Shown: positions 1-64,000 of the stretch, one piece after another
Layout: the number at the start of each line of letters is the position of its first letter
Position numbering within the stretch: position 1 is the first letter of the stretch
Assembly: GCA_902601455.1 (NCBI GenBank)
Contig: CACKNC010000006.1
Span: 6,875 to 70,874, forward strand
From: an uncultured Alphaproteobacteria bacterium
GTDB lineage: Bacteria > Pseudomonadota > Alphaproteobacteria > HIMB59 > GCA-002718135
DNA: 64,000 nucleotides
Reading direction: 5' to 3'
The notes under the pieces: generated by a model
Database searches by the model: none
Seen by the model: the letters and a program-made list of their open reading frames with translations, nothing else
What the model was told of the DNA's origin: nothing
Program-made: the position numbers and the translations under genes

Positions 1-1079
1 ATCAAGCATCCTTCATTATTAGTCAAAATTTCGATGTGTAATTTATTTGAGTAACGAATAGAATTATCAATTATATTTTGAAAAGCTCTTTTTAATTGTA
101 AAGGTCTTGCTGAGGTTTGGACAATACTTTTTTCATGTAAATTTATTTGAATTTTCTCCTTATTTATATTGTTAACAATTTCTTTTAAAAATTTATTTAA
201 ATTTAAACTTTCTATAGGTTCAGGAGCTTCAGATCTTACAAAACTAACATAACTATCAAGCATTGCTGTCATCTCATTAATATCAAGCTCAAGTTCTTTC
301 TTAGCTTTTTCATTTTTTAAAAGTGAAAGCTGTAGTTTCATTCTGGTTAAAGGTGTTCTTAGGTCATGACTTACTCCTGCAAGCATATCAGTTCTTTGTT
401 TCAAAAATCTTTTAATACGAGTCCGCATTTGATTAAATGCATTTGCAGTTTGTCTAATCTCAGAAGCGCCTGCGGATTGTAGCTCTGGTGCATCTAATCC
501 TCTGCCGAAAGTTTCAGCAATAATCGATAATCTTTTTAGAGGTCTTATTTGTTTATTCATTAAAAAATAAGATATTATTAGCAATAAAATAGAGGCAAAA
601 ATCATCCACAGTAAGAAAACGAAAGCAGTTTCACTATAAAGCCTATCCTTATCAACATTAATTAATAGCAAATTTTTTTCTAATTGAATTACAATCTTTA
701 CTCCTTTGTCAATGTTACTTAAATCATAAGTAAAAGGTTTTTTAATATTGTTTAATGCCTGTTTAAGTCTTTTTGATAATATACCTCTTTGTTCAATAAA
801 TATAATATTGTTAATCTGAGAATTTTTCTGAATATTAATCTGCATTTTAAAATCTTCTTTAGCAATACTAACTGCTTCAACTTCCAGACCCTGATTAATT
901 AATTTTACAATTACATTAATATCAGCAACTACTGACTCGGTTAATCTTTTAGAAATAATATTCCAAGATGTTTGATAAAAAATTATTGATGTAATAATTA
1001 CTAGTAAAAATATTGGTACAAAAATTATTATAATTGAGCGTCCTAACAATGAAACTGGAATTATTTTTTTAAAAATCAT
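1..1079 (-). CDS. Sensor histidine kinase, EnvZ-like (C-terminal part runs off the window edge)
   Basis: Absent from the ORF track because it is open at position 1. Manual reverse translation from the ATG at 1079-1077 gives MIFKKIIPVSLLGRSIIIIFVPIFLLVIITS... It has a second hydrophobic segment (AFVFLLWMIFASILLLIISYFL), a HAMP-like linker and the H-box GVSHDLRTPLTRM. Its start overlaps the stop of the response regulator gene (ATGA). Confidence 0.8.
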   Translation of the reverse strand, partial: MIFKKIIPVSLLGRSIIIIFVPIFLLVIITSIIFYQTSWNIISKRLTESVVADINVIVKLINQGLEVEAVSIAKEDFKMQINIQKNSQINNIIFIEQRGILSKRLKQALNNIKKPFTYDLSNIDKGVKIVIQLEKNLLLINVDKDRLYSETAFVFLLWMIFASILLLIISYFLMNKQIRPLKRLSIIAETFGRGLDAPELQSAGASEIRQTANAFNQMRTRIKRFLKQRTDMLAGVSHDLRTPLTRMKLQLSLLKNEKAKKELELDINEMTAMLDSYVSFVRSEAPEPIESLNLNKFLKEIVNNINKEKIQINLHEKSIVQTSARPLQLKRAFQNIIDNSIRYSNKLHIEILTNNEGCL

Positions 1080-1762
1080 ATTTCTTTACAAACAAGCATA
1101 TATCCCTGACCTCTAATAGTTTTTATATGCTGGGGTTTTTTGGGAATTTTTTCAATTTTTTGTCTAAGTCTTGTGACTCCAACATCTACCTTTCTTAATT
1201 CACTTTCATCAAAATCTTTTTCAGCTAATTCTTCTCTTGATAGAGTATTATTTCTATTATTTATAAGTTTTAATAATAAATTATTTTCACCTTCTGTAAG
1301 ATATACTTCTTCATTATTAAATTTTAGCGATTTAGTTTTTGTATCAAATACATTATCTCCAAAACTTATTAATAATTCTGTTTGATTGATATTCTCATAT
1401 AATTTTAACAAATTTTTTATACGTAGATATAGTTCTTCTGGCTCAAATGGTTTTGATAAATAATCATCTGCTCCTGTTTTCAAACCATCTATTTTTTGAT
1501 TATTTTCACCCATAGCAGTTAACATTATGACGGGTGTCTTTGAATTTTTTTTAATATGACTAACTAAATTAATTCCATCACCACTTGGCATCATTCTATC
1601 CAAAATTATTAGGTCAAATAAAAAAAAATTTAAAATTTCTCTAGCTTCATTAAAATCTTCAGAAGTAAATACTTGGAAATTTTTTTCATTTAAATAATCC
1701 TTTAGTAAATCTCTTAACCTTTGATCATCATCGACTAAAAGTATAGTTTTCTTCATCATCAC
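1076..1762 (-). CDS. OmpR-family two-component response regulator
   Basis: The receiver domain has LVDDD, ILDRMMP and SKPF. The C-terminal winged helix has LTEGENNLL and TIRGQGY. The true start is probably one of the ATGs at 1759/1756 rather than GTG 1762. It overlaps the MarR stop (TGATG). Confidence 0.9.
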   Translation of the reverse strand: MMMKKTILLVDDDQRLRDLLKDYLNEKNFQVFTSEDFNEAREILNFFLFDLIILDRMMPSGDGINLVSHIKKNSKTPVIMLTAMGENNQKIDGLKTGADDYLSKPFEPEELYLRIKNLLKLYENINQTELLISFGDNVFDTKTKSLKFNNEEVYLTEGENNLLLKLINNRNNTLSREELAEKDFDESELRKVDVGVTRLRQKIEKIPKKPQHIKTIRGQGYMLVCKEI

Positions 1763-2244
1763 TCATTTAAATCTTGAAATTTTTTTTTATTATCTGCTTC
1801 TATCATCTCGTACAAAATTTTTTTAAAACTATTAATGTCTTCATAATTAAAATTATTTATAACTTTTTTTATCTTATTTATTTGAATATTTGATAATTCA
1901 TTCTCAAGATTTTTGCCTTTATTCGTTAATGAAAGAATTTTAGTTCTCTTATCTAAGCCAGTTGATACAATTATAAAACCCTCTTTGACTAATTGATTTA
2001 GAACCCTAGACAAACTTTGCTTTGTTATTTTCAAAACTGCAAGAAGATCTTTAATAGTAATATTATTTTTTTTCCCTACAAAGTAAATTACCCTATGATG
2101 AGCTCTGCCAAAATTAAGTTTTTCTAAAACTTTATCTGGTCCTGCAGTAAAATCCCTGTAAGAAAAGAAAATTAGCTCTATAATTTTTTTTATTTCATTA
2201 TTATTTAAAAAGAACGGAGAAATTAAATTTTTTAGGTCAGTCAT
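1759..2244 (-). CDS. MarR-family transcriptional regulator
   Basis: 161 aa. Winged-HTH region: ITIKDLLAVLKITKQSLSRVLNQLVKEGFI...DKRTKILSLTNKG. Confidence 0.85.
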   Translation of the reverse strand: MTDLKNLISPFFLNNNEIKKIIELIFFSYRDFTAGPDKVLEKLNFGRAHHRVIYFVGKKNNITIKDLLAVLKITKQSLSRVLNQLVKEGFIIVSTGLDKRTKILSLTNKGKNLENELSNIQINKIKKVINNFNYEDINSFKKILYEMIEADNKKKFQDLNE

Positions 2245-2307
2245 ATTGACTTAATTATGCATCACTGATACTCAATTGTCATTAAAAAAAGACTTGAAGG
2301 AGTTTAA

Positions 2308-3192
2308 ATGATTAAATCTTTTGAAGATAGGGAAGGTTGGATTTGGATGAATGGCAATTTTATTCCTTGGAAAAATGCTACTTCTCATATTGTCTCACAA
2401 GGTCTTCATTATGCAAGTGCAGTATTTGAAGGAGAAAGAGCCTATAATGGAAAAATATTTAAATCTGAAGAGCATACAAAAAGATTTTTTAAATCTGCAC
2501 AAATAATTGGTATTCAAATACCTTATTCTGAGCAAGAATTGAATTCTGCAAAAGAAGAGTTAATAAAAAAAATGAATTATAAAGACTGTTATGTGAGACC
2601 TCTAGCTTGGAGAGGTGGAGACCAAATGGGTATTTCCACAACTCAATCAAACATTAATGTTGCTATAGCTGTGTGGGATGATTGGGCATCTTATTTTAAA
2701 ATAGAAGATAGAAAAGCTGGACTTAAGTTAATCACATCTCCATGGAGAAGGCCGGCTCCAGATACAGCTCCATATGAAGCAAAAGCATCAGGACCATATA
2801 TAATTTGCACAATGTCAAAAGAGTTTGCAGAGTCTAAGGGATTTCATGATGCATTGATGCTAGATTATCGAGGCTACATAGCTGAAGGCACTGGAGCAAA
2901 TATATTTTTTATAAAAGATAATGATATACATACACCTATTCCAGATTGTTTTTTAAATGGTATCACGCGTCAAGCAGTTATTAAAATGGCAACAGAACAG
3001 GGTTTTAAAATTACAGTAAGGCATATATTGCCAGATGAAATTAAAAACTATGATGAGGCTTTTTTAACAGGTACTGCAGCAGAAATTACTCCCATTAGAT
3101 CAATCGATACTGTAAGTTTTACAACGGGTGAAAATACAACCACTTATAAGTTTATGAGTGATTTTAGTGAGCTTGTTAATACCTCTAAATAG
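2308..3192 (+). CDS. ilvE: Branched-chain amino acid aminotransferase (fold-type IV)
   Basis: 294 aa. Blocks GLHYASAVFEGERAY, YVRPLAWRG, EGTGANIFF and LTGTAAEITPI are typical of short bacterial IlvE. The RBS is AAGGAG. Confidence 0.8.
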   Translation: MIKSFEDREGWIWMNGNFIPWKNATSHIVSQGLHYASAVFEGERAYNGKIFKSEEHTKRFFKSAQIIGIQIPYSEQELNSAKEELIKKMNYKDCYVRPLAWRGGDQMGISTTQSNINVAIAVWDDWASYFKIEDRKAGLKLITSPWRRPAPDTAPYEAKASGPYIICTMSKEFAESKGFHDALMLDYRGYIAEGTGANIFFIKDNDIHTPIPDCFLNGITRQAVIKMATEQGFKITVRHILPDEIKNYDEAFLTGTAAEITPIRSIDTVSFTTGENTTTYKFMSDFSELVNTSK

Positions 3193-3601
3193 TATTAATT
3201 AACCATTCATTTTTTTTATCGTAAAATTCATTTTTCCAAAATGGCGCATCTTTTTTCAGATAATCCATTATAAAATTACATGACTCAAAACTGTCTTTGC
3301 GGTGTGAAGAAAAACTAGCAACAAGAACTATTTTATCACTAACTTTTAGGTTCCCATATCGATGAATAATCAAAGTATCGATTAGACTCCATTTAATATT
3401 TGCTTTTTTTATAATTTTTTCTAACTGCTGATATGCCATCTCTTCATATACTTCTAAATTTATTGATTGCACATTAGTATTATTATTATTGTCCCTAACG
3501 TACCCTGTAAAAGAAGTTACAGCCCCAATGCTGGAATATAACTTTTTTATAGAGCTAATTTCTTTCTCAACATTAAAATCTTCTTTTTGAATTTTAATCA
3601 T
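3185..3601 (-). CDS. moaE: Molybdopterin synthase catalytic subunit MoaE
   Basis: 138 aa. Blocks IIHRYGNLKVSDKIVLVASFSSHRKDSFESCNFIMDYLKKDAPFWK match the MoaE signature. Confidence 0.85.
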   Translation of the reverse strand: MIKIQKEDFNVEKEISSIKKLYSSIGAVTSFTGYVRDNNNNTNVQSINLEVYEEMAYQQLEKIIKKANIKWSLIDTLIIHRYGNLKVSDKIVLVASFSSHRKDSFESCNFIMDYLKKDAPFWKNEFYDKKNEWLINTI

Positions 3602-3846
3602 TATCCACCACTTACAGGAGGAAATAGTGCAATTTCATCGTCCTTTTTAAGATTAACATTTTCTACAACATATTCTTGGTTAACAGCAAATCTTAAAATT
3701 TCTTGATCAAAGTGTTTTTGTAAATTTGGATATTTAGTTAATAAGAATACTTTTAAATTGTTCAAATTTTGTATTTCATTAGAATCTATATACTCTTCAT
3801 CATTTTTTGTTAATTCTCTTATCCATGCGAAATATTTAATTTTCAT
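3601..3846 (-). CDS. moaD: Molybdopterin synthase sulfur-carrier subunit MoaD
   Basis: 81 aa with a ubiquitin-like size and a C-terminal PPVSGG. It lies directly upstream of moaE with a 1-nt overlap. Confidence 0.8.
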   Translation of the reverse strand: MKIKYFAWIRELTKNDEEYIDSNEIQNLNNLKVFLLTKYPNLQKHFDQEILRFAVNQEYVVENVNLKKDDEIALFPPVSGG

Positions 3847-4394
3847 TAAAAGTGCTTTAAGCCTGATTTAAGATAATCATATCCTGTATATAAAGTTAAT
3901 ATACCTGCACCCCATAGTGCAATTTTTCCAATAGAGATTATTGGGATTATTGTGATGCCACTTTCACTTAGAATTAAAAAGGCAAGTGCGATTAATTGCA
4001 TTGAAGTTTTTATTTTAGCTATACGTGATACAGGAACACTTACTTTTATTTTTGCCAAATATTCTCTAAGTCCTGAGACGGCAATTTCTCTTAATAGTAT
4101 TATTAGAGCTGGAATAGTTTCCCAATCAGCAATTACTTCTTTTGAGGTTAAAATTAAAATTACTGCTGCAACTAATAACTTATCTGCTATTGGGTCAAGA
4201 AAAGTTCCAAAATTAGTAACCTCATTTCTAATACGTGCAATATATCCATCAAAATAATCTGTAATACTTGCTATGCAAAATAACGTAAACGCAGCCCATC
4301 CATAGAAAGAACTGTTCATGTAAATACAAAACACAATTAATGGGATAACTATTACGCGAGCTAAAGTAAGTAAGTTAGAAATATTCAGTTTCAT
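3846..4394 (-). CDS. pgsA: CDP-diacylglycerol--glycerol-3-phosphate 3-phosphatidyltransferase
   Basis: 182 aa polytopic protein. It carries the CDP-alcohol phosphatidyltransferase motif DYFDGYIARIRNEVTNFGTFLDPIADKL. Confidence 0.85.
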   Translation of the reverse strand: MKLNISNLLTLARVIVIPLIVFCIYMNSSFYGWAAFTLFCIASITDYFDGYIARIRNEVTNFGTFLDPIADKLLVAAVILILTSKEVIADWETIPALIILLREIAVSGLREYLAKIKVSVPVSRIAKIKTSMQLIALAFLILSESGITIIPIISIGKIALWGAGILTLYTGYDYLKSGLKHF

Positions 4395-4422
4395 AAATTT
4401 TTTTTAGATTAAGTTTGGCTCA

Positions 4423-6309
4423 TTAGCCATTAAAAAATTCATACAATTCTTCAAGTTTTTTTGACGGAATTGTTTTAATTTGTTTCAGATCTTCAAGTGA
4501 GGCTGATTTAATCTTTTGAATTGTGCCAAAATGTAAAAGTAAATCTTTTTTTCTTTTTGGTCCAATTCCTTTTATTTCATCAAATATTGATTTAATTGAT
4601 GATTTTGATCTTCTTGATCTGTGTGCAGTTATTGCAAAACGATGGGCTTCATCTCTCAATCTCTGTATAAAATTAAGCAAATTATCATTAGGTTTCAAAT
4701 TTAAATTTCGATTTTCTAGATGAATTATTTCTCTACCAGCATTTCTTTCAGGCCCTTTTGAAACACTGAGTAAATTAATATTATCTAAATTATATTTTTT
4801 TAAAATTTTTAATACACTATTATATTGACCTCTTCCTCCATCAATTATTATGACATCAGGAATTAGAGATTCATCTTTTTTATCAATTTTACCCAATCTT
4901 CTTGTAAGTACTTCTTCCATCATGTAATAATCATCAACTTTAGAAATATTATTATTTTTTAAATCATAACGTATATTAAATTTTCTATAATTTTTTGGGC
5001 TTAACCCTTCTTTATCTGCAACTACCATCACTCCAACAGAATTTTTTCCAGATGTGTGACTGTTATCATAAGCTTCTATTCGCTTTATTTCATTCTTTGT
5101 TTTTAAAAGTTTAGATAATGAAATTAAAGCAAAGTTATGTGTTTCCAAGCTAGATTTTTTAAGTTTAATGCTTTCAAGTGCATTTTTTTCTGCAAGTAAA
5201 ATGTGTTGTAATTTCTCACCAGATTTAGGTTTAAGTATTTTTATTTTTGACTTATTTTTTTTATTAAGTGTATTTTCAACTTCTTTAAAAAAATTTTGAT
5301 CAATGTTTACTAATATTTTTGGAGGAATATCTTTATCTGCATAAAATTGATATAGAAATGATTCAAGTATTTCACTATCTTCACTAGTATCTTCATGAGA
5401 AGGAAAAAATGACTTGTTACCATAGTTGCTTCCATTTCTGTAAAACTTACCATGTATACAACTTTTATTATCGCTTATTTTAATTGCAAAAATATCAATA
5501 TTTCTCATTTCTTTTATATAAACAGATTGATATTTTTGAATTTGATTAACTGATTTAATTCTGTCTCTTAGCCTTCCTGCCTCTTCAAACATTTGATTTT
5601 TACTTGCAATCTTCATTCTTGAAGCTAATTTTCTTTCAATTTTTTTTGTATTACCTTTTAAAAATTTTTTAGCATCATCAATACTTTCTTTATATTTATC
5701 TTCATCAATATATTTAACGCATGGTCCACTGCATCTTTTTATATCAAATAAAAGACAAGGCCTTGACCTATTATTAAATGTACCCTCAGAACAACTTCTT
5801 AATAAAAAAGCTTTTTGAAGAGCTATTAATGTATAATCAGCAACCGATGGAGATACAAAAGGACCAAAATAATCTCCTTTAATTTTTTTTGAACCACGGT
5901 ATTTCTGAAGACGTGGATATTTATGTTCTTTATTAATTAGAATATATGGGAAAGATTTATCATCTCTTAAAATAATATTAAAACGTGGTTTGTGTCTTTT
6001 AATTAAATTACACTCAAGGAGTAATGCTTCAATTTCCGTATTCGTAACGAAAAAATTCATTTTTTTTGTGAGACTAACCATCCGCTGTAATCGCCGAGTG
6101 AGGTTGTTTAAATTTGTATAATTAATAACTCTCTTTGAGAGATTTTTTGCTTTTCCAATATAAAGTATATTACTCTCATCATCTTCCATTTGATAAACGC
6201 CAGGTTGATTGGGTAGTGTTTTAGCAATGAACTTAATAATTTCATGACCTTTTAGAGTGGCCTGAATATTTTTAAGATCTTTATTAGTTTTTATCTCTTT
6301 TTTTTTCAT
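4423..6309 (-). CDS. uvrC: Excinuclease ABC subunit C
   Basis: 628 aa. It has GIY-YIG (GVYQMEDDESNILYIGKAKNLSKR), a UVR domain, an endonuclease V-like domain and a C-terminal HhH (IKGIGPKRKKDLLLHFG). Confidence 0.95.
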   Translation of the reverse strand: MKKKEIKTNKDLKNIQATLKGHEIIKFIAKTLPNQPGVYQMEDDESNILYIGKAKNLSKRVINYTNLNNLTRRLQRMVSLTKKMNFFVTNTEIEALLLECNLIKRHKPRFNIILRDDKSFPYILINKEHKYPRLQKYRGSKKIKGDYFGPFVSPSVADYTLIALQKAFLLRSCSEGTFNNRSRPCLLFDIKRCSGPCVKYIDEDKYKESIDDAKKFLKGNTKKIERKLASRMKIASKNQMFEEAGRLRDRIKSVNQIQKYQSVYIKEMRNIDIFAIKISDNKSCIHGKFYRNGSNYGNKSFFPSHEDTSEDSEILESFLYQFYADKDIPPKILVNIDQNFFKEVENTLNKKNKSKIKILKPKSGEKLQHILLAEKNALESIKLKKSSLETHNFALISLSKLLKTKNEIKRIEAYDNSHTSGKNSVGVMVVADKEGLSPKNYRKFNIRYDLKNNNISKVDDYYMMEEVLTRRLGKIDKKDESLIPDVIIIDGGRGQYNSVLKILKKYNLDNINLLSVSKGPERNAGREIIHLENRNLNLKPNDNLLNFIQRLRDEAHRFAITAHRSRRSKSSIKSIFDEIKGIGPKRKKDLLLHFGTIQKIKSASLEDLKQIKTIPSKKLEELYEFFNG

Positions 6310-6412
6310 TATCTTATTAATTTCCTAGATTATGATCTAAAATTATTATACTCCAAAATTTGAATTATATAAAATAAGTCTAAATAGATAACATAATATA
6401 TTAATTGGAGAT

Positions 6413-8188
6413 TTGAAGATGGCAAAAATGACTACTGAGGAAGCTTTTGTAAAAGTTCTACAAATGCACGGAATACAACACTCATTTGGAATAATTGGAT
6501 CAGCGTTTATGCCAATTTCTGATCTTTTTCCTAAAGCTGGTATTACTTTTTGGGATGTTGCTCATGAATCAAATGGTGGTCTTATTGCTGACGGTTATAC
6601 TAGATCAACTGGTAAAATTGCTATGTGTATTGCCCAAAATGGGCCTGGTATTACAGGTTTAGTTACTCCTGTTAAGACAGCATATTGGAATCACACACCT
6701 ATGCTTTTAGTAACACCTCAAGCTGCAAATAAGACAATGGGTCAAGGAGGTTTCCAAGAAGTAGAACAAATGAATCTATTTAAGGATATGGTTTGTTATC
6801 AAGAAGAGGTTCGTGATGCATCTAGAATGGCAGAAGTTTTAAATAGAGTAATCTTAAAAGCAAAAAGAGGATCAGCTCCAGCTCAAATAAATGTTCCAAG
6901 AGATTTTTGGACACAAGTTGTTGATATTGAACTACCATCTATAATAGAGTTTGAAAGACCTGCTGGTGGTGCTTCAGCAATTACCGAAGCAGCTGAACTT
7001 TTATCTAAAGCTAAATTTCCAGTAATATTATCAGGTGCAGGTGTTGTACTAGCTGATGCAATTGAAGATTGTAAAAATATAGCAGAAAAATTAGATGCCC
7101 CTGTCGCATGTGGTTATCAGCATAATGATAGTTTTCCAGGTAAACATCCACTTGCAGTTGGCCCGCTAGGTTACAATGGATCCAAAGCTGCTATGGAAAT
7201 AATTTCAAAAGCTGATGTCGTATTGGCATTAGGCACAAGATTAAATCCTTTTTCTACTTTGCCAGGTTATGGTATTGATTATTGGCCCAAAGAAGCTAAG
7301 ATTATTCAAGTCGATATTAACTCAGATAGAATTGGTCTAGCAAAAAAGATATCAGTTGGAATTTGCGGAGATGCTAAATTAGTTGCCAAACAAATTCTTG
7401 GTCAATTATCATCAACTGCTGGGGATGATGGAAGAGAAGATAGAAAAGCACTAATACATCAAACTAAATCTTCTTGGCTTCAAACACTTACAAGCCTTGA
7501 TCATGAAGAGGATGATGAGGGCACTTCATGGAATAAAGACTCACGAGAGAGAGACCCGGATAGGATGTCTCCGCGCATGGCATGGAGAGCTATTCAAGCC
7601 GGTCTGCCTGATAATGCAATCATTTCCAGTGATATTGGAAACAACTGTGCTATTGGAAACGCCTACCCAACTTTTGAACAAGGAAGAAAATATTTAGCAC
7701 CTGGTTTATTTGGACCATGTGGTTATGGTTTTCCTTCAGTTTTAGGAGCAAAAATTGGTTGTCCAGATACACCTGTTGTTGGTTTTTCTGGAGATGGAGC
7801 TTTTGGAATTAGTATGAGTGAAATGACTTCATGTAGCAGAGAAGAATGGCCAAACATTACAATGGTAATATTCAGAAATTATCAATGGGGAGCAGAGAAA
7901 AGAAATACAACTCTTTGGTATGATAACAACTTTATTGGTACAGAGCTTGATCCAAAATTAAGTTATGCAAAAATTGCAGATGCTTGTGGTTTTAAAGGTG
8001 TTAAAGTTACTACTCAATCAGAGTTAACAGAAGCACTTAAAGCTTCTTGTGTAGATCAAATGAATGGTATAACAACTTTCATCGAAGTTATATTAAATCA
8101 AGAACTTGGTGAGCCATTTAGAAGAGATGCAATGAAAGCACCAGTTGAAGTAGCAGGAATTAATAGTCAGGATACTGTCGCTCAATAA
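6413..8188 (+). CDS. xsc: Sulfoacetaldehyde acetyltransferase (TPP-dependent)
   Basis: 591 aa three-domain TPP enzyme. The N-terminus MTTEEAFVKVLQMHGIQHSFGIIGSAFMPISDLFPKAGITFWDVAHE and the blocks NGPGITGLVTPVKTAYWNHTPMLLVTPQAANKT and QGGFQEVEQM match Xsc as I remember it. The TPP motif is GDGAFGIS...N. ATG 6419 (GGAG 8 nt upstream) is a more likely start than TTG 6413. Confidence 0.85.
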   Translation: MKMAKMTTEEAFVKVLQMHGIQHSFGIIGSAFMPISDLFPKAGITFWDVAHESNGGLIADGYTRSTGKIAMCIAQNGPGITGLVTPVKTAYWNHTPMLLVTPQAANKTMGQGGFQEVEQMNLFKDMVCYQEEVRDASRMAEVLNRVILKAKRGSAPAQINVPRDFWTQVVDIELPSIIEFERPAGGASAITEAAELLSKAKFPVILSGAGVVLADAIEDCKNIAEKLDAPVACGYQHNDSFPGKHPLAVGPLGYNGSKAAMEIISKADVVLALGTRLNPFSTLPGYGIDYWPKEAKIIQVDINSDRIGLAKKISVGICGDAKLVAKQILGQLSSTAGDDGREDRKALIHQTKSSWLQTLTSLDHEEDDEGTSWNKDSRERDPDRMSPRMAWRAIQAGLPDNAIISSDIGNNCAIGNAYPTFEQGRKYLAPGLFGPCGYGFPSVLGAKIGCPDTPVVGFSGDGAFGISMSEMTSCSREEWPNITMVIFRNYQWGAEKRNTTLWYDNNFIGTELDPKLSYAKIADACGFKGVKVTTQSELTEALKASCVDQMNGITTFIEVILNQELGEPFRRDAMKAPVEVAGINSQDTVAQ

Positions 8189-8190
8189 AC

Positions 8191-9792
8191 TCATTGATCT
8201 GCGATAATCATATCTGCTGCTTTTTCAGCAATCATTATTGTTGGTGCATTAGTGTTGCCTGATGTAATGTTTGGCATAATTGAAGCATCTACAACTCGTA
8301 AATTTTCAACCTCATGAACTTTAAGCTTATCACTCACTACTGAAGTTGTGTCATTCCCCATTTTACAAGTCCCAACTGGATGAAAAATGGTTTGTACATG
8401 TTCACTAGCTGCCTGAATAATTTCTTCATCACTTTGATTATTTATACCTGGTCTGAATTCTTCTGGTTGATATTTTTTAAATGTTTCACTTTCAAAAATA
8501 ATTTTTCTCACCAATCTTATTCCTGCTGCTGAGACTTGGCGATCATCTTCAGTTGAGAGATAATTCATTTTTATTTTTGGATAAACTCTATTATCCTTAG
8601 AAGTGATAGATATTTCTCCTCTGCTCGTAGGTCTTATATTTGCAACTGTTGGAGTAAAGGCATTAAAATTATGAAGATTAGAGCCTCCTAATCTATCAGT
8701 ACTAATAGGTTGAACATGAAATTGTAAATTTGGCGTTTCTCTACTTTCATCACTTTTGGCAAAACCACAAAGTTGACTTGCTCCCATCGTCATGACACCT
8801 TTTCTTAAAAAAACAAATTCCATTCCAATCATCATTTTTCCAAAAAAACTATTGATGGTTTTGTTAAGTGTTTTGATATTTTTTACCTTATATACAGGTC
8901 GTAACATTAAGTGATCTTGTAAGTTTTTTCCAACACTTGAGTTATGATGAGTAACTGAGATCCCTAATTCTCTTAATTTATTTTCATCTCCAATACCTGA
9001 TGTTTGAAGAATATGTGGAGAGCCTATTGAGCCAGCAGATAGAATAACTTCTTTATTAGCCTTCACGGTAATTAATTCACCATTTTTCCAATAGGAGATA
9101 CCGATAGCTTTTTTACCCTCAAAATTTATTTGCTTAACATGTGCTTTTACTTCAACCTTTAAGTTCGATCTTTTTTTTGCAGGATTAAGATAACCTACAG
9201 CAGTACTGCATCGTAAACCATTTTTTTCTGTTACTTGAAAATAATCACAACCAAAATTATCACCAGTATTAAAATCATTAATTTTAGGAATACCCATTTC
9301 TTCAGCGGCATTTTGAAACTCATCTAAGATATCAAGTTTAATTCTTATATTTGAAACTGATAAAGGACCACCGACTCCATGAAACTCACTTTTTCCTCTC
9401 TCTTGATTTTCAGATTTTATAAAGTAAGGGAGCACATCATCCCAACCCCATCCTGTGTTACCTTGTTGACGCCAAATATCATAATCTTGTGACTGCCCTC
9501 TAATATATAAAAGACCATTAATAGAAGAACTGCCACCCAGAGTTTTACCACGAGGGTAATTTATGGATCTTCCATTTATTGACTCATCAGGTTCAGTTTT
9601 GAAGCACCAATCAGTTTTAGGGTTGTGCATGGTTTTATAATAACCGACGGGAATATGTATCCATGGATAAGTATCTTTGCCCCCTGCTTCTAAAAGTAGA
9701 ACAGAGATCTGAGGATTTGCAGTCAGTCGATTCGCGAGAACACATCCAGCTGACCCAGCACCAACAATCACATAGTCAAAATGGTCATTCAT
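8191..9792 (-). CDS. GMC-family FAD oxidoreductase (choline dehydrogenase-like; candidate alcohol-sulfonate, e.g. isethionate, dehydrogenase)
   Basis: 533 aa. The N-terminal FAD fold is DYVIVGAGSAGCVLANRL, with GMC signature blocks GGSSSINGLLYIRG and HPVGTCKMG. The substrate is inferred only from context (convergent with xsc, divergent from the TRAP operon). Confidence 0.85.
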   Translation of the reverse strand: MNDHFDYVIVGAGSAGCVLANRLTANPQISVLLLEAGGKDTYPWIHIPVGYYKTMHNPKTDWCFKTEPDESINGRSINYPRGKTLGGSSSINGLLYIRGQSQDYDIWRQQGNTGWGWDDVLPYFIKSENQERGKSEFHGVGGPLSVSNIRIKLDILDEFQNAAEEMGIPKINDFNTGDNFGCDYFQVTEKNGLRCSTAVGYLNPAKKRSNLKVEVKAHVKQINFEGKKAIGISYWKNGELITVKANKEVILSAGSIGSPHILQTSGIGDENKLRELGISVTHHNSSVGKNLQDHLMLRPVYKVKNIKTLNKTINSFFGKMMIGMEFVFLRKGVMTMGASQLCGFAKSDESRETPNLQFHVQPISTDRLGGSNLHNFNAFTPTVANIRPTSRGEISITSKDNRVYPKIKMNYLSTEDDRQVSAAGIRLVRKIIFESETFKKYQPEEFRPGINNQSDEEIIQAASEHVQTIFHPVGTCKMGNDTTSVVSDKLKVHEVENLRVVDASIMPNITSGNTNAPTIMIAEKAADMIIADQ

Positions 9793-9983
9793 TTGTATCC
9801 TTAACCCAATAAAATTATTTTAAATAACTTAATTATTCATTAGAGTTTAATTAAATAACTTCAATAACATAGTGTTTAACAGTAAAATTTTATTTATTTT
9901 TTTATTAAATTATAAAATTTTTATTTTTTTATTTAATATATAAATTAAGATTTTTTGAGATAAATTATATCAATAAGCTCTTT

Positions 9984-9997
9984 GTAAAACGTTTTAC
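9984..9997. promoter_or_regulatory. Perfect 14-bp CG-centred palindrome GTAAAACGTTTTAC (LacI/GalR-type operator shape)
   Basis: Read directly. It is its own reverse complement and ends 36 nt upstream of the TRAP binding-protein ATG (10034). Confidence 0.55.
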
Positions 9998-10033
9998 GCA
10001 TGGTAGACCTAAAAAAAATTTTCGGGAGGAAAT

Positions 10034-11131
10034 ATGAAAAAAATATTTACAGTAGTTTTAGGAACAGTTGTTGTATTAGGGTTTATGACTGTATCTGCAA
10101 AAGCTAAAACACTTAAGTGTCAAACAGTTTTGAATGCAAAAAGTGATGAAGCAAGACTATTAAAAGAAGAGTTTACTGACAGAGTAACGGAGTTAACTGG
10201 TGGATCTTTAAAATTTGAAATAATGCCAGCTGGTACAGTTGTTGGTGGAAAAGAAACACTAGATGCTATTGATAAAGGCTTAATCGATTGTGGTTTTGCT
10301 TGGACTCACTATTGGTCAGGTGAGCATCCTGCTGCAATGTTGTTTGGATCACCTGTTGCAGGTGGTGGTGTAGGTATCGATAACCTTGCTTTTTTATCTT
10401 GGTTTAATGCTGCTGGTGGAAAAGAATTATATGAACAACTTTGGGATGAAATGGATAGAGACATAAAAGGATTTATGCTTCAACCTGTTGGACCAGAAGC
10501 TCTTGGTTGGTTTAAAGAACCAATTAATAGCATGGAAGATTTCAGAAAATATCGTTTTAGAACACCTCCAGGAATACCAGGTCAAACTTATAAAGATATT
10601 GGTATTGCTTCAGTAGCAATGGGTGGTGGAGATATTCTTCCTGCTCTTGAAGCTGGCACAATTGATGCGGCAGAATGGTGTTGTCCAAAACCTGATAGTG
10701 TATTTGGTTTTCAAAAAGTATTAAAACACTATTATCTTCAAGGTTTACACCAAGTTGTTGTAAATGCAGATTTTTATATGAACGGCACTACATATGATGG
10801 CTTAACCGATCATGAAAAAGCTTCATTACAGGTAGCAGCTGATGCATCATTGATGCTAACTTTGTCTGATAGAATCTATGAAAATGGAAAAGCACTTAGA
10901 ATGTTAACAGAAGAAGCTGGTGTAATTTTACATGATACACCTACTGATTATTTTTCTGAGTATATGGCAGCAGCTTTAGCAACTTTAAATAAAAATGCTG
11001 AAGAAAATGAATTTTTTAATGAAGTTTATACTTCTATGAAAGAATTTGCTGATATTGCTGTTCCTTTCTGGAGTGGGGCTCAAATGTCTAATGCTAAGTT
11101 AGGTATGGCTCACGCAGCAACACTCAAATAA
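10034..11131 (+). CDS. TRAP transporter substrate-binding protein (DctP-type)
   Basis: 365 aa. Signal peptide MKKIFTVVLGTVVVLGFMTVSAKA, strong RBS GGGAGGA, followed by DctQ/DctM genes. Confidence 0.85.
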   Translation: MKKIFTVVLGTVVVLGFMTVSAKAKTLKCQTVLNAKSDEARLLKEEFTDRVTELTGGSLKFEIMPAGTVVGGKETLDAIDKGLIDCGFAWTHYWSGEHPAAMLFGSPVAGGGVGIDNLAFLSWFNAAGGKELYEQLWDEMDRDIKGFMLQPVGPEALGWFKEPINSMEDFRKYRFRTPPGIPGQTYKDIGIASVAMGGGDILPALEAGTIDAAEWCCPKPDSVFGFQKVLKHYYLQGLHQVVVNADFYMNGTTYDGLTDHEKASLQVAADASLMLTLSDRIYENGKALRMLTEEAGVILHDTPTDYFSEYMAAALATLNKNAEENEFFNEVYTSMKEFADIAVPFWSGAQMSNAKLGMAHAATLK

Positions 11132-11143
11132 AAAAAAATAAAT

Positions 11144-11170
11144 AAAGAGCGGACTAGTTTCCGCTCTTTT
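11144..11170 (+). terminator. Intercistronic stem-loop plus T-run after the TRAP binding-protein gene
   Basis: AAAGAGCGG (11144-11152) pairs with CCGCTCTTT (11161-11169) across an 8-nt loop. T residues follow. Confidence 0.6.
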
Positions 11171-11189
11171 ATTCCTATAAAACAAAACA

Positions 11190-11798
11190 ATGTCAGACAA
11201 TATTCAGGATTACGATTTAAAAGATGAGTTAATTGCAGAGAGAAAAGTTGGGTATTTTGAAAAACCAACTGATATGTCTGATTTAAATTATAAAATAATT
11301 ATTAATATAGACAAATTTAGTTTGATGATTGGCAGAATTGTCTCATGGATTACTGTGCCTCTATTTCTTTGTATGGCTTATGAAGTTATAGCAAGAAAGT
11401 TTTTTTTAGCTCCAACTTATTGGGCTTATGACATGAGTAGGTTTTTTTATGGTGCTATGTTTATGCTTGGATCAGGATATGCATTATCAAGAGGTGTTCA
11501 TATCAGAGCTGATTTTTTGTATCGTAATTTTAAAGCAAAGACTCAAGGTATTGTTGATTTCTGGTTATACTTATTTTTTTATTTTCCAGGGCTTATATTT
11601 TTTTTATACATGACAACAATTTTTGTAATTGAGTCAATGCAACGTGGTGAAAAAGGTATGGATACTGCATGGATGCCATATATGTGGCCCATCAAATCGT
11701 GTTTGTGGATAGGTATTGTTTTATTGTTAATTCAAGGAATATCTGAATTGTTAAAAAGTCATTATGCAATGAAGAAGGGCAAATGGCCAGGTGAGTAA
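11190..11798 (+). CDS. TRAP transporter small permease (DctQ-type)
   Basis: 202 aa with 4 hydrophobic helices. It lies between the DctP and DctM genes and its stop overlaps the dctM start. Confidence 0.8.
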   Translation: MSDNIQDYDLKDELIAERKVGYFEKPTDMSDLNYKIIINIDKFSLMIGRIVSWITVPLFLCMAYEVIARKFFLAPTYWAYDMSRFFYGAMFMLGSGYALSRGVHIRADFLYRNFKAKTQGIVDFWLYLFFYFPGLIFFLYMTTIFVIESMQRGEKGMDTAWMPYMWPIKSCLWIGIVLLLIQGISELLKSHYAMKKGKWPGE

Positions 11799-13132
11799 TG
11801 ATAGCTGATTTTATTAGTCCAGAGATATTAGGAATTTTTTTAATAGCAGTTATGCTATTTTCTATATTTGTAGGTTTTCCAATTTCTTTCACTCTAATAT
11901 TTCTTGGTTTTGTATTTGGGTACTTAGGTTTTGGAAAATTAGTATTTTATTTAATGACATTGCAATTCTCAATGGTTATGACTGAACAAACATTAGCCGC
12001 CGTTCCGCTGTTTGTTTTTATGGGCATTATGATGGAGCAAGCAGGATTAATGGAAAGATTATTTGCATCAGTTCAAATGATGCTCTCCAGAGTTAGAGGC
12101 TCACTATTTTATGCAGTACTTTTTGTTTCAATAATTTTCGCAGCAGCAACAGGTATAGTTGGAGCATCAGTAACTATACTTGGAATAATGGCTGCTAAAT
12201 CAATGAATAGATCAGGTTATGATGTTAGATTAGCTGCTGGCACAATTACCGCTGGTGGAACACTTGGTATATTAATTCCTCCGAGTATTATGTTAGTTGT
12301 AATGGGTCCGATTATGGAAATACCTGTTACGGATCTTTTTGCAGCAGCGATAATACCGGGAATTATGCTAGCCGTTCTTTATGCGGGATATACAACTATT
12401 CGATGTTACTTAGATCCTTCTCTTGGACCTGTAGTTCCAGAGGAAGATAGAGAAAAAGATATTAAAGTTGTCCTATATGAGTTTTTTATGGGACTTGTTC
12501 CACCTGCCTTATTGGTTTTTTCTGCTCTTGGAAGTATTTTATTAGGCTTAGCTACCCCTACAGAAGCAGCTGGATGTGGAGCTCTTGGAGCAATTGTTTT
12601 GGCACTTGCTTACAGGAAACTTACATTGGAAAAGTTAAAAGATGGTCTTATTAAAACTTTAGAGATAACAGCTTTAATCATGCTCTTAGTTGCGGCTTCA
12701 AATTTCTTTGGTGCAGTTTTTGCTCGATTAGGAACTCCAACAATGATTACTGACTTTTTACTTTCACTTGAAGTTAATCGATATTTAATTTTATTTATAG
12801 TTATGGGAATGATTTTTCTATTAGGATGGCCATTGGAATGGGTGCCTATTGTATTAATTGTTGTTCCAATTATTTTACCTCTTATCGAAGGATTAGGATT
12901 TAACCTTATATGGTTTGCAATACTTGTTGCAGTTAATTTACAAACAGCCTGGCTCTCACCACCTGTCGCCTTATCTGCGTATTTCTTAAAAGGTGTTGTG
13001 CCTGAATGGGATTTAAAAGATATCTACATTGGAATGATGCAATTTATGGTTATTCAAGTGATTGGTTTAATCTTAATTGTAATATTCCCTCAGATTGCTT
13101 TATGGCTTCCTAACTATATTTACGGTAGTTAA
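11798..13132 (+). CDS. TRAP transporter large permease (DctM-type)
   Basis: 444 aa polytopic protein. Typical DctM blocks: AVPLFVFMGIMMEQAGL, TGIVGASVT and GTLGILIPPS. Confidence 0.9.
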   Translation: MIADFISPEILGIFLIAVMLFSIFVGFPISFTLIFLGFVFGYLGFGKLVFYLMTLQFSMVMTEQTLAAVPLFVFMGIMMEQAGLMERLFASVQMMLSRVRGSLFYAVLFVSIIFAAATGIVGASVTILGIMAAKSMNRSGYDVRLAAGTITAGGTLGILIPPSIMLVVMGPIMEIPVTDLFAAAIIPGIMLAVLYAGYTTIRCYLDPSLGPVVPEEDREKDIKVVLYEFFMGLVPPALLVFSALGSILLGLATPTEAAGCGALGAIVLALAYRKLTLEKLKDGLIKTLEITALIMLLVAASNFFGAVFARLGTPTMITDFLLSLEVNRYLILFIVMGMIFLLGWPLEWVPIVLIVVPIILPLIEGLGFNLIWFAILVAVNLQTAWLSPPVALSAYFLKGVVPEWDLKDIYIGMMQFMVIQVIGLILIVIFPQIALWLPNYIYGS

Positions 13133-14145
13133 TGTTAGAATATGTATATTTAATTTTAGGTTTCATTGGTTTAATTTTAGGGGCAGAAATATTAATTAGA
13201 GGTTCAGTAAATTTAGCCAATATCTTAAAGGTATCTCCTTTTATCATTGGGGTTGTTATAGTTGCAGCAGGTACAAGTTTGCCAGAACTGGCTTCATCAC
13301 TTCAGTCAATTAATCTTGGCTTTAAAGATATTGTTATAGGAAATGTTATTGGCTCTAATGTTGCTAATATTTTACTTATAATAGGAGTAGTTTCTCTGAT
13401 CAATCCAATTGTGGAAGTAAAATCTTCTATAGATTCATCTTTTTCACTAGTTCATAAAATAGGTTATTATGTTAGTAAAAATATATCTGATTTCGTTGCT
13501 ATTATTTCTTCATTAATTTTTATTTTTTTTTGTTATAGAGGCACAATAACTTGGATTGATGGTTTATTAATGCTTTTGTGTTTATCAATTTTCTTAATTT
13601 CAATTCTTGTGAAAGATAAAGCAGATTTTCAAGAAGAAACAGATAAATCAATGTCATTATGGTTATGTGCTGTTTTGATAATACTAGGTTTGCTTGCAGT
13701 GATATATGGATCAAATTTATTTATTTTGGGAGCTACAGATATTGCAAATAATTTTGGTTTATCAGAAACTGTAATTGGAATTACTATTATTGCAATAGGA
13801 ACATCTCTTCCTGAGTTAGTCACAGGTATTCTAGCAGCATTAAAAAAGCAAACTGATTTTGCAATTGGAAATATATTAGGCTCAAACATTTATAATGTTT
13901 TTGGAGTTTTGGGTATCTCTTCTCTTTTTTCTAATTTAGAAATGCCTTTTAATTTAGAGCGAAAACTTAGAATTGAAGAGCTCTCTATTCATTTTAATTT
14001 ACCAACAATAACATTTGATGCTTGGCTTGTATTTTTCATAACTCTATTGTTTGTTTTACTAATGAGAGTTAGGCATAAAATAGGTAAACTAACAGGAATT
14101 ATATTTTTAATTATTTACGGTTTTTATATTTTTACGATAATTTAA
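13132..14145 (+). CDS. Ca2+/Na+ (CaCA-family, YrbG-like) antiporter
   Basis: 337 aa with two alpha-repeat motifs (AAGTSLPELASS and AIGTSLPELVTG, each followed by GNVIGSN/GNILGSN). Confidence 0.85.
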   Translation: MLEYVYLILGFIGLILGAEILIRGSVNLANILKVSPFIIGVVIVAAGTSLPELASSLQSINLGFKDIVIGNVIGSNVANILLIIGVVSLINPIVEVKSSIDSSFSLVHKIGYYVSKNISDFVAIISSLIFIFFCYRGTITWIDGLLMLLCLSIFLISILVKDKADFQEETDKSMSLWLCAVLIILGLLAVIYGSNLFILGATDIANNFGLSETVIGITIIAIGTSLPELVTGILAALKKQTDFAIGNILGSNIYNVFGVLGISSLFSNLEMPFNLERKLRIEELSIHFNLPTITFDAWLVFFITLLFVLLMRVRHKIGKLTGIIFLIIYGFYIFTII

Positions 14146-14150
14146 ATTTC

Positions 14151-14528
14151 TTATAAATTATTTTCTCCCAATACTTTTTTAGCTATTCTAAAACATTCTA
14201 ACGCCTGAGGTACACCACAGTAAATTCCAATTACATGAATAATTGCTCTGATTTCCTCTTTATTTACCCCATTAGTTATTGCCCCCCTACAATGTATTTC
14301 CCATTCATGCATTTTACCCAGTGCACCAATCATTGATAAATTCATCATTGAGCGCGTTTTCATATCTATGACTTCGTCTCCCCATCCAAAACCCCAACAC
14401 CATTCTGTCATTGCTTTCTGAAAAGGTAATGTAAAATCATCAGCTTGTTCAAGGTTTTTTTCAACGTACTCTTTACCTAATGTTGCCTTTCTTTTTTCTA
14501 GTCCTTTTTTAAATAACTCTTCATCCAT
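14151..14528 (-). CDS. Carboxymuconolactone decarboxylase (AhpD-like) family protein
   Basis: 125 aa. The size and blocks (FQKAMTEWCWGFGWGD, RSMMNLSMIGALG, HCRGAITNG, IGIYCGVPQAL) fit gamma-CMD family proteins. Confidence 0.7.
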   Translation of the reverse strand: MDEELFKKGLEKRKATLGKEYVEKNLEQADDFTLPFQKAMTEWCWGFGWGDEVIDMKTRSMMNLSMIGALGKMHEWEIHCRGAITNGVNKEEIRAIIHVIGIYCGVPQALECFRIAKKVLGENNL

Positions 14529-14607
14529 ATAACCTCACTTTAAAGTTGATAATTATCTTACTATAGCAATTTATAAATTTAATTAATAGATATTAAGTAA
14601 CACAAAA

Positions 14608-16650
14608 TTAAATATTTATTAAAAGTCTCAATGCATCATAAATCGCAGCATGGATATTTCGAGAAGAGACAGCATCACCAATTCTGAATAGATAAAAATG
14701 ATTATTATTATTTCTAATAATATTTTGTTGGGTACCGTTTATAAACTTAGCGTAATCAATTTCTCCTTGATTTTTTGAATCAGTTACAAGGTCAAAGTAC
14801 AATTCATCCAATGGTTTAACTCCATAATTAACAAATATTTGATCATATACTTTGTTGAATTTAAATTTTTCATCATAATCTGAGCCAAACAAAGCATTAA
14901 GTTTATTTCCCTCCAGTGAAACTGCCAATAATCTTTTAGCAATTGAATAGGTAATATTTTTATTTTGTAAATTTTTTATATAAGGCGTTAAATTCATTCC
15001 CATAATTTCTGATGAAATCAATCTATCAGGTGTCATAAATTCAACTTTAGCGCCTTCACTAATTGCAATTTCTGCTGACTGCATCGCAGTGTGATCACCT
15101 ACTTCATCGTAAATTAAAATATTTTCTGATAATTTGATATCTCCTGAAATAATGTCCCAACTTGTGTAAATATTTTCTAGCTCAGTTTTAGTTTCAAACA
15201 ATTCTAGGTTGGGTATTCCTCCCGTAGCAATTATTATTGTATCAGGCTTGTCTTCGATAATATCTTTTTTTTCTGCTAAAACATTAAAATTAAATTTAAC
15301 ATTTCTTTTTGTACATTGCTCCATCCTCCAGTCAATAATTCCCATCATATCTTTTCTTCTGTCCGATTTTGCACAAAGTCTTACTTGTCCTCCTGGATCA
15401 GGTGCTGCTTCAAAAACAATCACTTCGTGACCCCTCTCTGAAGCAATTCTTGCCGATTCAAGACCACCTGGTCCAGCTCCAACAATAGCAATTCTTTTCT
15501 TTGTTTTTGATTTAGTAATGATGTTTGGAAATTTTAATTCTCTTCCAGTTACAGCGTTATGAATACATAATGCTTCTTCTCCTTGATATATCCTATCTAA
15601 ACAAAAAGTGGCTCCCACACATGGTCTTATGTCATCTTCTCTTTTTTCTTTAATTTTTTTTACTATGTGTGGATCAGCTAAATGACCTCTAGTCATACCA
15701 ATCATATCAACTAGGCCATTTGAAATAGCGTATCTTGCCGTTGCAACATCGGAAATTTTTGATGCATGAAATATAGGTAAGTTTACTTCCTTTTTTATTT
15801 CTGCAGCAAATTCTAAATGAGGAGCACTTCTCATACCCTGTATTGGAATATGTTTAGTTAAGATTGGATCTGTATGTATTCTTCCTCGGTTAATATTTAG
15901 ATAATCTACTAAGCCTGAGTTCGATAAAATTTTTGCTGTCTCTAAACCCTCAGATTTTGTAATACCACCTTCTTCAACTTCATCAAAGACACAACGTATT
16001 CCAACAATAAATTCTTTTCCAACTTTTTTTCTAATTTCCGAAAGAACATCAATAGTAAACCGCAATCTGTTTTCAAAATTCCCTCCATATTCTGATTCTA
16101 ATTCATTGGTTAAAGGAGACATAAATTGCCCTATTAGATGACCTTGGGCTTCAAGTTCCACCCCATCCATACCACCTTCTTTCATTCTTTGTGCTGCATC
16201 ACCATATTCTTTTATAATTCTCTTAATATCCCAACTTTCTACAATTTTTGGGAAAGCTTTATGTGCTGGTTCACGATGTTTTCCAGATGATACAGAAGGA
16301 AGCCAATCTCCTTTACTCCAAGACGTTCTTCTTCCCAGATGGGTTAATTGAATCATTATTTTGCAATCCTGGTCATGGATAGCTGTAGTTAATTTTTTGA
16401 TCCAAGGAACTACTTCATCTTTGTAAACATGAATATTATCAAACGAAGGAGGGCTATCTTTTGAAACAACTGCAGATCCTGCTGTCATAGTCATAGCTAT
16501 TCCTCCTTTTGCTCTCTCCAAATGATAGGCTATATATCTGTCTTTTGGAAATCCATCTTCATTGTATGCTGGTTCGTGACTCGTAGTTATAATACGGTTT
16601 TTTAAATGAAGATTTTTTAGTTGAAAAGGTTCTAATAAAGCATCAACCAT
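14608..16650 (-). CDS. OYE-like FMN oxidoreductase fused to an FAD/NAD(P)-binding domain (2,4-dienoyl-CoA reductase / N-methylproline or dimethylglycine demethylase-like)
   Basis: 680 aa. The N-terminal TIM-barrel flavin oxidoreductase begins PFQLKNLHLKNRIITTSH. A central Cys region reads RPCVGATFCLDRIYQGEEALCIHN. The Rossmann motif is IAIVGAGPGGLESA. Confidence 0.8.
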   Translation of the reverse strand: MVDALLEPFQLKNLHLKNRIITTSHEPAYNEDGFPKDRYIAYHLERAKGGIAMTMTAGSAVVSKDSPPSFDNIHVYKDEVVPWIKKLTTAIHDQDCKIMIQLTHLGRRTSWSKGDWLPSVSSGKHREPAHKAFPKIVESWDIKRIIKEYGDAAQRMKEGGMDGVELEAQGHLIGQFMSPLTNELESEYGGNFENRLRFTIDVLSEIRKKVGKEFIVGIRCVFDEVEEGGITKSEGLETAKILSNSGLVDYLNINRGRIHTDPILTKHIPIQGMRSAPHLEFAAEIKKEVNLPIFHASKISDVATARYAISNGLVDMIGMTRGHLADPHIVKKIKEKREDDIRPCVGATFCLDRIYQGEEALCIHNAVTGRELKFPNIITKSKTKKRIAIVGAGPGGLESARIASERGHEVIVFEAAPDPGGQVRLCAKSDRRKDMMGIIDWRMEQCTKRNVKFNFNVLAEKKDIIEDKPDTIIIATGGIPNLELFETKTELENIYTSWDIISGDIKLSENILIYDEVGDHTAMQSAEIAISEGAKVEFMTPDRLISSEIMGMNLTPYIKNLQNKNITYSIAKRLLAVSLEGNKLNALFGSDYDEKFKFNKVYDQIFVNYGVKPLDELYFDLVTDSKNQGEIDYAKFINGTQQNIIRNNNNHFYLFRIGDAVSSRNIHAAIYDALRLLINI

Positions 16651-16658
16651 GTATTATT

Positions 16659-17858
16659 TTAATTTTTTGAAAAATCATTATCAATTAATGAGGTGGCTAC
16701 CCACTTATTAAAATGATGTGTTGGGTTATCAAGAGCAGGTGAAAAATTTCCACCATTGTAAACTGGAGAATTTCTTCCTTCCTGCATACCTTCAATAATA
16801 TTTAAATCTTCTGATTGAATACTATACCATTGATCATAATTCTGTTTTCTCAGTGATTTATATTTATCCCCTCGAGCTGCTTCTTCTCCAACATAATAAA
16901 TTTCCATATGTTCTATTGTAAAATTGTGTGCAGTAGGTTCCAACCAATAAGCATAATAATGATCTTTATGAATTCCTAACATAACATTTGGAAACAAAGC
17001 TACATATTCAGCATGTTCTTCTTTTTCTTTTGACCAGCCAGGAAAAGTTGGAAATTTTTCATTATTTTTAAATCTTGGATTATAAACAAGAGTCCCCTGA
17101 CCTGCAAAACGATTGGGCAAACCCTGAATATGATAGTGATCGTCAATTTTGGAATAAGCATTTAAACCAGGATGCACAAAAGGAAGATGATAACTCTCAC
17201 AGTAATTTTCTATTGCAAACTTCCAATTACATTTTGCTTCTAATTTAAAATATCCATAATCATTAGCATGACAAATCATTTGTTGATCTTCTTTACTCCA
17301 AAATGAAGACCATCTATCTTCAAGAGGCTTGATGTACTTTTTAAATGGTAATTCATTTTCAGAAATATTTATCATTATTAAATCTAACCAGATGTACGAT
17401 CTCACTTCTTTTAACCCACTTTTTGTTTTATCAAAATCGACGTGATGATGTTTATTTACACCTCCAAGATGGGGAGTAGCAACAAGTTTTCCTTCAAAGT
17501 CATATGACCAGGAATGATAGGGACATCTCATAACATTTTTAAGAGAGCAACTTTCCTGAATTAATTTATATCCTCGATGACTACAAACATTATGAAAAAC
17601 TCTAATTTTGTTTTTTTTATCTCTTACTATTATTAGAGGAATACCTAGTAAATCAAATGGCTTAGTATCTCCTGGATTTGGAAGTGAACTTGCTACACCA
17701 ATGGTAACCCATTTGTCTTCGAAGATTTTTTTACGCTCAATATTAGCGTAAGGTCCATTTAAATAACACTCATTTGGAAGTCCGTGTGCTTTTTCTATAG
17801 ACTCACTAACAACATTTAACTTTTCTTTATCGATGATTTTGTATATTTCTTTTTCCAT
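16659..17858 (-). CDS. Rieske [2Fe-2S] non-heme-iron oxygenase alpha-type subunit (GbcA/Stc2/CntA-like N-demethylating oxygenase candidate)
   Basis: 399 aa. The Rieske motif is CSHRGYKL...CPYHSWSY. The mononuclear iron region is ENYCESYHLPFVHPG. No reductase gene is adjacent. Confidence 0.8.
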   Translation of the reverse strand: MEKEIYKIIDKEKLNVVSESIEKAHGLPNECYLNGPYANIERKKIFEDKWVTIGVASSLPNPGDTKPFDLLGIPLIIVRDKKNKIRVFHNVCSHRGYKLIQESCSLKNVMRCPYHSWSYDFEGKLVATPHLGGVNKHHHVDFDKTKSGLKEVRSYIWLDLIMINISENELPFKKYIKPLEDRWSSFWSKEDQQMICHANDYGYFKLEAKCNWKFAIENYCESYHLPFVHPGLNAYSKIDDHYHIQGLPNRFAGQGTLVYNPRFKNNEKFPTFPGWSKEKEEHAEYVALFPNVMLGIHKDHYYAYWLEPTAHNFTIEHMEIYYVGEEAARGDKYKSLRKQNYDQWYSIQSEDLNIIEGMQEGRNSPVYNGGNFSPALDNPTHHFNKWVATSLIDNDFSKN

Positions 17859-17906
17859 TAAAACCTATCAAAACACTAATTTAGGTTCTATAAATGTCAA
17901 ATTAAA

Positions 17907-18698
17907 ATGATTAAGAATAATGAATTGTTGCTTGAAATTTGTAAAATTTCTTTACTTGCTGGTGATGAAATTCTTCAAATTTATAATGATAAAATTGAGG
18001 TAGTTCAAAAAAAAGATCTCTCTCCATTAACCAAAGCAGATATTGCTTCTAATAGAATAATTCTGCGTTCATTAGAGGTTATAGATAATAGCATTCCAGT
18101 TTTAAGTGAAGAATCTCTTATAAATTGGAATGAAAGAAAAAAATGGAATAAATATTGGTTAGTTGATCCCTTAGATGGAACAAAAGAATTTATAAAAAAA
18201 AATGGTGAATTTACTGTTAATATTGCTTTAATAGAAAACAATAAACCAATTCTTGGAGTAATATACGTTCCTACAAAATCTACTTTGTATTTTGCTCAAC
18301 AAAATTTTGGATCTTTTAAAATTAATATTACTTCAGAACTAAAAAATCTTGATGGAGCAAAAAAAATATTTGTATCAAACCAAAAAATTATTCAACGTGT
18401 AATAGGTAGTCGATCTCATTCAAATCAAGATTTTGATGAATGGGTAAAAAATAATTTTCCTAATTCGTTAATTGTTCAAGCAGGAAGTTCATATAAATTT
18501 TGTTTAATTGCTGAAGGTTCTGCTGATATATACCCTCGATTTGGTCCAACTTCAGAATGGGATATAGCTGCTGGACATATAATAGTTAATGAGGCTGGCG
18601 GAAAAGTTAGAACATTTGATAATACTGATATAAAATATAACACAAAAGAGGATCTGCTTAATCCTCACTTTTATGCTATAGGCAAATTTAAAATTTAA
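17907..18698 (+). CDS. cysQ: 3'(2'),5'-bisphosphate nucleotidase
   Basis: 263 aa. Inositol monophosphatase-family motifs [17 protein letters not shown] and WDIAAG. It lies directly upstream of cysD. Confidence 0.85.
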
Positions 18699-18703
18699 AT
18701 ATT

Positions 18704-19603
18704 ATGAAATTATCACATTTAGCAAAACTAGAGTCTGAAAGTATTCATATTATTCGAGAAGTGGCATCTGAATTTGAAAATCCAGTAATGCTTTATTCGA
18801 TTGGTAAGGACTCTGCTGTAATGCTTCATTTAGCCTTAAAAGCTTTTTCTCCGGGAAAACTACCATTTAAATTATTGCACGTAGATACAACATGGAAGTT
18901 TAAAGAAATGATTAAATTTCGTGATGAAATAGTTAAAAAAAATGATTTAGATTTGATAGTGCACATAAACGATGAAGGAGTAAAAAATAATATAGGTCCA
19001 ATTACACATGGGTCAAAACTTCATACTGATGTGATGAAAACTCAAGCTTTAAAACAAGCTTTAAATAAATATAAGTTTGACGCTGCATTTGGTGGAGCTA
19101 GAAGAGATGAAGAAAAATCAAGAGCCAAAGAGAGAATATTTTCTTTTCGTGATGAAAATCATCATTGGGATCCTAAAAACCAAAGACCAGAATTATGGCA
19201 TTTATATAATACAAAAATTGATAAAGGCGAAAGTGTAAGAGTTTTTCCTTTATCAAATTGGACTGAATTAGATGTATGGCAATATATCTATCAAGAAAAA
19301 ATTGAAATTGTTCCTTTATACTTAGCTGCAATTCGTCCAATTATAAAAAGAGACAATCTTCTTCTTATGGTTGATGATAAAAGACTAGATGTCAGAGAAT
19401 CTGAAACTATTAAGAATAAGTTAGTGCGTTTTAGAACATTAGGTTGTTATCCTCTCACAGGTGCAATTGAGTCTAATGCAAAATCAGTTGAAGAAATTAT
19501 TTTAGAATTAATTCAAAGCAAAAACTCTGAAAGAGAAGGTAGAGCAATTGATAAAGATCAAATTGGTTCTATGGAAAAAAAGAAACAAGAAGGTTATTTT
19601 TGA
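18704..19603 (+). CDS. cysD: Sulfate adenylyltransferase subunit 2
   Basis: 299 aa. PAPS-reductase-fold N-terminus [12 protein letters not shown]...MLYSIGKDS, plus [18 protein letters not shown] and [13 protein letters not shown]. Confidence 0.9.
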
Positions 19604-21477
19604 TGGATTTAGATAAATTCTTTCAAGATCAAAATAAAAAGAAACAAGTTAAAATTTTAACTTGTGGATCAGTAGATGATGGTAAATCGACTTTATTAGG
19701 AAGACTGTTATTTGATTCTCAAAATATTTTTCTTGATCAAATGAATCAAGCAAAAATAGAAAGTGAAAAATATGGAACTCAAGGAAAAGAAATTGATTTA
19801 GCTTTGCTTGTTGATGGCTTGCAAGCTGAGCGAGAGCAGGGCATCACAATAGATGTGGCTTATCGTTATTTTGAGACATCAAATTGTAAATTTATTGTTG
19901 CTGATACGCCTGGTCACGAACAATATACTCGTAATATGGCAACGGGTGCCTCAAATTCTGATGTAGCTATAATATTAATAGATGCACAAAAAGGAGTATT
20001 AGAGCAAACAAGAAGACATAGTTTTATTGTCAGCCTTTTAGGTATTAAACATATTGTTGTCGCAATAAATAAGATGGATCTGGTAAATTATAATGAAAAT
20101 GTTTTTGAGACAATCCGTGATGAATACAAAGAATTAATTTCAAATTTTACTTTTACTACAATAAATTTTATTCCATTATCGGCTTTAAAGGGAGATAATA
20201 TATTTTCAAAATTTGAGAATACTAATTGGTACAAAGGACCAACGCTAATTGAAGCATTAGAGAAAACTGATGTTTTAGATTCGAGTCGAGATAATAAATT
20301 CAGTTTTCCAGTTCAATGGGTAAATAGATCAAGTGCAAACTTCAGAGGTTATTCAGGCACAATAACGGATGGAAAAATTTCAACAGGAGAATTAATAACC
20401 ACAACATCAAGTAATAAGCAAATTTCAGTGAAAAATATTTACGGACCTCAAGGAGAGTTGAGCGAAGCATATAGCGGACAAGCAATTACATTAACCTTAA
20501 GTGATGAATTAGATATTTCACGAGGAGATATTATTCTCTCAACAAAAAATGATCAGATAATGAAAGCAAATCAATTTGCCTCTCATTTAATTTGGATGGA
20601 TCAAGAACCTATGTTACCTGAGAGAAATTATATTTTTCGTTTTAATAATTCTTACATTAATGGAAAAATAACTGATTTAGTTCACAGTATAAATGTTAAT
20701 TCTTTTGAAGAAGTTGCTTCTAAAAAATTAAATTTAAATGATATTGCTTATTGTAAAGTGGCCATTGATAAAATGCATGGTATTAGTTCGTATTCTAATA
20801 ATCAAAAGTTAGGAAGTTTTGTTATAATTGATCCTTATAGTAACAAAACAATTGGGGTAGGCATGATTGATCATGCTCTTCGTCGATCTAGCAATATTTC
20901 TTGGCATGAAATGTCAATTAATAAAAAAACTCGATCTGAATTAAATTCCCAAAAGCCATGTGTTGTATGGTTTACTGGATTATCAGGTTCTGGTAAGTCA
21001 ACAATTGCTAATATTTTAGAACAAAAATTACACACCGCAGGAAAGCGAACTTATTTATTAGATGGTGATAACGTACGTCATGGATTGAATAAAGATTTAG
21101 GATTTACTGACACTGATAGGGTAGAAAATATTCGTCGTGTTGCAGAAGTATCCAAGCTAATGGTTGATGCTGGATTAATAACATTAGTCTCATTTATTTC
21201 ACCTTTCAAATCAGAAAGACAAATGGCTAAAGATCTATTATCTTCAGATGAGTTTTTTGAAATTTTTGTAAGCACTTCACTTGAAGAATGTGAAAAGCGA
21301 GATCCAAAAGGATTGTATAAAAAAGCAAGAGCAGGAGAGTTGAAAAACTTTACAGGTATAGATTCTTCTTATGAAGAACCAGAAAATCCCGATCTTGTTT
21401 TAGATACAAATTCAACAAATGCTGAAGAACTAGCAGATCAAATTATTAATTTTTTGCAAGTTAATAAAATTATCTAG
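19600..21477 (+). CDS. cysNC: Bifunctional sulfate adenylyltransferase subunit 1 / adenylylsulfate kinase
   Basis: 625 aa. GTPase motifs [14 protein letters not shown] and NKMD. The C-terminal APS kinase has the P-loop [11 protein letters not shown]. There is a 4-nt overlap with cysD. Confidence 0.9.
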
Positions 21478-22760
21478 TTTTGAAAACCATATTTTCTCAA
21501 ACGAGCATCGCCTGTTCGTGCATGCGCTTCCATTCCTTCTAATCTTGAAATTCTAGCTGCGGCTGCACCTACTTCTTTGTTTGATTCTTTAGTCATACGT
21601 TGAAAAGTTACAGTTTTAATAAATTTTCCTACAAATAAACCGCCAGTATATTTAGCAGCGCCTTTTGTGGGAAGTATATGATTTGTGCCGGAGCATTTAT
21701 CACCGTAGGCAACAGTTGTTTCTTCACCGAGAAATAATGACCCATAATTTTTAAGTTTCTGTAACCACCAATCTAGGTTTTCAGCCTGAACTTCTAAATG
21801 TTCAGGTGCGTACTCATCACTAACTTTACATAACTCTTCATTAGTATCACAAAGAACAACTTCTCCATAATCACGCCATGCTGCATCTGCATTATTTCTT
21901 GATGTTTCAGGTAACTCTGCAATAAGTTCAGGTACTCTTTTCATCACAAAATCACATAATGACTTATCTGTAGTGTATAGCCATGCAGGTGAATTAGGAC
22001 CATGCTCTGCTTGACCGACAAGATCAACAGCGATCATTTCTTTATCAGCAGTATGATCGGCAATAATTCCAATTTCAGTAGGACCAGCAAATAAATCGAT
22101 TCCAACTTTTCCGTATAAAATTCTTTTTGCTTCTGCGACATACTGATTACCAGGACCAACAATCATATCAACTTCCGGATTACCAAAACATCCATAAGCA
22201 AAAGCACCAATCGCTCCAATACCCCCACAATTCATAATTACATCCGCTCCACATAAATTAGCTGTGTATATAATTATTGGGTTTGCTCCATTTTCATCTT
22301 TTGGAGGACTAGCAGCAATAACATTTTTAACACCTGCAACTTTTGCTGTAGTAATACTCATTATAGCTGAGGCAATATTATTATATCTTCCACCAGGAAC
22401 ATAACAACCAACACTGTTAACAGGAATTAATTTTTGACCAGCAAACAGACCCGGCGATAATTCAACTTCAAAATCATTATTAAGATGTTTTAATTGATGT
22501 TCTGCAAAACTACGAACTCTATCATAAGAAAATTGAACATCATCTTTAACCTTTTGATCTAATGATTTTATAACTTCTTCAATTTTTTCTTGAGAAATAA
22601 TTACATCACCTTCATATTTATCAAACTTGCGAGAAATTGCTTTAATACCCTCGTCTCTTTTAGATTCAATTTCATTGAGAACGTCCTGAACCTTTTGTCT
22701 TGTTTCAACCTCATCAGAAGAGGCAGTTTTATTTGCTTTTTTGATATATGAAATTGTCAT
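21474..22760 (-). CDS. Histidinol dehydrogenase-family NAD-dependent 4-electron alcohol dehydrogenase (housekeeping HisD or DHPS-3-dehydrogenase HpsN-like)
   Basis: 428 aa. HisD-family blocks [47 protein letters not shown] and LEGMEAHA. It is translationally coupled (4-nt overlap) to an uncharacterised NTF2-like gene, not to his genes. Confidence 0.75.
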
Positions 22761-23854
22761 TGCTGCTCCTTAATTAATTCAAATACGTCTATATCTAATT
22801 GCTTGAGAATGTGCACTATGTCAATTGGTACCCAGTTCTCTCTAATTAAACCTTCGTGGTGATGATAAAAATCCATAACACGCATTGTTACTGATTTACC
22901 AGTTGGCTCATAACCAAGCCAGTCTTTTGCTCCATGAATCGCATCAATACTATGCCATCCACCAGTCATAGAATAATTTCCATCTCCAATTTCAACATAA
23001 TGTCCAATTTTCCAATAATCTCTATTCTTAAATGTCATACGGAAGGGAAGTTGATGATGATTAACAAAACCTTCTAATCCTCTTGCAGTCCCAATACCAC
23101 TTGGTCCGTACCACATCATTTTTTTATGCCAGAATTTTTTTTGAGGATGGTTAATAAGTTTGTCTCTGACATACGAATGATCAGCATTTGGATCACACTC
23201 TGGTTTAATATTTAGACTTCTCTGCATTGTAAGAGCTTGTTCTAGTGATGATTTAGATAATTGTTCATCAATATTTTCAAATATAGAACCATCTCCTGAA
23301 ATTGAATTTGCCCATAAACCTTCTGCGCCGTTGGATTTATTAATCGGCCAAAATCCAGCTTGTCTTATAAAATCCATAACATCTAATAAAATATGAGAAT
23401 GAATAATTTTACCATCCTTAATTTCGTGAGCTTCACACATCCTCAGATGTATTGTTTTATTATTTGTTGGAATACCTAACCAAGAATTTTTATAAGTTCC
23501 TGTTAGAAGACTTATAGTTGAAACAAATACTTTATCTTGAAAACTCCCACCTAAGACTAAACAATCCCTTCTTTCTAAATCAGTAAAAGAATTTTTAATT
23601 GGTAACCAAAGTTTATGATAAATTTCATCAATACCACTTATATTGTTAACTGGATGAAAACATTTTAATTCTGCATTTGGATGATAGGCATTAATAATAT
23701 TTTTTTCTAAATTTTTGCTATCAGACTCAACAATATTTTTTAATAATTGTTTTATTTTTTTTTTATTCTTTATATTCTCAGAAGGATCTAAATTGATATT
23801 TACAATATCAGGATTAACCTTAGGGCCGGTGTTAAAATTTTCTATTTTTACCAT
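22757..23854 (-). CDS. Tandem NTF2-like (SnoaL/ester-cyclase-like) protein, function unknown; paralog of 34456-35529
   Basis: 365 aa. It shares long blocks with the 34456-35529 product. Examples are DLERRD, WYGPSGIGTARGLEGFVNHHQLPF vs WYGPAGIGTGRGIAGFRHWHQIPF, and GLIRENWVPIDIVHILKQLDIDVFE vs GLIRENWVLIDLLDIYRQINVDVFD. Confidence 0.6.
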   Translation of the reverse strand: MVKIENFNTGPKVNPDIVNINLDPSENIKNKKKIKQLLKNIVESDSKNLEKNIINAYHPNAELKCFHPVNNISGIDEIYHKLWLPIKNSFTDLERRDCLVLGGSFQDKVFVSTISLLTGTYKNSWLGIPTNNKTIHLRMCEAHEIKDGKIIHSHILLDVMDFIRQAGFWPINKSNGAEGLWANSISGDGSIFENIDEQLSKSSLEQALTMQRSLNIKPECDPNADHSYVRDKLINHPQKKFWHKKMMWYGPSGIGTARGLEGFVNHHQLPFRMTFKNRDYWKIGHYVEIGDGNYSMTGGWHSIDAIHGAKDWLGYEPTGKSVTMRVMDFYHHHEGLIRENWVPIDIVHILKQLDIDVFELIKEQQ

Positions 23855-23886
23855 TTTTTGTTTTTAGTTACTCACATCACACATAT

Positions 23887-23927
23887 ATTATTGAATTGAT
23901 TTATTCAATAATATGAATAATATTCAT
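23887..23927. promoter_or_regulatory. Cluster of inverted repeats built from ATTGAAT/ATTCAAT half-sites in a divergent promoter region
   Basis: ATTATTGAAT (23887-23896) and ATTCAATAAT (23903-23912) are exact reverse complements. They are followed by TGAATA-A-TATTCA (23914-23926). Confidence 0.5.
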
Positions 23928-23958
23928 TATAAATGAATAAATAAGAGTTAATTATAAT

Positions 23959-24930
23959 ATGACAATAGATATAAATACTCGACTAGCTAGATTTGAAGAT
24001 TTAATTCCAAGTAAAGTTCCTTTTGTCGAGGGAAAATTAAAAGGACATCAAGATAGATCAAACTATTCTATCGTGGGTCCAGGTGTGAGTGAAGATTCCA
24101 AACAGAATGTTAAAATAGCAGAAGCTCATGGTTTTAATATTGGTGCGGTAAGTGCAGCATCAATGAATGGGTCTGGTCTGCATAGCCATACAACAGCTGA
24201 AGTTTTTTTAATTTTTTCTGGTTCTTGGCGTTTTTATTGGGGTTCTGATGGTAAAGAGGGGGAGGTAATCCTTCACAAAGGTGATGTTGCCTCATTCCCA
24301 ACAAACATGTTTAGAGGGTTTCAAAACATCAGTGATGATGAAGCATATATGGTCGTAGTTCTTGGAGAGAATGATCCGGGTGTTATCACATGGACTCCAA
24401 AAGTCATTAAAGATGCGAAAGACACAGGTATGGTTTTATTAAATGACAATTCTTTAATCGATTTAGATAAACAAAAAATCCCCGAAGGAAAAAAAGCACT
24501 AGAACCTCTTCATGAAAATGATCTTCACCAATTTGATCATTACACATCAGATGAAATTGAAAAATTTGTCATCAGATCTTCAGACTCTCAAAGATATATT
24601 GAAGATGATGAACATTTTAATTCTAATTCTATAATTAACTATTTAGATGAATTAAGTCTTCATGAGAAAACATTTAAACCTCATATACCGCATCATACTG
24701 GATTTGGATTATCCTTGCTTACAGGTAAGGACGCGCATATTCATTCTTACCAATCTAAAAAATCTGAGGCATTCCTTTGTTTAGATGGCAAATGGGAAAT
24801 TACTTGTGATGATCAAAAAGTAATTATTGGCCCAAGAGATACCTTTTCTGCACCTAAAAATTCTATTAGAAGTGTTAAGCAAATAAGCGACGAAGTGGGT
24901 AGCCTTTTTTTAGTTAGACAAAAAAATTAA
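23959..24930 (+). CDS. Bicupin protein, function unknown
   Basis: 323 aa. The N-terminal cupin has metal motif 1 GLHSHTTAEVFLIFSG and motif 2 GDVASFPTNMF. A second cupin-like half has HIHSYQSKKSEAFLCLDG. Confidence 0.65.
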   Translation: MTIDINTRLARFEDLIPSKVPFVEGKLKGHQDRSNYSIVGPGVSEDSKQNVKIAEAHGFNIGAVSAASMNGSGLHSHTTAEVFLIFSGSWRFYWGSDGKEGEVILHKGDVASFPTNMFRGFQNISDDEAYMVVVLGENDPGVITWTPKVIKDAKDTGMVLLNDNSLIDLDKQKIPEGKKALEPLHENDLHQFDHYTSDEIEKFVIRSSDSQRYIEDDEHFNSNSIINYLDELSLHEKTFKPHIPHHTGFGLSLLTGKDAHIHSYQSKKSEAFLCLDGKWEITCDDQKVIIGPRDTFSAPKNSIRSVKQISDEVGSLFLVRQKN

Positions 24931-24944
24931 TTTATAGGAAAATA

Positions 24945-25928
24945 ATGAAGGGTTTTGATAGTAAATATAAAGATTTGCCTGATTACATTTTAAAAATCAC
25001 ATACCAGATTTGGGAAGAAAAAGATGTTGAATCTATAAATCAATACTACGCAAAGGGTATGCCAACTCGATCTCCCCAAGGTGTTATTTATGGTCCTGAA
25101 CCCGTTGTTAAGGCGACTTATGCTACACTAAAAGAATTTCCTGATAGACAATTATTAGGGGAGGATGTGATTTGGATTGGAAATGATGATGAGGGTTACT
25201 TCTCTTCACATCGTATTTTTACTCGAGCAACCCATACTAATTTAGGCGTTTATGGTGAACCTTCTGGAAAAAAATTATCTTACCGTGTTATTGCTGATTG
25301 TGCATGTAGAAATAATCAAGTTTATGATGAGTGGTTAGTGCGTGATCAGGGTGCCATTGTTAGGCAGCTTGGACTTGACCCTAAAAAATATGCTCATAAG
25401 CTAATTCAAGACGAGGGAGGAATCGAAAAATGTGCTGTTCCTTTTAATCTAGATACACCAAATGATGTTCCAGCAGATGGAATATACATAGCTCCTAATA
25501 TTTCAAAAGAAAACATAGGAGTAAGATACGCAAAAATTTTAAAACAAATTTTTAATAATGAAAAAAATGCTATTGAAAAAAATTATGATAGGGCGATTCA
25601 ACAAGAACAACCTGGAGGATTTACTGGGCATGGAAGAGAAGAGGTAGCTACCTTTTGGAATACTTTTATGTCTGCTTTTCCAGACTCTAAATTCACAATT
25701 GAACACATAAGTTATACCGAAGAAAAAGATCAAGCAAAAAAAGCAGCAATAAGATGGTCTTTAGTGGGGTCTCATTCGGGTAAAGGGAATTTTGGAAACC
25801 CTTCAAATACTCCAATTTATGTAATGGGTATTTCTCATGCTGAATTTGGTCCTCGTGGAATTAAAAATGAATGGGTATTATTTGATGAAACAATTATCTG
25901 GAAGCAGATATTAATGAAAACTGGTTAA
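24945..25928 (+). CDS. Tandem NTF2-like (SnoaL/ester-cyclase-like) protein, function unknown
   Basis: 327 aa in two halves, each with SnoaL-like features (ITYQIWEEKDVESINQYY...NQVYDEWLVRDQGAIVRQLGL and second half FWNTFMSAFPDSKFTIEH...IKNEWVLFDE). Confidence 0.55.
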   Translation: MKGFDSKYKDLPDYILKITYQIWEEKDVESINQYYAKGMPTRSPQGVIYGPEPVVKATYATLKEFPDRQLLGEDVIWIGNDDEGYFSSHRIFTRATHTNLGVYGEPSGKKLSYRVIADCACRNNQVYDEWLVRDQGAIVRQLGLDPKKYAHKLIQDEGGIEKCAVPFNLDTPNDVPADGIYIAPNISKENIGVRYAKILKQIFNNEKNAIEKNYDRAIQQEQPGGFTGHGREEVATFWNTFMSAFPDSKFTIEHISYTEEKDQAKKAAIRWSLVGSHSGKGNFGNPSNTPIYVMGISHAEFGPRGIKNEWVLFDETIIWKQILMKTG

Positions 25929-25931
25929 TTT

Positions 25932-27062
25932 ATGAATTCTTCAATTCTTACTACTCACGTTGGAAGTCTTCCTCGATCAACAGAATTATCTGAATTACTT
26001 TTTGCCAAAGATAAAAAAGAAAATATTGATCAATCACTCTTTAATGACACTGTAAAAAAAAATGTAGATGAAGTTGTAAAACGGCAACTTGATGTCGGTA
26101 TTGATGTTGTAAGTGATGGAGAGATGAGCAAGATAAGTTATGCTACTTATGTTAAGGACCGCATAAAAGGTTTTTCTGGTGAGAGTGAAAGAAGAGCGCC
26201 AGCTGATCTCGATGCTTTTCCAGAGTATAAAACCAAAATTGCTAATAGCGGAGGAACTCCAACTTATACAAGGCCATGTTGTACTAGCGAGTTAGAAATT
26301 CAAGATACTCAATCATTGAAGAATGACATAAAAAATTTAAGTGACTCTTTAAACTCTAATAATCATTCCAAAGCATTTATGAATGCCGCTTCACCAGGGG
26401 TTATAAATGTTTTTATGCCAAATAAATTTTATAAAGATGATGATACTTATTTAGAAAAATTATCTGAAGTTATGTCAGTTGAATATAAATTAATAACGGA
26501 TAGTAATATACATTTACAATTAGACTGCCCAGACTTAGCCCTAGCAAGGCATATGAATTATAAGGATTTATCTGAGGAAGAATTTTTAAATAGGGCCGAG
26601 GTACAAATAGAAGCTCTTAATAATGCATTAGTTGGTATTTCTCCTGAACTTATTAGAATGCATATATGCTGGGGTAATTATGAAGGTCCACATACTTTTG
26701 ATATTGGTTTAGAAAAAATATTACCAATAATTTTGAAGGCAAATTTAAAATATTTACTTATTGAATCTTCAAATCCAAGACATGCACATGAATGGAAAGT
26801 TTTTGAAAATATTAAATTACCACAAGATAAAGTCATTGTGCCTGGCGTTATTGACTCGACTTCAAATTTTGTTGAACACCCAGAAGTTGTTGCCGATCGG
26901 TTAAAACAATTTTCTACTTTTGTGCCAAAGGAACAAATTATGGCTGGCACAGATTGTGGTTTTAGTACTTTTGCTGGATTTGGAAAAGTTGATGAAAAAA
27001 TTTGTTATGAGAAATTAATTTCGTTAGTTAAGGGTACTCAAATAGCATCTAAAACGATTTGA
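25932..27062 (+). CDS. MetE C-terminal-domain-like Zn-dependent methyltransferase (cobalamin-independent methionine synthase family)
   Basis: 376 aa. The N-terminus is TTHVGSLPRS. Zn-ligand motifs are MHICWGN (H-x-C) and GTDCGFS. Confidence 0.7.
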   Translation: MNSSILTTHVGSLPRSTELSELLFAKDKKENIDQSLFNDTVKKNVDEVVKRQLDVGIDVVSDGEMSKISYATYVKDRIKGFSGESERRAPADLDAFPEYKTKIANSGGTPTYTRPCCTSELEIQDTQSLKNDIKNLSDSLNSNNHSKAFMNAASPGVINVFMPNKFYKDDDTYLEKLSEVMSVEYKLITDSNIHLQLDCPDLALARHMNYKDLSEEEFLNRAEVQIEALNNALVGISPELIRMHICWGNYEGPHTFDIGLEKILPIILKANLKYLLIESSNPRHAHEWKVFENIKLPQDKVIVPGVIDSTSNFVEHPEVVADRLKQFSTFVPKEQIMAGTDCGFSTFAGFGKVDEKICYEKLISLVKGTQIASKTI

Positions 27063-27069
27063 GTTAAAA
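27020..27069 (+). repeat. Direct repeat copy 1 (3' end of the MetE-like gene)
   Basis: ttcgttagttaagggtactcaaatagcatctaaaacgatttgagttaaaa; 45/50 identical to 27751-27800. Confidence 0.9.
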
Positions 27070-27074
27070 GCTTT

Positions 27075-27734
27075 ATGATTAAAAATATTATATTCGATTT
27101 TGATGGTGTTCTTGTAGATAGTGAAACTATAATTTTAAAGGCATTTATTAAATATATGCAAGAAAGTGAAATAAAAACAAATGAAAAAGAGTTTGCAAAT
27201 TTAGTAGGTAAACCAACTGTTGAAGTAATTGATATTTTATCAGAAAAATATTTTCCAAAAGATAAAAAAAAATTTTCTGATAATATTATGAATATTGCCT
27301 CTAATATTTATAAAAAAGAATTAAAAAAAGTGGTTGGTGTGGAGGAATTTTTAGAAAAATCTAAACATAATTTGTACATTGGTTCTAACAGTATGAAGAA
27401 TAGAATAATTGATGGACTTGAAAGAGTAGGGCTAGAAAAATACTTTAATCAGACTCACATATACTCTTTAGATATAGTTGATAATCCAAAACCACATCCT
27501 GATATTTATTTAAAAGCAGTTAGTGATAATAACCTTATAATCGATGAAACAATTATTATAGAAGACAGTGTAGTAGGTGTAAATGCTGGCAAAAATGCCA
27601 AAGTAAAAGTTATTGGTTTAACAGCTGGTAGTCATTGGCATAAAAATAGAGATGAAAAAGAGTTAATAAATGCAGGAGCTATTGCTTCTGCTAATAACTA
27701 TAATAAAATAAAACAAATTATAGAAAGTCTGTAA
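27075..27734 (+). CDS. HAD-superfamily hydrolase (beta-phosphoglucomutase/phosphatase-like)
   Basis: 219 aa. Motif I is IIFDFDGVLVDSE, with lysine KPHPDIY and motif IV IIIEDSVVGVNAG. Confidence 0.8.
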   Translation: MIKNIIFDFDGVLVDSETIILKAFIKYMQESEIKTNEKEFANLVGKPTVEVIDILSEKYFPKDKKKFSDNIMNIASNIYKKELKKVVGVEEFLEKSKHNLYIGSNSMKNRIIDGLERVGLEKYFNQTHIYSLDIVDNPKPHPDIYLKAVSDNNLIIDETIIIEDSVVGVNAGKNAKVKVIGLTAGSHWHKNRDEKELINAGAIASANNYNKIKQIIESL

Positions 27735-27793
27735 GATGGGACCAGTTATCTTCGTTAGTCAAGGGCACGCAAATAGCGTCTAAAAAGATTTGA
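27731..27793 (+). pseudogene. Relic of the C-terminus of a MetE-like gene (about 20 codons plus stop)
   Basis: It reads VRWDQLSSLVKGTQIASKKI* in frame, versus ICYEKLISLVKGTQIASKTI* at the end of 25932-27062. Four of the five nucleotide differences in the last 50 bp are synonymous. Confidence 0.7.
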
Positions 27794-27800
27794 GTTAAAA
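27751..27800 (+). repeat. Direct repeat copy 2 (downstream of the HAD gene)
   Basis: ttcgttagtcaagggcacgcaaatagcgtctaaaaagatttgagttaaaa; the period to copy 1 is 731 bp. Confidence 0.9.
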
Positions 27801-28487
27801 TAAAAAATTACTAACAATTTTATTAAAAGTTTTTGGCTTCTCTAGCATTACAAAATGAGAAGAATTTTTAATTTCTTTATAAACTGAATATTTTATTTTC
27901 TTATTTAATTCATTGTTCATAATATTTGAGGATAGTTTATCGTTTTTGCCACGAATAATTAGAGTTTTTGATACAATCTTATTTAGCTTTTTTAGTTGAT
28001 TGGGTCTGTTTACAATCAAATTAGTTTGGTTTAAAAAAGTTTTATACCCTAATTTTTTAGCCATTGAGTAAATAGTATTTTGGTATGATGAATTTTCCAA
28101 ATCTTTATCAGCAAAATAGGAACTATAGTTTGTTTGATAAAATAATTTTGCAAAGTTATTTTTATTTAAGGTTATTAATGACTTTTCTAAAAGCAACTTT
28201 CTTTTTTGTGAAATATGTCTTGCATTAGTACCTATTAAAACTAATTTATCTAATATTTCTGGATACTCGATAGCTAATTTTATTGCAATGAATCCTCCCA
28301 TTGAAAAACCAATAACGGAAATTTTTTTTTTATTTTTGTTTACAATTTTTTGTACAGCATCATCTACTGTAGAAATATTTTTTAGAGAAGGAATGGAAAC
28401 ACTATATTTTTTTTTTAAAATAGATATTTGTGTATCCCATATGTTTTTGTCACACATATATCCTGGAATCAAAACTATTTTAGACAA
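27795..28487 (-). CDS. Alpha/beta-fold hydrolase
   Basis: 230 aa with nucleophile elbow GFSMGG and a late His (NSSHFVMLEKP). Confidence 0.75.
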   Translation of the reverse strand: MSKIVLIPGYMCDKNIWDTQISILKKKYSVSIPSLKNISTVDDAVQKIVNKNKKKISVIGFSMGGFIAIKLAIEYPEILDKLVLIGTNARHISQKRKLLLEKSLITLNKNNFAKLFYQTNYSSYFADKDLENSSYQNTIYSMAKKLGYKTFLNQTNLIVNRPNQLKKLNKIVSKTLIIRGKNDKLSSNIMNNELNKKIKYSVYKEIKNSSHFVMLEKPKTFNKIVSNFLF

Positions 28488-28490
28488 TTT

Positions 28491-29483
28491 CTATCTTGTT
28501 GTTTTGCGATAAACAAATTTGCCTTGAAGCAAGTAATTAATGGGCTCGAATTCAGGGTCTTTTAAATTATCATCAATAATTTGCGTAATAAGTTTAGACA
28601 TTTTTTGAATAGGTTGTCTGACTGTAGTTAAATTATAGGAGTGCCAATTTGCTGTTGATATATCATCATAACCAATAATTTCTATGTGCTTTGGCACACT
28701 TAACTTTGTGTGCTGCTTTATGTAATCCAAACATCCAAATGCCATTATATCATCAGCACAAAATACTGCTGTAATATCATTTTTCAAAAGTTTTTTTGTT
28801 GACTCAAAACCTCCTTCATATGTAAAATTTCCTCTTTCAGAAAATAATTTTATTTTTTTAGAATTTTTGATATGATTTTTAAAACCTTTACATCTTTCAT
28901 TACTTACAAATGATCCTTTAGGGCCTTCTATAATTCCAATCTTAGTGTGTCCGTTATTAATAAAATGTTCAGAAGCTGCTTCCCCTCCGTATCTATGATC
29001 ACAAGTTACTGAACTTAAAGTTGGTATTTTCCAATTTCTATTAAAAGCGATGAGTTGAATCTGCTTATTTAAACAATTTTCAACAAAAGCATCTGTCGGC
29101 TTTGTAGCAGAAACTATAGCAATGAGTTTTTCTTTGAGATTAGGCTGTATTAAGTTGTCATCAAGTTCTTCACCATCATCAGTTGTGATTAGTAAGACTC
29201 TATACCCTGAGTGTCTTAATGCCTCGTGTAATTCGATTAAAACTTCAGGGTAATATCTATTAGTAATATATGGCAAAATTACTCCAACCAATCCTCCCTC
29301 ATCTAGATTAGAAGTACTGGCAGAATAGGACTGAGGTTTATAACCCAACTTTTTGGCAGCCTCGATAACCCTTAATTTTGTTCTACTAGAAATGCTGGCA
29401 CCCTTTGTAAAACCCCTTGAAACAGCAGATTGAGAAACACCAGCTAATTTAGCTACTTCTTGAGAAGTTGCATTTTTTTTCAT
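28491..29483 (-). CDS. LacI-family transcriptional regulator
   Basis: 330 aa. The N-terminal HTH is ATSQEVAKLAGVSQSAVSRGF. The C-terminus is a periplasmic-binding-protein-like sugar-binding core. Confidence 0.9.
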   Translation of the reverse strand: MKKNATSQEVAKLAGVSQSAVSRGFTKGASISSRTKLRVIEAAKKLGYKPQSYSASTSNLDEGGLVGVILPYITNRYYPEVLIELHEALRHSGYRVLLITTDDGEELDDNLIQPNLKEKLIAIVSATKPTDAFVENCLNKQIQLIAFNRNWKIPTLSSVTCDHRYGGEAASEHFINNGHTKIGIIEGPKGSFVSNERCKGFKNHIKNSKKIKLFSERGNFTYEGGFESTKKLLKNDITAVFCADDIMAFGCLDYIKQHTKLSVPKHIEIIGYDDISTANWHSYNLTTVRQPIQKMSKLITQIIDDNLKDPEFEPINYLLQGKFVYRKTTR

Positions 29484-29497
29484 TTTTCCACCAATAT

Positions 29498-29517
29498 TTA
29501 TTCAATATATTGAATAA
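29498..29517. promoter_or_regulatory. Perfect 20-bp palindrome TTATTCAATATATTGAATAA between the LacI gene and the CUT1 operon
   Basis: Read directly; it is its own reverse complement. It is followed at 29518-29537 by the related TTATTCA-ttttat-TGAAT. Confidence 0.6.
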
Positions 29518-29579
29518 TTATTCATTTTATTGAATTTATATGTAATATCAATAATATTTTAATTATTATGGGGATTCAT

Positions 29580-30794
29580 ATGAAAAAATTATTTATACTA
29601 TTTTCAGTTATTGCATCTTTTTCCTTAGTTGGTTTAAGTTCTGCAAAAGCTTGTGAAAATAAAAACGATGTTCCATTAACATCTCTAACTTCTGGATTTG
29701 ACGCATGGAAAGTTGTTACGAGTGCTATGGAAGAATGTGGTAATTACACACCAACACTTGATCAAGAATACAAAGACAAAATCGTTGCAGCACTTGATAG
29801 TAATCCATCACAGTATGCCTTAGCGGGTGTATCTGCATCTACAAATGTTGCAGTTCTTGATGCAGGACTGACTAGACCACTTGATGATTTGATTGCTAAG
29901 CATGGTGGTGCTTTACAAGATAACCAAAAGGTTACAATTAATGGTCAAGTCATGGCAATTGCTATGATGACAAATGCTCAACATTTATTTTACAGAGAAG
30001 ATATTTTCAATGATCTGGGTATTGACGTGCCAACCACTTACGATGAAGTGATCAAAGCTGCTAAAGTTATTCAAAATGCTGGAGTAGTAGATTATCCTTT
30101 GGGAGCTACATTTAAAGTTGGTTGGAATTTGGGTGAAGAATTTGTAAACATGTATTTAGGTTATGCTGATACTTTCTTTGATGGAAATATGCCTGCTGTA
30201 AATAATGCAAATGGTTACGAAACTCTTAAAATGCTAAAAAAACTTACTGAATATATGGATCCAGAATATTTGAATTCTGATTCTACATACGTTCAACAGC
30301 AATTCCAACAAGGTAAAATTGCAATGGCAAATTTATGGGCTTCTAGAGCTGGCGCAATGGATAATGCTGAAGAGTCAAGCGTTGTCGGATTAGTTAAATT
30401 TGCATCAGCACCTGCTGCGAAAAAAGGAGGAAAGCCTGCTTCTACTCTTTGGTGGGATGGAGTTGTTATTGCAAAAAATATTTCTGATGAAGAAGCGGAA
30501 GCTGCATTTAAACTAGCTATGGTTGGTTTAGATCCTGCAAATTTAGGTGCAAGCCCTGAGGCCGCACCATGGATTTCAAATGCTTTTGATCCAGCGCCTT
30601 CAAATATTGGAGCTGTTATGACTGCAAAAGGAGGGGCTGCCCCTTATCCTGCTTCCGCACAAATGAGTACTTTGCATGGAGTTTTAGGTAACGTGCTTCC
30701 TGACTATTTAACTGGTGCTGCAACTGCTAAAGCTACACTCGAAAAAATAGAAGCAGATTATATAACTGCTGCAACAGAAAAAGGACTTTTATAA
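29580..30794 (+). CDS. ABC transporter substrate-binding protein, family 1 (CUT1 sugar/polyol type)
   Basis: The ORF track starts at 29568, but ATG 29580 (GGGGA 5 nt upstream) gives the lipobox-free signal peptide MKKLFILFSVIASFSLVGLSSAKA. The product is about 404 aa, typical of SBP_bac_1, and is followed by MalF/MalG-type permeases. Confidence 0.85.
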   Translation: MKKLFILFSVIASFSLVGLSSAKACENKNDVPLTSLTSGFDAWKVVTSAMEECGNYTPTLDQEYKDKIVAALDSNPSQYALAGVSASTNVAVLDAGLTRPLDDLIAKHGGALQDNQKVTINGQVMAIAMMTNAQHLFYREDIFNDLGIDVPTTYDEVIKAAKVIQNAGVVDYPLGATFKVGWNLGEEFVNMYLGYADTFFDGNMPAVNNANGYETLKMLKKLTEYMDPEYLNSDSTYVQQQFQQGKIAMANLWASRAGAMDNAEESSVVGLVKFASAPAAKKGGKPASTLWWDGVVIAKNISDEEAEAAFKLAMVGLDPANLGASPEAAPWISNAFDPAPSNIGAVMTAKGGAAPYPASAQMSTLHGVLGNVLPDYLTGAATAKATLEKIEADYITAATEKGLL

Positions 30795-30803
30795 AACTTT
30801 AAA

Positions 30804-30840
30804 ATACCCTCTACTTTAAATTAGAGTAGAGGGTATCTTT
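30804..30840 (+). terminator. Intercistronic stem-loop plus T-run after the binding-protein gene
   Basis: ATACCCTCTACT (30804-30815) pairs with AGTAGAGGGTAT (30825-30836), followed by CTTTT. Confidence 0.65.
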
Positions 30841-30842
30841 TC

Positions 30843-31862
30843 ATGAACAGAAAAACTTTTTTAATTTTTACTATGCCATCATTTATGATGATGGTATTTT
30901 TTATTGCCATTCCATTATTTTTAGTCTTTTTTCAAAGTTTTCATTTCAAACAAGATATTTTAGAGATTGTAGAAAGAGAAAAGTGTGATCCTTTTGGATG
31001 TAAAACAGAAATTTTAAAAGTTCCCGTACTAGATGAAAAAGGAAATAGGACTAAAATTAATATATGGGTTGGTTGGCAAAATTATAAAAATATTTTACAG
31101 TTTGAAGAATTAAATTCAATAATTAAAAATAATGGTTACTCTTGGTCAGCAATACAATCTATTGATTTCTATCAAGCTCTAAGATTTACAATAACTTTTA
31201 CATTTATTACATTACCTTTTGTTCTTTTTTTTGGTATGTGTTTAGCGCTATGTGTAAATAACTTGGTAAATAGATTAAAAGGGCCAGTAATTTTTATAAC
31301 TTTATTACCCTTCATAATTACCCCTGTTATTGGTTCTTTATCAATTAAATGGTTATTTATTGGTGATGGTATAGTCACCTCTTTATTGGAATATATCTTA
31401 GATAAAGATATTGCTGTTTTTGCTAAAGCTTGGTCAATTGAGCTTTTGGTTTTGTTTTATAGAATTTGGCACACAACTCCCTTTGCTTTTGTAATATTTT
31501 ATGCGGCTTTACAGACAGTTGATAAAGACAGAATAGAAGCAGCTTTTGTTGATGGTGCTAATAGATTTCAGCGACTTCGATACATAGTCATTCCTCATAT
31601 AATGCCTCTTATAGTTTTTGTTACACTTATTCATTTAATGGATGCTTATAGGGTATATGATGAAATAGTCGGTTTTGGTGCAGAGGGATTTTTAAACTCA
31701 CTTCAATGGATGACTTATGATTTTTTAAGACTAGATGACTCAGGAAGCAGGTATATTGGAAGGGCATCAGCAACATCAATGCTTACAATGATTGGAATTG
31801 TAATAATTTTAATTCCTGTTTTACGAAGAGTTTTTAGAGAACAGAAAGAGAAGAAGAATTAA
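30843..31862 (+). CDS. ABC transporter permease (MalF/UgpA-like)
   Basis: 339 aa polytopic protein with EAA-type loop IEAAFVDGANRFQRLRYIVIPHIMP. Confidence 0.85.
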   Translation: MNRKTFLIFTMPSFMMMVFFIAIPLFLVFFQSFHFKQDILEIVEREKCDPFGCKTEILKVPVLDEKGNRTKINIWVGWQNYKNILQFEELNSIIKNNGYSWSAIQSIDFYQALRFTITFTFITLPFVLFFGMCLALCVNNLVNRLKGPVIFITLLPFIITPVIGSLSIKWLFIGDGIVTSLLEYILDKDIAVFAKAWSIELLVLFYRIWHTTPFAFVIFYAALQTVDKDRIEAAFVDGANRFQRLRYIVIPHIMPLIVFVTLIHLMDAYRVYDEIVGFGAEGFLNSLQWMTYDFLRLDDSGSRYIGRASATSMLTMIGIVIILIPVLRRVFREQKEKKN

Positions 31863-32995
31863 TGGAAAGCAAATTATTTAATTTGTCGATAAGCTTAAAA
31901 GTGATAGTTGGTATTTCTATTATACTATGGGCTTTTATTGCTCTATTTCCTCTTTTGTGGGTCTTCATAATGTCGATTAAGTTACCTATTGACTCTTTTG
32001 CCTCAAATCCCTTGAATGTAATTATTGGCCCTAATACATTAAAGCAGGTAGGTGGACTTTCATTCATAAATTTAATATTTTTGTGTTTTTCAATTTATAT
32101 TTATTTTAAATTTTTCAAAAGTCGTAAACATTCTTTTTTGAAAATAAATAATCTAACCAATAACAAATTAATATCATTTTTATTATTGGTCTTAATTTTC
32201 ATCGCTTTATTTTTAGTGTTATTTTTATTTTTCAATACGCACATTGCAAATTTTCTAAATAATATTTTTGAGTATATTCCTTTTTTAAAAATACTTTCTA
32301 AACCTTTGATAGGCTTTACTACTCAACATTTTGTTGCTGTTTGGTCAGAAAATGAATTTTATATACAATTTCTAAATACAGCTTTAGTTACCTTGGGTGT
32401 TGTGTCAATTTCATTAACTGTAGGCACTCTTGCAGGCTACGCTTTATCAAGAAGTAGTTCTGTGATAGCTTTTTGGTTGTTAGTTGCGGCATTAGTATTT
32501 AGAGCCCTTCCACATTCAGTTCTTGTGACTGGTTATTTAGAACTATTTATAGATTATGGCCTCTATGGAAAAAAAATAGCTGTGATTATACTGTTGGTTG
32601 CAATTAACCAGCCTTTTACGATTTGGATGTTAAGATCATTTTTTATGAATATTCCTCAAGATCTAGATGAAGCAGCTCAGATAGATGGATGTAATCCTTT
32701 TCAAGCGTTCTGGATGGTAATTATGCCTTTAATGTGGCCTGGAGTTATTACTACAGGACTTTTTTCTTTTTTATTAGCTTATAATGATTACCTTGTATGT
32801 GCTCTGTTACTTGATGGTCAATCGCAAACTATGGTACCTGCTATTATGCAATACTTTAATATGGAAACAACAATGACAGATTTAGTAGAGTCTATTGCTG
32901 CTGCTGCATCAATAACATTACCTTTATTTATTTTGGTTATGTTTTTTCAAAAACAAATAGTATCTGGATTAACTCAAGGATCTGTAAAAGGTTAA
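31862..32995 (+). CDS. ABC transporter permease (MalG/UgpE-like) with an extra roughly 100-aa hydrophobic insertion
   Basis: 377 aa with EAA loop DEAAQIDGCNPFQAFWMVIMPLMWP. The insert after TM1 contains two extra hydrophobic helices (LSFINLIFLCFSIYIYFKFF and LISFLLLVLIFIALFLVLFLFF). Confidence 0.8.
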   Translation: MESKLFNLSISLKVIVGISIILWAFIALFPLLWVFIMSIKLPIDSFASNPLNVIIGPNTLKQVGGLSFINLIFLCFSIYIYFKFFKSRKHSFLKINNLTNNKLISFLLLVLIFIALFLVLFLFFNTHIANFLNNIFEYIPFLKILSKPLIGFTTQHFVAVWSENEFYIQFLNTALVTLGVVSISLTVGTLAGYALSRSSSVIAFWLLVAALVFRALPHSVLVTGYLELFIDYGLYGKKIAVIILLVAINQPFTIWMLRSFFMNIPQDLDEAAQIDGCNPFQAFWMVIMPLMWPGVITTGLFSFLLAYNDYLVCALLLDGQSQTMVPAIMQYFNMETTMTDLVESIAAAASITLPLFILVMFFQKQIVSGLTQGSVKG

Positions 32996-32996
32996 T

Positions 32997-33653
32997 TTGA
33001 CTTATAATTCATTATTTTTTGGTTCTATTGGGACTATTATAGAAACATCAGAATTGCAAAGAGAGTCATTTAATGAGGCTTTTAAAGAAGCAGGACTAGA
33101 TTGGTATTGGGATCAAGAGGATTATAGATTATTGCTTAAACAATCTGGTGGTACAAAAAGAATAGAGGATTTTGCAGAAAAAAATAACTCAACAGTTCAA
33201 GCACAACAAATTAGAGAGAGAAAAACAGAAATTTTTAATCAAAAATTATTGACTGAAAAAATGATGCCAAGGCAAGGTGTAATCGATTTAATTGAATATG
33301 CAAAAAATAATCAACTTAAATTAGGATTTGTAACATCTACTACAAAAGATAATATTAACTCTATTTTTTTGGCATTAAAAAATTATTTTAACAAGGATGA
33401 TTTTGATTTTGTAGGTAATAACACAATGGTAAAAAATCCTAAACCTCATTCTGATATTTATATCGAGGCAATTAAAATACTCAATGTTGAGCCTAAAGAA
33501 TGTATAGCAATTGAAGATTCTAGAGCAAGTGCGCTATCTGCGCATAATGCAAAAGTTCCATGTATTGCTTTTCCTGGATTATTTCATGAAGAAGATAATT
33601 TTGATTTTTGTTCTAAAATAATGTTGAAATTAGACACTTCTATTTTTAATTAG
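32997..33653 (+). CDS. HAD-like protein with both motif-I aspartates replaced
   Basis: 218 aa with a TTG start, the only in-frame start after the upstream stop. Motif I reads FFGSIGTIIETSE where DxDGT is expected. Motifs II (VTSTT), III (KPHSDIY) and IV (IAIEDSRAS) are present. Confidence 0.65.
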   Translation: MTYNSLFFGSIGTIIETSELQRESFNEAFKEAGLDWYWDQEDYRLLLKQSGGTKRIEDFAEKNNSTVQAQQIRERKTEIFNQKLLTEKMMPRQGVIDLIEYAKNNQLKLGFVTSTTKDNINSIFLALKNYFNKDDFDFVGNNTMVKNPKPHSDIYIEAIKILNVEPKECIAIEDSRASALSAHNAKVPCIAFPGLFHEEDNFDFCSKIMLKLDTSIFN

Positions 33654-33662
33654 TTGCAAAGC

Positions 33663-33680
33663 TATCAATAAATATTGATA
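33663..33680. promoter_or_regulatory. Inverted repeat TATCAATA-aa-TATTGATA immediately upstream of the SDR gene
   Basis: Read directly. It has 8-bp perfect arms and a 2-nt spacer, and ends 8 nt before ATG 33689. Confidence 0.45.
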
Positions 33681-33688
33681 TAGAAGAA

Positions 33689-34456
33689 ATGTATTTACAA
33701 AAATTTGAAGTTAAAAATAAAACCGCCTTAGTAACAGGTGCTGGTAAAGGCATTGGTAAAGCATCAGCTATTGCTTTAGCAGAAGCGGGAGCAAATTTAA
33801 TTATTTTAAGTCGTACCAAAAGTGATCTTGAAAAAGTAAATAAAGAAATTATTAAATTAAAAAGAAAATGTGTAACTTACGATTGTGATGTTTCTAATTT
33901 TGAAGAATTAAGATCAGTATTCAATCAAATTTCAACACTTGATATAATCGTTAATAATGCAGGTACTAACCGACCTGAACATTTTACAAAAATTAATAAA
34001 GAAGACATGGATTACGTCGTTGATTTAAATTTGAAAGCAGCTTTTCATGTTGCGCAAATGGGTGCTAAAGTAATGACCAAGAAAAAAAATAGAAAATCTA
34101 TTGGTGGTTCTATTATTAATGTTTCTTCTCAGCTTGGTAAAGTTGGAGCTCCCAAAAGAAGCATATATAATATGACAAAATTTGGAATTGAGGGATTAAC
34201 GCGAGGAATGGCTTTGGATTTAGCAAAAAATAATATTCGAGTAAATACTGTCTGCCCGACATTCGTTGAAACTCCCATGGTGAAAAAATTTTTTAAAGAT
34301 AAAAAATTTAAAAAAGAAATGATTAATAATATACCACTCGGAAGACTTGCCACTGAAAGTGATATTGCAACAGCCATTGTTTATTTAGCTTCAAATGCAT
34401 CTTCAATGATTACTGGATCATCATTAATGATAGATGGTGGCTGGACAGCAAAATAA
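33689..34456 (+). CDS. Short-chain dehydrogenase/reductase (SDR)
   Basis: 255 aa with TGAGKGIGKA, NNAG and the catalytic YNMTKFG (YxxxK). Confidence 0.9.
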   Translation: MYLQKFEVKNKTALVTGAGKGIGKASAIALAEAGANLIILSRTKSDLEKVNKEIIKLKRKCVTYDCDVSNFEELRSVFNQISTLDIIVNNAGTNRPEHFTKINKEDMDYVVDLNLKAAFHVAQMGAKVMTKKKNRKSIGGSIINVSSQLGKVGAPKRSIYNMTKFGIEGLTRGMALDLAKNNIRVNTVCPTFVETPMVKKFFKDKKFKKEMINNIPLGRLATESDIATAIVYLASNASSMITGSSLMIDGGWTAK

Positions 34457-35529
34457 TGAAATCAGAAGAATTAAAAAAATATTTTGTTGATTATCAACTT
34501 ACTCTACAAAATTGTAATAAAGACTCAATTAATAATTCTCTAAAAAAATATTTCTCAAATAATTCTTTAATTCATTTTTGTCATCCTTTTGGATCTTTTA
34601 GTGGATTAGATAGTTTGTTATCTAAATGTTTATTGCCCTTAATTGAAAGTATCCCTGATTTAGAAAGAAGAGATATGATTGTTATGGCAGGAACTACGCC
34701 TGAAGGAAAAGATTGGATAGGTACCATGGGCAATTACATGGGAACTTTTCTAAAACCATTTTTAGATATTCCTCCAACTGGTAATTTAATTCATATGCGG
34801 TATCATGAATTTTTCCAAATTGAAAATAATCAAATTATTGAAATGCAGTCTATATGGGATTTGCCAGAATTAATGATGCAAGCAAATGCTTGGCCTATGG
34901 CTCCTCAATTGGGAGCTTTTTTATGTACACCTTCTCCAATGACGGGTGATGGCTTATCAATAAGTGGTGATGGAAAAAAAAATTTAGACCATGTAATTGA
35001 TATGCTGCATGGCTTATCCAAACATCCAAGTAATCCCGATCCAAAAATTATGGAATTAGAAAAATACTGGCACCCAAAAGTTAATTGGTATGGACCTGCT
35101 GGTATTGGTACTGGAAGAGGTATAGCTGGTTTTAGGCATTGGCATCAAATTCCTTTTTTGCGAGCTATGCCAGATCGTAAAGGAGGTTCATCAAATGAAA
35201 AATTAGCCTTTGAAGGTATGGAAGATTTACAAACGCATTGGATGCATGAAGGAAATTATGTTTGTGAAACAGGTTGGCCTAACATGCGGTTAACAATTAC
35301 AAATGATGGATGGATGGGGATAGCTCCATCAAAACAACCACTGGAGATGCGTAGTTTAGATTTTTGGCGAATTGAAAATGGATTAATTAGAGAAAACTGG
35401 GTGTTAATCGATTTACTTGACATTTACAGGCAAATCAATGTTGATGTCTTTGATAGAATTAAGGAATTTAATAAAGCGAAAAACATAGGTGAAATAAATT
35501 TATCAAATGGCCTAAATAGTATTAAGTAA
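34456..35529 (+). CDS. Tandem NTF2-like (SnoaL/ester-cyclase-like) protein, function unknown; paralog of 22757-23854
   Basis: 357 aa. See the shared blocks listed for 22757-23854. There is a 1-nt overlap with the SDR gene. Confidence 0.6.
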   Translation: MKSEELKKYFVDYQLTLQNCNKDSINNSLKKYFSNNSLIHFCHPFGSFSGLDSLLSKCLLPLIESIPDLERRDMIVMAGTTPEGKDWIGTMGNYMGTFLKPFLDIPPTGNLIHMRYHEFFQIENNQIIEMQSIWDLPELMMQANAWPMAPQLGAFLCTPSPMTGDGLSISGDGKKNLDHVIDMLHGLSKHPSNPDPKIMELEKYWHPKVNWYGPAGIGTGRGIAGFRHWHQIPFLRAMPDRKGGSSNEKLAFEGMEDLQTHWMHEGNYVCETGWPNMRLTITNDGWMGIAPSKQPLEMRSLDFWRIENGLIRENWVLIDLLDIYRQINVDVFDRIKEFNKAKNIGEINLSNGLNSIK

Positions 35530-35531
35530 TT

Positions 35532-36434
35532 TTAATTTATTGTAGCTCTATCAACCTGAATGGGCTTTAAGGTACCTTTTTTCTTAAATGCTTCTCGGTA
35601 AGTTATATAGACAACAGAAATAAAGATAATCACTCCTCCAACCCATGTCCAAATATCTGGCTGTTCAGAAAAAATAAATAGACCTATTAGTGAAGCCCAA
35701 ATTAGTTTTGTAAACTGTAGAGGCATTACAAAAGTCGTATCAGACATTTTAAATGCTTGAGCTAGACACCAGTGAGAAAGCAATCCTGAAGCACCCATCA
35801 AAATAAAAATTATTAATTGATTCAGGTTTATATTTTCCCAATAAAAAAATGATAAAATAAAAAAAGCAGGTGTCATATATAATAAATGATAAAAAATAAT
35901 TGTAAGACTTGAATCAGTTGCAGATAATTTTTTTACAAAAATCAGCACAAAAGAAAAACTAAAAGATGCAATTAACATCAAAATAGTTCCAAGCTCAAAA
36001 GGCATATATCCTGGTCGTATAATTATTAAAATTCCTACAAAACCTAATAAAAGCGCTGCAGTACGATGAAAACGAATAACTTCTCCAAGAATTAAAACTG
36101 CAAGTACAGTTGTGAATAAAGGTGTTGTAAAACCAAGTGCTGTAGCCTTTTCAAAATGCATCATCCCAATAGCACTAAACCAACAAATCATCGAAATAAT
36201 ATTGATGAGTGCTCTGAAAATTTGCAAATGCATATTATCTGTTTGAAGAGCTCTAAAGTTATTTCTTGCAACAAATGGAGTAATAATAATTAACCCCATC
36301 AAGCATCGGTAAAAGCAAATAATAATTGGGTGGAGTTCATTGGATAGCAGTTTTACACCAGCTCCCATAAATGAGCCAAATAAAGTTGCTCCTATTGCTA
36401 AAAGTGCAACAGTTAAAAATTTATTTCTTTTCAC
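35532..36434 (-). CDS. DMT-superfamily (EamA-like) permease
   Basis: 300 aa with 10 hydrophobic helices in a two-EamA-repeat architecture. Confidence 0.8.
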   Translation of the reverse strand: MKRNKFLTVALLAIGATLFGSFMGAGVKLLSNELHPIIICFYRCLMGLIIITPFVARNNFRALQTDNMHLQIFRALINIISMICWFSAIGMMHFEKATALGFTTPLFTTVLAVLILGEVIRFHRTAALLLGFVGILIIIRPGYMPFELGTILMLIASFSFSFVLIFVKKLSATDSSLTIIFYHLLYMTPAFFILSFFYWENINLNQLIIFILMGASGLLSHWCLAQAFKMSDTTFVMPLQFTKLIWASLIGLFIFSEQPDIWTWVGGVIIFISVVYITYREAFKKKGTLKPIQVDRATIN

Positions 36435-37345
36435 TATTGTGCAGCTATAACTGAAGCTGCAATAGAAGCTATACGAGAAGATGAACTATCTGCTCTACTT
36501 GTTACAACAACAGGGACTTTACCTCCAACAATAAAACCTGCTGCACAAGCTCCCATAAAATATACCATTATTTTTGATATTGAATTACCTGTCTCTAAAT
36601 TTGGAACTAAAAGTATATCAGCTTGACCCGCTACTTCATTAGAAATATTTTTTATGGCTGCTGCCTGAGGAGAAACAGCATTGTCAAAAGCTAAAGGTCC
36701 ATGAACATAGGCTTCTATATTTTCTTTAATTGCTCGTTCCATTATTTCTTTTGCTTCTATTGAACTTGGCATACTTTCAATAGGATCTTCTGTTCCTGAT
36801 AGTATTGCAACTTTTGGTTTGGATATATTTATACGTTTAGCAAAATCAATAACATTTTTAAGTATATGCATTTTAACATCTACTCTGGGTGCAACATTTA
36901 ATGCTCCATCAGTTATAAAAAGAGGTTTATCATTTTCCGATAAAGTCATATGCCAAATATGACTTAATCTTTTTCCCTCAATGAGTCCAAATTCTTTTTT
37001 TAAGTATGTTCTCATTAAAACATCGGTATGAAGATTGCCTTTAATCATGATTTTTATTTTATTATCTCGGGCAAGTTCAGCTCCAGTTATTGCGGCTTCT
37101 TTGTCATCAGAAGAATGAATTATTTCGTAAGGATTTAAATCCCATTTAATTTGTTCTGCTTTATCTTTGATGGTATTTTTATCACCTATAAAAACAGGCT
37201 TTATTAGATCTAATTCAACTGACTTTTTTGCTGATTCCATCGAGGATTCATGATCGGCACATACAATTCCTGCATTCATACCAGGTGTTTTTTTGGCTAC
37301 TGATATTAAATTATTTGGAATTTTAGCTTCTTTAGATGTTAGCAT
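36434..37345 (-). CDS. pta: Phosphate acetyltransferase (short PTA_PTB form)
   Basis: 303 aa. Blocks FITDGALNVAP and ADILLVPNLETGN, plus the C-terminal SRADSSSSRIASIA, are typical of phosphate acetyl/butyryl transferases. The short form is the kind found with xsc. Confidence 0.75.
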   Translation of the reverse strand: MLTSKEAKIPNNLISVAKKTPGMNAGIVCADHESSMESAKKSVELDLIKPVFIGDKNTIKDKAEQIKWDLNPYEIIHSSDDKEAAITGAELARDNKIKIMIKGNLHTDVLMRTYLKKEFGLIEGKRLSHIWHMTLSENDKPLFITDGALNVAPRVDVKMHILKNVIDFAKRINISKPKVAILSGTEDPIESMPSSIEAKEIMERAIKENIEAYVHGPLAFDNAVSPQAAAIKNISNEVAGQADILLVPNLETGNSISKIMVYFMGACAAGFIVGGKVPVVVTSRADSSSSRIASIAASVIAAQ

Positions 37346-37478
37346 AATTGATAATTTTTCTTCTATACTAGGGCGTCAATTTTTCCTACGAAATTAAGCT
37401 TTTGTAAGAGAATTCCTCTTGGATTAGCTATGTGGATAATATATGGCTTAGTTAAATTTGCCAAATTAGGGATTGATT

Positions 37479-38819
37479 ATGGACTTAGAAAATAGAAACG
37501 AATTACCAAATTCACTCGAAGAACATTGGATGCCTTTCACATCCAATCATGATTTTAAAGATAACCCAAGATTAATGGTCAAGGCCGAAGGGGTCTATTA
37601 TACTGATCATCATGGTAACCAATTAATTGATGCAAGCTCAGGATTATTTTGTAGTCCTGCTGGTCATGGTCGAAAAGAAATAAGAGATGCTGTTTATAAA
37701 CAACTTGAACAACTTGATTATGTTCAACCATTTCAACAAGGTTATAATGGTTCTTTTGAGTTAGCTAGAAAAATTTCTAAACACACTCCAGATGATTTGA
37801 ATAAAATATTTTTTACAATGTGTGGTTCATCTGCTGTTGATACAGCAATTAAAACTGCCATAGCCTATTTTAAAGCAAAGGGAGAAGGACATCGACATCA
37901 TATTGTTGGTCGTGAAAGAGGATATCACGGAATGAACATTGGCGGAATATCAGTTGGAGGTATGGTGGCTAATAGAAAAACATTCTCAAGTATTTTAATG
38001 CCAAACACTCATCATTTAAGACATACGCATCTTCCTGAGAATACTTTTGTAAAAGGGGAACCTGAAACTGGTGAATATCTTGCAGATGATTTAGAGCGTA
38101 TAGCAGGTCATATTGGTGGAGAAAACATTGCTGCATGTATAGTAGAGCCCGTTGCTGGCTCAACAGGAACTCTAGTTCCCCCAAAAGGATATTTACAAAA
38201 GCTTAGAAAAATTTGTGATAAACACGGCATCTTGTTAATTTTTGATGAAGTTATTACTGGTTGGGGTAGAATGGGTGAAGCATTCGGTGCTCAAGCATTT
38301 GGAGTAACACCTGATATTTTAACAATGGCAAAAGCTGTAACAAATGGTGTTGTACCTCTTGGAGCGGTGGCTTCCAGAGAACATATTTATGATACTATGG
38401 TTGATGCAGCACCAAATGGGGCTATAGAATTCTTTCATGGTTATACTTACTCAGGTATTCCATGTTCAGTCGCCGCCGGGTTAGCTATGCAAGATATTAT
38501 TGAAAAAGAAGATTTAATTAATCGCTCAAAAGAAATGTCCCCCTATTTTTTAGAAGGGCTATTTACTCTAAAAGATATCGATGGTGTAACAGATATTAGA
38601 GGTTACGGTATGATGGGTGGTATTGATCTGCGTATGGATGAACGCTTAGGCAAAGCTGGATATAATTGTTTCAAATCATTGTTCGCAGCTGGATTGAGTT
38701 TAAAAGCAACAGGTGATTGTTTAATCGTTGCCCCTCCGTTTATTTCAGAAAAAAAACATATCGATGAAATAATTGAAAAACTAAGATTAGGAATAACTAA
38801 TTACTTTAAAGGTAAATAA
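37479..38819 (+). CDS. Class-III omega-amino acid:pyruvate aminotransferase (taurine--pyruvate or beta-alanine--pyruvate)
   Basis: The ORF track starts at TTG 37473, but ATG 37479 has AGGGA 6 nt upstream. Blocks HWMPFTSN, RERGYHGMN, ACIVEPVAGSTGTLVPPKGYLQKLRKICDKHGILLIFDEVITGWGRMG, TMAKAVTNG (PLP lysine) and FHGYTYSG closely resemble omega-amino acid:pyruvate transaminases. Confidence 0.85.
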   Translation: MDLENRNELPNSLEEHWMPFTSNHDFKDNPRLMVKAEGVYYTDHHGNQLIDASSGLFCSPAGHGRKEIRDAVYKQLEQLDYVQPFQQGYNGSFELARKISKHTPDDLNKIFFTMCGSSAVDTAIKTAIAYFKAKGEGHRHHIVGRERGYHGMNIGGISVGGMVANRKTFSSILMPNTHHLRHTHLPENTFVKGEPETGEYLADDLERIAGHIGGENIAACIVEPVAGSTGTLVPPKGYLQKLRKICDKHGILLIFDEVITGWGRMGEAFGAQAFGVTPDILTMAKAVTNGVVPLGAVASREHIYDTMVDAAPNGAIEFFHGYTYSGIPCSVAAGLAMQDIIEKEDLINRSKEMSPYFLEGLFTLKDIDGVTDIRGYGMMGGIDLRMDERLGKAGYNCFKSLFAAGLSLKATGDCLIVAPPFISEKKHIDEIIEKLRLGITNYFKGK

Positions 38820-39934
38820 TGAAAATTGGTGTTCCGTCTGAAATTAAGGCTCAAGAGTCCAGAGTAGGACTAACTCCATCAAGTGTTCAAGAATTAACTA
38901 ACCATGGACATAAAGTATTAGTTCAGGATAACGCAGGTTTTGGTGCGGGTTTTGAAAATGATGATTATCAAAAAGCTGGGGCACATATAGCTCCTACAGC
39001 TGGTGATGTTTTTAATGACTCAGATATGATTGTTAAGGTTAAAGAACCACAGTCTGAAGAAGTAAGCATGTTAAGAGAAAATCAACTGTTATTTACATAC
39101 CTTCATCTTTCAGCAGCACCTGAATTAACAAAAGGGTTAGTTGATTCGAAATCAATCTGCATAGCATATGAGACGGTTACTGATGAAAATAATAGATTGC
39201 CCTTACTTGCACCAATGAGTGCTGTTGCAGGAAGAATGTCCATACAGGCAGGCGCACATTCCTTAGAGAAACCTCAAGGTGGAAGAGGTTTGCTAATTGG
39301 TGGAGCTCCAGGTGTAAATCCTGGTAATGTTTTGATTTTAGGTGGAGGTGTTGTTGGTGAAAATGCTGCAATTATTGCAACAGGAATGCAGGCTAAAGTG
39401 CATATTGTTGATAAATCAGAAAATCGTCTTAAAGAGCTGCAAATGAAATTCGGTGATCGAATCATACCTTTGGTTTCAGATGAAATAAATTTAGAACAGT
39501 ATGTTGCTGAAACAGATTTACTAATAGGTGGTGTATTAATTCCTGGAGCTAATGCTCCAAAATTAATTTCAAAAGAAATGATTAAAATCATGAAAAGAGG
39601 ATCTGTTATAGTCGATGTTGCGATTGATCAAGGAGGCTGTGTTGAAACAAGTAAACCTACAACACATGCTAATCCAACTTTTGTTATTGATGATGTAGTG
39701 CATTACTGTGTTGCAAATATGCCAGGCGGAGTTCCAATGACCTCAACTTTGGCTTTAAATGCTGCGACTTTGCCATTCGTTTTAAATCTTGCACAAAATG
39801 GCTACCGTGATGCTTTAAACAGTGATGCAAATTTTCTAGCTGGTTTAAATGTATGTCAAGGAAGTATTACTTACAAAGCGGTAGCAGATGATTTGGATTA
39901 TGAGTTTATTGATCCAAGTAATGCAATAAATTAA
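38819..39934 (+). CDS. ald: Alanine dehydrogenase
   Basis: 371 aa. The N-terminus is MKIGVPSEIKAQESRVGLTPSSV, with NAD motif ILGGGVVGENAA and HYCVANMPG. Confidence 0.9.
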   Translation: MKIGVPSEIKAQESRVGLTPSSVQELTNHGHKVLVQDNAGFGAGFENDDYQKAGAHIAPTAGDVFNDSDMIVKVKEPQSEEVSMLRENQLLFTYLHLSAAPELTKGLVDSKSICIAYETVTDENNRLPLLAPMSAVAGRMSIQAGAHSLEKPQGGRGLLIGGAPGVNPGNVLILGGGVVGENAAIIATGMQAKVHIVDKSENRLKELQMKFGDRIIPLVSDEINLEQYVAETDLLIGGVLIPGANAPKLISKEMIKIMKRGSVIVDVAIDQGGCVETSKPTTHANPTFVIDDVVHYCVANMPGGVPMTSTLALNAATLPFVLNLAQNGYRDALNSDANFLAGLNVCQGSITYKAVADDLDYEFIDPSNAIN

Positions 39935-39944
39935 TTAAATTTAT

Positions 39945-40922
39945 ATGACTGACTCAAATGATGAGTTAATGATGGAGACAATGTATTGGTGGGGAATACC
40001 AACATTGTTTAGATGTGAACATAATAAAGATTTATCTAAATGTGATATTGCTCTAGCAGGTGTGCCACACAGCACAGGAAATGGAACAACTGAGAGAGAT
40101 CAACACTTAGGTCCAAGAGCAGTTCGTCATGTATCTGCAGGTTTAAGACGCGTGCATTTAGATTTTAATATTAATCCATGGAAAAAGAAAAAAATATTCG
40201 ATTTAGGTGATGTAGCTCTTCCTCACGCAAATAATAATGAAAAGTGCATAGAAGATATTACAAGTTTCTACTCAAAAATTGCTAATGCAAAAAAACCTGT
40301 AGTATCAATAGGTGGTGACCACTCTATTACAGGTGGGATTCTTCAAGGTCTAGGTTCTAATAATTTAGAAATGACAAATGGAAAACAAATATCCTTTTTA
40401 CACATTGATGCTCATACTGACACGTTTAGTCAACTTGATCATTTCATGGGAGCTAAAAAAAGTGCTGCTCACTGGGGAGCCTATCTCGTAGATCAAGGAA
40501 TTATAAATCCTCAGAATAGTATGCAAATTGGAATGCGCGGAAACCCACGTACTTTAGATTGGTTACAACCAAGTTATGATCTTGGATATAATGTTGTGAC
40601 AATGGAAGAATTTAAAAAAAGAGGTATTAAAGAAGTCATAAATGAGACTCTTGAAAAAATCGGCGATAATCCAATCTATATTACTTTCGATTTAGACTCT
40701 TTAGATGCTTCAGTTGCTCCAGCTGTTTCTAACATTGAGCCAAGTTTTAATGGATTTACAATAGATGAAGCAAAAGCATTAATTCAATCTGTAAAAAACA
40801 AAAATGTTATTGGTGGAGATGTGGTATGTTTAATGCCTACCAAAGATCAGAAGAATAATATTACTTCAATGGTCGCAGCATCTATAATGTTTGAGATAAT
40901 AAGTGTTATCGCTTACAAATGA
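39945..40922 (+). CDS. Arginase/agmatinase-family ureohydrolase (guanidino-compound amidinohydrolase)
   Basis: 325 aa. Mn-binding motifs GGDHSITGG, HIDAHTDT and TFDLDSLD. It lies 10 nt downstream of ald. Confidence 0.85.
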   Translation: MTDSNDELMMETMYWWGIPTLFRCEHNKDLSKCDIALAGVPHSTGNGTTERDQHLGPRAVRHVSAGLRRVHLDFNINPWKKKKIFDLGDVALPHANNNEKCIEDITSFYSKIANAKKPVVSIGGDHSITGGILQGLGSNNLEMTNGKQISFLHIDAHTDTFSQLDHFMGAKKSAAHWGAYLVDQGIINPQNSMQIGMRGNPRTLDWLQPSYDLGYNVVTMEEFKKRGIKEVINETLEKIGDNPIYITFDLDSLDASVAPAVSNIEPSFNGFTIDEAKALIQSVKNKNVIGGDVVCLMPTKDQKNNITSMVAASIMFEIISVIAYK

Positions 40923-41467
40923 TTTATAGAGTAAAATTTATTTTTAATAATAATAAAATGCTTTCATTAGCTTTAACTTCTACTTCAATGTTTATCTTAT
41001 ACATAATGCTAGTTTTAAGTCGTGTAAGTGGCTGTTTTAATCTTGAGGTGGGATCAAATTCTTTAGGCTTATCTTTCTCTTATACCATTGAGATGGTCCA
41101 AAGATTTTTCGATAGTAGAAATAAAGAACAGCTGTTGTGTTATAGTAAATTTTTAAAAATATGGGATATAATTTTTGCATTTATATATACCACAATGTAT
41201 ACTTCTTGGATTGCTTTACTCTTTAAAAATAAGCACGTTTATTTAATTATCCCTATTCTTGTAATGATTTGTGATTGGTCAGAAAATTATCTAGAAATAT
41301 TAATGTTAGAAAGTTATTTACAATCTAGTATAATACCTCAAAATTTTGTATCATTAGGCTCAGGAACAAATTCTTTAAAATGGACTTTATCAACTTTATC
41401 TTATTTAATAATTCTATTTGGAGTAATTCAAATTTCAGTGAAATATTTTAGAAAAAAATCAAACTAA
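40919..41467 (+). CDS. Hypothetical membrane protein
   Basis: 182 aa with about 4 hydrophobic helices and no motif I recognise. There is a 4-nt overlap with the ureohydrolase gene. Confidence 0.5.
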   Translation: MIYRVKFIFNNNKMLSLALTSTSMFILYIMLVLSRVSGCFNLEVGSNSLGLSFSYTIEMVQRFFDSRNKEQLLCYSKFLKIWDIIFAFIYTTMYTSWIALLFKNKHVYLIIPILVMICDWSENYLEILMLESYLQSSIIPQNFVSLGSGTNSLKWTLSTLSYLIILFGVIQISVKYFRKKSN

Positions 41468-42516
41468 TTAAATTTTTTTGCAGCGTAAGACATTATTTTT
41501 AGTTTTTTTAATGCAAGCTCTCTATTTAAATGGCCTAACCCACAATCAGGAGCCGCAATTAATTGATCTTTTGAAATAAACTTTAATGCCTCATTAATCC
41601 TCCCTTCTATTTCTTCAGTAGTTTCAATTTTAGAACTTGCTATTTTAATTAATCCAAAAATTATTTTTGTATATTTGTAGTCTTTAAGTAAAATTAGATC
41701 ATTATGCCGATGAGCATCTTCAATAGATACTGTATCAATAATTGATTTATCCAAAGCTTTAGCTATCTTTTTATAGGAATCTAATGGAGCTTTTGGATAA
41801 TTAACTGCATCTAATTTATCTGGGTATCCACAACAAATATGGGTTATTTTTTCAACGCCATTTTGATTTATTCCATCAAAACATTTTTCTAAATTTTTAA
41901 TACCAAAATTAAGAGCATTATCTGGTTTTCTTGCAAATAACGGTTCATCAACTTGAATAAATTTACACCCAGCATCGACAAGCCTTTTAATTTCAACATT
42001 AATAGCAATGGCTAAGTCATTACCCATTTCTTCATCAGAAGCATAATAGGTATTGGCTATTGTGTCAGTTATGGTCATTGGTCCAGGAATAGTAACTTTA
42101 ACAGGTTTTGATGTAAGTGATTGATTTTGCTTCCACTCACGAACTAAAAACTCTTCTTTTGATTTTATCTTATTAGTAATCGTTGGAAGCCAACATTTAT
42201 AGTTACCTGTTCTCGCAACTTTTTCAGTAAGTGTATCAAAATCAACACCTTCTAAATGACGACAATGATAATGAATATAATTTTCTCTTCTTACTTCACC
42301 GTCGGTCAAAACATCAATGCCACATTCTTCCTGATCTAAAATTACTTGCCTAGCTGCTTTAAAAAAAATTTCATCTGCCCCTGATCCCATACGATTGATT
42401 TCTTCTTCATAAAATTTTGTAGGATTAGCTGTATCCGTTCCACCTGAAGCATTAAACCAATCTGTGATTTTTAAAAAAGAGGGTTTAGGAAAGGCCCCTA
42501 TAACAGTTGTAAGCAT
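41464..42516 (-). CDS. MetE C-terminal-domain-like Zn-dependent methyltransferase (second paralog)
   Basis: 350 aa. The N-terminus is TTVIGAFPKP. Zn-ligand motifs are THICCGY (H-x-C) and APDCGLG. It lies directly downstream of the sulfatase gene. Confidence 0.7.
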   Translation of the reverse strand: MLTTVIGAFPKPSFLKITDWFNASGGTDTANPTKFYEEEINRMGSGADEIFFKAARQVILDQEECGIDVLTDGEVRRENYIHYHCRHLEGVDFDTLTEKVARTGNYKCWLPTITNKIKSKEEFLVREWKQNQSLTSKPVKVTIPGPMTITDTIANTYYASDEEMGNDLAIAINVEIKRLVDAGCKFIQVDEPLFARKPDNALNFGIKNLEKCFDGINQNGVEKITHICCGYPDKLDAVNYPKAPLDSYKKIAKALDKSIIDTVSIEDAHRHNDLILLKDYKYTKIIFGLIKIASSKIETTEEIEGRINEALKFISKDQLIAAPDCGLGHLNRELALKKLKIMSYAAKKFN

Positions 42517-42519
42517 AAC

Positions 42520-44061
42520 TTAATTTATCATTTTTCTAGATTGAGGTCCATTAACTCTTACAACACCATCTTTTGAAACTTGCAAACTTGAAAGCTGTCT
42601 ATCTTGATGTCTAAGTCTATGACTTAATAATTCACTCAATAATGTATTTTTAATTTCATAATATTTTTTATCTTCTGCTAAATTTTTCATCTCCTGAGGA
42701 TCATTTTCGAGATCGAATAACAATGCTGGTAAACTTGGAAAATGTACATATTTCCATTTATTTGTTCTAATGCAAATTAAGGAACATTCTTCTGGGGCTA
42801 ATATTTGTTCTTTAACAAATTGTGAATAATGACTTTCACTGAAATCAAATTCAAAAATTACATGAGATTTTATGGAATCTCTTTTACCTTTTTGTGTATA
42901 ATCCTTTAGTGATTCACCACTCCAATTAACTGGTATATCAGCTTTTAACCAATCAAGGATTGTAGGGGCCAAATCCACTGACTCAGTGAAATCACTTATT
43001 TCATAATTTTTTTCTCCAGGGTTATAAATTATTAGAGGTATTCTATAAGATGAGTCCCACCAACCTAATTTACCCCACATTCTATTTTCGCCTAATAATT
43101 CTCCATGATCACTAGTGAAGATTATTAGAGTATCTTCATGTAAATTATTTTGTTCTAAGCTTTTTAAAATTCTTCCAATATTATGATCAACCTCCGCACA
43201 CATTCCAAGATATACCGCTATTAGATTTTTTTTGTCTTGATTATTTAAATCTTTATACCGAACTTCCTTATATAAATCTTTATTCATAAATTTTTTTGCT
43301 ACTTCTTTTAAAAAGGGATGATCATTAAGCATTTCTAAATATGTGCTATGCTCTTTAGGTAACTCAATATCATTTGGATTAATAAGACTATGCCAAGGTT
43401 CAGATACAAACATTGGGGGATGTGGTCTTAAAAAAGATACATGATAAAAAAAAGGTGAAGTTGTTTTTTCTAAATTATTTATAACTTTGTTTGCAAGAAA
43501 AGTTGTGTCTGAGTGTTTAGTTGGTATATGCCATGCTTTAAAAATATACCCCTCTCCATCTTTTGGTTTTTTTTCTTTATATAAATCTTTTGGATCTTTT
43601 ATATTATAGCCTTTTGATTTTAAAAAGTTTGCCCAAAGGATGGGGTTTTCTGAAGTAAGGTCACAAATAGGATCAAATCCTTCCATTGGAGACTCATATG
43701 TAAATTTTTTTTTATCATCATCCTTTAAAAAACGAGGATCCCATGTTGTATCTGTATAACCAAAAAGCTTTGGATCATGACCAACTTTTTTAACTTCTTT
43801 GGCAATATTAGTAAAACGTTTATCAAGAGGAGCACCATTTCTAACAGATCGATGAATGAAAGGATAAAGACCAGTAAGCATTGTCGCTCTTGATGGACCA
43901 CAAGGAATAATACCTGTAAAATGAGATTTAAATACAGTACTTTTTTTTGCTAGTTTATCTAAATTAGGAGTAACTGCATTTTTGTGTTTCATGAAACCAA
44001 AGCAGTCCCATCTCCATTGGTCAGCACATATAAATAGGACTGATTTATTTGATTTTTTCAT
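42520..44061 (-). CDS. Cys-type (formylglycine) sulfatase, apparently cytoplasmic
   Basis: 513 aa. Motifs FICADQWRWD, the C-x-P-x-R motif CGPSRATMLTG and TSDHGE. I see no N-terminal signal peptide. Confidence 0.85.
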   Translation of the reverse strand: MKKSNKSVLFICADQWRWDCFGFMKHKNAVTPNLDKLAKKSTVFKSHFTGIIPCGPSRATMLTGLYPFIHRSVRNGAPLDKRFTNIAKEVKKVGHDPKLFGYTDTTWDPRFLKDDDKKKFTYESPMEGFDPICDLTSENPILWANFLKSKGYNIKDPKDLYKEKKPKDGEGYIFKAWHIPTKHSDTTFLANKVINNLEKTTSPFFYHVSFLRPHPPMFVSEPWHSLINPNDIELPKEHSTYLEMLNDHPFLKEVAKKFMNKDLYKEVRYKDLNNQDKKNLIAVYLGMCAEVDHNIGRILKSLEQNNLHEDTLIIFTSDHGELLGENRMWGKLGWWDSSYRIPLIIYNPGEKNYEISDFTESVDLAPTILDWLKADIPVNWSGESLKDYTQKGKRDSIKSHVIFEFDFSESHYSQFVKEQILAPEECSLICIRTNKWKYVHFPSLPALLFDLENDPQEMKNLAEDKKYYEIKNTLLSELLSHRLRHQDRQLSSLQVSKDGVVRVNGPQSRKMIN

Positions 44062-44221
44062 AAGAGTTTATTTTCACATACTAGATATTGTATTTTCAAC
44101 AAAAAAAATACACAATTTGTACATAAAAATTTAATATTTCTAATATATTTTTTTGATAATGGGAAAAAATTGTATACAAAAAAAATACGAAACTTTTATT
44201 CTTAATTAAGGAGAAAATAAT

Positions 44222-46273
44222 ATGTTTAAAAAATTACTTTTAACATTAGTGTTTTCCGCTGGAACAGTTTTATGGAGTGTAAGTTCATATGCCGACGGGC
44301 ATTGTGAAGGCTCTACTATGAGCGATGGTCATACTGGTGGAAAATATCCTCAACAATATGAGTTATCAGAATATCAAAGTGCAGCTGGCTGTAAAATGAT
44401 GTTTGCTGAGAATCCAAATATTGTGAGCATTAACGATACTATTCAAGGTAACAAAGGTTTAGCAGCAGTTGCTGATCGTTTACCTGATGAACCACTAGTT
44501 GTTGTACCTTATGATTCAATTGGATCATACGGTGGTACAATTAAGTTTTTATCAAACGCAACTGAAGCTGGTACTTCTGATATGTTATCAACTCGTCACG
44601 TAAACTTAGTACGTTTCGCAGATGATTTATCAACAATCGTACCTAACGTTGCTAAAGATTATGAATGGAATGATGATTTTACAACTTTAACCTTTATGCT
44701 TAGAAAAGGTCATAAGTGGTCTAACGGTGAACCATTCACTGCAAGAGATGTAGAGTTTTGGTATGAAGATCTAATGATGAATACAAACATTAGAGAAAAG
44801 CCTTATCCATATCTTCTAGTTGGTGGAGAGCCTATGACTGTAGATGTTATTGATGATACAACTGTAAGATTCAACTTACCATCTCCATTCCCAGGTTTAT
44901 TAGCTACGCTTGCATGGTCTTATAACCAAGCATTCATGCCTGCACATTTCTTAGAACAATTTCATCCTGAAATAGACTCTAATGCTGATGCAAATGCACA
45001 AGCATTAGGTTTTGAAAATGGATGGGATGCTCTTGCAGCTTATTATGGTAACTCTGGTTGGACTGATACTCCAACTCCAATGTTGAGAAACCCTGATCTT
45101 GTTGCTGGCTTAGAATATGCAGCTTATCCTTCTTTAGAAGCTTACATGACTATTGAAGATACTACTGAGGGTAGAGTTTATGCAGCTAATCCATATTTTC
45201 ACCAAGTTGATACTGCTGGAAATCAACTACCTTACATTGATTATCAAAATGAAAGATACATCAATGAAAACGAAATCAGGTTGTTAAAACTTGTTAATGG
45301 TGAAGTTGATTATAAGTCTCAATCCGTACAACTTGAGTCTGCACCTCAATTATTAGATGGTGCTGAATCAGGTGGATATAGCCTTCAAATTAACCCAGGT
45401 TGTGGTGCTGCACTATTTAGCTTTAACGTTACTCATCCAGATATGGAAAAACGTAAAGTGTATAGTGACATACGTTTCCGTCAAGCAATGTCTATTGCCC
45501 TTGATAGAAATGAAATCAACGATGTTGCATACTATGGTATGGGTGTTGTAGAGCAGTTTGTAGGTATTTCACCTGCACCTGATTTTGTACCTGAGGAAAT
45601 TAAAATGCATATGACTCAATATGATCCAGATGGTGCAAATGCACTTCTTGATGAAGTTGGGCTAAAAGATGTTGATGGAGATGGCTTTAGAGAGCTTCCA
45701 AATGGAGCACCTTTTGCTATGAACATTGACTATGCTACTCAAGGTATTGGTGGTGTTGAAGTTGAACTAGTTGCACGTATGTGGAATGATGTAGGTGTAA
45801 AAACTAACTTCAAAGAAGTTACTCCAGATGAATATCGTGGATCACAATCTTCGAACGCATTAGATGTTCATGCTTGGGATAAAGGCCAACCATTGGCAAT
45901 TATTGCAGGTAACCCTGAAACATTTAAAGCACCATTTGGTAACTACTTCAACCATACTCAAGGTATGTTATGGGCTGCTTACATTGATAGTAACGGCACA
46001 GACGGTGTAGAGCCTCCTCAGTGGGTATATGATTTAAGTGATGGAATAGATAAATTCCAATCATATGAATTAGGTACAGCTGAATCAAATGAGTGGGGTC
46101 AAAAAATTACAACAATGTTAACAGAACAAACTTTGTTAATTGGAACTGTAAAAGCACCATTCCCAACATATCATAGAAATGCTTTGAAAAACTTTACGCA
46201 ATTCAAAACTACTTCTTATGAGTATTACAGAACTTACCCATATCTAGCTACTCAGTGGTGGTTAGACGAATAA
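44222..46273 (+). CDS. ABC transporter substrate-binding protein, family 5 (Opp/Dpp type), large form
   Basis: 683 aa. Signal peptide MFKKLLLTLVFSAGTVLWSVSSYA and RBS AAGGAG. It is followed by DppB/C/D/F-type genes. Confidence 0.8.
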   Translation: MFKKLLLTLVFSAGTVLWSVSSYADGHCEGSTMSDGHTGGKYPQQYELSEYQSAAGCKMMFAENPNIVSINDTIQGNKGLAAVADRLPDEPLVVVPYDSIGSYGGTIKFLSNATEAGTSDMLSTRHVNLVRFADDLSTIVPNVAKDYEWNDDFTTLTFMLRKGHKWSNGEPFTARDVEFWYEDLMMNTNIREKPYPYLLVGGEPMTVDVIDDTTVRFNLPSPFPGLLATLAWSYNQAFMPAHFLEQFHPEIDSNADANAQALGFENGWDALAAYYGNSGWTDTPTPMLRNPDLVAGLEYAAYPSLEAYMTIEDTTEGRVYAANPYFHQVDTAGNQLPYIDYQNERYINENEIRLLKLVNGEVDYKSQSVQLESAPQLLDGAESGGYSLQINPGCGAALFSFNVTHPDMEKRKVYSDIRFRQAMSIALDRNEINDVAYYGMGVVEQFVGISPAPDFVPEEIKMHMTQYDPDGANALLDEVGLKDVDGDGFRELPNGAPFAMNIDYATQGIGGVEVELVARMWNDVGVKTNFKEVTPDEYRGSQSSNALDVHAWDKGQPLAIIAGNPETFKAPFGNYFNHTQGMLWAAYIDSNGTDGVEPPQWVYDLSDGIDKFQSYELGTAESNEWGQKITTMLTEQTLLIGTVKAPFPTYHRNALKNFTQFKTTSYEYYRTYPYLATQWWLDE

Positions 46274-46295
46274 GTTAAAGTAATAATTTTTTTGA

Positions 46296-46330
46296 AAAAA
46301 GCGGCAATTTTTTATTGCCGCTTTTCTTTT
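46296..46330 (+). terminator. Intercistronic stem-loop plus T-run after the binding-protein gene
   Basis: GCGGCAAT (46301-46308) pairs with ATTGCCGC (46314-46321). It is flanked by an A-run and TTTTCTTTT. Confidence 0.7.
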
Positions 46331-46370
46331 ATGAACTATTCTAAATAATTAATTAAGAAATATACAAATT

Positions 46371-47384
46371 ATGATTAATTTTATTCAATTTACATTAACA
46401 AGAGCTTTCTTATCTATTGTAACATTACTCATAGTTTGTTTTATCGTTTTTTCTTTAATGGAATTAGTTCCAGGGACATGTGCTGAACGTTATCTTGCTT
46501 TTAAAAATACTCAGGGTTCTCAAATTACCTTTGAAGATATTGAAGCTGAGAAAATTCGACTTGGTTTAGATAAACCATTTCTCTATCGATTTGGAAAATG
46601 GGTAACAGATATAGCTGTTAAACAAGATTTTGGTGACAGTTGTATTTTAAGAATTAGTATAAATGAATTATTGAGTGGAAGGTTTATGTTATCTTTAACG
46701 ATAGCTATAACCGCATTAGTTTTCTCATATTTAATTGCCATACCTGTTGGTATTATTTCTGCCTCGACGAAATATGTATCTTTAGATCAGACTTTAAAAT
46801 TTATAAGTTATTTAGGCATAGCTCTTCCAAATTTTTTAGTCGCCTTATGTATTATGCTTTTTATGACAGTGTATTTCGGTGATACCATGACAGGTTTATT
46901 TTCTGAAGAATATGAAAATGTTCCTTGGTCATTAGACAGAGTACAAGATTTTTTAAGTAGAGCATGGCTCCCCATATTTGTTTTAGGGTGGAATGCTACT
47001 GCATTTGCATTACAAACTGTTAGAGCTTTAATGCTAGATGAAAATGATAAATTATACGTTATGGCAGCTAGAGCCAGAGGTATTTCTGGTATGAGTTTAT
47101 TGTGGCGTTATCCTGCTAAACACTCACTTGGACCTGTAATTAATTCTATTGGTTTTGATTTAAATAGAATTTTTAGTGCACTTCCTATCGTTGCTTTAAT
47201 ACTTATTTTAACTGAAGCAGGGGCATTACTTATTGAAGCTCTAGCTAGATCTAATGATCAACAATTAGCTGGAGCAATTATTTTTTTACTAACGGCAACG
47301 ATTGTTTTTGTTAACTTTGTTACTGATATAATTTTAGCAATTATGGATCCAAGAATAAGGAAAGGAGTAATGGGTGGAAATTAG
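46371..47384 (+). CDS. ABC transporter permease (DppB/OppB-like)
   Basis: 337 aa polytopic protein with the BPD_transp_1-type loop YVMAARARGISGMSLLWRYPAKHS. Confidence 0.85.
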   Translation: MINFIQFTLTRAFLSIVTLLIVCFIVFSLMELVPGTCAERYLAFKNTQGSQITFEDIEAEKIRLGLDKPFLYRFGKWVTDIAVKQDFGDSCILRISINELLSGRFMLSLTIAITALVFSYLIAIPVGIISASTKYVSLDQTLKFISYLGIALPNFLVALCIMLFMTVYFGDTMTGLFSEEYENVPWSLDRVQDFLSRAWLPIFVLGWNATAFALQTVRALMLDENDKLYVMAARARGISGMSLLWRYPAKHSLGPVINSIGFDLNRIFSALPIVALILILTEAGALLIEALARSNDQQLAGAIIFLLTATIVFVNFVTDIILAIMDPRIRKGVMGGN

Positions 47385-48537
47385 TAATAAGAAAAAAGAA
47401 GCTTATTATACGGCTACGCAAATGCAGTTGGTCCGTACACGTTTCTTTGGAAACAGATCTGCAATGATTGCAGGTTCAATACTGTTGTTTATGATTGTTT
47501 GCAGCTTATTTGCTGGTTTTCTCTCTCCATATGACCCAACAATTGCAGGTAGGGATAAAAATTACGAAAATGGAGCTCCTCAAATTCCAATGTTTTGGGA
47601 TGAAAATGGTTTTTCACCAAGACCTTTTTTACACACACTTACAAAGTATAGAGGTGCTGATACAAACTTTAGATGGGTGTATAAAACAGATACTGAAAAA
47701 AGACGTTATGTATATTTTTTTGTAAAGGGCTGGGAATATAAATACTTTAATTACAATATTAATCTTCCAGGTAAGGCTTTAGATTTTAAGATTCCTGGTT
47801 TCACTTTTGATACTCATTTATTTGGTGTGGACGAGGGGGGTATTCATATTTTTGGAACGGACAAAGCAGGAAAAGATTTATTTAGCAGAACCTTGAGTGC
47901 AATTTATATATCACTTGCTGTTGGAACGCTTGGTGTTTTTATTTCATTTGTACTCTCTTTAGTTATTGGTGGTATCTCTGGTTATTATGGTGGATGGATA
48001 GATAGTTTATTGCAGATGTTTACTGATGCAATTCGAACAGTTCCACCTATACCTCTTTTTATGTGCCTGGCTGCATTTGCTCCTTTAGAATGGAGTTCGG
48101 AATTACGTTTCTTTTTTATATCCTGTTTATTAGGGTTAATTTCATGGCCTACCTTGGCAAGACGTGTCCGAACACATTTACTTAGTGAGAGAAGTCAGGA
48201 GTATATTTTAGCCGCCCAAATGTGTGGTGCATCATCAACCCATATAATTATAAGACATCTTTTACCAAGTTTTACAAGTTACATCATTGTTGATTTGGTT
48301 ATAAGTTTTCCATACATGCTTTTATCAGAAACCGCTCTAAGCTTTATTGGATTAGGGTTAAGAGAACCTGTAAATTCATTAGGTGTCCTCCTACAAAATG
48401 CTACAAAGGCAGATGTCTTATTAAACTACCAATGGTATTTTATCCCAGTTTTTTTCTTAGTTGTGTTAATCTTAACTTTTGTTTATGTCGGAGATGGTCT
48501 TCGAGATGCGGCTGATCCACACAAAACGAAAAATTAA
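47374..48537 (+). CDS. ABC transporter permease (DppC/OppC-like) with a long N-terminal periplasmic loop
   Basis: 387 aa with the loop EYILAAQMCGASSTHIIIRHLLPS. About 130 aa lie between TM1 and TM2. Confidence 0.85.
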   Translation: MEISNKKKEAYYTATQMQLVRTRFFGNRSAMIAGSILLFMIVCSLFAGFLSPYDPTIAGRDKNYENGAPQIPMFWDENGFSPRPFLHTLTKYRGADTNFRWVYKTDTEKRRYVYFFVKGWEYKYFNYNINLPGKALDFKIPGFTFDTHLFGVDEGGIHIFGTDKAGKDLFSRTLSAIYISLAVGTLGVFISFVLSLVIGGISGYYGGWIDSLLQMFTDAIRTVPPIPLFMCLAAFAPLEWSSELRFFFISCLLGLISWPTLARRVRTHLLSERSQEYILAAQMCGASSTHIIIRHLLPSFTSYIIVDLVISFPYMLLSETALSFIGLGLREPVNSLGVLLQNATKADVLLNYQWYFIPVFFLVVLILTFVYVGDGLRDAADPHKTKN

Positions 48538-48542
48538 TATTT

Positions 48543-49529
48543 ATGAGTCATCTCTTAGAAATAAATAATCTTGATGTTAAGTTTGATACTGATGAAGGTC
48601 GCATAACAGCAATTGATAATGTTTCTTTAACACTAGATCAAGGCAAGGTCTTAGGAATTGTTGGAGAGTCAGGGTCAGGAAAATCAGTCACAGCTAAATC
48701 AATAATGCAACTTAATCCAGGTAATACTATTTATAATGATAATGCTGAAATAATCATTGATGATGAAAATGTTCTCAAATTTAGATCTAAACATGATTTA
48801 AAAAAAATTAGAGGTGGAAAAGTTTCCATGATTTTTCAAGAGCCCATGGCTAGTTTTGCTCCAGCAATTAAAATTGGCAGTCAAATGGTTGAGCAACTTA
48901 TGCTTCATAAACCTCTAGACAAAAAAGAGGCAAGAAACATATCAATAGACATGTTAAATAGAGTTGGAATTGCTGATGCAGAAAAAAGATTTAACCAATA
49001 TGCCTTTGAGCTATCTGGTGGAATGAGACAGCGCGCAATGATTGCTATGGCATTATCGACAATGCCTAAACTGTTGTTAGCTGATGAGCCTACAACTGCT
49101 TTAGATGTAACGATCCAAGCGCAAGTAATAAATTTAATGAAAGATATTATTAAAGAGTTCAACATGGGTGTTATTTTTATTACACATGACTTAGGTGTTA
49201 TTGCTCAAGTGGCTGATGATGTGGCGGTGATGTATCTCGGTAGTGTTGTTGAACAAGGTCCGGTAAATGAAATTTTAAAAAATCCGATGCATCCTTATAC
49301 AAAAGGTTTAATAAATGCTCTTCCAGATATCAATAATTTAGATGCACCATTAACTCCAATTCCTGGAAATATCCCTAGTCCTTTGGATAGACCAGCAGGA
49401 TGTGTTTTTAGAACAAGATGTCCTCATGCTTCACAAGATGGTAAAGAAAGTAAAGTTAAAATGGGTTTAGTGGAAGTTAAACCTGGACATTGGCTAGATC
49501 GATGTGGTGTAGATTGTGGGAATAAATGA
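48543..49529 (+). CDS. ABC transporter ATP-binding protein (DppD/OppD-like)
   Basis: 328 aa. Walker A GESGSGKS, signature LSGGMRQR and Walker B LLLADEPT. The C-terminal extension has 4 Cys. Confidence 0.9.
   Translation: MSHLLEINNLDVKFDTDEGRITAIDNVSLTLDQGKVLGIVGESGSGKSVTAKSIMQLNPGNTIYNDNAEIIIDDENVLKFRSKHDLKKIRGGKVSMIFQEPMASFAPAIKIGSQMVEQLMLHKPLDKKEARNISIDMLNRVGIADAEKRFNQYAFELSGGMRQRAMIAMALSTMPKLLLADEPTTALDVTIQAQVINLMKDIIKEFNMGVIFITHDLGVIAQVADDVAVMYLGSVVEQGPVNEILKNPMHPYTKGLINALPDINNLDAPLTPIPGNIPSPLDRPAGCVFRTRCPHASQDGKESKVKMGLVEVKPGHWLDRCGVDCGNK
49398..49520 (+). repeat. 123-bp repeat copy 1 (3' end of the first ATPase gene)
   Basis: About 85% identical by my manual count (18 mismatches in 123) to 50393-50515. 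The first 32 nt are identical. Confidence 0.85.
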
Positions 49530-50518
49530 GCGAAAACATTGTTTCAGTAAATAATCTCTCTGTATCTTTTGATTACCAAGAGAATTTTTTATCAAAAAAA
49601 CAAAAAATAAAAGCTGTTAATAATATAAACATTAAAATTAAAAAAGGATCATTCTTTGGTTTAGTTGGAGAGTCTGGTTCGGGTAAAACTACTCTTGGAA
49701 GAGCGATTTTAGGAGCCAACAAAATTAGTCAAGGAAATGTAATATTCCATGATGATCAAAGAGATTATGACTTAACGTCTATTTCATCTAAAGAAATGAA
49801 GGAATATAGAAAAAAAGCTCAACTTATATTTCAAGATCCTTATGCAGCACTTAGTCCAAGAATGACGGTGAGAGATATTATTGCAGAACCATTAGAAGTA
49901 ATGAGAATAACAAGTTCAAGAGAAGAAACAGATGCTAGAGTTAGAGATATAGCGGCAAAATGCAGATTAAACCTTGAGCATTTACGAAGATTTCCCCATG
50001 CTTTTTCTGGAGGTCAACGTCAGCGTATCTCAATTGCAAGAGCTCTAGTAAGTAATCCAAAATTTATTGTTGCCGATGAAAGTGTTGCTGCACTAGATGT
50101 ATCTATTCAAGCAGATATTTTAAATCTTTTAAAGCAACTTCAGCATGAGCTGAACTTAACGTATTTATTTATAAGTCATGATTTAAGTGTTGTGGCCCAC
50201 GTTTGTGACATTGTTGCGGTAATGTATCTTGGTCACATAGTTGAAATGGCTCCATCAAGAGAGTTGTTTGCTAATCCAAAACATCCTTATACTAAAGCAT
50301 TGTTATCATCTATTCCATCTATTGATCCTGAAAATAAATCGAAAGCTATTGAACTTGAGGGAGAAATACCAAGTGCAATGAACCCACCTTCTGGATGTGT
50401 TTTTAGAACAAGATGTCCTCATGCCTCAGCAGATGGTAAGGAAGGAAATATAGAAATGGGTTTAGTGGAAGTTGAGCCAGATCATTGGGTAGATCGATGT
50501 GGTGTAAATTGTGGTTAA
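49526..50518 (+). CDS. ABC transporter ATP-binding protein (DppF/OppF-like)
   Basis: 330 aa. Walker A GESGSGKT, signature FSGGQRQR and Walker B FIVADESV. The C-terminal extension has 4 Cys. Confidence 0.9.
   Translation: MSENIVSVNNLSVSFDYQENFLSKKQKIKAVNNINIKIKKGSFFGLVGESGSGKTTLGRAILGANKISQGNVIFHDDQRDYDLTSISSKEMKEYRKKAQLIFQDPYAALSPRMTVRDIIAEPLEVMRITSSREETDARVRDIAAKCRLNLEHLRRFPHAFSGGQRQRISIARALVSNPKFIVADESVAALDVSIQADILNLLKQLQHELNLTYLFISHDLSVVAHVCDIVAVMYLGHIVEMAPSRELFANPKHPYTKALLSSIPSIDPENKSKAIELEGEIPSAMNPPSGCVFRTRCPHASADGKEGNIEMGLVEVEPDHWVDRCGVNCG
50393..50515 (+). repeat. 123-bp repeat copy 2 (3' end of the second ATPase gene)
   Basis: See copy 1; the offset is 995 bp. Confidence 0.85.
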
Positions 50519-51414
50519 AAAATAATTTATTCATAGCAGTAATTCTATCCTTATCAGGATTATTTTTATTAGACTGTATGGGCATCGCCATAAAATATCT
50601 TAGAGATGATTATCCAGCTGCACAATTATCAGTTTTTAGGAATCTGTTTGGAATGATACCATGTTTTATTGTTTTATATTTTTCAAAAGATTGGCATGCT
50701 AGTGGAAAAAAATTAGTAATAAAAAGATGGCGGTTTGGTTTAGCGCGAGGACTAATTATGTCTTTTGCACAACTATGTTTATATACCTCGTATCTTTATT
50801 TACCTTACGCGCTGGTTGCAACAATGGAGTACACAGGCCCAATGATGATAACATTATTAGCAATACCCTTACTTGGTGAAAAATTTGGATGGTATAAATC
50901 ATTAGCTGTATTCACTGGTTTTGTTGGAATAATTTTTATTATGCAACCTTGGTCTGAGAGTTTTAATTTTTATATGTTACTACCTGTAATGGCAGCTTTC
51001 GGATATTCTCTTGCTAGAGTAACAGCATTAAATTTTTCAAATGACACACCAGTACCACTTATTAATCTTTACGCTAATATTGGAACAGTTTTTTGCGCAA
51101 TATTTTTAGTTATCACATTTAATATGTGGGAAAATTTTAAAAGTTTATATGATTTACTTATATTATTTGTAATGGGTTTTGCTGGTGGTTCAGGAGTTTT
51201 ATTATTAATTTATGGTTCTAGAAAAGCAGAACTGAGTAAAATAATGCCCTTTGATTATATAGAGATATTCTTTGCTTTAATATTAGGCTGGGTTTTCTTT
51301 AAAGAATGGCCAGTTGATCAATTATTTCCTGGCGCTTTATTTATAGTCGCTGGAGGGATTATCATATATTTACGACAAACAAATTTTATTAAAACCAGAG
51401 AAAGAAAAGCATAA
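50485..51414 (+). CDS. DMT-superfamily (EamA-like) permease
   Basis: Polytopic, about 300 aa. The true start is probably ATG 50497 or TTG 50509 rather than 50485, which would shorten the overlap with the ATPase gene. Its stop overlaps the mutarotase start (TAATG). Confidence 0.75.
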   Translation: MGRSMWCKLWLKNNLFIAVILSLSGLFLLDCMGIAIKYLRDDYPAAQLSVFRNLFGMIPCFIVLYFSKDWHASGKKLVIKRWRFGLARGLIMSFAQLCLYTSYLYLPYALVATMEYTGPMMITLLAIPLLGEKFGWYKSLAVFTGFVGIIFIMQPWSESFNFYMLLPVMAAFGYSLARVTALNFSNDTPVPLINLYANIGTVFCAIFLVITFNMWENFKSLYDLLILFVMGFAGGSGVLLLIYGSRKAELSKIMPFDYIEIFFALILGWVFFKEWPVDQLFPGALFIVAGGIIIYLRQTNFIKTRERKA

Positions 51415-52463
51415 TGAAAGTTAAGATAGATAAAGTAGATAATCCATTGCAACTAAACATAGAGTCAGTTGAAATTCATAATGACAATAATTTTAGTTTT
51501 AAATTTTATACTTATGGCGGTTACATTCATGAAGTTAATATTCCTATTAATCAGCAAGAAGATAAAACAGAAGATGTTTTGTTAGGCTACGGCAATATCG
51601 ATGGGGTTCTTGAGTCCCATGGTTATTTTAATACTATAGTTGGAAGAGTTGCAAACAGAATAGGAGCTTCAAAGTTTAATATAGATAATAATGAATATCA
51701 ACTATATTCAAATGTTACTCCTAATCATTTACATGGGGGTAAGGTTGGTTTTAATAAAAAAATATGGAAGATAGAAAATATTGAAGAATCAAAAGACTCT
51801 ATCAAATGTTTAATGAAATATCTTTCACAAGATATGGAGGAAAATTATCCAGGCAACCTTGATTGCACTGTTACTTACGAATTAAATAATAATAATGAGC
51901 TCTTAATAGATTTTGGAGCGACCTCTGATAAAGATACAATTGTAAATATGACCAATCATAATTATTGGAACTTTCATGGTCACGGAGATAGTTATCAAAA
52001 TAATGAAGACCATGTCGTATGTATTAATTCCAAATCAATTTGTGAAACAGATGAACATTCTATTCCAACGGGCAAATTCTTAAATGTTGTTGGGTCAAAA
52101 TTTGACTTACAAAAAAAATTTTTAATTAACAAAGAATTTCTAAGCTCTGGTGGAATTGATCACAACTATGTTCTGGATGATCTGTCAATGGAAAATCATG
52201 TAGCTAAAATTTATAGTAAAAAAACTGGTTTAGGTGTGGAGTATTTTACCAATCAACATGGAATTCAGTTTTATACGGGCAATATGATGTTAGATAAATA
52301 TGTTGGTAAGCATAATAAGTCGTATGGTTTTCAATATGGTATGTGCTTAGAGCCTCAACATTTTCCAGATGCTATAAATCACATAAATTTTCCATCTCCA
52401 ATATTAAGAAAAAATAAAAATTATTTATCAAAAATAAAAATTAAATTACGTAACAATTTTTAA
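51414..52463 (+). CDS. Aldose 1-epimerase (mutarotase)
   Basis: 349 aa. GalM-family blocks GRVANRI, HLHGG, NMTNHNYWNF, IDHNYVL and CLEPQHFPDA. Confidence 0.9.
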   Translation: MKVKIDKVDNPLQLNIESVEIHNDNNFSFKFYTYGGYIHEVNIPINQQEDKTEDVLLGYGNIDGVLESHGYFNTIVGRVANRIGASKFNIDNNEYQLYSNVTPNHLHGGKVGFNKKIWKIENIEESKDSIKCLMKYLSQDMEENYPGNLDCTVTYELNNNNELLIDFGATSDKDTIVNMTNHNYWNFHGHGDSYQNNEDHVVCINSKSICETDEHSIPTGKFLNVVGSKFDLQKKFLINKEFLSSGGIDHNYVLDDLSMENHVAKIYSKKTGLGVEYFTNQHGIQFYTGNMMLDKYVGKHNKSYGFQYGMCLEPQHFPDAINHINFPSPILRKNKNYLSKIKIKLRNNF

Positions 52464-52512
52464 AAAAATAAAATCTTGTTTTATTGTTTCTATATATTAT
52501 TAACCTTTACCT

Positions 52513-53010
52513 ATGAAAATTAGCCAAAAAATTATTACTAATTTAAAATCAGGTGGTGCAGACTTTTTTTTAAGCGTTCCATGTAAACTTTTGGCAAATA
52601 TGATTACAATTTTAGAGAATGATAAAGATATTTATTATTCAGCAATTCCTAGAGAAGAAGAAGGAATGGGAATATGTGCTGGTGCTTATTTAGGTAATAA
52701 GCTGCCTTGCATCATGATGCAAAACACCGGTATTGGTAATTCAGTAAATTCTATTGTCTCACTTCTTCAATTATATCAAATGCCTGTTGTTTTTCTTATC
52801 AGTTATAGAGGAACACCAGGAGAGCCTGTAGGTGCACAAGGAGGAATGGCCAGTGTAACTGAAGACCTTCTTAACACATTAAGAATCCCAATGCTTCATT
52901 GCAATACAGAAGAAGATCTTGATAAGATTTCTACTTTTACTAACCACTCTAAAGTAATTGAAAGTCCAGTGGCTGTTTTGTGTAATTTTAATTTAATGAA
53001 AGATGATTAA
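52513..53010 (+). CDS. comD: Sulfopyruvate decarboxylase alpha subunit (ComD family; alternative reading: phosphonopyruvate decarboxylase)
   Basis: 165 aa TPP-enzyme PYR domain only. Blocks SVPCKLLANMI and REEEGMGICAGAYLGNKLPCIMMQNTGIGNSVNSI resemble archaeal ComD as I remember it. Confidence 0.7.
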   Translation: MKISQKIITNLKSGGADFFLSVPCKLLANMITILENDKDIYYSAIPREEEGMGICAGAYLGNKLPCIMMQNTGIGNSVNSIVSLLQLYQMPVVFLISYRGTPGEPVGAQGGMASVTEDLLNTLRIPMLHCNTEEDLDKISTFTNHSKVIESPVAVLCNFNLMKDD

Positions 53011-53012
53011 AG

Positions 53013-53582
53013 ATGAATAGATTTGAATTACTAAATCTTTTGCAAAATACAATCCAAGAGGAGCTTGTTGTTTGTAATATTGGTCTTCCATCTCAAGAAT
53101 TATATAAGATTAATGACCGACCTAATTATTTCTATATGTTAGGAAGTATGGGTTTAGCCTCTTCAATTGGTTTAGGTCTCTCCTTAGCTATAGATAAAAA
53201 CGTTATCAGTATTGATGGTGACGGTTCAGTTTTAATGAACATGAACACACTTGCAACGATTGGTAATAGAGCACCTTCAAATTTTACTCTTTTAATAGTA
53301 GATAATGGGTCTTATGGATCTACAGGAGATCAAAAAACATTTACCAATGAGCGAACATCCTTAAAAGATGTAGCAATAGGAGCGGGCTGCAAAAATGTTA
53401 TTGAATGCTCTGGTGAAGAAACTAGTGAAAATCTAAAGAAAGCTCTTGATGATAATAATAATTCTTATGTTATTATATCAAAAATAAAGCCAGGTAATGT
53501 GCCAATAAAACCAATACCTCTTAATGCTGTTACAATAAGAGATCGATTTAGAAAAGAAATAGGTTTAGTTACTTACCTTTAA
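53013..53582 (+). CDS. comE: Sulfopyruvate decarboxylase beta subunit (ComE family)
   Basis: 189 aa TPP-binding PP domain. Motif: GDGSVLMNMNTLATIG...DNGSYGSTG. Confidence 0.7.
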   Translation: MNRFELLNLLQNTIQEELVVCNIGLPSQELYKINDRPNYFYMLGSMGLASSIGLGLSLAIDKNVISIDGDGSVLMNMNTLATIGNRAPSNFTLLIVDNGSYGSTGDQKTFTNERTSLKDVAIGAGCKNVIECSGEETSENLKKALDDNNNSYVIISKIKPGNVPIKPIPLNAVTIRDRFRKEIGLVTYL

Positions 53583-53599
53583 TTTTTTTATAAACTACT

Positions 53600-54505
53600 A
53601 TGATTTATTCAGTTGGTTCAATTTTTCTTGATCATATTATCAAAATTAATTCTTTTCCTAAAAAGCCAATCAAATTACTTGCTGAGGGAATTGAAAAGAG
53701 GCTTGGTGGATCAGCTGCAGTAGCTAGTTTTACTATAAAAAAACTAGGATTAGACTCATCTTTTATTGGAAGAATAGGTGATGATGAAGTTTCTAAGTAT
53801 CTAAAAGGTGAGTTAAGTGCTTTTAAAATTAAACACAAAGATATTATTACTATTAAGGGTACTAAGTCATCTCAAAGTTATGTTTATGAAGATAGTTATG
53901 GTGAAAGACTTCTTGCAGCTTTTAATGAAAAAAAATTACTAAATAATAAAAAATTACCAAAAATTTCATTTGCAAAAAATACAACTTATATGAGTGATTT
54001 AAGGTGGATTGAAGCAACTCTCTATATTGCTAAAAATTGTAAAAAAAAGAATTTAGTTCAGGTTGTTGATTTAGATAATTATAAATTAAACGTTAAAGTA
54101 AAACAAATAATTGATTTATCTTCACATCCCATCTTTTCAGAGACTGGAGCTTTTGAGTATACTAAAATTAAATCTATTATTAGTTCATTAAAAAAAATGT
54201 ACTCAATGAAGAACAAATTTTATGCGATCACTGCTGGGAAAGAAGGTGTTTATTGGATTGAAAATGGTATTATTTTTAATTGTAAACCTCCAAAAATTAA
54301 AGTTGTTGAAACTAATTGTGCCGGCGATGTTTTTCATGGTGCGTTTGCTGCCTTTATTCATCAAAAATATTCTGTGATGGAGTCAATGCAATTAGCAACT
54401 GCCACTGCTTCATTAAAATGCACTAAAAAAGGAGGTATTTATTCTTTACCCTCTTATTCATCTGTTAAGAAATTTGAAAAAAAAATTCAGGTAAGGAAAA
54501 TATAA
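53600..54505 (+). CDS. PfkB-family sugar (phosphate) kinase
   Basis: 301 aa. N-terminal motif LGGSAAVASFTIKKLG and C-terminal motif ETNCAGDVFHGAF. Confidence 0.85.
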   Translation: MIYSVGSIFLDHIIKINSFPKKPIKLLAEGIEKRLGGSAAVASFTIKKLGLDSSFIGRIGDDEVSKYLKGELSAFKIKHKDIITIKGTKSSQSYVYEDSYGERLLAAFNEKKLLNNKKLPKISFAKNTTYMSDLRWIEATLYIAKNCKKKNLVQVVDLDNYKLNVKVKQIIDLSSHPIFSETGAFEYTKIKSIISSLKKMYSMKNKFYAITAGKEGVYWIENGIIFNCKPPKIKVVETNCAGDVFHGAFAAFIHQKYSVMESMQLATATASLKCTKKGGIYSLPSYSSVKKFEKKIQVRKI

Positions 54506-54509
54506 TTTT

Positions 54510-55433
54510 ATGAAAATACTAATTACAGAATTCATGGAAGATAAAAGTGTAGAAATGCTAAAAAGTAATTTTGATATTACAGTTGATACAAACCTATCTG
54601 TAAATCATAACCAATTAAAAAAAATAATTAGTAATTTTGATATATTAATCGTTAGAAATAAAACGCAGGTTAATAAAGAAATATTAGAAAATGCAACGAG
54701 TTTAAAATTCATTGGACGCTTGGGAGTTGGTTTAGATAATATTGATATTGAATATTGTAAAAATAATAATATTCATGTTCAGCCTGCAACAGGTATGAAT
54801 GCAGAATCGGTTGCTGAATATGTAATTAATACATCACTTTCTTTATTAAAAAACGTGCCTTTAATGCATCAAGAAACCTCCCGAGGAAATTGGCCTAGGA
54901 CATCAATCTCTTCAAGAGAATTAAAAGGTAAGGTTTTTGGTTTAATGGGTTTTGGCTTAATAGCAAAAAAAGTCGGCGCCTTGGCTAAAATGTTTAATGC
55001 TCAAATTATTGCTTATGATCCATTTATTGATCCGAGTATTGCAGATGAATTTAATGTTAAATTAGTTGATATAAATGAAATATTTGAAAAGGCAGATGTT
55101 ATTTCTATACATTTACCTCTTACTTCAACTACCAAAAATTTATTAAATTATGAAGCTTTTAAAAAAATGCAAAAGCAACCAATAATTATTAATTCTTCTA
55201 GAGGATCTATAATTAATGAAGACGATTTACTCAAAGCTTATGATGAAAAGCTAATTTCTGGATTTGGTCTAGATGTTTATGAAACTGAACCTGTACCAAA
55301 AAGTTTTTTAAATAATATAAAAGATAATACTAACTGCATTCTTACCCCTCATGTTGCTGGTGTTACTGAAGAGTCAAATATTAGAGTGAGTGACTTTATA
55401 GCAAATTCAGTAAGAGAATTTTTTAAATTATAA
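54510..55433 (+). CDS. D-isomer-specific 2-hydroxyacid dehydrogenase (PGDH-like)
   Basis: 307 aa. NAD motif GLMGFGLIAKKVG, plus SRGSIINEDDL and the catalytic His in LTPHVAGVT. Confidence 0.85.
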   Translation: MKILITEFMEDKSVEMLKSNFDITVDTNLSVNHNQLKKIISNFDILIVRNKTQVNKEILENATSLKFIGRLGVGLDNIDIEYCKNNNIHVQPATGMNAESVAEYVINTSLSLLKNVPLMHQETSRGNWPRTSISSRELKGKVFGLMGFGLIAKKVGALAKMFNAQIIAYDPFIDPSIADEFNVKLVDINEIFEKADVISIHLPLTSTTKNLLNYEAFKKMQKQPIIINSSRGSIINEDDLLKAYDEKLISGFGLDVYETEPVPKSFLNNIKDNTNCILTPHVAGVTEESNIRVSDFIANSVREFFKL

Positions 55434-56516
55434 TTTAAACTCTTCCATAAATACAACTCGGTTTTCTCTAATAGATTTTTCAGCAGCCTCACCTACTGCA
55501 ACTGATATTAATCCGTCTCTTAGAGATACTTCTGGTTTTGTATTCTGTTGAATAGCTTTAATAAATGCTAAATGTTCAAAATAGGTTGATCCGTGATGAT
55601 GCCCTGCTGCTAAAATTTTATTATCGACCTCTACCTTATTTGATATAATTTTATTATCGTTCCTTAATGCAATTTTAACCTCTGATGAGTTTCTTCCTGA
55701 AGCGCTTGATGGTACAAATGTTTCTATTTTGCCTACGTCTCCCACAGCAACTATTTCTTCTTGATATTCAGAATTTTCTGCAAACATACATAAATCAAGC
55801 ATTCCTCGAACACCATTTTTAAAATCTACAATTACAAATGCATTATCAATGATATCTGGGGTTTTTCCATCATATTTTTCTTCAAGATGGTTAACATCTT
55901 GATTCCCACTTGCATAAACTTTAGCTGGTTCACTTTGAATAACCAGTCTCATAAGATCAAAGAAGTGACAACATTTTTCAACTAATGTTCCACCGGTATT
56001 AACTGAAAATCTATTCCAATCATCTACTTTATGTAAAAAAGGAAATCTATGTTCACGAATAGAGAGCATTTTTATTTTACCAATTATATTATTATGCACC
56101 TCTTTAATTAATTGCTTTACTGGAGGCATGTATCTGTACTCCATTCCAGTCCAGATTATCTTAGAGTAATCCTTTGCAAGTAATTCAAATTTTTTACAAT
56201 CTTCTGTTGTCGTGCATAAAGGTTTTTCTATTAACAAATGTTTATTTGTTTTTAAAATGCGCTCTAATATATTGATGTGTGTAAAATTTGGTGTCGCAAT
56301 AATATATGCATCTGCAATATTTTTACTTATTAATTCATCTAAATCATTGTAAAATTTTGTAGAGTCCTTCACTAATGAATTTGCTTGGTTTCTTGAATTC
56401 TCATTAGTGTCGCAAATTGCTACTACTTCCGCATTCTCAATTATATTAATATTTTGAATATGTTCTTGGCCCATAACGCCAGTTCCAATAACACCATATT
56501 TTATTGTATTAGTCAT
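55428..56516 (-). CDS. Gfo/Idh/MocA-family NAD(P) oxidoreductase
   Basis: 362 aa. Rossmann N-terminus KYGVIGTGVMGQEH and the EKPL motif (LLIEKPLC). Confidence 0.85.
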   Translation of the reverse strand: MTNTIKYGVIGTGVMGQEHIQNINIIENAEVVAICDTNENSRNQANSLVKDSTKFYNDLDELISKNIADAYIIATPNFTHINILERILKTNKHLLIEKPLCTTTEDCKKFELLAKDYSKIIWTGMEYRYMPPVKQLIKEVHNNIIGKIKMLSIREHRFPFLHKVDDWNRFSVNTGGTLVEKCCHFFDLMRLVIQSEPAKVYASGNQDVNHLEEKYDGKTPDIIDNAFVIVDFKNGVRGMLDLCMFAENSEYQEEIVAVGDVGKIETFVPSSASGRNSSEVKIALRNDNKIISNKVEVDNKILAAGHHHGSTYFEHLAFIKAIQQNTKPEVSLRDGLISVAVGEAAEKSIRENRVVFMEEFKL

Positions 56517-57889
56517 ATTGTATATGTCGGTATCTTTAATTGTCTTCCTAAACTTTTTATATCTTCAAGTACATCTCCATAAGTAAAACCTACATGATGC
56601 TCCAAACCACTTAAAAATAAATTTTTTATTTTCTTATGCGTATTGTCACCTAAACTGATTACTCCTGAAGTTCCTGAAAAAGAGTTTTTTCTTTTAAGAA
56701 CCTTTCCATTCATTACGATAAATTTTAGTTTATTTTCTGATTTTGAAACACGAAAAATTGTAATATCACCTGATTTAAATGCAAAGTTATGCAGAAGTGG
56801 CTTTCTTCTATTTGAGTGGACTGTGGCACTAGGGGTATTTTTTTCCGCCATACTTATAGGGGCAAGTCCACAATGCCAAAAAACAGTAGTGTTATCTTTT
56901 TCATCAACATCAACAATATCGACTAATAAAGAAGGTTTATTATTTAATTGATTTAATATGTTGCAGGTTAAACTTCCAAGTATATCAGCTTCACAAGCAG
57001 AGCTTATTTTATTTTCATTCATCATAGCCATTGGTCCGCAAGAAGCACAACCATATTCTGTAAACATCTCAGGCCAACAACGAACAGCAAATGCATCTAT
57101 ATTTTGTGTTTGTTGAATTTTTTCAAGACCATGAAATAGAGATATACTTTTATTCAATTCTTTTTGATTTACTTGATTGGTGTTTTTAAGATTTTTGCTT
57201 ATATCTTTCTTAGTTATAACGATTTCTTTTTTATCAACTTTACTTGAAATATTAAATAAACTCTGCAATTTTATTTTTATTATATTTGCATTAAATTTTG
57301 ATTTTAATTCTTCATTATTAAAATCACAAGTATCAAACCCTTCAGGTCTTTCACCAATAAGACCTAACTTTGGTTTCTTAAACACTATTTTTTTTTTATT
57401 AACTAATTTTAAATTTACTTTTTTTAAATAATTTTGCTTTGTAAAATTATTATTTGTTTTGATAAATTTCAATATTTCACTAGAAAACGACTGCTCATTA
57501 TTAGTGTAAATAATAAAGTTAGAATAAAATTTACTTTTAATTAAAGCATGTAATCCTAAATTTACTCCACAAAGAGAATTTAGTCTTAAGCGCTCACCTG
57601 ATCTTTTTTCTTTAAATGAAATAAAGATTATGGGTTTTTTAAATTTTTTAACAAAAGAAGAAATAAATTTTGCATCCGTAAAAGTTGATTGAATAACTAT
57701 AAATTTTGTACATTTGATTTTTTTAAAGTACTTAATTGCATTTTCACCAATTTTATCATTGGTTATTAAATCATTGAAAAAAACTACTTTTTTATTTAGT
57801 TTTGTAAGTGACTTTTTTGTTTTTACTAATTTTTTCTTTGCAAAATCTATATCAAAAGTTTCCCTTGCTAAACTAAAGCACCCAATCAT
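56513..57889 (-). CDS. L-fucose/L-arabinose isomerase-family aldose-ketose isomerase (specificity unknown)
   Basis: 458 aa. Blocks ASCGPMAMMNE, ACEADILGSLTC, VFWHCGLAP and LEHHVGFTYGD resemble the FucI/AraA C-terminal catalytic region. There are 4-nt and 1-nt overlaps with its neighbours. Confidence 0.55.
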   Translation of the reverse strand: MIGCFSLARETFDIDFAKKKLVKTKKSLTKLNKKVVFFNDLITNDKIGENAIKYFKKIKCTKFIVIQSTFTDAKFISSFVKKFKKPIIFISFKEKRSGERLRLNSLCGVNLGLHALIKSKFYSNFIIYTNNEQSFSSEILKFIKTNNNFTKQNYLKKVNLKLVNKKKIVFKKPKLGLIGERPEGFDTCDFNNEELKSKFNANIIKIKLQSLFNISSKVDKKEIVITKKDISKNLKNTNQVNQKELNKSISLFHGLEKIQQTQNIDAFAVRCWPEMFTEYGCASCGPMAMMNENKISSACEADILGSLTCNILNQLNNKPSLLVDIVDVDEKDNTTVFWHCGLAPISMAEKNTPSATVHSNRRKPLLHNFAFKSGDITIFRVSKSENKLKFIVMNGKVLKRKNSFSGTSGVISLGDNTHKKIKNLFLSGLEHHVGFTYGDVLEDIKSLGRQLKIPTYTI

Positions 57890-58908
57890 TAAAAACCTTT
57901 ATATACATTTTTAAAATTTATAGATTTTTTTTGAATTAATTTATTTGCTAAATACTTATCCAAAGACTGAGCATTTTTTTTTGTAAGTGTGTTTAGTTTT
58001 TTTATATAATTTGCACTTTCATTTCTCAAGCTTTGAGTAATTTTTTTGTAATTTGGATAATCTTTAAAAGCATCTAGCCAAATAGTTCTTCCCGCAAGAT
58101 ATCCAGAGGCACCATTTTTATAGGCTAATTTTAAGCAATTATAAAAAGATTTTTTACTCATTCCAGAAGAAAGCATGACCCATGGAATATCCTTAGTCGC
58201 TAAAGAAAGTTTTTTAAATGCTTCTTGAGTCGCTTTAGTAAATTTACCATTTTCTAATTTACTACTATCTACGGGACTTTCTAATTTAAAAATATCAACC
58301 TTGTATTTTACTTTGGAAAATTCTTTAACACTTTCTATTACGTGATTTTGATTTTTATTTTGTTGTTCTTTGTAATCTTTAGAGTAACCAGTTTCATTTT
58401 TAAATGGATAAACCAATAGTTCTAATAAAAAAGGTATATCATATTTTTCACATTGCCTGCCTATCATTTCAATATATTTTTTTTGATGCTTAATTGATTT
58501 TTGATCTGCATCAGGTCGATACCAAGCCAGTACTTTTACTGCATCACCACCTATTTTTTTTATTTTTTCAACTGTCCAATTGTTTATATTTTTTGAATAT
58601 CTTCCTTTGCCTTTTTCTGCAAAAGTATGATCCTCCAACGTAACTATTAATCCATTACTCTTGCTAGTATGGATCAGGTTTGGAATTGAATAAACAGGGT
58701 CCATTAATATTGCACTAGAATGCTTAGAGAGGTTTTCTGATATGTGTTTTTTAAACTTAACAACATCATCAAAATTGTAATTCTTTTTTTTCTGTTTAAT
58801 GATATTGAAAATCGGTGGTCTCTGATCAATAGCCAGCATCTCTAAATGATTGTAATTATTACATATTTTTTTAATATGTACGTATTTACCAGTTGTATAA
58901 GTTTTCAT
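57889..58908 (-). CDS. Class I aldolase of the LacD / YihT (tagatose-bisphosphate / sulfofructose-phosphate aldolase) family
   Basis: 339 aa. Blocks LEMLAIDQR, SAILMDPVY, GGDAVKVLAWYRPD, IFKLESP (Schiff-base Lys region), IPWVMLSSGM and GASGYLAGRTIW are co-linear with the conserved blocks of E. coli YihT/LacD as I remember them. Confidence 0.75.
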   Translation of the reverse strand: MKTYTTGKYVHIKKICNNYNHLEMLAIDQRPPIFNIIKQKKKNYNFDDVVKFKKHISENLSKHSSAILMDPVYSIPNLIHTSKSNGLIVTLEDHTFAEKGKGRYSKNINNWTVEKIKKIGGDAVKVLAWYRPDADQKSIKHQKKYIEMIGRQCEKYDIPFLLELLVYPFKNETGYSKDYKEQQNKNQNHVIESVKEFSKVKYKVDIFKLESPVDSSKLENGKFTKATQEAFKKLSLATKDIPWVMLSSGMSKKSFYNCLKLAYKNGASGYLAGRTIWLDAFKDYPNYKKITQSLRNESANYIKKLNTLTKKNAQSLDKYLANKLIQKKSINFKNVYKGF

Positions 58909-58960
58909 TAAAGATTCAGTGTTTGATTTTACACAATTATTTTTTTTAATAATAGAATAG

Positions 58961-58993
58961 ATTGATAAAACAAGATTTTATTTTTTTATCAAT
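58961..58993. promoter_or_regulatory. Inverted repeat ATTGATAAAA-N13-TTTTATCAAT in the divergent promoter region
   Basis: Read directly. The arms are 10-bp exact reverse complements at 58961-58970 and 58984-58993. Confidence 0.45.
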
Positions 58994-59147
58994 TGTTTAT
59001 TTATTAAAATTATTACTTAAATACATAATTTCAATTGTTTAATTCATATTAGCAATTAAATTTCAATAATTTCTAGATAAATCCTCCTTTTTTTTGACTT
59101 GTATAAATAAACATTTTGGTTAATGTTAAAAAAAAATTGGAGGAAAT

Positions 59148-60422
59148 ATGATTAAATATTTTTTTAAAGCAGTTTCAGTAACTGCTATTACAATCTCCCT
59201 GACATTGGTTTCTGCAGTTTCTTTTGCTGCCACAGATGTAAGAATTATGTGGTATGGTGATGGTGACAAAGAAAATGTTCCAATTCAAGGACAAATAGAT
59301 GCATTTAATGCAGCTAACTCAGATATTAACGTTATTCTTGATATCGTACCTTACGATGCAATTATGAATACTTTACCTATTCAATTAGCAGCTGGTGAGG
59401 GACCTGATATCGCAAGAGTTACAGATCTAGGTGGTCTAAATAAATATTATGCTGATATCACACCGCATGTAGCTAATCCTCAATATTATGAAGATAGTTT
59501 TGGTCCTTTTTTAAAGTGGTACCGTAAGTCAGGAGACACAAGCTCAATTCATGGTTTTCATTCTACAATGACTGTTACAGGTCCTTATGTAAATAAAACT
59601 TTATTTGAACAAGCTGGCGTTGATCTGCTTGGTCCGGGTGCAACTTGGGCAGAATGGGCAGATGCAGCAAATGCAGTTGCAAGTAAACTAGATATTCCAA
59701 TTCCGATGGCTTGGGATAGATCAGGTCACCGTGTATCTGGTCCAGCAGTATCTATGGGCGCTCAATACTTTGATGCAAACGGTGATCCAAAATTAGTTGA
59801 TGATGGTCTAAAAGCTATGACTCAAATGCTTTATGACTGGCACCAAGATGGAACTATGTCTAAAGATCTTTGGGGTTCCGTATCAGGAACAAAATATCAT
59901 GCTCCTAATGATTGGTGGAATGCAGCTGAAGTTGTGTTTATGATGAGTGGATCTTGGCAAATTGGAAGATTTGCTAATGAAGTTGGAGATGACTTTGACT
60001 GGTGGGCAGTACCTGCTCCTTGTGGGCCTGCTGCTTGTACTGGAATGCCTGGTGGAAATGCATTGCTAGCTTTTACAGCAAATGATGCTGTAGGAAGAGT
60101 AATGGACTATCTATCAAGTAAAGAGCAATTAGGTGCATTTATTGGAGAAGTTCTTGCAATACCAGGACATCTAGATTTACCTGTTGATTATCAAACAGAT
60201 GATGCAAATGCAAAACATGCACTAGAAACTTTTGCTGGTGCTGTACCTACAATTGATCAAGTTGCTTTTGATCTTCAGGCGCATGTAGATAACCGTATTA
60301 TGTTCAATGCAATCATTTCAAGATTAGGTCAAGCGATAGTTGGAGAGATGTCTCTGGAAGAAGCTTGGGTTAAAATGGATGAGGATGTTGAAAAACAACT
60401 TAAAGAAAAATACGGCGGTTAA
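59148..60422 (+). CDS. ABC transporter substrate-binding protein, family 1 (CUT1 sugar type)
   Basis: 424 aa. Signal peptide MIKYFFKAVSVTAITISLTLVSAVSFA and RBS GGAGG. It is followed by MalF/MalG-type permeases. Confidence 0.85.
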   Translation: MIKYFFKAVSVTAITISLTLVSAVSFAATDVRIMWYGDGDKENVPIQGQIDAFNAANSDINVILDIVPYDAIMNTLPIQLAAGEGPDIARVTDLGGLNKYYADITPHVANPQYYEDSFGPFLKWYRKSGDTSSIHGFHSTMTVTGPYVNKTLFEQAGVDLLGPGATWAEWADAANAVASKLDIPIPMAWDRSGHRVSGPAVSMGAQYFDANGDPKLVDDGLKAMTQMLYDWHQDGTMSKDLWGSVSGTKYHAPNDWWNAAEVVFMMSGSWQIGRFANEVGDDFDWWAVPAPCGPAACTGMPGGNALLAFTANDAVGRVMDYLSSKEQLGAFIGEVLAIPGHLDLPVDYQTDDANAKHALETFAGAVPTIDQVAFDLQAHVDNRIMFNAIISRLGQAIVGEMSLEEAWVKMDEDVEKQLKEKYGG

Positions 60423-60444
60423 TCCTCTTTTTAAATAAATAATG

Positions 60445-60472
60445 AAGCTGCTCAATTTGAGCAGCTTTTTTT
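60445..60472 (+). terminator. Intercistronic stem-loop plus T-run after the binding-protein gene
   Basis: AAGCTGCTC (60445-60453) pairs with GAGCAGCTT (60459-60467), followed by TTTTT. Confidence 0.7.
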
Positions 60473-60484
60473 CTAATAAATCAG

Positions 60485-61516
60485 ATGAAAAATATAAGAA
60501 TTAATATTAAAAATTTCTTCATAAGAGTTTTCAATATCCCATTTGCATTTTTAATGCATGCTATTGATATTATAATGTGGCCAATACAAAAAATAGTTGG
60601 TGTAAGAAATATGCCTTATATTTTTTTATTACCTAATTTATTTTTTTTTGGTTTATTTGTCATCGTACCACTAGGAGTGAATGTGGCTTTTTCTGTTACT
60701 GGTGGTGATGAATTACTATTTGCGAATAGAGAATTTTCTGGGGCCAAACACTACAATTATTTGTTTGATTGTGAAAATTATTTAAATGCAAATACCTGTA
60801 CAGAAGATTTTTTTTGGAGAGGAGTTCATAACACAATATTTTTTGTAATCTTTCAAGTTGGTTTAATGATTTTCTTTTCACTATTAACGGCTGTAATTTT
60901 AAATAAAAAAATTATAGGAAGAGGTTTCTTTAGGTCAGTATTTTTTTTCCCAGTTTTATTATCTCCAGTAGTAGTTGGTTTAATATGGCAATGGATATTA
61001 CTTAAAAACGGAATACTTAATGCTTTTATTGAAGCAAATGGTGGAGACAAATTTTCATTTTTAACTGATCCTGGATGGGCAATGACTTCAAGTATCTTTG
61101 TGTCAATATGGGCGCATATGGGTTTTTATACATTAATTGTATTAGCAGGACTTCAGGCAATACCTCCAAATCTATATGAGGCTGCTGAAATGGATGGAAC
61201 TAGTAGAGAGAGAACTTTCTTTAGAATAACCTTACCTCTTTTAATGCCCAACCTACTTGTTGTGTTTATACTTGCATCTATCAAAGGAGTGCAAACATTT
61301 GATGAAATATATGTTTTAACAGGAGGAGGACCTGGAACTTCAACATCGCTAATAGTTCAATACATTTTTACTACAGGTTTTGCTTCATCAGGATCTGTTC
61401 AAAACTTTGGTCTTGCTGCTGCAGCATCTATGGTTTTAGGTGTTGTGCTATTACTTTTAACTTTAATTCAACTTTACTTATCAAGAAGTAGAGAAAACAA
61501 ACACCAAGAGATTTAA
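60485..61516 (+). CDS. ABC transporter permease (MalF/UgpA-like)
   Basis: 343 aa with EAA loop YEAAEMDGTSRERTFFRITLPLLMP. Confidence 0.85.
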   Translation: MKNIRINIKNFFIRVFNIPFAFLMHAIDIIMWPIQKIVGVRNMPYIFLLPNLFFFGLFVIVPLGVNVAFSVTGGDELLFANREFSGAKHYNYLFDCENYLNANTCTEDFFWRGVHNTIFFVIFQVGLMIFFSLLTAVILNKKIIGRGFFRSVFFFPVLLSPVVVGLIWQWILLKNGILNAFIEANGGDKFSFLTDPGWAMTSSIFVSIWAHMGFYTLIVLAGLQAIPPNLYEAAEMDGTSRERTFFRITLPLLMPNLLVVFILASIKGVQTFDEIYVLTGGGPGTSTSLIVQYIFTTGFASSGSVQNFGLAAAASMVLGVVLLLLTLIQLYLSRSRENKHQEI

Positions 61517-62581
61517 ATGGGCAATACTGCAAGTTTAATTAAAAATATTGTTACCCAAAAAAAATATAAAGAAAAATATCATTGGACAGATTATTTTTCT
61601 TATTTTTATCTCTTCTTAGGTGTGTTTCTAATGTTTGGTCCAATAATTTGGTTGGGATTATCTTCCGTTAAAACTCTTGCAGGTATTCAAGAGTACCCAC
61701 CAACTATCCTTCCGCTTTCACAAATACAAGTTGAAGTAGATGGATATGAAAAACCACTATCGCTATATAATGTAACATTAGAGGATGGGAGTACAAAAGA
61801 GTTAGCTGAAATTAAAAGAGTTGGAATTACTTCTAAGATGGTAGATCCAAAAGATACTGAAAAAAAATATAAAATACCAATTGATAAAAGAGAAAAAATA
61901 AGAGAGTTTAGTGTGCAGTGGGACAATTATTTAGACCCACTAAGAAAGTATAATTTTTTACTATATTTCAAGAATTCAATTTTCGTTACTGTTATTGCTA
62001 CAATAATAACACTTATAATAAATTCTATGGCAGCTTATGCTCTTTCCATTTATGAGTTTAGAGGAAAGAATATAGCTCTTGTTTTTGTAATTGGTACTTT
62101 GTTAATTCCTCTTACAATTATTTTAGTACCTGTCTTTTATGTTATTGCAAATTTTGGAATGATTAATTCTTTATGGGGGGTTATTTTGCCTGGGGCAGCA
62201 ACACCCACTGGTGTATTTTTATTAAGGCAATATATGTTAACTTTGCCAAGAGAACTAATTGAAGCTGCAAGGATGGATCATGCCAGTGAGTGGGCAATTT
62301 ATTGGCGTATTGTGTTACCATTATCAATTCCTGCGATAGCTGTTTTAGCAATATTCTCAATTATGTGGAGATGGAACGATTTCTTATGGCCGCTTATTGT
62401 TCTCTCAAAAAGTGAAGTTTATACTTTGCAAATTGCCTTAAATGCTTTTCATGGAGAATTAACAAGTCAATGGAATTATGTGTTGGCAATGACTATGGTT
62501 ACTCTGCTACCTATTGCTTTAATTTTTACATACCTTCAAAAATTTATAACAACTGGCATAGCTAGTACAGGTATGAAATAA
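61517..62581 (+). CDS. ABC transporter permease (MalG/UgpE-like) with a long periplasmic loop
   Basis: 354 aa with EAA loop IEAARMDHASEWAIYWRIVLPLSIP. A soluble loop of about 100 aa follows TM1. Confidence 0.85.
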   Translation: MGNTASLIKNIVTQKKYKEKYHWTDYFSYFYLFLGVFLMFGPIIWLGLSSVKTLAGIQEYPPTILPLSQIQVEVDGYEKPLSLYNVTLEDGSTKELAEIKRVGITSKMVDPKDTEKKYKIPIDKREKIREFSVQWDNYLDPLRKYNFLLYFKNSIFVTVIATIITLIINSMAAYALSIYEFRGKNIALVFVIGTLLIPLTIILVPVFYVIANFGMINSLWGVILPGAATPTGVFLLRQYMLTLPRELIEAARMDHASEWAIYWRIVLPLSIPAIAVLAIFSIMWRWNDFLWPLIVLSKSEVYTLQIALNAFHGELTSQWNYVLAMTMVTLLPIALIFTYLQKFITTGIASTGMK

Positions 62582-63594
62582 TGAATTCTAAACCTACAAT
62601 TATATTTGACCCATATCCACGAAATGAAGAAATGGTGTTTACAACAGATGTTGAAAAAGAATTAAATAAAATATCAAAATTAGTATCACATTTTGGAAGT
62701 AGAGCTCCCGATAATTTAGTTGAAGAAAACTTATCAGATACTGAAATTATCGTCGGACAAACAAGTATGCCTAAAGAACGATTGGATAAGGCAAAGAAAT
62801 TAAAAGCAATAATAAACGTAAAATGTAATTGGGAACCAAATATCGATTACATAGAAGCTCATAAAAAAGGAATTTATGTTTTATCTGCAGCGCCAGCTAT
62901 GGCCCCAGCAGTTGCGGAAGCATGCGTTGGATATGCAATAGCTTTATCTAGAGGAACTATACAAAATTATAATAAGTTTCTTAAATCAGAAGAAAAGTAT
63001 GGAATTAAAGGAAATGGAAAAGCATATTCTTTATTTAATTCTAATGTAGGTTTTATTGGTTTTGGAAATTTAGCAAAAAATCTTTTACCTCTGCTAAAGC
63101 CTTTCAATTGTAATATTTCTGTTTATGATCCATGGCTATCTTACGAATATTTAGAGTCTCAAGGTGTAGATAGTGTGTCTTTAGAAAAACTATTATCAAA
63201 TAATAAATTCATTTTTATACTTGCTGGAGTAACAAGTGAAAATGAAGGCTTTATAAATAAAGAAAAATTAGAATTAATAGAGAAAGATAGCTCAGTTATT
63301 TTAGTGAGTAGAGCAGAGGTACTTGATTTTGATGAGTTTATTAATCTTGCTGAAAAAAATAAATTTAGAGCAGCAGTTGATGTTTTTCCAGAGGAACCAG
63401 TCCCTTCAGATGCATTTTTTAGAAAAGAGTCTAATATTTTATTTACGTCTCATGTTGCTGGCGCTATGCATTTTTCTTATAAAAATATTAGAGAAATGAT
63501 GATGGATGATATAAGACAAATTCTTAAGGGTATGCCACCTACGCGATTACAAAGAGCAGAACCACATCAGGCGATGTTGAGGAGAGATAGATGA
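62581..63594 (+). CDS. D-isomer-specific 2-hydroxyacid dehydrogenase-family protein
   Basis: 337 aa. NAD motif VGFIGFGNLAKNL, plus SRAEVLDFDEF and the catalytic His in FTSHVAGA. It is inserted between the permease and ATPase genes with 1-nt and 4-nt overlaps. Confidence 0.8.
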   Translation: MNSKPTIIFDPYPRNEEMVFTTDVEKELNKISKLVSHFGSRAPDNLVEENLSDTEIIVGQTSMPKERLDKAKKLKAIINVKCNWEPNIDYIEAHKKGIYVLSAAPAMAPAVAEACVGYAIALSRGTIQNYNKFLKSEEKYGIKGNGKAYSLFNSNVGFIGFGNLAKNLLPLLKPFNCNISVYDPWLSYEYLESQGVDSVSLEKLLSNNKFIFILAGVTSENEGFINKEKLELIEKDSSVILVSRAEVLDFDEFINLAEKNKFRAAVDVFPEEPVPSDAFFRKESNILFTSHVAGAMHFSYKNIREMMMDDIRQILKGMPPTRLQRAEPHQAMLRRDR

Positions 63595-64000
63595 CTGAAA
63601 TAGTATTAAAAAATATATTTAAAAGTTATGATCAAACTGAAGTAATTCATGGTGTTGATTTAAAGGTTGAAAGTGGAAAATTCCTTGTATTAGTTGGCCC
63701 GTCTGGATGTGGAAAATCAACATTGTTAAGAATTATTGCTGGGTTGGAAAGAATTACATCAGGAGAAATATTAATTGAAGGAAATGAAGTAAGTAATATC
63801 CCAGCTTCTGAAAGAGGTCTTGCAATGGTATTTCAATCATACGCATTATATCCCCATATGTCGGTTTATAAAAATATGGCATTTTCTCTTGAGAACTTAA
63901 AAATTGACAAAAAAACAATTGAAGAAAAAGTAAATAGCGCAGCAAAACTTCTTCAAATTGAAGATTATCTTCAACGAAAACCAAAAGCTTTATCGGGTGG
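63591..64000 (+). CDS. ABC transporter ATP-binding protein, MalK/UgpC-like (partial, runs off the window)
   Basis: Not in the ORF track. Manual translation from ATG 63591 gives MTEIVLKNIFKSYDQTEVIHGVDLKVESGKFLVLVGPSGCGKSTLLRIIAGLE...MVFQSYALYPHMSVYKNMAF...LSGG, with Walker A, the Q-loop and the start of the signature. Confidence 0.9.
   Translation, partial: MTEIVLKNIFKSYDQTEVIHGVDLKVESGKFLVLVGPSGCGKSTLLRIIAGLERITSGEILIEGNEVSNIPASERGLAMVFQSYALYPHMSVYKNMAFSLENLKIDKKTIEEKVNSAAKLLQIEDYLQRKPKALSG

Follow-up and report, generated by a model that had tools for sequence, protein, structure and literature searches.

The histidinol dehydrogenase-family gene at positions 21474–22760 of the window (the 64-kb stretch of DNA that was analyzed) encodes, by its sequence, a divergent “type I variant” of the HpsN clade rather than a housekeeping HisD. 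Together with two further units, it seems to form one putative LacI-controlled regulon that looks geared to taking up and breaking down a sugar-like solute, not to plain DHPS oxidation. The window comes from a SAR11 (Pelagibacterales) genome, and the same gene set is carried by nearly all SAR11 ocean bacteria and by some soil bacteria. We found no description of it in the literature.

A preliminary description of this DNA had proposed an undescribed block of five genes between 21474 and 27062. The ORF calls returned the same coordinates for these genes, the same 4-nt overlap between the dehydrogenase and SnoA, and the same gaps (14 nt between bicupin and SnoB, 3 nt between SnoB and the MetE-like gene), and Pfam confirms every family. 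Whereas the notion of an undescribed conserved set holds, its limits do not, because the block also takes in, far outside them, the LacI repressor and CUT1 ABC importer, both HAD hydrolases, the SDR and α/β hydrolase, and a third tandem SnoaL protein. The features are as follows.

21474..22760, minus strand: HisD-family dehydrogenase, 428 aa (PF00815, 447 bits; TIGR00069, 433.8 bits)
22757..23854, minus strand: tandem SnoaL/NTF2 protein SnoA, 365 aa (PF07366, two stretches)
23855..23958, no strand: divergent promoter region between SnoA and bicupin, with a palindrome and an inverted repeat
23959..24930, plus strand: bicupin, 323 aa (PF07883, two stretches)
24945..25928, plus strand: tandem SnoaL protein SnoB, 327 aa (PF07366, two stretches)
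25932..27062, plus strand: single-domain MetE-like TIM-barrel zinc protein, 376 aa (PF01717, 59 bits)
27075..27734, plus strand: HAD-IA hydrolase 1, 219 aa (PF13419, 107.6 bits)
27795..28487, minus strand: α/β hydrolase, 230 aa, PcaD/BioH-like by profile matches, downstream of and co-oriented with LacI
28491..29483, minus strand: LacI-family repressor, 330 aa (PF00356 and Peripla_BP_1/3/4)
29484..29567, no strand: divergent promoter region between LacI and the ABC importer, with a perfect 14-bp palindrome
29568..32995, plus strand: CUT1 ABC importer (PF01547, PF00528)
29568..30794, plus strand: substrate-binding protein of the importer
30843..31862 and 31862..32995, plus strand: permeases of the importer
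32997..33653, plus strand: HAD-IA hydrolase 2, 218 aa (profile match)
33689..34456, plus strand: SDR oxidoreductase, 255 aa (PF13561, 206 bits)
34456..35529, plus strand: third tandem SnoaL protein SnoC, 357 aa (PF07366, two stretches)

Given their 4-nt overlap, the dehydrogenase and SnoA are probably co-transcribed and co-translated. The divergent promoter region upstream of SnoA contains the operator-like palindrome TGAATAATATTCA (23914–23926) and a perfect inverted repeat with 12-nt arms (23885–23914), and the region between LacI and the importer contains the perfect 14-bp palindrome TGAATAATTATTCA (29511–29524). The pattern TGAATA-N1-2-TATTCA occurs only twice in the 64-kb window, at 23914 and 29511, once in each divergent promoter region. 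In 1.48 Mb of SAR11 loci, 62 of 64 matches fall within the two homologous intergenic regions; the pattern is kept wherever LacI, SnoA, and bicupin occur in one locus (43/43 loci) and is absent from 25 of the 32 loci without a detected LacI. This shared palindrome would tie both enzyme operons and the CUT1 importer to the LacI repressor. The two further units of the putative regulon are the divergent bicupin–SnoaL–MetE-like–HAD operon and the importer followed by the second HAD, the SDR, and the third SnoaL protein. The arrangement is that of a LacI-regulated CUT1 sugar operon, with a repressor, palindromes in the promoters, an SBP_bac_1 protein, and two permeases. No ATPase gene is present in the window block; in the clade-Ia-type locus L003, an ATPase gene adjoins SnoA.

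The dehydrogenase scores 520 bits against the solved HpsN of Cupriavidus pinatubonensis (CpHpsN; 8V35) versus 248 bits against HisD, and it shares 55% identity with CpHpsN and with 8WWE versus 33% with Brucella HisD. It clears the TIGR00069 hisD cutoff (433.8 versus 243.8 bits), so that annotation pipelines would name it HisD; passing PF00815 and TIGR00069 places a protein at the family level only, as both HpsN-clade paralogs also pass. In the alignment, the catalytic Glu-318 and His-319 (PEHLE), the zinc-binding Asp-352, and Lys-353 are retained. The residue following the zinc-binding aspartate distinguishes the HpsN clade, including this enzyme (GDK), from HisD (GDY), and the HisD substrate loop (G-S-A-P-L or G-T-A-S-Y; G-S/T-A-P/S-L/Y) is absent. 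Whereas the corresponding HpsN motif is G-R-Y-A/S-H, the loop reads G-R-Y-N-N in the window gene and in all eight close relatives. Thus His-126, the zinc and sulfonate ligand that the HpsN structure paper names as the residue separating HpsN from HisD, is replaced by asparagine. HisD and HpsN, held in the preliminary description to be inseparable by sequence, therefore differ here in bit scores, in GDK versus GDY, and in the published discriminating loop. The HpsN-like role proposed there agrees with the clade and with the sulfonate genes of the window, but not in the form of a plain HpsN: lacking the defining ligand, the enzyme should not be classed as a bona fide HpsN.

The slot occupied by this gene is filled differently among SAR11 bacteria. 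A type II HpsN-clade paralog (G-K-F-P-M) lies exactly between SnoA and CysNC in 66 related loci and the G-R-Y-N-N variant is found in eight, whereas nine clade-Ia-type loci (a group including HTCC8051) carry a canonical G-R-Y-A-H HpsN on the other strand as the only neighboring paralog. Type II is also closer to HpsN than to HisD; it has Met or Leu at the position of His-126, and its conserved lysine is followed by a hydrophobic Val-Ile. Right of position 22770, the window is 94.3% identical at the DNA level to L031, a type II carrier, and left of 22794 it is 86.4% identical to L005, a variant carrier. This pattern places a recombination breakpoint at the gene junction, by which the variant took the slot usually filled by type II. 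In most SAR11, as in Telluria and Bacillus, the block is normally paired with type II and its hydrophobic residue at the His-126 position, and Met/Leu together with Val-Ile counts against the generic pathway handling a sulfonate.

The coupling of the dehydrogenase to its neighbors, proposed in the preliminary description, is conserved and not a product of chance: a HisD-family gene lies beside the SnoaL/bicupin core in 78 of 80 related loci (L004–L083), the other two ending at a contig edge. SAR11 genomes are highly syntenic, and adjacency inside SAR11 alone is therefore weak evidence. The module also recurs in Telluria beijingensis (LacI, HpcH aldolase, three SnoaL proteins, a type II HisD paralog, SDR, bicupin, α/β hydrolase, TonB receptor, and MFS transporter) and in Bacillus sp. 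ISL-18 (CUT1 ABC, SnoaL, two HisD paralogs, bicupin, SDR, LacI, α/β hydrolase, and HpcH). A Brevibacillus cluster comprises LacI, bicupin, α/β hydrolase, MFS, and HpcH. Full-length identity between these non-SAR11 proteins and those of the window is 24–37% for bicupins, SnoaL proteins, SDRs, and LacI and 18–26% for the α/β hydrolases. The HpcH aldolase of the non-SAR11 clusters is nearest to GarL/HpaI, and no sulfonate-handling gene lies within 10 kb of the three clusters. These comparisons show that the module is conserved across phyla, and together with the shared palindrome they mark the partner genes as a functional unit.

SnoA, which has 1666 homologs at E ≤ 1e-5, is modeled with two NTF2 domains (AF2, pLDDT 81), and its best Foldseek matches are IdmH, the Lsd19/MonB epoxide hydrolases, and ChaU. 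SnoB is 36% identical over its full length to Telluria SnoaL324 and 34% to Bacillus SnoaL411, and SnoC is 36% identical to Telluria SnoaL335. In the bicupin, a member of a family found to be widespread in homolog searches, His-75, His-77, Glu-81, and Arg-119 of the N-terminal barrel are invariant in alignments, with arginine replacing the motif-2 histidine; the C-terminal barrel is degenerate, and its His-x-His is not conserved. Its AF2 model (pLDDT 71.6) matches generic bicupins only (Foldseek, TM about 0.5). We rejected a quercetinase/oxalate-decarboxylase type because the two-barrel fold fits but the 3-His(+Glu) metal site does not.

The MetE-like protein retains the H-x-C (HICWGN), IESS, DCGF and GSLPR, DGE, and D-C-P motifs. 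Although its zinc motifs are present, we also rejected a cobalamin-independent methionine synthase, as the protein is a single 376-aa domain and its best NCBIfam match reaches 99.6 bits versus a cutoff of 406. The family additionally occurs beside bicupin clusters in one gammaproteobacterial and one Azospirillaceae MAG. HAD-IA hydrolase 1 resembles sugar-phosphate phosphatases and stays under every equivalog cutoff; HAD-IA hydrolase 2 is found in many, not all, related loci (49–88% identity). The α/β hydrolase is a candidate lactonase or esterase, and its homologs adjoin the bicupin in Telluria, Bacillus, and Brevibacillus. The SDR resembles glucose 1-dehydrogenase, KduD, and gluconate 5-dehydrogenase and is 37% identical to the SDR of the Bacillus cluster; LacI is 32% identical to that of the Telluria cluster. 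The nearest solved relatives of the CUT1 binding protein are sugar binders, and the third among them (44 bits) is SmoF, which binds sulfoquinovosyl-glycerol.

As the preliminary description had stated, ComDE, Xsc, and Pta are all present in the window, and it holds no other his genes (the Pfam or NCBIfam scan of all 61 ORFs with 100 aa or more found none). Xsc scores 942 bits, and ComD and ComE exceed their cutoffs in the profile scan. These genes and a TRAP transporter system (10034–13132) lie 12–30 kb away; the immediate operon partners of the dehydrogenase are the SnoaL/bicupin genes. A separate sulfo-EMP-like block is also located within the window.

From this context we infer the roles of the enzymes, the identity of the solute, and the substrate of the dehydrogenase. 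We tentatively favor a regulon in which the CUT1 importer would bring in a sugar-like solute for oxidative, Entner–Doudoroff-like breakdown. The SDR would provide the dehydrogenase step, the α/β hydrolase the lactonase or esterase step, the bicupin and SnoaL proteins isomerization or dehydration, and, in the non-SAR11 versions, the HpcH aldolase cleavage. The zinc- and NAD-dependent dehydrogenase, converting a primary alcohol via the aldehyde to the carboxylate, would then oxidize the resulting α-hydroxy alcohol or aldehyde carrying an anionic group. In the window this group would most likely be a sulfonate, given the polar pocket (Asn-Asn plus Lys) and the presence of Xsc, ComDE, and Pta. The substrate would probably be sulfolactaldehyde or DHPS, with flow through sulfolactate, sulfopyruvate, and sulfoacetaldehyde to acetyl-phosphate and sulfite via ComDE, Xsc, and Pta. 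Sulfolactaldehyde is indeed a competent HpsN substrate (PMC12814064). However, HpsN is R-specific, whereas sulfolactaldehyde derived from sulfoquinovose is the S enantiomer (PMC12814064, PMC9594981), which counts against the proposed route, as does the missing His-126. The route also assigns no step to the MetE-like protein or the two HADs, a further point against it. Likewise unfavorable are the lack of an HpcH aldolase, an IlvD/Edd dehydratase, and a glycosidase in the block of the window, the separate sulfo-EMP-like block that the window already has, and the lack of sulfonate-handling genes around the non-SAR11 clusters. That the near-universal SAR11 regulon, with its orphan CUT1 importer, constitutes a new, non-orthologous sulfosugar route (e.g., for sulfoquinovose or sulfoquinovosyl-glycerol) we consider quite unlikely. 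If it did, the most abundant ocean heterotroph would be a primary degrader of one of the largest marine organosulfur pools, and “hpsN” counts in marine omics would reflect a sulfosugar pathway rather than DHPS use.

Somewhat unlikely, in our judgment, is a regulon for a carbohydrate, polyol, or sugar acid that carries no sulfonate, in which Xsc is close by in SAR11 through synteny rather than function. The HisD-family enzyme (type II in general, the variant in the window) would then act on a non-sulfonated hydroxy-alcohol or aldehyde, for example a fragment of the glyceraldehyde/glycerate or 3,4-dihydroxybutyrate type or a 2-keto-3-deoxy acid at its terminal CH2OH. The non-SAR11 clusters, with sugar-type transporters, LacI, and a GarL/HpaI-like aldolase but no sulfonate genes, point in this direction, as do the pocket residues of type II and the resemblance of the binding proteins to trehalose/maltose and other sugar binders. 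Yet the only non-HisD clade members that have been characterized use C3 sulfonates, namely DHPS, sulfolactaldehyde, and cysteinolate (PMC12814064), and the conserved Lys-353 implies an anionic group. Moreover, the window slot holds the paralog with the polar Asn-Asn pocket and 55% identity to real HpsN, and the only neighboring paralog in clade-Ia-type SAR11 loci is canonical HpsN.

An ordinary stand-alone HpsN, oxidizing DHPS imported by the TRAP system to sulfolactate beside unrelated SnoaL, bicupin, and MetE-like genes, is unlikely. It would agree with the identity to two characterized HpsN, the retained Glu-His, zinc-binding Asp, and Lys-353, the Xsc, ComDE, and Pta genes in the window, the IMG name of the clade-Ia-type homologs (sulfopropanediol 3-dehydrogenase), and SAR11 DHPS uptake via a TRAP binding protein (PMC13335735). 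It is opposed by the His-126 replacement, by the overlap with SnoA and the shared LacI-type operator, and by a slot otherwise filled by type II, the paralog that accompanies the module in distant phyla. Furthermore, the SAR11 HTCC1002 homolog, 57% identical to reference HpsN, shows a Km of 106 mM and a kcat/Km of 1.7e-3 per mM per s for R-DHPS, 2.2-fold above histidinol (PMC11131964). That the enzyme is the genome's genuine histidinol dehydrogenase, as its TIGR00069 score would suggest, is highly improbable in view of its greater identity to HpsN, its GDK and G-R-Y-N-N motifs, the lack of his genes within 64 kb, and its in situ exchange with a paralog likewise closer to HpsN.

Compared with HpsN (C. 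pinatubonensis 8V35; 8WWE), the enzyme shares fold, clade, 55% identity, the Glu-His pair, the zinc Asp, and the sulfonate-contacting Lys, and it lies in a genome island that also carries enzymes downstream of sulfolactate. Unlike HpsN, it has lost His-126, is probably co-transcribed with a SnoaL gene under a LacI-type operator, lacks an hpsO, hpsP, or hpsKLM operon, and is interchangeable in situ with a hydrophobic-pocket paralog. With HisD it has the Pfam and TIGRFAM family and four-electron chemistry in common, but at 33% identity and without the HisD loop, GDY, or his context. The Bilophila HpsN-type L-cysteinolate dehydrogenase (PMC12814064) shows that enzymes of the HpsN clade use further C3 sulfonates that bear an amino or a hydroxy substituent at C2, but it retains every substrate-binding residue of CpHpsN and is accompanied by CuyA, CuyB, and CuyC, which are all missing here.

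The tandem SnoaL proteins resemble Lsd19/MonBI-MonBII and SnoaL-type cyclases in their two-domain NTF2 architecture, and these are the best structural matches of the predicted model; they differ in identity (10–18%), in a whole-protein TM of about 0.3, and in the lack of a polyketide context here. The MetE-like protein shares a single TIM barrel of ∼375 aa and the H-x-C, Glu, and Cys zinc motifs with short MetE-like zinc alkyltransferases (core MetE), of which epoxyalkane:CoM transferase is another. In contrast to these, it lies far under the methionine-synthase equivalog cutoffs and within a sugar-type catabolic cluster, sometimes adjoining an HpcH aldolase.

The sulfo-ED pathway combines an SDR and a PF03328 aldolase with a lactonase, a dehydratase, and a sulfolactaldehyde dehydrogenase (PMC9594981). 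By families the block is not a sulfo-ED cluster, as it lacks PF08450, PF00920, PF03328, and an ALDH-type sulfolactaldehyde dehydrogenase. Its candidates for the lactonase, dehydratase, and sulfolactaldehyde dehydrogenase are non-homologous (α/β hydrolase, bicupin or SnoaL, and HisD-family enzyme, respectively), there is no sulfoquinovosidase, and the SAR11 versions lack the aldolase and carry an extra MetE-like protein and HADs. The likeness to the systems of Pseudomonas putida SQ1 and Rhizobium is one of logic: a LacI-type regulator, an ABC importer, an SDR, a lactone hydrolase, an enzyme forming an α-hydroxy acid from a C3 fragment, and, in the Telluria, Bacillus, and Brevibacillus versions only, a PF03328 aldolase.

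The five genes singled out in the preliminary description matched our ORF calls exactly in position and spacing. A Pfam/NCBIfam scan showed that the conserved block reaches past 27062, where that description had ended it.

Genes of the conserved block (window coordinates)
21474–22760, minus strand: HisD-family dehydrogenase, 4-nt overlap with SnoA; Pfam family confirmed
22757–23854, minus strand: tandem SnoaL protein SnoA, divergent from the bicupin; Pfam family confirmed
23959–24930, plus strand: bicupin, 14-nt gap to SnoB; Pfam family confirmed
24945–25928, plus strand: tandem SnoaL protein SnoB, 3-nt gap to the MetE-like gene; Pfam family confirmed
25932–27062, plus strand: MetE-like protein; Pfam family confirmed
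27075–27734: first HAD hydrolase
27795–29483, minus strand: α/β-hydrolase and LacI repressor
29568–32995: CUT1 ABC importer (binding protein and two permeases)
32997–35529: second HAD, SDR, and third tandem SnoaL protein (SnoC)

The module occupies ∼1% of a streamlined genome. The window has a G+C content of 31%, and its closest relatives among the matches listed are single-cell genomes and isolates of Pelagibacterales (SAR11), AG-313-N13 being the nearest. The block is surrounded by a sulfonate island comprising Xsc, a TRAP transporter, CysQ-CysD-CysNC, Pta, a Tpa-like aminotransferase with alanine dehydrogenase, and ComD/ComE. Xsc (942 bits), ComDE, and Pta, all named in the preliminary description, are indeed present, and no his gene turned up among the 61 window ORFs of at least 100 amino acids.

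Several further gene groups lie in the window. CysQ, CysD, and a fused CysN/C (17907–21477; PAPS synthesis and PAP phosphatase) adjoin the block and are kept in many SAR11 loci, including the fetched loci L002 and L084; no sulfotransferase or PAPS reductase was seen near them. The SAR11 lineage is generally held to lack assimilatory sulfate reduction. The region 14151–17858 encodes a Rieske oxygenase α subunit (399 amino acids), a CMD-family protein, and a 680-amino acid OYE-type flavoprotein with a pyridine-nucleotide-disulfide oxidoreductase domain, which we take to resemble DgcA/trimethylamine dehydrogenase; Rieske and OYE-type homologues are found beyond CysQ in several related loci. A taurine-type module (36434–40922) contains Pta, a class-III (Tpa-like) aminotransferase, alanine dehydrogenase, and an arginase-family hydrolase that, speculatively, might release taurine from a guanidino-sulfonate. 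At 41464–50518, a second, more canonical single-domain MetE-like gene (350 amino acids; PF01717, 142 bits) abuts a 513-amino acid sulfatase, followed by an Opp-type ABC transporter with an unusually long binding protein of 683 amino acids. A separate, sulfo-EMP-like hybrid block (51414–63594) comprises an aldose 1-epimerase (mutarotase), a PfkB kinase, ComD/ComE (just over the NCBIfam cutoffs), a second CUT1 importer, two 2-hydroxyacid dehydrogenases, a GFO/IDH/MocA oxidoreductase, a LacD/YihT-type aldolase (323 bits), and a protein whose sole NCBIfam match is the sulfoquinovose isomerase SftI (294.6 bits; cutoff 700). In a 2026 review, Pelagibacter figures solely as a consumer of short-chain sulfonates (PMC13436972).

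AT-rich palindromes with TGAAT/ATTCA half-sites are found in both divergent promoter regions of the block. A first operator guess, TTGAATAWWATTCAA with 2 mismatches, performed no better than chance (9 matches versus 8.7 expected), whereas the refined pattern TGAATA-N1-2-TATTCA is specific. It occurs exactly twice in the 64-kb window, at 23914–23926 between the SnoA–dehydrogenase operon and the bicupin operon and at 29511–29524 between LacI and the importer operon. The SAR11 loci (1.48 Mb) contain it 64 times, and 62 of these sites lie in one or other of the two homologous intergenic regions; the site is present in all 43 loci having LacI, SnoA, and the bicupin and absent from 25 of the 32 loci without LacI in the fetched span. 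The palindrome looks like an operator to which LacI would bind. The shared operator-like site joins the importer to the dehydrogenase, the bicupin, and the SnoaL and MetE-like proteins as members of a single regulon, and we consider it probable that the block is regulated as such. That the dehydrogenase is a pathway member, not a bystander, also appears likely, if with somewhat less assurance.

The same gene set is found well outside SAR11. The bicupin family is large, with 704 representatives after clustering at 50% and >7,900 proteins matched by a profile. In Telluria beijingensis (Betaproteobacteria), an MFS sugar transporter, a TonB receptor, LacI, an HpcH/HpaI aldolase, three tandem SnoaL proteins, a HisD-family enzyme, an SDR, the bicupin, and an α/β-hydrolase are contiguous. 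Bacillus sp. ISL-18 carries a CUT1 ABC importer, SnoaL, two HisD-family genes, the bicupin, an SDR, LacI, an α/β-hydrolase, and an HpcH aldolase, and Brevibacillus centrosporus has a minimal set of LacI, bicupin, α/β-hydrolase, MFS transporter, and HpcH. The MetE-like family occurs in bicupin neighborhoods of two proteobacterial MAGs, adjoining the HpcH aldolase in one. Full-length identity to the non-SAR11 counterparts is 24–37% for the bicupin, SnoB, SnoC, LacI, and SDR and 18–26% for the α/β-hydrolases. Regulation and conservation across phyla are thus two independent lines of evidence that the neighbors form a functional unit. The earlier proposal of an undescribed block holds: the module recurs from SAR11 to Bacillus, and full-text literature searches combining SnoaL, cupin, histidinol dehydrogenase, and HpcH, or pairing sulfoquinovose with either cupin or NTF2, turned up no account of it. 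We regard it as a repressor-controlled, sugar-type catabolic regulon made of enzyme families without a characterized member. Two related loci, L084 (13111–15779) and L085 (13111–15790), hold three extra SnoaL genes, two of them tandem-domain and one of 139 amino acids, in the interval from the MetE-like gene to LacI. Together with SnoA and SnoB this makes five, with any SnoC beyond the fetched span uncounted, a striking number for a streamlined genome.

The window dehydrogenase belongs to the HpsN clade. Among solved structures, it matches the (R)-DHPS dehydrogenases CpHpsN of Cupriavidus (8V35) and 8WWE with 520 and 509 bits, respectively, and its best true HisD match with 248 bits. When all are aligned jointly, it shows 55% identity with both HpsN and 33% with Brucella HisD, and it retains the Glu-His catalytic pair and the GDK motif, in which the Asp binds zinc and the Lys follows it. 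HisD carries GDY where the window dehydrogenase and HpsN carry GDK, the Lys of which hydrogen-bonds the sulfonate in CpHpsN (PMC11382572). HisD and HpsN, which had been thought indistinguishable from sequence, are therefore separable by bit scores, identity, and GDK versus GDY. According to the HpsN structure paper, HpsN is told from HisD by the loop G-R-Y-A/S-H, whose last residue, His-126, is a zinc ligand in the resting enzyme and a sulfonate binder in the complex (PMC11382572). We tested the window dehydrogenase for this defining histidine, and the loop reads G-R-Y-N-N. Therefore, we did not file the gene as HpsN. Of the HpsN-like role put forward in the preliminary description, the clade and the sulfonate genes around it stand, but the defining His-126 is missing.

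The SnoA profile was used to fetch 80 related loci (at least 599 pattern matches in GTDB species genomes, at least 579 of them confirmed relatives), and eight further loci were added by other routes. The best 80 of the at least 579 relatives are all SAR11-type. Alignment-anchored extraction of the HisD-family loops gave three forms.

HisD-family forms at the SAR11 locus
Type II, loop G-K-F-P-M: 66 loci; between SnoA and CysNC
Type I variant (window type), loop G-R-Y-N-N: 8 loci; same slot, strand of SnoA
Type I canonical, loop G-R-Y-A-H: 9 loci, clade-Ia-type, HTCC8051 included; opposite strand

The sulfonate-binding histidine is absent from two of these three forms. In one locus (L003), an ABC ATPase gene lies between the canonical type I gene and SnoA. 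Type II shares 47% identity with the window dehydrogenase and likewise scores higher against HpsN (401 bits) than against HisD (255 bits). Both it and the window dehydrogenase pass the TIGR00069 hisD cutoff, so annotation pipelines will call these HpsN-clade paralogues histidinol dehydrogenase; clade-Ia-type homologues are named sulfopropanediol 3-dehydrogenase in IMG. That the SAR11 genes belong to the HpsN clade is already known. A homologue from HTCC1002, 57% identical to reference HpsN, has a Km of 106 mM for R-DHPS, compared with 1.07 mM for the Ruegeria enzyme, and its kcat/Km for R-DHPS is merely 2.2-fold above that for histidinol, which its authors read as promiscuity (PMC11131964). 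These poor kinetics suggest equally well that DHPS is not the native substrate.

The window itself appears to be a product of exchange between two of these forms. Right of 22770, its DNA is 94.3% identical to that of AG-313-N13 (L031), a type II carrier, whereas left of 22794 it is 86.4% identical to a variant carrier (L005) that reaches only 74.6% on the right. The variant protein is 93–97% identical across genomes, the neighboring SnoA only 65–71%. Judged by these identities, the dehydrogenase/SnoA junction (22770–22794) is the recombination breakpoint of a recent and precise paralogue swap, which looks like allele exchange via homologous recombination between two paralogues able to fill one slot. 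Because Telluria has a type II dehydrogenase (60% identity with the SAR11 form; loop G-K-Y-P-L) and one Bacillus ISL-18 paralogue is likewise similar (loop G-R-Y-P-M, with the same GDKVIGTNH motif), we take type II to be the ancestral module partner and the window enzyme its replacement. The two Bacillus paralogues are adjacent (L089, 7170–9907), with loops G-R-F-P-L (with SDK) and G-R-Y-P-M (with GDK), an arrangement that may reflect two oxidations in series, each from alcohol to acid, or the handling of two stereoisomers.

Conservation of the bicupin is confined to the N-terminal barrel, with invariant His-75, His-77, and Glu-81 and with Arg-119 at the usual last-His position of cupin motif 2; the C-terminal barrel of divergent members misses the His-x-His. 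Its AF2 model (pLDDT 71.6) retrieved nothing but generic bicupins (TM about 0.5). The SnoA model (pLDDT 81) shows two NTF2 domains, the nearest structures being polyketide cyclases and the two-domain epoxide hydrolases Lsd19/MonB (10–18% identity). From these fold searches (generic bicupins, single NTF2 domains, or Lsd19) no functional assignment follows, and when the bicupin, SnoA, and the MetE-like protein were compared by sequence with solved structures, the closest matches were generic family members. The MetE-like protein keeps the zinc motifs H-x-C, IESS, and DCGF as well as the family motifs GSLPR, DGE, and D-x-P and scores far under every methionine-synthase cutoff. The α/β-hydrolase is similar to enol-lactonases and esterases, the SDR to aldose 1-dehydrogenases and KduD. 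An assignment of the SDR as HpsO or sulfoquinovose dehydrogenase was rejected, as its top 60 PDB matches are generic SDRs and include neither enzyme. For the HpcH aldolases outside SAR11, GarL and HpaI are the nearest matches, with scores well under cutoff. SmoF, a sulfoquinovosyl-glycerol binder, recurs for the binding proteins at 44–69 bits, behind or beside ordinary sugar binders; the similarity does not discriminate. The window binding protein has a SAR11 counterpart with 39% identity to it. Two SAR11 sugar-type binding proteins still lack a ligand after a systematic HTCC1062 screen, SAR11_0266 and SAR11_0271, one being not expressible and the other having no high-affinity ligand (PMC11485210); a protein-cluster look-up for orthology of the window binding protein to them gave no HTCC1062 accession.

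The enzyme set fits an oxidative, non-phosphorylative Entner–Doudoroff logic, for which we infer the following roles. After import, the solute would be oxidized to a lactone by the SDR and the ring opened by the α/β-hydrolase. The bicupin and SnoaL proteins would isomerize or dehydrate the product, and HpcH, where present, would cleave it to pyruvate and a hydroxy-aldehyde, which the HisD-family enzyme would oxidize to a hydroxy-acid. In the window, this last step may convert sulfolactaldehyde or DHPS to sulfolactate, to be finished by ComDE, Xsc, and Pta, as the polar Asn-Asn-plus-Lys pocket, an identity of 55% with genuine HpsN, and the sulfonate genes around the block suggest. Sulfolactaldehyde is reported to be a competent HpsN substrate (PMC12814064). 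Against a sulfonate speak the type II pocket, which has Met or Leu and Val-Ile, the soil clusters, which have no sulfonate genes within 10 kb, and stereochemistry, as sulfoquinovose yields S-sulfolactaldehyde and HpsN is R-specific. Furthermore, the SAR11 block has no aldolase, known-type dehydratase, or glycosidase, and the scheme does not account for the MetE-like protein or the HADs. The MetE-like zinc site is intact and would suit thiol alkyl transfer, as in MetE and epoxyalkane:CoM transferase, a reaction that has no place in the scheme. On balance, we regard a sulfonated substrate in the window as a tentative reading, somewhat more doubtful than probable. Phosphonate (2,3-dihydroxypropylphosphonate), methylthio-sugar, ascorbate/hydroxypyrone, and epoxide substrates are conceivable from chemistry, and no gene-level evidence favors any of them.

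What is new here is the variant without His-126, type II as a regular module partner, the in situ swap, the predicted LacI operator, and the conservation of bicupin, tandem SnoaL, HisD-family paralogue, SDR, α/β-hydrolase, and HpcH or MetE-like protein as one module from SAR11 to Bacillus. SAR11 hpsN has been used as a DHPS marker (PMC11131964), and its genes and transcripts widely serve as an open-ocean marker of DHPS turnover; all three SAR11 HisD-family forms at the locus are linked to a hitherto undescribed module for uptake and catabolism under LacI control. Identifying the substrate would give a function to four enzyme families without a characterized member and to an orphan SAR11 importer, and would also correct interpretations of carbon and sulfur flux. 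The culturable carriers Telluria, Bacillus, and Brevibacillus offer easy genetics, and with a defined operator the repressor can serve as bait in a search for the true substrate. Among SAR11 strains, HTCC8051 and the nBUS strains carry the block. Among known systems, the sulfo-Entner–Doudoroff pathway has the same outline as the scheme proposed for the module, down to its PF03328 aldolase (PMC9594981).

Follow-up and report, generated by a model that had tools for sequence, protein, structure and literature searches.

The window, which is the whole 64-kb stretch of DNA analysed, contains genes for an aminotransferase, an alanine dehydrogenase (Ald) and an arginase-family ureohydrolase that are co-directional and divergent from a short pta (Table 1). 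An earlier note made from the sequence had claimed this layout, and it is confirmed by the ORFs and by family scans; the xsc gene that was also claimed is indeed in the window, 30 kb upstream of the operon. According to the ORF list the aminotransferase and Ald genes overlap by 1 nt, Ald and the ureohydrolase are separated by a gap of 10 nt, and the intervals of the permease and pta have base 36434 in common. The in-frame ATG at 37479 is a likelier start for the aminotransferase than position 37473. A terminator-like site was looked for at the junction between Ald and the ureohydrolase and none was seen, and the three genes are probably co-transcribed. The divergent spacer gave no match in an Rfam search, and promoter-like matches in it were not above those in shuffled controls. 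The hydrophobic ORF downstream of the operon has no Pfam or NCBIfam match, and a relative with 57% identity was found in one other genome only. Its position is taken in related genomes by DUF1989, by another gene or by nothing; a DUF1989 remnant was considered and rejected on comparison.

Table 1. Predicted genes and features of the ureohydrolase locus and the xsc gene, with positions in the window.
Feature	Position	Strand	Remarks
Sulfoacetaldehyde acetyltransferase Xsc	6413–8188	+	TIGR03457 942 bits, cut-off 676
EamA/DMT-family permease	35532–36434	-	PF00892 121 bits; last gene of leftward pta-permease pair
Short-form phosphate acetyltransferase (PTA_PTB family)	36434–37345	-	PF01515 124 bits; divergent from aminotransferase
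Divergent intergenic region, presumed shared promoter/regulatory region	37346–37472	.	127 bp
Omega-amino acid:pyruvate aminotransferase (class III), candidate taurine:pyruvate aminotransferase	37473–38819	+	PF00202 287 bits
Alanine dehydrogenase (Ald)	38819–39934	+	TIGR00518 495 bits, cut-off 392
Arginase-family ureohydrolase, Cys295 for guanidinium-binding Glu	39945–40922	+	325 aa; PF00491 216 bits, cut-off 22
182-aa hydrophobic ORF, doubtful or lineage-specific, possibly outside the system	40919–41467	+	overlaps ureohydrolase stop

The inferred aminotransferase passes the NCBIfam equivalog for AptA (582 bits, cut-off 500), and its best solved relatives are the Pseudomonas proteins 4UHM, 4B98 and 3A8U (E 1e-116 to 1e-120), all omega-amino acid/beta-alanine:pyruvate transaminases, in agreement with the likeness to this enzyme type noticed earlier. 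The best matches in Roseobacter show 35–36% identity in most genomes searched and 48% in one strain of Ruegeria atlantica, and one of the 35% matches, the neighbourhood of which was inspected, adjoins a gene for a polyamine-type transporter. The pta product falls in the NF006045 subfamily (297 bits, cut-off 282), is far under the cut-off of the TIGR00651 pta equivalog (64 versus 311) and resembles phosphate butyryltransferases. Orthologs of the permease, with 53–90% identity, accompany pta, aminotransferase and Ald with or without the ureohydrolase, and are only 24–30% identical to the DMT gene found beside the ureohydrolases of SAR11.

The aminotransferase has an ortholog in 93 of the 115 genomes of the host's family and xsc is present in 92 of them, while both are missing from all 71 genomes of the sister family; the aminotransferase-Ald/pta module together with xsc is core in the host's family. 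The ureohydrolase, present in 23 of the 115 genomes (~20%), is an accessory add-on at the 3' end of this core operon. Some 20 relatives with the gene have it at the same site, directly after Ald. Relatives that lack it have the permease, pta, aminotransferase and Ald genes in unchanged order, and the same MetE-like gene, convergent, directly after Ald, indicating that the ureohydrolase was inserted into an existing operon.

The ureohydrolase is predicted to be a binuclear-metal amidinohydrolase of the agmatinase/guanidino-acid hydrolase branch of the arginase family. It scores under every agmatinase, arginase and HutG cut-off in NCBIfam, for the agmatinases with 121 versus 174 (TIGR01230) and 167 versus 302 (PRK02190). 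The best sequence and fold matches are GpuA (3NIP/3NIQ) and GbuA (3NIO) of P. aeruginosa, with E values of 1e-37 and 1e-32, and the AF2 model (pLDDT 85) superimposes on 3NIP with a TM score of 0.84–0.87. The identity to GpuA and GbuA is 29–33%, and the protein is not a close GpuA, GbuA or agmatinase. All six metal ligands (H126, D155, H157, D159, D249 and D251) are present, as claimed earlier for the Mn motifs, and they are invariant in 79 of 79 members of the clade as well as in the GpuA-like sequences that were aligned.

The guanidinium-positioning Glu (E274 of E. coli agmatinase, E277 in arginase) is replaced by Cys295, and a Cys is found at this position in all 79 clade members, whereas the 14 aligned GpuA-like sequences all have a Glu. 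In E. coli agmatinase this Glu positions the guanidinium, and the E274A variant keeps 1–2% of the activity (PMC8125230). The proton-shuttle His (H141 of arginase, H163 of E. coli agmatinase) aligns with Ala174, and an invariant His176 follows two residues later in the clade alignment, both in a loop where the alignment is uncertain. With the Glu replaced and the His displaced, the substrate or its binding mode may differ from those of the known guanidino-acid hydrolases. In the HMMER alignment Arg68 corresponds to Arg72 of GbuA, and position 68 is Arg or Lys in 79 of 79 clade members, followed by an invariant Arg69. Arg72 of GbuA has been equated with Arg105 of human GDAH, which is able to reach the sulfonate of taurocyamine (Sinn et al., PMC9772407). 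The conserved basic residue fits an acidic substrate, and judged from this position the substrate of the ureohydrolase is probably acidic.

The metal site and the equivalent of Arg72 are thus shared with GpuA and GbuA, and by analogy the expected products would be urea and an omega-amino acid. Unlike these two enzymes, the ureohydrolase has GNGTTERDQHLG in place of the GGTTNRxGxRHG loop, a two-residue insertion with an invariant Glu265, and the Cys, Ala and shifted His described above. Further invariants specific to the clade are WW at 15–16, a GNGTTERDQHL stretch and Lys300. The fold and the metal site are shared also with the E. coli agmatinase SpeB (7LOL/7LBA), but the ureohydrolase is without Glu274 and keeps the Arg that suits acidic substrates. 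The sequences form a distinct, tight and uncharacterised clade, with members in marine alphaproteobacteria (HIMB59-type, SAR11, SAR116 and Roseobacter).

The neighbourhoods of the clade members vary. Orthologs in SAR11, SAR116 and Roseobacter have 61–70% identity and no adjoining taurine genes. Those in SAR11 are located next to a DMT gene that differs from the one in the window, or next to an AsnC regulator, and one Pelagibacter ortholog is within a BHMT-like/DMGDH-like operon. HTCC2255 has a gene for a TauE/SafE-family permease divergent from its ortholog, a point in favour of taurine as the amine. Rhodobacterales orthologs have an OpuAC-type ABC importer, a GpuA-like paralog, MttB and a DMGDH-like gene as neighbours. 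DUF1989 follows the ureohydrolase in close relatives, and in Anderseniella the operons start with a DDAH/amidinotransferase-like gene.

Tpa, Ald, Xsc and Pta make up the Cook/Denger pathway. The same four enzymes are described as the route of taurine dissimilation (bioRxiv 10.1101/2024.12.10.627767). The aminotransferase-Ald pair and the divergent pta reproduce this classical gene set, and Ald and Xsc pass their equivalog tests, Xsc as the only match in the genome over the TIGR03457 cut-off. The host differs in that its aminotransferase is of the AptA/beta-alanine:pyruvate type and a candidate Tpa only, that xsc is 30 kb away, and that it has a ureohydrolase, an enzyme foreign to the pathway as described. 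A binding protein of TauABC was searched for and not found.

The host is a small-genome ocean bacterium with an unusual ureohydrolase gene attached to the end of a taurine-type operon, and this suggests that it harvests a guanidino acid, for example taurocyamine, and excretes urea. An omega-guanidino acid would be imported and cleaved by the ureohydrolase to urea and an omega-amino acid or amino-sulfonate, the amino group would be transferred to pyruvate by the aminotransferase, and Ald would regenerate pyruvate and release ammonium, while the urea would be left unused. If the substrate is taurocyamine (2-guanidinoethanesulfonate), the product taurine would be converted to sulfoacetaldehyde, from which Xsc and the neighbouring Pta would form sulfite and acetyl-CoA. 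The logic of the operon, with the ureohydrolase as a source of amine for the aminotransferase/Ald pair, stands, and the balance leans slightly towards the general scheme of a guanidino acid that is split and an amine that is passed on to this pair. In the host, the conversion of taurocyamine to taurine is the likeliest single reaction; that taurocyamine is the main physiological substrate in the host is a tentative proposal with the odds against it. We assign a probability of roughly one in four to a dedicated function as taurocyamine amidinohydrolase for the whole Cys-for-Glu clade, which SAR11, HIMB59-type bacteria, SAR116 and Roseobacters share.

The sulfonate reading put forward in the earlier note gains support in the host: no gene of the genome other than the adjacent pta, which was said to favour a sulfonate, matches PTA_PTB in a profile search, there is one true xsc, and aminotransferase and xsc have matching distributions. 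Nothing links the enzyme to taurocyamine in particular, with orthologs elsewhere that lack taurine genes and a remodelled active site. A true xsc is present in five of five diverse ureohydrolase-bearing genomes, but marine alphaproteobacteria have xsc so commonly that this says little. The literature searched holds no report of taurocyamine as a seawater solute. The note knew of no characterised enzyme for this hydrolysis, yet human AGMAT/GDAH, a member of the arginase family, hydrolyses taurocyamine, guanidinobutyrate and guanidinopropionate and not agmatine, and the acid group of the substrate is within reach of an Arg of the adjacent subunit (Sinn et al. 2022, PMC9772407). The hydrolysis of taurocyamine is therefore no novelty in itself, and this eukaryotic mitochondrial enzyme, likened here by its published function, may serve as a functional model. 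The earlier note had also proposed that urea would supply nitrogen and that the genome be searched for urease and malonate-semialdehyde dehydrogenase. The assembly, 86% complete, yielded no urease and no urea carboxylase, so the urea is probably lost and the proposed nitrogen supply is not borne out; mmsA is present (692 bits, cut-off 448), and the beta-alanine route is therefore also open.

The second reading of the earlier note, a guanidinopropionase feeding a beta-alanine:pyruvate transaminase, is kept alive by the AptA-type aminotransferase and by mmsA. In a wider form the enzyme would hydrolyse 3-guanidinopropionate and/or 4-guanidinobutyrate, possibly with a breadth like that of human GDAH; the released beta-alanine or GABA would be deaminated by the aminotransferase and Ald, and pta would be adjacent only since the aminotransferase also serves taurine. 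The nearest solved hydrolases, GpuA and GbuA, and the conserved acid-binding Arg fit such carboxylates as well. We regard this as rather unlikely: another ureohydrolase elsewhere in the genome is a near-canonical GpuA ortholog (E 4e-115 to 3NIP) that covers guanidinopropionate and weakens the reading, and a GpuA-like gene right beside a clade member in Ruegeria argues for different substrates. The low identity of the clade to GpuA and GbuA and its rewritten active site also stand against it, and a semialdehyde dehydrogenase is absent in or near the operon.

The neighbourhoods outside the host's family would fit guanidinoacetate or creatine-type substrates, which would yield glycine or sarcosine and urea, with the site behind Ald as a permissive insertion and not a pathway link. 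In Rhodobacterales and in a Puniceispirillales MAG the ortholog is the last gene of an ABC importer operon of the OpuAC (betaine-like) type, near DMGDH/sarcosine-dehydrogenase-like and MttB genes, the ortholog of Pelagibacter communis AAA795-E22 is embedded in a string of BHMT-like, DMGDH-like, methyltransferase, Rieske and M24 genes, and the exchanges of Glu for Cys and His for Ala might free space at the leaving nitrogen for an N-methylated guanidine. However, the DMGDH-like and MttB genes mostly lie on the opposite strand or belong to separate operons, the flanking aminotransferase does not act on glycine or sarcosine, the known creatinases have a different fold, and some 20 genomes of the lineage hold the gene exactly behind Ald, which makes this a still less probable explanation. 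Least probable of all is that the enzyme is not a guanidino-acid hydrolase, but acts on a methylated or hydroxylated guanidine, an amidino-amino acid or some other amidine, uses another metal, or works after the aminotransferase and not before it. The loss of a near-universal Glu and the displaced His, fixed in the whole clade together with its new invariant residues, would agree with this, as would the guanidine and metformin hydrolases among the structural matches (arginase fold, unexpected substrates, Ni dependence), the DDAH/amidinotransferase-like gene of Anderseniella and the DUF1989 gene of close relatives. Against this, the enzyme keeps the acid-binding Arg and the full set of six metal ligands, the closest matches in fold and sequence are guanidino-acid hydrolases, and the annotated neighbourhoods showed no accessory Ni-insertion genes.

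The clade is abundant in ocean metagenomes and present in dominant lineages of ocean heterotrophs, and its active site breaks the family rule at a residue regarded as almost indispensable. Identification of the substrate would place a guanidino compound among the labile sources of marine carbon, nitrogen and sulfur, reveal a bacterial source of urea, from a host whose genome shows no urea use, and explain how an enzyme of the arginase fold can do without the guanidinium-binding Glu. If the clade is a dedicated taurocyamine hydrolase, a route from a guanidino-sulfonate via taurine to Xsc would be opened, and some of the most abundant ocean heterotrophs would have a net output of urea, formed from a compound of phosphagen origin that inventories of marine dissolved organic matter do not yet include. 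Genes of the clade should not be labelled agmatinase or guanidinopropionase in annotations. In ocean metagenomes, single clusters of the clade at 90% identity contain up to ~3,600 member sequences.

The gene layout described in the earlier note was reproduced exactly by ORF calling and family scans, and is summarized in the table together with the position of xsc in the same window. The window has a G+C content of about 31% and belongs to a genome of 1.42 Mb in 39 contigs, 86% complete; the nearest proteins in databases are those of marine metagenomes and of bins labelled MarineAlpha5 and Pelagibacter. The aminotransferase ORF opens with a TTG, but an in-frame ATG at 37479, located behind a purine-rich AGGGA stretch, is from its sequence the more likely start. 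No riboswitch or other RNA element was detected in the region 35000-42600, and promoter- and terminator-like sites there were not above shuffled controls. In four public metatranscriptome runs only short contigs of relatives were found, mostly 90-95% alike, which cover pta, the aminotransferase, Ald and the ureohydrolase; none of these bridges the Ald-ureohydrolase junction.

Genes of the ureohydrolase operon, its divergent neighbours and xsc (window coordinates)
Feature	Position	Strand	Basis	Spacing
DMT/EamA permease	35532-36434	-	ORF calling, family scan	
PTA_PTB-type Pta	36434-37345	-	ORF calling, family scan	
Spacer between Pta and aminotransferase genes				127 bp
Class-III aminotransferase	37473-38819	+	ORF calling, family scan	
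Ald	38819-39934	+		1-nt overlap with aminotransferase
Arginase-family protein	39945-40922	+		10-nt gap after Ald
xsc	6413-8188			

Distribution was counted over the order, in 187 species genomes that are related and in many cases incomplete; the numbers describe a pattern and not a statistical test: the aminotransferase ortholog is present in 93 of the 115 genomes of the window's family, true xsc in 92 and the ureohydrolase in 23 (19 of 104 within the genus), and all three are found in 0 of the 71 genomes of the sister family. In about 20 carriers the distance from the aminotransferase to the hydrolase is constant, the hydrolase lying directly 3' of Ald. Relatives that have no hydrolase keep the same order of DMT, pta, aminotransferase and Ald, with the same convergent MetE-like gene directly after Ald, and in two other genera of the family the hydrolase is found elsewhere, where it follows an AsnC-type regulator and has neighbours that some SAR11 genomes share. 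The hydrolase is thus an accessory gene, and was moved or inserted into a core operon at its 3' end. An ancestral divergent EamA/ureohydrolase pair with pta, aminotransferase and Ald nested inside was also considered and rejected, since the DMT gene that in the commonest SAR11 setting is divergent from the hydrolase is a different one, only 24-30% identical to that of the window, and since the window-type DMT is also present in hydrolase-free relatives.

The gene 3' of the hydrolase varies among the relatives, being DUF1989, another gene, nothing or, in the window's genome, a hydrophobic ORF of 182 aa (40919-41467, plus strand) that overlaps the ureohydrolase stop codon and has no family match. 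This ORF is otherwise found in only one relative (57% identity). Close relatives have a 286-aa DUF1989 gene at its position, but a decayed DUF1989 was rejected as its origin, with zero similarity in tblastn, and it shows no similarity to a 187-aa ORF located 3' of a 48% identical relative. The only DUF1989 match in the genome is at another place, within a long ORF.

The hydrolase reaches none of the NCBIfam cut-offs for agmatinase, arginase or formimidoylglutamase. Its best matches among solved structures are the guanidinopropionase GpuA (E 1e-37) and the guanidinobutyrase GbuA (E 1e-32), both of P. aeruginosa, and its AlphaFold model (pLDDT 85) superposes on GpuA with a TM-score of 0.84-0.87 at 29-30% identity. 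Only 97 of 1.8 billion cluster representatives score below E 1e-30, and among the full-length relatives in this library the identity drops from 48% to about 35% within a few entries. All six metal ligands, noted earlier as intact, are present, and they are invariant in an alignment of 79 core clade members that was compared with 14 GpuA-like sequences. Cys295 is likewise invariant in the core members, where the GpuA-like sequences have Glu; Ala174 aligns with the canonical His position, in a loop whose alignment is uncertain, with His176 two residues on, both invariant, as are Trp15-Trp16, GNGTTERDQHL (residues 45-55), Arg69, His71, Glu265 and Lys300. The counterpart of the Cys295 site in E. 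coli agmatinase is Glu274, by which the guanidinium group is positioned; an E274A exchange leaves 1-2% activity (PMC8125230). In addition, Arg68 aligns with GbuA Arg72, which Sinn et al. equated with Arg105 of the human guanidino acid hydrolase GDAH, a residue able to reach the sulfonate of taurocyamine (PMC9772407). Because of the invariant residues, the role of Glu274 and the alignment of Arg68, the clade looks like a hydrolase in which the guanidinium pocket has been rebuilt and whose substrate is an acidic guanidino compound.

When species-representative genomes were scanned, members of the clade were found at 61-70% identity in Pelagibacteraceae, a SAR116 bin, Puniceispirillales, Anderseniella and many Rhodobacterales, the latter including cultured Ruegeria atlantica, R. 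arenilitoris, R. halocynthiae, Roseovarius litorisediminis, Nioella, Cognatiyoonia, Defluviimonas and HTCC2255. In a quick maximum-likelihood tree the core clade is well supported, and the window's group is sister to the SAR11 group. In SAR11 the commonest setting is the different, divergent DMT gene next to the hydrolase, beside GMC oxidoreductase, HD, TauD-family and carnitine-type genes; in some genomes an AsnC regulator precedes the hydrolase instead. Where this regulator is present, in SAR11 and a HIMB59-family genus (loci L060:5562-8993, L063 and L148), it is itself preceded by a metal repressor of the DtxR/MntR type and a permease of the ArsP_2 family, curious neighbours for a manganese enzyme. 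Candidatus Pelagibacter communis SCGC AAA795-E22 (L079:4548-12038) has the ortholog within a co-directional string of BHMT-like, DMGDH-like, ureohydrolase, methyltransferase, GbcA-like Rieske and M24 (creatinase/prolidase fold) genes, the DMGDH-like gene being apparently split into two ORFs. In Rhodobacterales, Anderseniella and a Puniceispirillales bin the hydrolase is the last gene in an operon that also encodes a binding protein of OpuAC type, an ATPase and a permease. In many cases the next genes are a GpuA-like one in convergent orientation (399 bits to 3NIP), one of the MttB family, a DMGDH-like one and LysR; this LysR-controlled arrangement was seen at L107:1-16960 and about 12 other Ruegeria loci. 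Anderseniella has a DDAH/amidinotransferase-like gene upstream of the operon, and in HTCC2255 (L104:7024-7788) a TauE/SafE-family permease is divergent from the ortholog. Across lineages an importer, of three different types, is the constant partner and the downstream pathway is inconstant. The neighbourhoods of the distant relatives P0124 and P0129 were uninformative.

The best-supported reading, to which we give a probability of roughly 0.55, is a general one: an imported guanidino acid would be split by the hydrolase into urea and an amine, the amine would be deaminated by the aminotransferase and Ald, and the urea would be lost. The earlier suggestion that urea supplies nitrogen is unsupported, as neither urease nor urea carboxylase was found in the 86% complete genome. 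For the substrate in this genome, taurocyamine, which would yield taurine, is the leading if rather doubtful candidate, because the operon faces the only pta (the sole PTA_PTB gene of the genome), travels with xsc in the family, and the carboxylate homologue is covered by a GpuA ortholog. True xsc was also found elsewhere in the genome in 5 of 5 diverse hydrolase carriers, which is compatible with taurocyamine but does not discriminate. Guanidinopropionase, according to its EC entry, also acts slowly on taurocyamine. The statement that no taurocyamine hydrolase had been characterised is outdated (PMC9772407). No study of the present enzyme family was found in the literature on taurocyamine in SAR11 or seawater, on guanidino compounds in Pelagibacter or Ruegeria, or on taurine in AEGEAN-169.

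In other lineages the gene contexts agree with a guanidino-carboxylate, or with a substrate of the guanidinoacetate/creatine type, at least as well as with taurocyamine, and the rebuilt pocket may also accommodate another class of substrate. The carboxylate alternative of the earlier note, a guanidinopropionase feeding a beta-alanine:pyruvate transaminase, agrees with the presence of mmsA in the genome, but is weakened since a guanidinopropionase-type enzyme is already there: a second ureohydrolase (contig C2, 85880-86824; L019), outside the window and alone amid housekeeping genes, matches GpuA (3NIP) with E 4e-115. Among six class-III aminotransferase matches in the genome, three of them omega-aminotransferases, only that of the window passes the AptA equivalog cut-off. 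Its best Roseobacter matches are mostly 35-36% identical, with 48% for an AptA-like gene in one Ruegeria atlantica strain; a polyamine-type ABC transporter is located near one of the 35% identical genes, and these matches supplied no canonical Tpa for comparison. A 1004-aa protein on contig C10 (5128-8142; L018) combines an N-terminal domain with a class-III aminotransferase, and scores 998 bits to PRK06148, below the cut-off of 1128.

The xsc of the window is the sole true Xsc gene of the genome, and is directly adjoined by a GMC (choline-dehydrogenase-like) oxidoreductase and a DctPQM TRAP transporter (8191-13132). Since searches for a binding protein of TauA type were negative here, as in two Ruegeria genomes, this TRAP system could serve for uptake of sulfonate or taurine. 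An apparent linkage of xsc to the ureohydrolase in SAR11 and some Rhodobacteraceae was rejected; it arose from clustering that merged a ThDP enzyme with Xsc, and this enzyme scores 383-398 bits against NCBIfam Xsc cut-offs of 620-676. The Xsc-like ThDP enzyme belongs to a module recurring near the ureohydrolase in these groups (L083:211-5917, L106, L125 and L103), together with a luciferase-like monooxygenase, a PF06684 'AA_synth' protein, an alpha/beta hydrolase and an aldehyde dehydrogenase. The pair of ThDP enzyme and monooxygenase is also present on another contig of the window's genome (C1:267933-270796).

Follow-up and report, generated by a model that had tools for sequence, protein, structure and literature searches.

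Probable sulfoquinovose gene cluster with embedded sulfopyruvate decarboxylase genes in a marine HIMB59-type alphaproteobacterium: a putative one-cell route toward sulfite

Near the end of the window (the whole 64,000-nucleotide stretch of DNA that was analysed) a co-directional array on the plus strand comprises genes for an aldose 1-epimerase (51414-52463), the two ComDE subunits ComD (52513-53010) and ComE (53013-53582), a PfkB kinase (53600-54505) and a 2-hydroxyacid dehydrogenase, here called HADH1 (54510-55433), with intergenic gaps of 49, 2, 17 and 4 bp. This array converges with a minus strand operon with overlapping junctions, which encodes a DeoC/LacD aldolase (57889-58908), a FucI-like isomerase (56513-57889) and a Gfo/Idh/MocA family protein (55428-56516). 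The upper-coordinate end of the latter gene is overlapped by the isomerase gene. An AT-rich spacer of 239 bp (58909-59147), in which no Rfam family was found and promoter-like sites were no commoner than in shuffled sequences, separates the aldolase operon from a divergent CUT1 ABC importer operon on the plus strand. This contains a binding protein (59148-60422; PF01547), two permeases (60485-61516 and 61517-62581; PF00528), a second D-2-hydroxyacid dehydrogenase family gene (62581-63594; PF02826, 104 bits) and the first 136 residues of a UgpC/MalK type ATPase (63591-64000), the window ending inside this gene. Every open reading frame of this arrangement was found where the original prediction had placed it, including the dehydrogenase gene between the permease and ATPase genes, and family assignments were checked with Pfam and NCBIfam.

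The original prediction had also proposed to look for co-occurrence of these genes in related genomes. The block is indeed kept in syntenic order at 52-98% amino acid identity in about 15 independent HIMB59-type marine loci, and partly in one gammaproteobacterium and one Marinicaulis metagenome-assembled genome. Because of this conservation the reading frames of the cluster can be regarded as real genes rather than chance open reading frames.

The product of 55428-56516 is, as judged from homology and diagnostic residues, SqgA, an NAD+-dependent sulfoquinovosidase of family GH188. Its matches in the PDB are 8qc2 (FlSqgA with NAD and sulfoquinovose, SQ; 1.2e-110), 8qc3 (ArSqgA; 1.7e-110) and 8zn9 (RdSqgA; 1.7e-103), all three being biochemically characterised sulfoquinovosidases, and the next Gfo-family structure follows only at 1e-29. 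The catalytic lysine, tyrosine, glutamate and two histidines as well as the sulfonate triad R-x3-L-x-K are intact in the protein and its orthologs and missing from neighbouring paralogs of the same superfamily. Glutamate 189, which binds the C4 hydroxyl of SQ, is kept, and the protein is about 55% identical to the enzymes crystallised with SQ. The structure matches in the range of 1e-110 together with these residues speak against a Gfo/Idh/MocA dehydrogenase. The statement that the window lacks a sulfoquinovosidase had arisen from reading this gene as an oxidoreductase and has to be withdrawn; since the gene encodes SqgA, its product is also not available for the oxidation toward sulfopyruvate for which it had been considered.

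For the remaining sugar genes the agreement with known sulfoglycolytic enzymes differs in closeness. The epimerase is of the GalM type (PF01263, 1e-69) with human aldose 1-epimerase 1snz as its best PDB match; unlike E. coli YihR, which scores 617 bits, it does not match the YihR model NF011719, and it is proposed from its family to act as the SQ mutarotase. The sole NCBIfam match of the isomerase is NF048012, the SQ isomerase SftI, over the full length (1.1e-87, 295 bits). This lies far below the equivalog cutoff of 700, and orthologs in SQ contexts score alike. The protein thus appears to belong to the known SqvD/SftI-type, FucI-like family interconverting SQ and sulfofructose, and its family is not the departure from described pathways for which it had been taken. 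The kinase was rightly described as YihV-like: its best solved relative is the sulfofructose kinase 7ag6 (1.6e-39, 139 bits versus 54 bits for ribokinase), and E. coli YihV aligns with 30% identity (E = 1e-48). The diagnostic residues are partly retained, K27, R138, D244, D13, S95 and D162 being conserved and N109 lying opposite an alanine, so that a sulfofructose 1-kinase is proposed. The aldolase matches PRK12858 (323 bits, cutoff 184) and keeps the Schiff-base lysine K193 together with R253 and S226. It had been called a class I aldolase of the LacD/YihT family, of which the class and the relationship to LacD hold, whereas closeness to YihT does not: the protein is nearer to PDB 8TNF (9e-76, 258 bits) and to LacD (2e-38, 135 bits), and to tagatose-bisphosphate aldolases in general, than to YihT (4e-14, 56 bits). 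A role as class I DeoC/LacD-family sulfofructose-1-phosphate aldolase is proposed. The best NCBIfam labels, ribokinase for the kinase and tagatose-bisphosphate aldolase for the aldolase, carry no information, as E. coli YihV and YihT yield the same generic best matches, PRK12858 in the case of YihT. Five related loci (L006, L015, L017, L018 and L019) keep the kinase without the aldolase at its position.

ComD, the alpha subunit with the N-terminal TPP domain, reaches 154.5 bits against TIGR03845 (cutoff 147.95, margin only 6.5), and ComE, the beta subunit with the TPP-binding C-terminal domain, 222.1 bits against TIGR03846 (cutoff 221.5, margin only 0.6). With the phosphonopyruvate decarboxylase model they score only 98 and 126 bits versus a cutoff of 312, and neither PEP mutase nor other phosphonate genes were found in the 64-kb window, which supports the predicted preference for sulfopyruvate over phosphonopyruvate. 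Among solved structures the one nearest to ComE (95 bits) bears the label of a putative phosphonopyruvate decarboxylase subunit. The 90%-identity cluster to which ComE belongs comprises 1601 sequences, and one source calls a member sulfopyruvate decarboxylase subunit beta. ComDE is present inside every HIMB59-type locus and is the most conserved portion of the block, with ComD identities of 85-98%. HADH1 is a short PGDH-like D-2-hydroxyacid dehydrogenase (PF00389 and PF02826) of the same Pfam family as the validated (S)-sulfolactate dehydrogenase SlcC. It adjoins the kinase in every locus compared and is proposed to be an SlcC-like (S)-sulfolactate dehydrogenase yielding sulfopyruvate.

Two comparison loci illustrate how the module varies. 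In Pseudothioglobus the order is aldolase, isomerase, SqgA, PfkB kinase and HADH1, with a DeoR-family regulator and GlpK adjacent, the latter fitting SQ-glycerol as the substrate. The SQ island of Marinicaulis contains the orthologous isomerase, aldolase (43% identical) and PfkB kinase together with a GH31 glycosidase, a GabD-type aldehyde dehydrogenase, a 40% identical HADH1 homolog beside ComC-like L-sulfolactate dehydrogenase and SuyB-like genes, SorA and a YeiH exporter. The GH31 gene occupies the slot after the isomerase where the HIMB59 and Pseudothioglobus loci carry SqgA, an instance of the complementary distribution of GH31 and GH188 which has been described (PMC10755693). Both clusters are without ComDE, and the link to ComDE is therefore lineage-specific.

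Further sulfonate genes lie elsewhere in the window. Xsc was correctly recognised on the plus strand at 6413-8188 (TIGR03457, 942 bits, cutoff 676; NF005713, 1022 bits) and would, as the desulfonating step, accept the product of ComDE. A Pta/Ptb-family phosphotransacylase is likewise present as predicted, on the minus strand at 36434-37345 (NF006045, 297 bits, cutoff 282), in the family converting acetyl phosphate to acetyl-CoA. The HisD-family gene on the minus strand at 21474-22760 had been considered as an oxidiser in the sugar route. It is assigned by homology as HpsN, the (R)-DHPS 3-dehydrogenase, its best match being the sulfopropanediol 3-dehydrogenase 8v35 (3.6e-155, 520 bits versus 248 for histidinol dehydrogenases). 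In stereochemistry its product is the reverse of the (S)-intermediates of sulfoglycolysis (PMC12421959), so it does not fit that position; it would rather provide a parallel entry into sulfolactate outside the sugar cluster. As the original prediction had stated, no sulfolactaldehyde dehydrogenase or reductase of the GabD/SlaB or YihU type was found in the 64-kb window, nor did such homologs turn up in 17 loci out to 10 kb from the cluster.

Taken together, the genes probably encode the catabolism of SQ glycosides by a hybrid sulfo-EMP pathway which is fused, in one operon pair, to the conversion of its C3-sulfonate product to sulfoacetaldehyde. SQ-glycerol or SQ would be imported by an ABC system, the choice of importer being uncertain, SqgA would free SQ, the GalM-type epimerase would equilibrate its anomers, and the SqvD/SftI-type isomerase would form sulfofructose. 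After phosphorylation to sulfofructose-1-phosphate by the YihV-like kinase, the aldolase would release DHAP to central metabolism and (S)-sulfolactaldehyde, which a dehydrogenase encoded outside the window would oxidise to (S)-sulfolactate. HADH1 would then yield sulfopyruvate, ComDE sulfoacetaldehyde, and Xsc acetyl phosphate and sulfite, with the Pta-like enzyme forming acetyl-CoA. What the sequences show is the family of each gene, the diagnostic residues of SqgA and partly those of kinase and aldolase, and the shared synteny; the substrate specificities throughout, the in-line use of ComDE, the importer, the exporter and the oxidation of sulfolactaldehyde are inferred. Homology, the diagnostic residues and the comparison of loci give good support to the core of the original prediction, a sulfosugar cluster with embedded ComDE as a one-cell route toward sulfite, though not to several of its supporting details. 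The complete mineralisation which it envisaged stands as a genomic potential with one gap, because no enzyme could be assigned to the conversion of sulfolactaldehyde to sulfolactate. SQ is a very abundant algal sulfosugar, and its conversion to sulfite has so far been thought to be divided among different ocean bacteria. Here, the splitting of SQ and the passage of its sulfonated half toward sulfite would be encoded in one gene cluster of a small-genome marine alphaproteobacterium, which would vary the known pathways in a way not described before, in a HIMB59-like lineage not known as an SQ degrader.

It is also conceivable, albeit unlikely, that ordinary sulfoglycolysis ends here with excretion of sulfolactate or DHPS, ComDE being merely co-located in a sulfonate island and salvaging, with the SlcC-like enzyme, external DHPS (via HpsN), sulfolactate or cysteate. 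The window is a general sulfonate island: besides HpsN it contains Xsc, accompanied by a TRAP system and a GMC oxidoreductase, as well as a Tpa-like aminotransferase, accompanied in turn by alanine dehydrogenase and the Pta-like gene. Moreover, published accounts place ComDE solely in the second-tier degradation of DHPS and sulfolactate, Pseudothioglobus carries the sugar genes without it, and in the 17 loci no sulfolactaldehyde dehydrogenase joins the two halves. However, in every HIMB59-type locus ComDE sits between mutarotase and kinase on one strand with gaps of 2-49 bp, which suggests that it is transcribed together with the sugar genes, and HADH1 belongs to the S-specific SlcC family, in keeping with the (S)-sulfolactate of sulfoglycolysis but not with the (R)-sulfolactate that HpsN makes. 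Sugar-linked and salvage uses of ComDE are not mutually exclusive.

Since the aldolase is nearer to tagatose-1,6-bisphosphate aldolases, with 135 bits to LacD structures versus 56 to YihT, another 6-sulfo sugar such as sulfofucose, degraded via sulfotagatose, or promiscuity for C4 epimers has to be weighed; a sulfotagatose kinase/aldolase route has been held plausible for PF00294 and PF01791 proteins of Paracoccus wurundjeri. This is very unlikely in view of the retained E189 and the overall similarity of SqgA to SQ-liganded enzymes, the use of SQ by the nearest characterised isomerase family, the PRK12858 match shared with YihT, and the rarity of sulfofucose compared with abundant SQ-glycerol in seawater (PMC12780224).

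Slightly less probable again is a bypass without sulfolactate, suggested because no aldehyde dehydrogenase goes with the cluster anywhere, in which the PGDH-like enzyme oxidises C2 of sulfolactaldehyde and the ComDE-like enzyme cleaves the hydrated 2-oxo-aldehyde to sulfoacetaldehyde and formate, or in which a non-ALDH enzyme replaces SlaB/GabD. TPP enzymes of the ComDE superfamily, for example IolD, are capable of hydrolytic carbon-carbon cleavage beside a carbonyl. The sulfolactaldehyde dehydrogenase of P. wurundjeri has likewise been reported without identity (PMC12421959). Such a bypass is, however, without precedent, D-2-hydroxyacid dehydrogenases normally require the carboxylate of the substrate, ComDE scores above the equivalog thresholds for sulfopyruvate decarboxylase, GabD and an HADH1 homolog occur together in Marinicaulis, and it would be simpler to assume a housekeeping aldehyde dehydrogenase encoded in another part of the genome. 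That the cluster serves a non-sulfonated sugar (6-deoxyhexose, tagatose or fructose-type) beside an unrelated phosphonopyruvate or other decarboxylase, as public annotations (L-fucose isomerase-like, predicted dehydrogenase, myo-inositol dehydrogenase), the generic kinase and aldolase labels and the name of the structure nearest to ComE would have it, is hardly credible given the intact sulfonate triad of SqgA, the same labels on YihV and YihT, the lack of phosphonate genes in the window and the sulfolactate and sulfite genes in Marinicaulis.

For the proposed SQ pathway, the adjacent CUT1 system is a possible yet uncertain importer of SQ or SQ-glycerol. Its binding protein shares 37% identity with the "type C" counterpart accompanying the SQ module in Pseudothioglobus and locus L015, and no solved SQ-binding protein was among its PDB matches. 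The importer position is a variable hotspot among the loci, and in relatives the operon extends with genes suggesting another glycoside pathway, so that the system may serve a different glycoside module. The second D-2-hydroxyacid dehydrogenase is confined to loci that have the type A importer (L006, L007, L018 and L019). The translated ATPase fragment contains the Walker A motif GPSGCGKST, and its full-length ortholog in L007 matches UgpC with 475 bits. Directly upstream of the mutarotase lies an EamA/DMT-family membrane transporter (50485-51414, plus strand; PF00892, 77 bits), a candidate exporter of sulfite or a sulfonate. Most HIMB59-type loci keep it in synteny with the SQ block, with identities of 72-94%. 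Its reading frame is listed from a TTG, and the true start may lie further downstream. A second EamA transporter gene (35532-36434; PF00892, 121 bits) overlaps the Pta-like gene.

The core of the original prediction is right and several of its details are wrong. The open reading frames of the sugar cluster were found exactly where it had placed them, and their families were confirmed by Pfam and NCBIfam. On the + strand an aldose 1-epimerase (51414-52463), ComD (52513-53010) and ComE (53013-53582) of sulfopyruvate decarboxylase (ComDE), a PfkB kinase (53600-54505) and a D-2-hydroxyacid dehydrogenase, HADH1 (54510-55433), follow each other with intergenic gaps of 49, 2, 17 and 4 bp. Convergent to this array is a - strand operon with overlapping junctions, which comprises a Gfo/Idh/MocA protein (55428-56516), a FucI-like isomerase (56513-57889) and a DeoC/LacD aldolase (57889-58908). 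A 239-bp AT-rich spacer separates it from a + strand CUT1 ABC operon with a binding protein, two permeases and the N-terminal 136 residues of the ATPase; the second 2-hydroxyacid dehydrogenase, HADH2 (62581-63594), does lie between the permease and ATPase genes as had been claimed. No Rfam match to a regulatory RNA was found in the spacer, and counts of promoter-like and terminator-like signals were the same as in shuffles. The two remote genes on which the prediction relied are also present, namely the sulfoacetaldehyde acetyltransferase Xsc (from 6413), unambiguous by profile match, and a Pta/Ptb-family gene (36434-37345, - strand).

Co-occurrence in related genomes is extensive. The block is kept in about 15 HIMB59-type loci at 52-98% identity, which shows its members to be real genes kept by selection. 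The window has a G+C content of about 31%, and among named relatives GORG single-cell genomes and 'Alphaproteobacteria bacterium MarineAlpha5_Bin5' come closest; a published tree groups MarineAlpha5 with HIMB59. Many single-cell genomes and metagenome contigs from a streamlined HIMB59-like lineage carry the cluster.

Of all the sequence evidence, that from the Gfo/Idh/MocA protein argues most strongly for a 6-sulfonated glucoside as substrate of the cluster. Over its full length it matches PDB entries 8qc2 (1.2e-110), 8qc3 (1.7e-110) and 8zn9 (1.7e-103), and the next Gfo-family structure follows at 1e-29. Entries 8QC2/8QC8, 8QC3/5/6 and 8ZN9 are FlSqgA, ArSqgA and RdSqgA, the founding members of GH188 and biochemically characterised NAD+-dependent sulfoquinovosidases (PMC10755693, PMC12780224). 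The catalytic residues of this family are K107, Y136, E189, H193 and H321, and a triad of R166, L170 (backbone) and K172 contacts the sulfonate (ArSqgA numbering). All catalytic motifs are present in the window protein: EKP with the lysine, MEYRY with the tyrosine, EKCCH with the glutamate and a histidine, and GHHHGSTY with the second histidine. The triad reads HRFPFLHK in the window and HRFPFL[H/I/K]K in the related loci L011 (Pseudothioglobus), L015 and L018, and both the catalytic residues and the triad are conserved in the Pseudothioglobus ortholog and in those from two HIMB59 subclades. Two neighbouring paralogs of the same family are without the triad, E189 and H321. The product of 55428-56516 is therefore designated SqgA, a predicted GH188 NAD+-dependent sulfoquinovosidase for which hydrolysis is the expected reaction. 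With this, the lack of a sulfoquinovosidase drops out of the differences from known pathways that had been listed, and the protein can no longer be relied on for an oxidation leading to sulfopyruvate, one of the roles it had been given. A function as sulfolactaldehyde or sulfolactate oxidiser, prompted by a complementary pattern of GabD-type and Gfo/Idh/MocA genes among the loci, was dropped for the same reason. A GH31 gene in L015 was also considered as a YihQ; it shares 23% identity with YihQ, MalA and alpha-xylosidase models score above the YihQ-type model, and a YihQ is not needed there as SqgA is present.

The isomerase has a single NCBIfam match, to the sulfoquinovose (SQ) isomerase SftI of the sulfo-TAL pathway (NF048012), over its full length with 295 bits (1e-87). 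As the cutoff of this model is 700 bits, the match shows homology short of equivalog-level membership; the orthologs from Pseudothioglobus and Marinicaulis reach the same score. No PDB match was obtained by sequence. The isomerase gene and sqgA overlap in the window as well as in L011, L015 and L018. The isomerase does belong to a family different from that of YihS, as predicted, but this is no departure from described pathways, given the SftI match and the SqvD-type isomerases known from sulfo-EMP2.

For the kinase the nearest solved relative is the sulfofructose kinase YihV (7ag6, 139 bits as compared to 54 for ribokinase), with 30% identity, an E-value of 1e-48 and an invariant GXGD catalytic aspartate, D244. 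Of the KRN triad which contacts the sulfonate in YihV (K27, R138 and N109; PMC8006165) the positions K27 and R138 are kept in the window, and N109 aligns with an alanine that has an asparagine two residues downstream; in Pseudothioglobus the R138 position is an asparagine. The label 'ribokinase' given to the window kinase is uninformative, since the best NCBIfam match of E. coli YihV in a control search was 'ribokinase' as well. Among characterised relatives the kinase is closest to YihV by these comparisons, and a sulfofructose kinase would be the corresponding assignment.

The aldolase had been ascribed to the LacD/YihT family of class I aldolases. Class I membership stands, with Schiff-base Lys193 and phosphate/sulfonate Arg253 invariant (alignment A2), but both residues are probably shared with LacD too and thus do not discriminate between YihT and LacD. 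Against the PDB the enzyme scores 258 bits with 8tnf, 135 with LacD and 56 with YihT. It passes the PRK12858 model, which is also the best model of E. coli YihT, and represents a separate clade; orthology to YihT over the tagatose-bisphosphate aldolases was not found. PDB 8TNF is an uncharacterised 'DUF2090' protein; no paper citing it was found, and the sulfofucose paper (PMC12421959) was ruled out as its source. Five related loci which keep the kinase (L006, L015, L017, L018 and L019) are without the aldolase at its usual position, the junction of isomerase and binding protein at about 9800-10000 in each. Either another aldolase, for example a housekeeping class II FBA, would cleave sulfofructose-1-phosphate in these cells, or the aldolase is encoded at another site. 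The mutarotase, a GalM-type enzyme, matches GalM models only, below their cutoffs; it has no match to the YihR model NF011719, with which E. coli YihR scores 617 bits.

In the C3 half of the proposed route, HADH1 is a short PGDH-like enzyme with domains PF00389 and PF02826, the same family as the validated (S)-sulfolactate dehydrogenase SlcC (PMC12421959 Table S2). Sulfoglycolysis gives (S)-series intermediates (PMC12421959), so the stereochemistry would fit an SlcC-like function of HADH1. ComD and ComE pass the sulfopyruvate decarboxylase models by narrow margins, with 154.5 bits for ComD (TIGR03845, cutoff 147.95) and 222.1 bits for ComE (TIGR03846, cutoff 221.5). The alternative of a phosphonate enzyme was rejected: on the phosphonopyruvate decarboxylase model TIGR03297 the two reach 98 and 126 bits (cutoff 312.5), and no PEP mutase was found in the 64-kb window. 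The genomic company of ComDE consists of sulfonate genes, namely Xsc, the (R)-DHPS 3-dehydrogenase HpsN and the Pta-like gene. Its embedding among the sugar genes, which the prediction had stressed, holds in every HIMB59-type locus, where ComDE is the best-conserved part of the block. Conversion of sulfopyruvate to sulfoacetaldehyde and on to acetyl phosphate and sulfite is thus, as judged from gene content, encoded in the window by ComDE, Xsc and the Pta-like protein. That ComDE acts in line on SQ-derived sulfopyruvate is somewhat favoured. In the literature ComDE appears only in second-tier degradation of DHPS and sulfolactate; no paper was found placing it inside a sulfoglycolysis cluster, and none linking SQ to SAR11 or HIMB59.

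The step from sulfolactaldehyde to sulfolactate has no candidate of a known type in the cluster. Searches with tblastn using YihU and a GabD-type query were empty in the window and within 10 kb in 17 loci, and the ALDH family had no match in the 64-kb window, in line with the original prediction. The simplest answer would be a housekeeping aldehyde dehydrogenase elsewhere in the genome; in Paracoccus wurundjeri the sulfolactaldehyde dehydrogenase was likewise not identified (PMC12421959). The HisD-family enzyme at 21474, proposed earlier for oxidation to sulfopyruvate, turned out to be HpsN (520 bits as compared to 248 for HisD). HpsN is predicted to convert (R)-DHPS to (R)-sulfolactate, a parallel input and not the sulfolactaldehyde oxidation step.

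Taken as a whole, a hybrid sulfo-EMP pathway with a GH188 sulfoquinovosidase would open the breakdown of SQ glycosides, and the SlcC-like dehydrogenase with ComDE, encoded in the same pair of operons, would extend it from the C3 sulfonate to Xsc. Action of the cluster on SQ glycosides is highly probable, while for complete mineralisation of SQ by the cell the chances appear evenly balanced.

Two bridging loci outside the lineage were informative. In a Marinicaulis MAG (L014) orthologous kinase, aldolase (43% identity) and isomerase (37%) genes stand in a row, followed by a GH31 glycosidase, and the surroundings hold a GabD-type aldehyde dehydrogenase, a HADH1 homolog (40%) adjoining a ComC-like L-sulfolactate dehydrogenase and a SuyB-like dehydratase, the sulfite dehydrogenase SorA and a YeiH-type exporter. 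This is a recognisable island which would lead from SQ via sulfolactate to sulfite, and the setting of the HADH1 homolog in it lends indirect support to an SlcC-like function of HADH1. The gene after the isomerase is GH31 in Marinicaulis and SqgA in the HIMB59 and Pseudothioglobus loci; a complementary distribution of GH31 and GH188 has been reported for SQ clusters (PMC10755693). In Pseudothioglobus the order is aldolase, isomerase, SqgA, PfkB kinase and HADH1; a regulator of the DeoR type is present and a glycerol kinase lies alongside, which fits SQ-glycerol as substrate.

Assignment of the SQ importer is uncertain, as three different ABC systems (types A, B and C) occupy the position adjoining the SQ genes in different genomes. 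The window carries type A. Its binding protein had no match to solved SQ-binding proteins in a PDB search and is 37% identical to the type C protein. Locus L007, whose binding protein is 98% identical to that of the window, was used as proxy for the operon past base 64000. The type A operon in relatives runs on with two more Gfo/Idh/MocA genes, a 403-residue protein and an AP_endonuc_2 TIM-barrel gene, which suggests another glycoside module. A conserved protein of 400-403 residues without Pfam or NCBIfam match stands downstream of the importers adjoining the SQ cluster, in two different importer contexts (L015:1436-2638, L017:1434-2636, L018:1064-2275 and L019:809-2020). Type C is the importer which most clearly travels with the SQ genes. 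It is 74-80% identical between Pseudothioglobus sp. nBUS_23 (L011:3016-7868) and a HIMB59-type locus (L015:5022-9833), as compared to 47-66% for the SQ enzymes, and this suggests that the importer alone was either transferred recently between a gamma- and an alphaproteobacterium or is under strong constraint. In the closest relatives (L001, L002, L004, L005 and L012) a type B importer replaces that of the window. A sulfatase-like gene adjoins it (L001:768-2042), and the window holds a PehA-like sulfatase (42520-44061); these genes hint at the use of sulfated besides sulfonated substrates.

An Opp/Dpp-type ABC system (44222-50518), with an SBP_bac_5 binding protein of the unusual length of 683 residues, lies on the same strand, nearly gap-free, upstream of an EamA gene and the mutarotase, and was considered as a member of the operon. 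Between HIMB59 subclades it is 90-97% conserved as compared to 52-65% for the SQ enzymes, which suggests a conserved backbone neighbour and no functional partner. By the same comparison the SQ block appears to be an island, evolving faster or replaced, within a backbone that is conserved.

The component families are all known; the combination, the exit via ComDE and Xsc and the host lineage are new. With yihQRSTUV of E. coli the cluster shares the sequence from SQ glycoside via SQ, sulfofructose and sulfofructose-1-phosphate to DHAP and sulfolactaldehyde, a kinase related to YihV, and a class I aldolase with the same Schiff-base lysine and arginine. It differs in having GH188 in place of GH31 YihQ, an SqvD/SftI-type isomerase in place of YihS, a GalM-type mutarotase in place of YihR and an aldolase of a different clade of the family; YihU is missing, and the proposed route is without the DHPS excretion of E. 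coli. The SqvD-type isomerase is shared with sulfo-EMP2 and hybrid sulfo-EMP clusters (Liu et al. 2021; reviewed in PMC9594981), and single clusters that mix isozymes of sulfo-EMP and sulfo-EMP2 have been described before. However, sulfo-EMP2 uses the PfkA-type kinase SqiK and the class II aldolase SqiA and ends in sulfolactate or DHPS, whereas in the window the kinase is of the PfkB type, the aldolase belongs to class I and ComDE is present. Arthrobacter sp. AK01 likewise has GH188 SqgA in place of GH31, an ABC importer and an oxidative fate of sulfolactaldehyde (PMC8873060, PMC10755693), but it uses YihS, YihT and a GabD-type sulfolactaldehyde dehydrogenase and excretes sulfolactate, with no continuation by SlcC, ComDE and Xsc.

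Also similar are the GH188 'Tyr-variant' clusters of the Actinobacteria IMCC26103 and Clavibacter (PMC11465081) and the Marinicaulis locus, which share GH188 or GH31, a 'fucose isomerase', a sulfofructose kinase, a 'D-3-phosphoglycerate dehydrogenase', an ABC transporter and a variably present aldolase, and which couple sulfoglycolysis to C3-sulfonate mineralisation in one cluster. They desulfonate by the sulfolactate sulfo-lyase SuyAB and have a GabD-type enzyme, in contrast to the window with ComDE and Xsc and no GabD. A 2024 micropublication describes similar Actinobacterial clusters, with GH188, 'fucose isomerase', sulfofructose kinase, an optional aldolase, 'PGDH', sulfolactaldehyde dehydrogenase and SuyAB, as possible new pathways. 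In Roseovarius nubinhibens and other Roseobacteraceae, in the outline given by Denger et al. 2009, sulfolactate passes via sulfopyruvate and, by ComDE, sulfoacetaldehyde to acetyl phosphate and sulfite by Xsc; this is a second-tier route for imported C3 sulfonates with SlcD or ComC, whereas in the window the ComDE genes are part of a sulfosugar operon and have an enzyme of the SlcC family as partner. Paracoccus wurundjeri also combines sulfosugar cleavage, SlcC and complete desulfonation in one organism, but by an ED-type sulfofucose route in tandem with SuyAB (PMC12421959).

If the route from GH188 through hybrid sulfo-EMP, SlcC and ComDE to Xsc is true, five of the six carbons are recovered and sulfite is released. 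Marine SQ compounds are estimated at about 1.5 Pg carbon per year (PMC12780224). Recent work has Alteromonadaceae and Roseobacteraceae as the main marine SQ consumers and SAR11-like oligotrophs as users of small sulfonates excreted by others. The present cluster suggests that streamlined HIMB59-like cells take up a sulfosugar glycoside and desulfonate it internally without such a two-tier hand-over; ComDE and Xsc in place of SuyAB would be a new way to join sulfoglycolysis with desulfonation. We propose tentatively, at slightly less than even confidence, that HIMB59/AEGEAN-169-type bacterioplankton and, with a shorter form, Pseudothioglobus are unrecognised primary degraders of SQ-glycerol in the open ocean, the HIMB59 type performing complete mineralisation in one cell by this undescribed route, including a sulfolactaldehyde oxidiser of a new type. 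The HIMB59-type cluster in any event adds one more case of a missing sulfolactaldehyde dehydrogenase. Public annotation calls its proteins 'L-fucose isomerase-like protein', 'predicted dehydrogenase' and 'myo-inositol 2-dehydrogenase', and neither GH188 SqgA nor YihV is represented by an NCBIfam model, so automated surveys are likely to overlook the cluster as SQ catabolism. The same applies to surveys which use YihQ, SqgA identity cut-offs or canonical markers.

Further sulfonate genes are spread over the window. A GMC (BetA-like) oxidoreductase (8191-9792, - strand) is convergent with Xsc, and beyond it lies a TRAP transporter with DctP (10034-11131), DctQ (11190-11798) and DctM (11798-13132). 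This segment (8191-13132) resembles the arrangement of isethionate dehydrogenase IseJ with IseKLM and would be a second feeder of sulfoacetaldehyde for Xsc. A Tpa-like omega-aminotransferase (37473-38819) and an alanine dehydrogenase (38819-39934) are divergent from the Pta-like gene, beside which an EamA transporter (35532-36434) is found; aminotransferase, alanine dehydrogenase and Pta-like protein form a taurine-type module, which makes the window a sulfonate island in which several substrates converge on Xsc. A protein of 365 residues with two SnoaL-like domains (22757-23854) overlaps HpsN. Further double-SnoaL proteins (24945-25928 and 34456-35529) and a bicupin (23959-24930) occur near HpsN, all without NCBIfam match. 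Also beside HpsN are sulfate-activation (PAPS) genes, a CysQ-like phosphatase (17907-18698), CysD (18704-19603) and a fused CysN/CysC (19600-21477), in a lineage whose relatives are said to need reduced sulfur.
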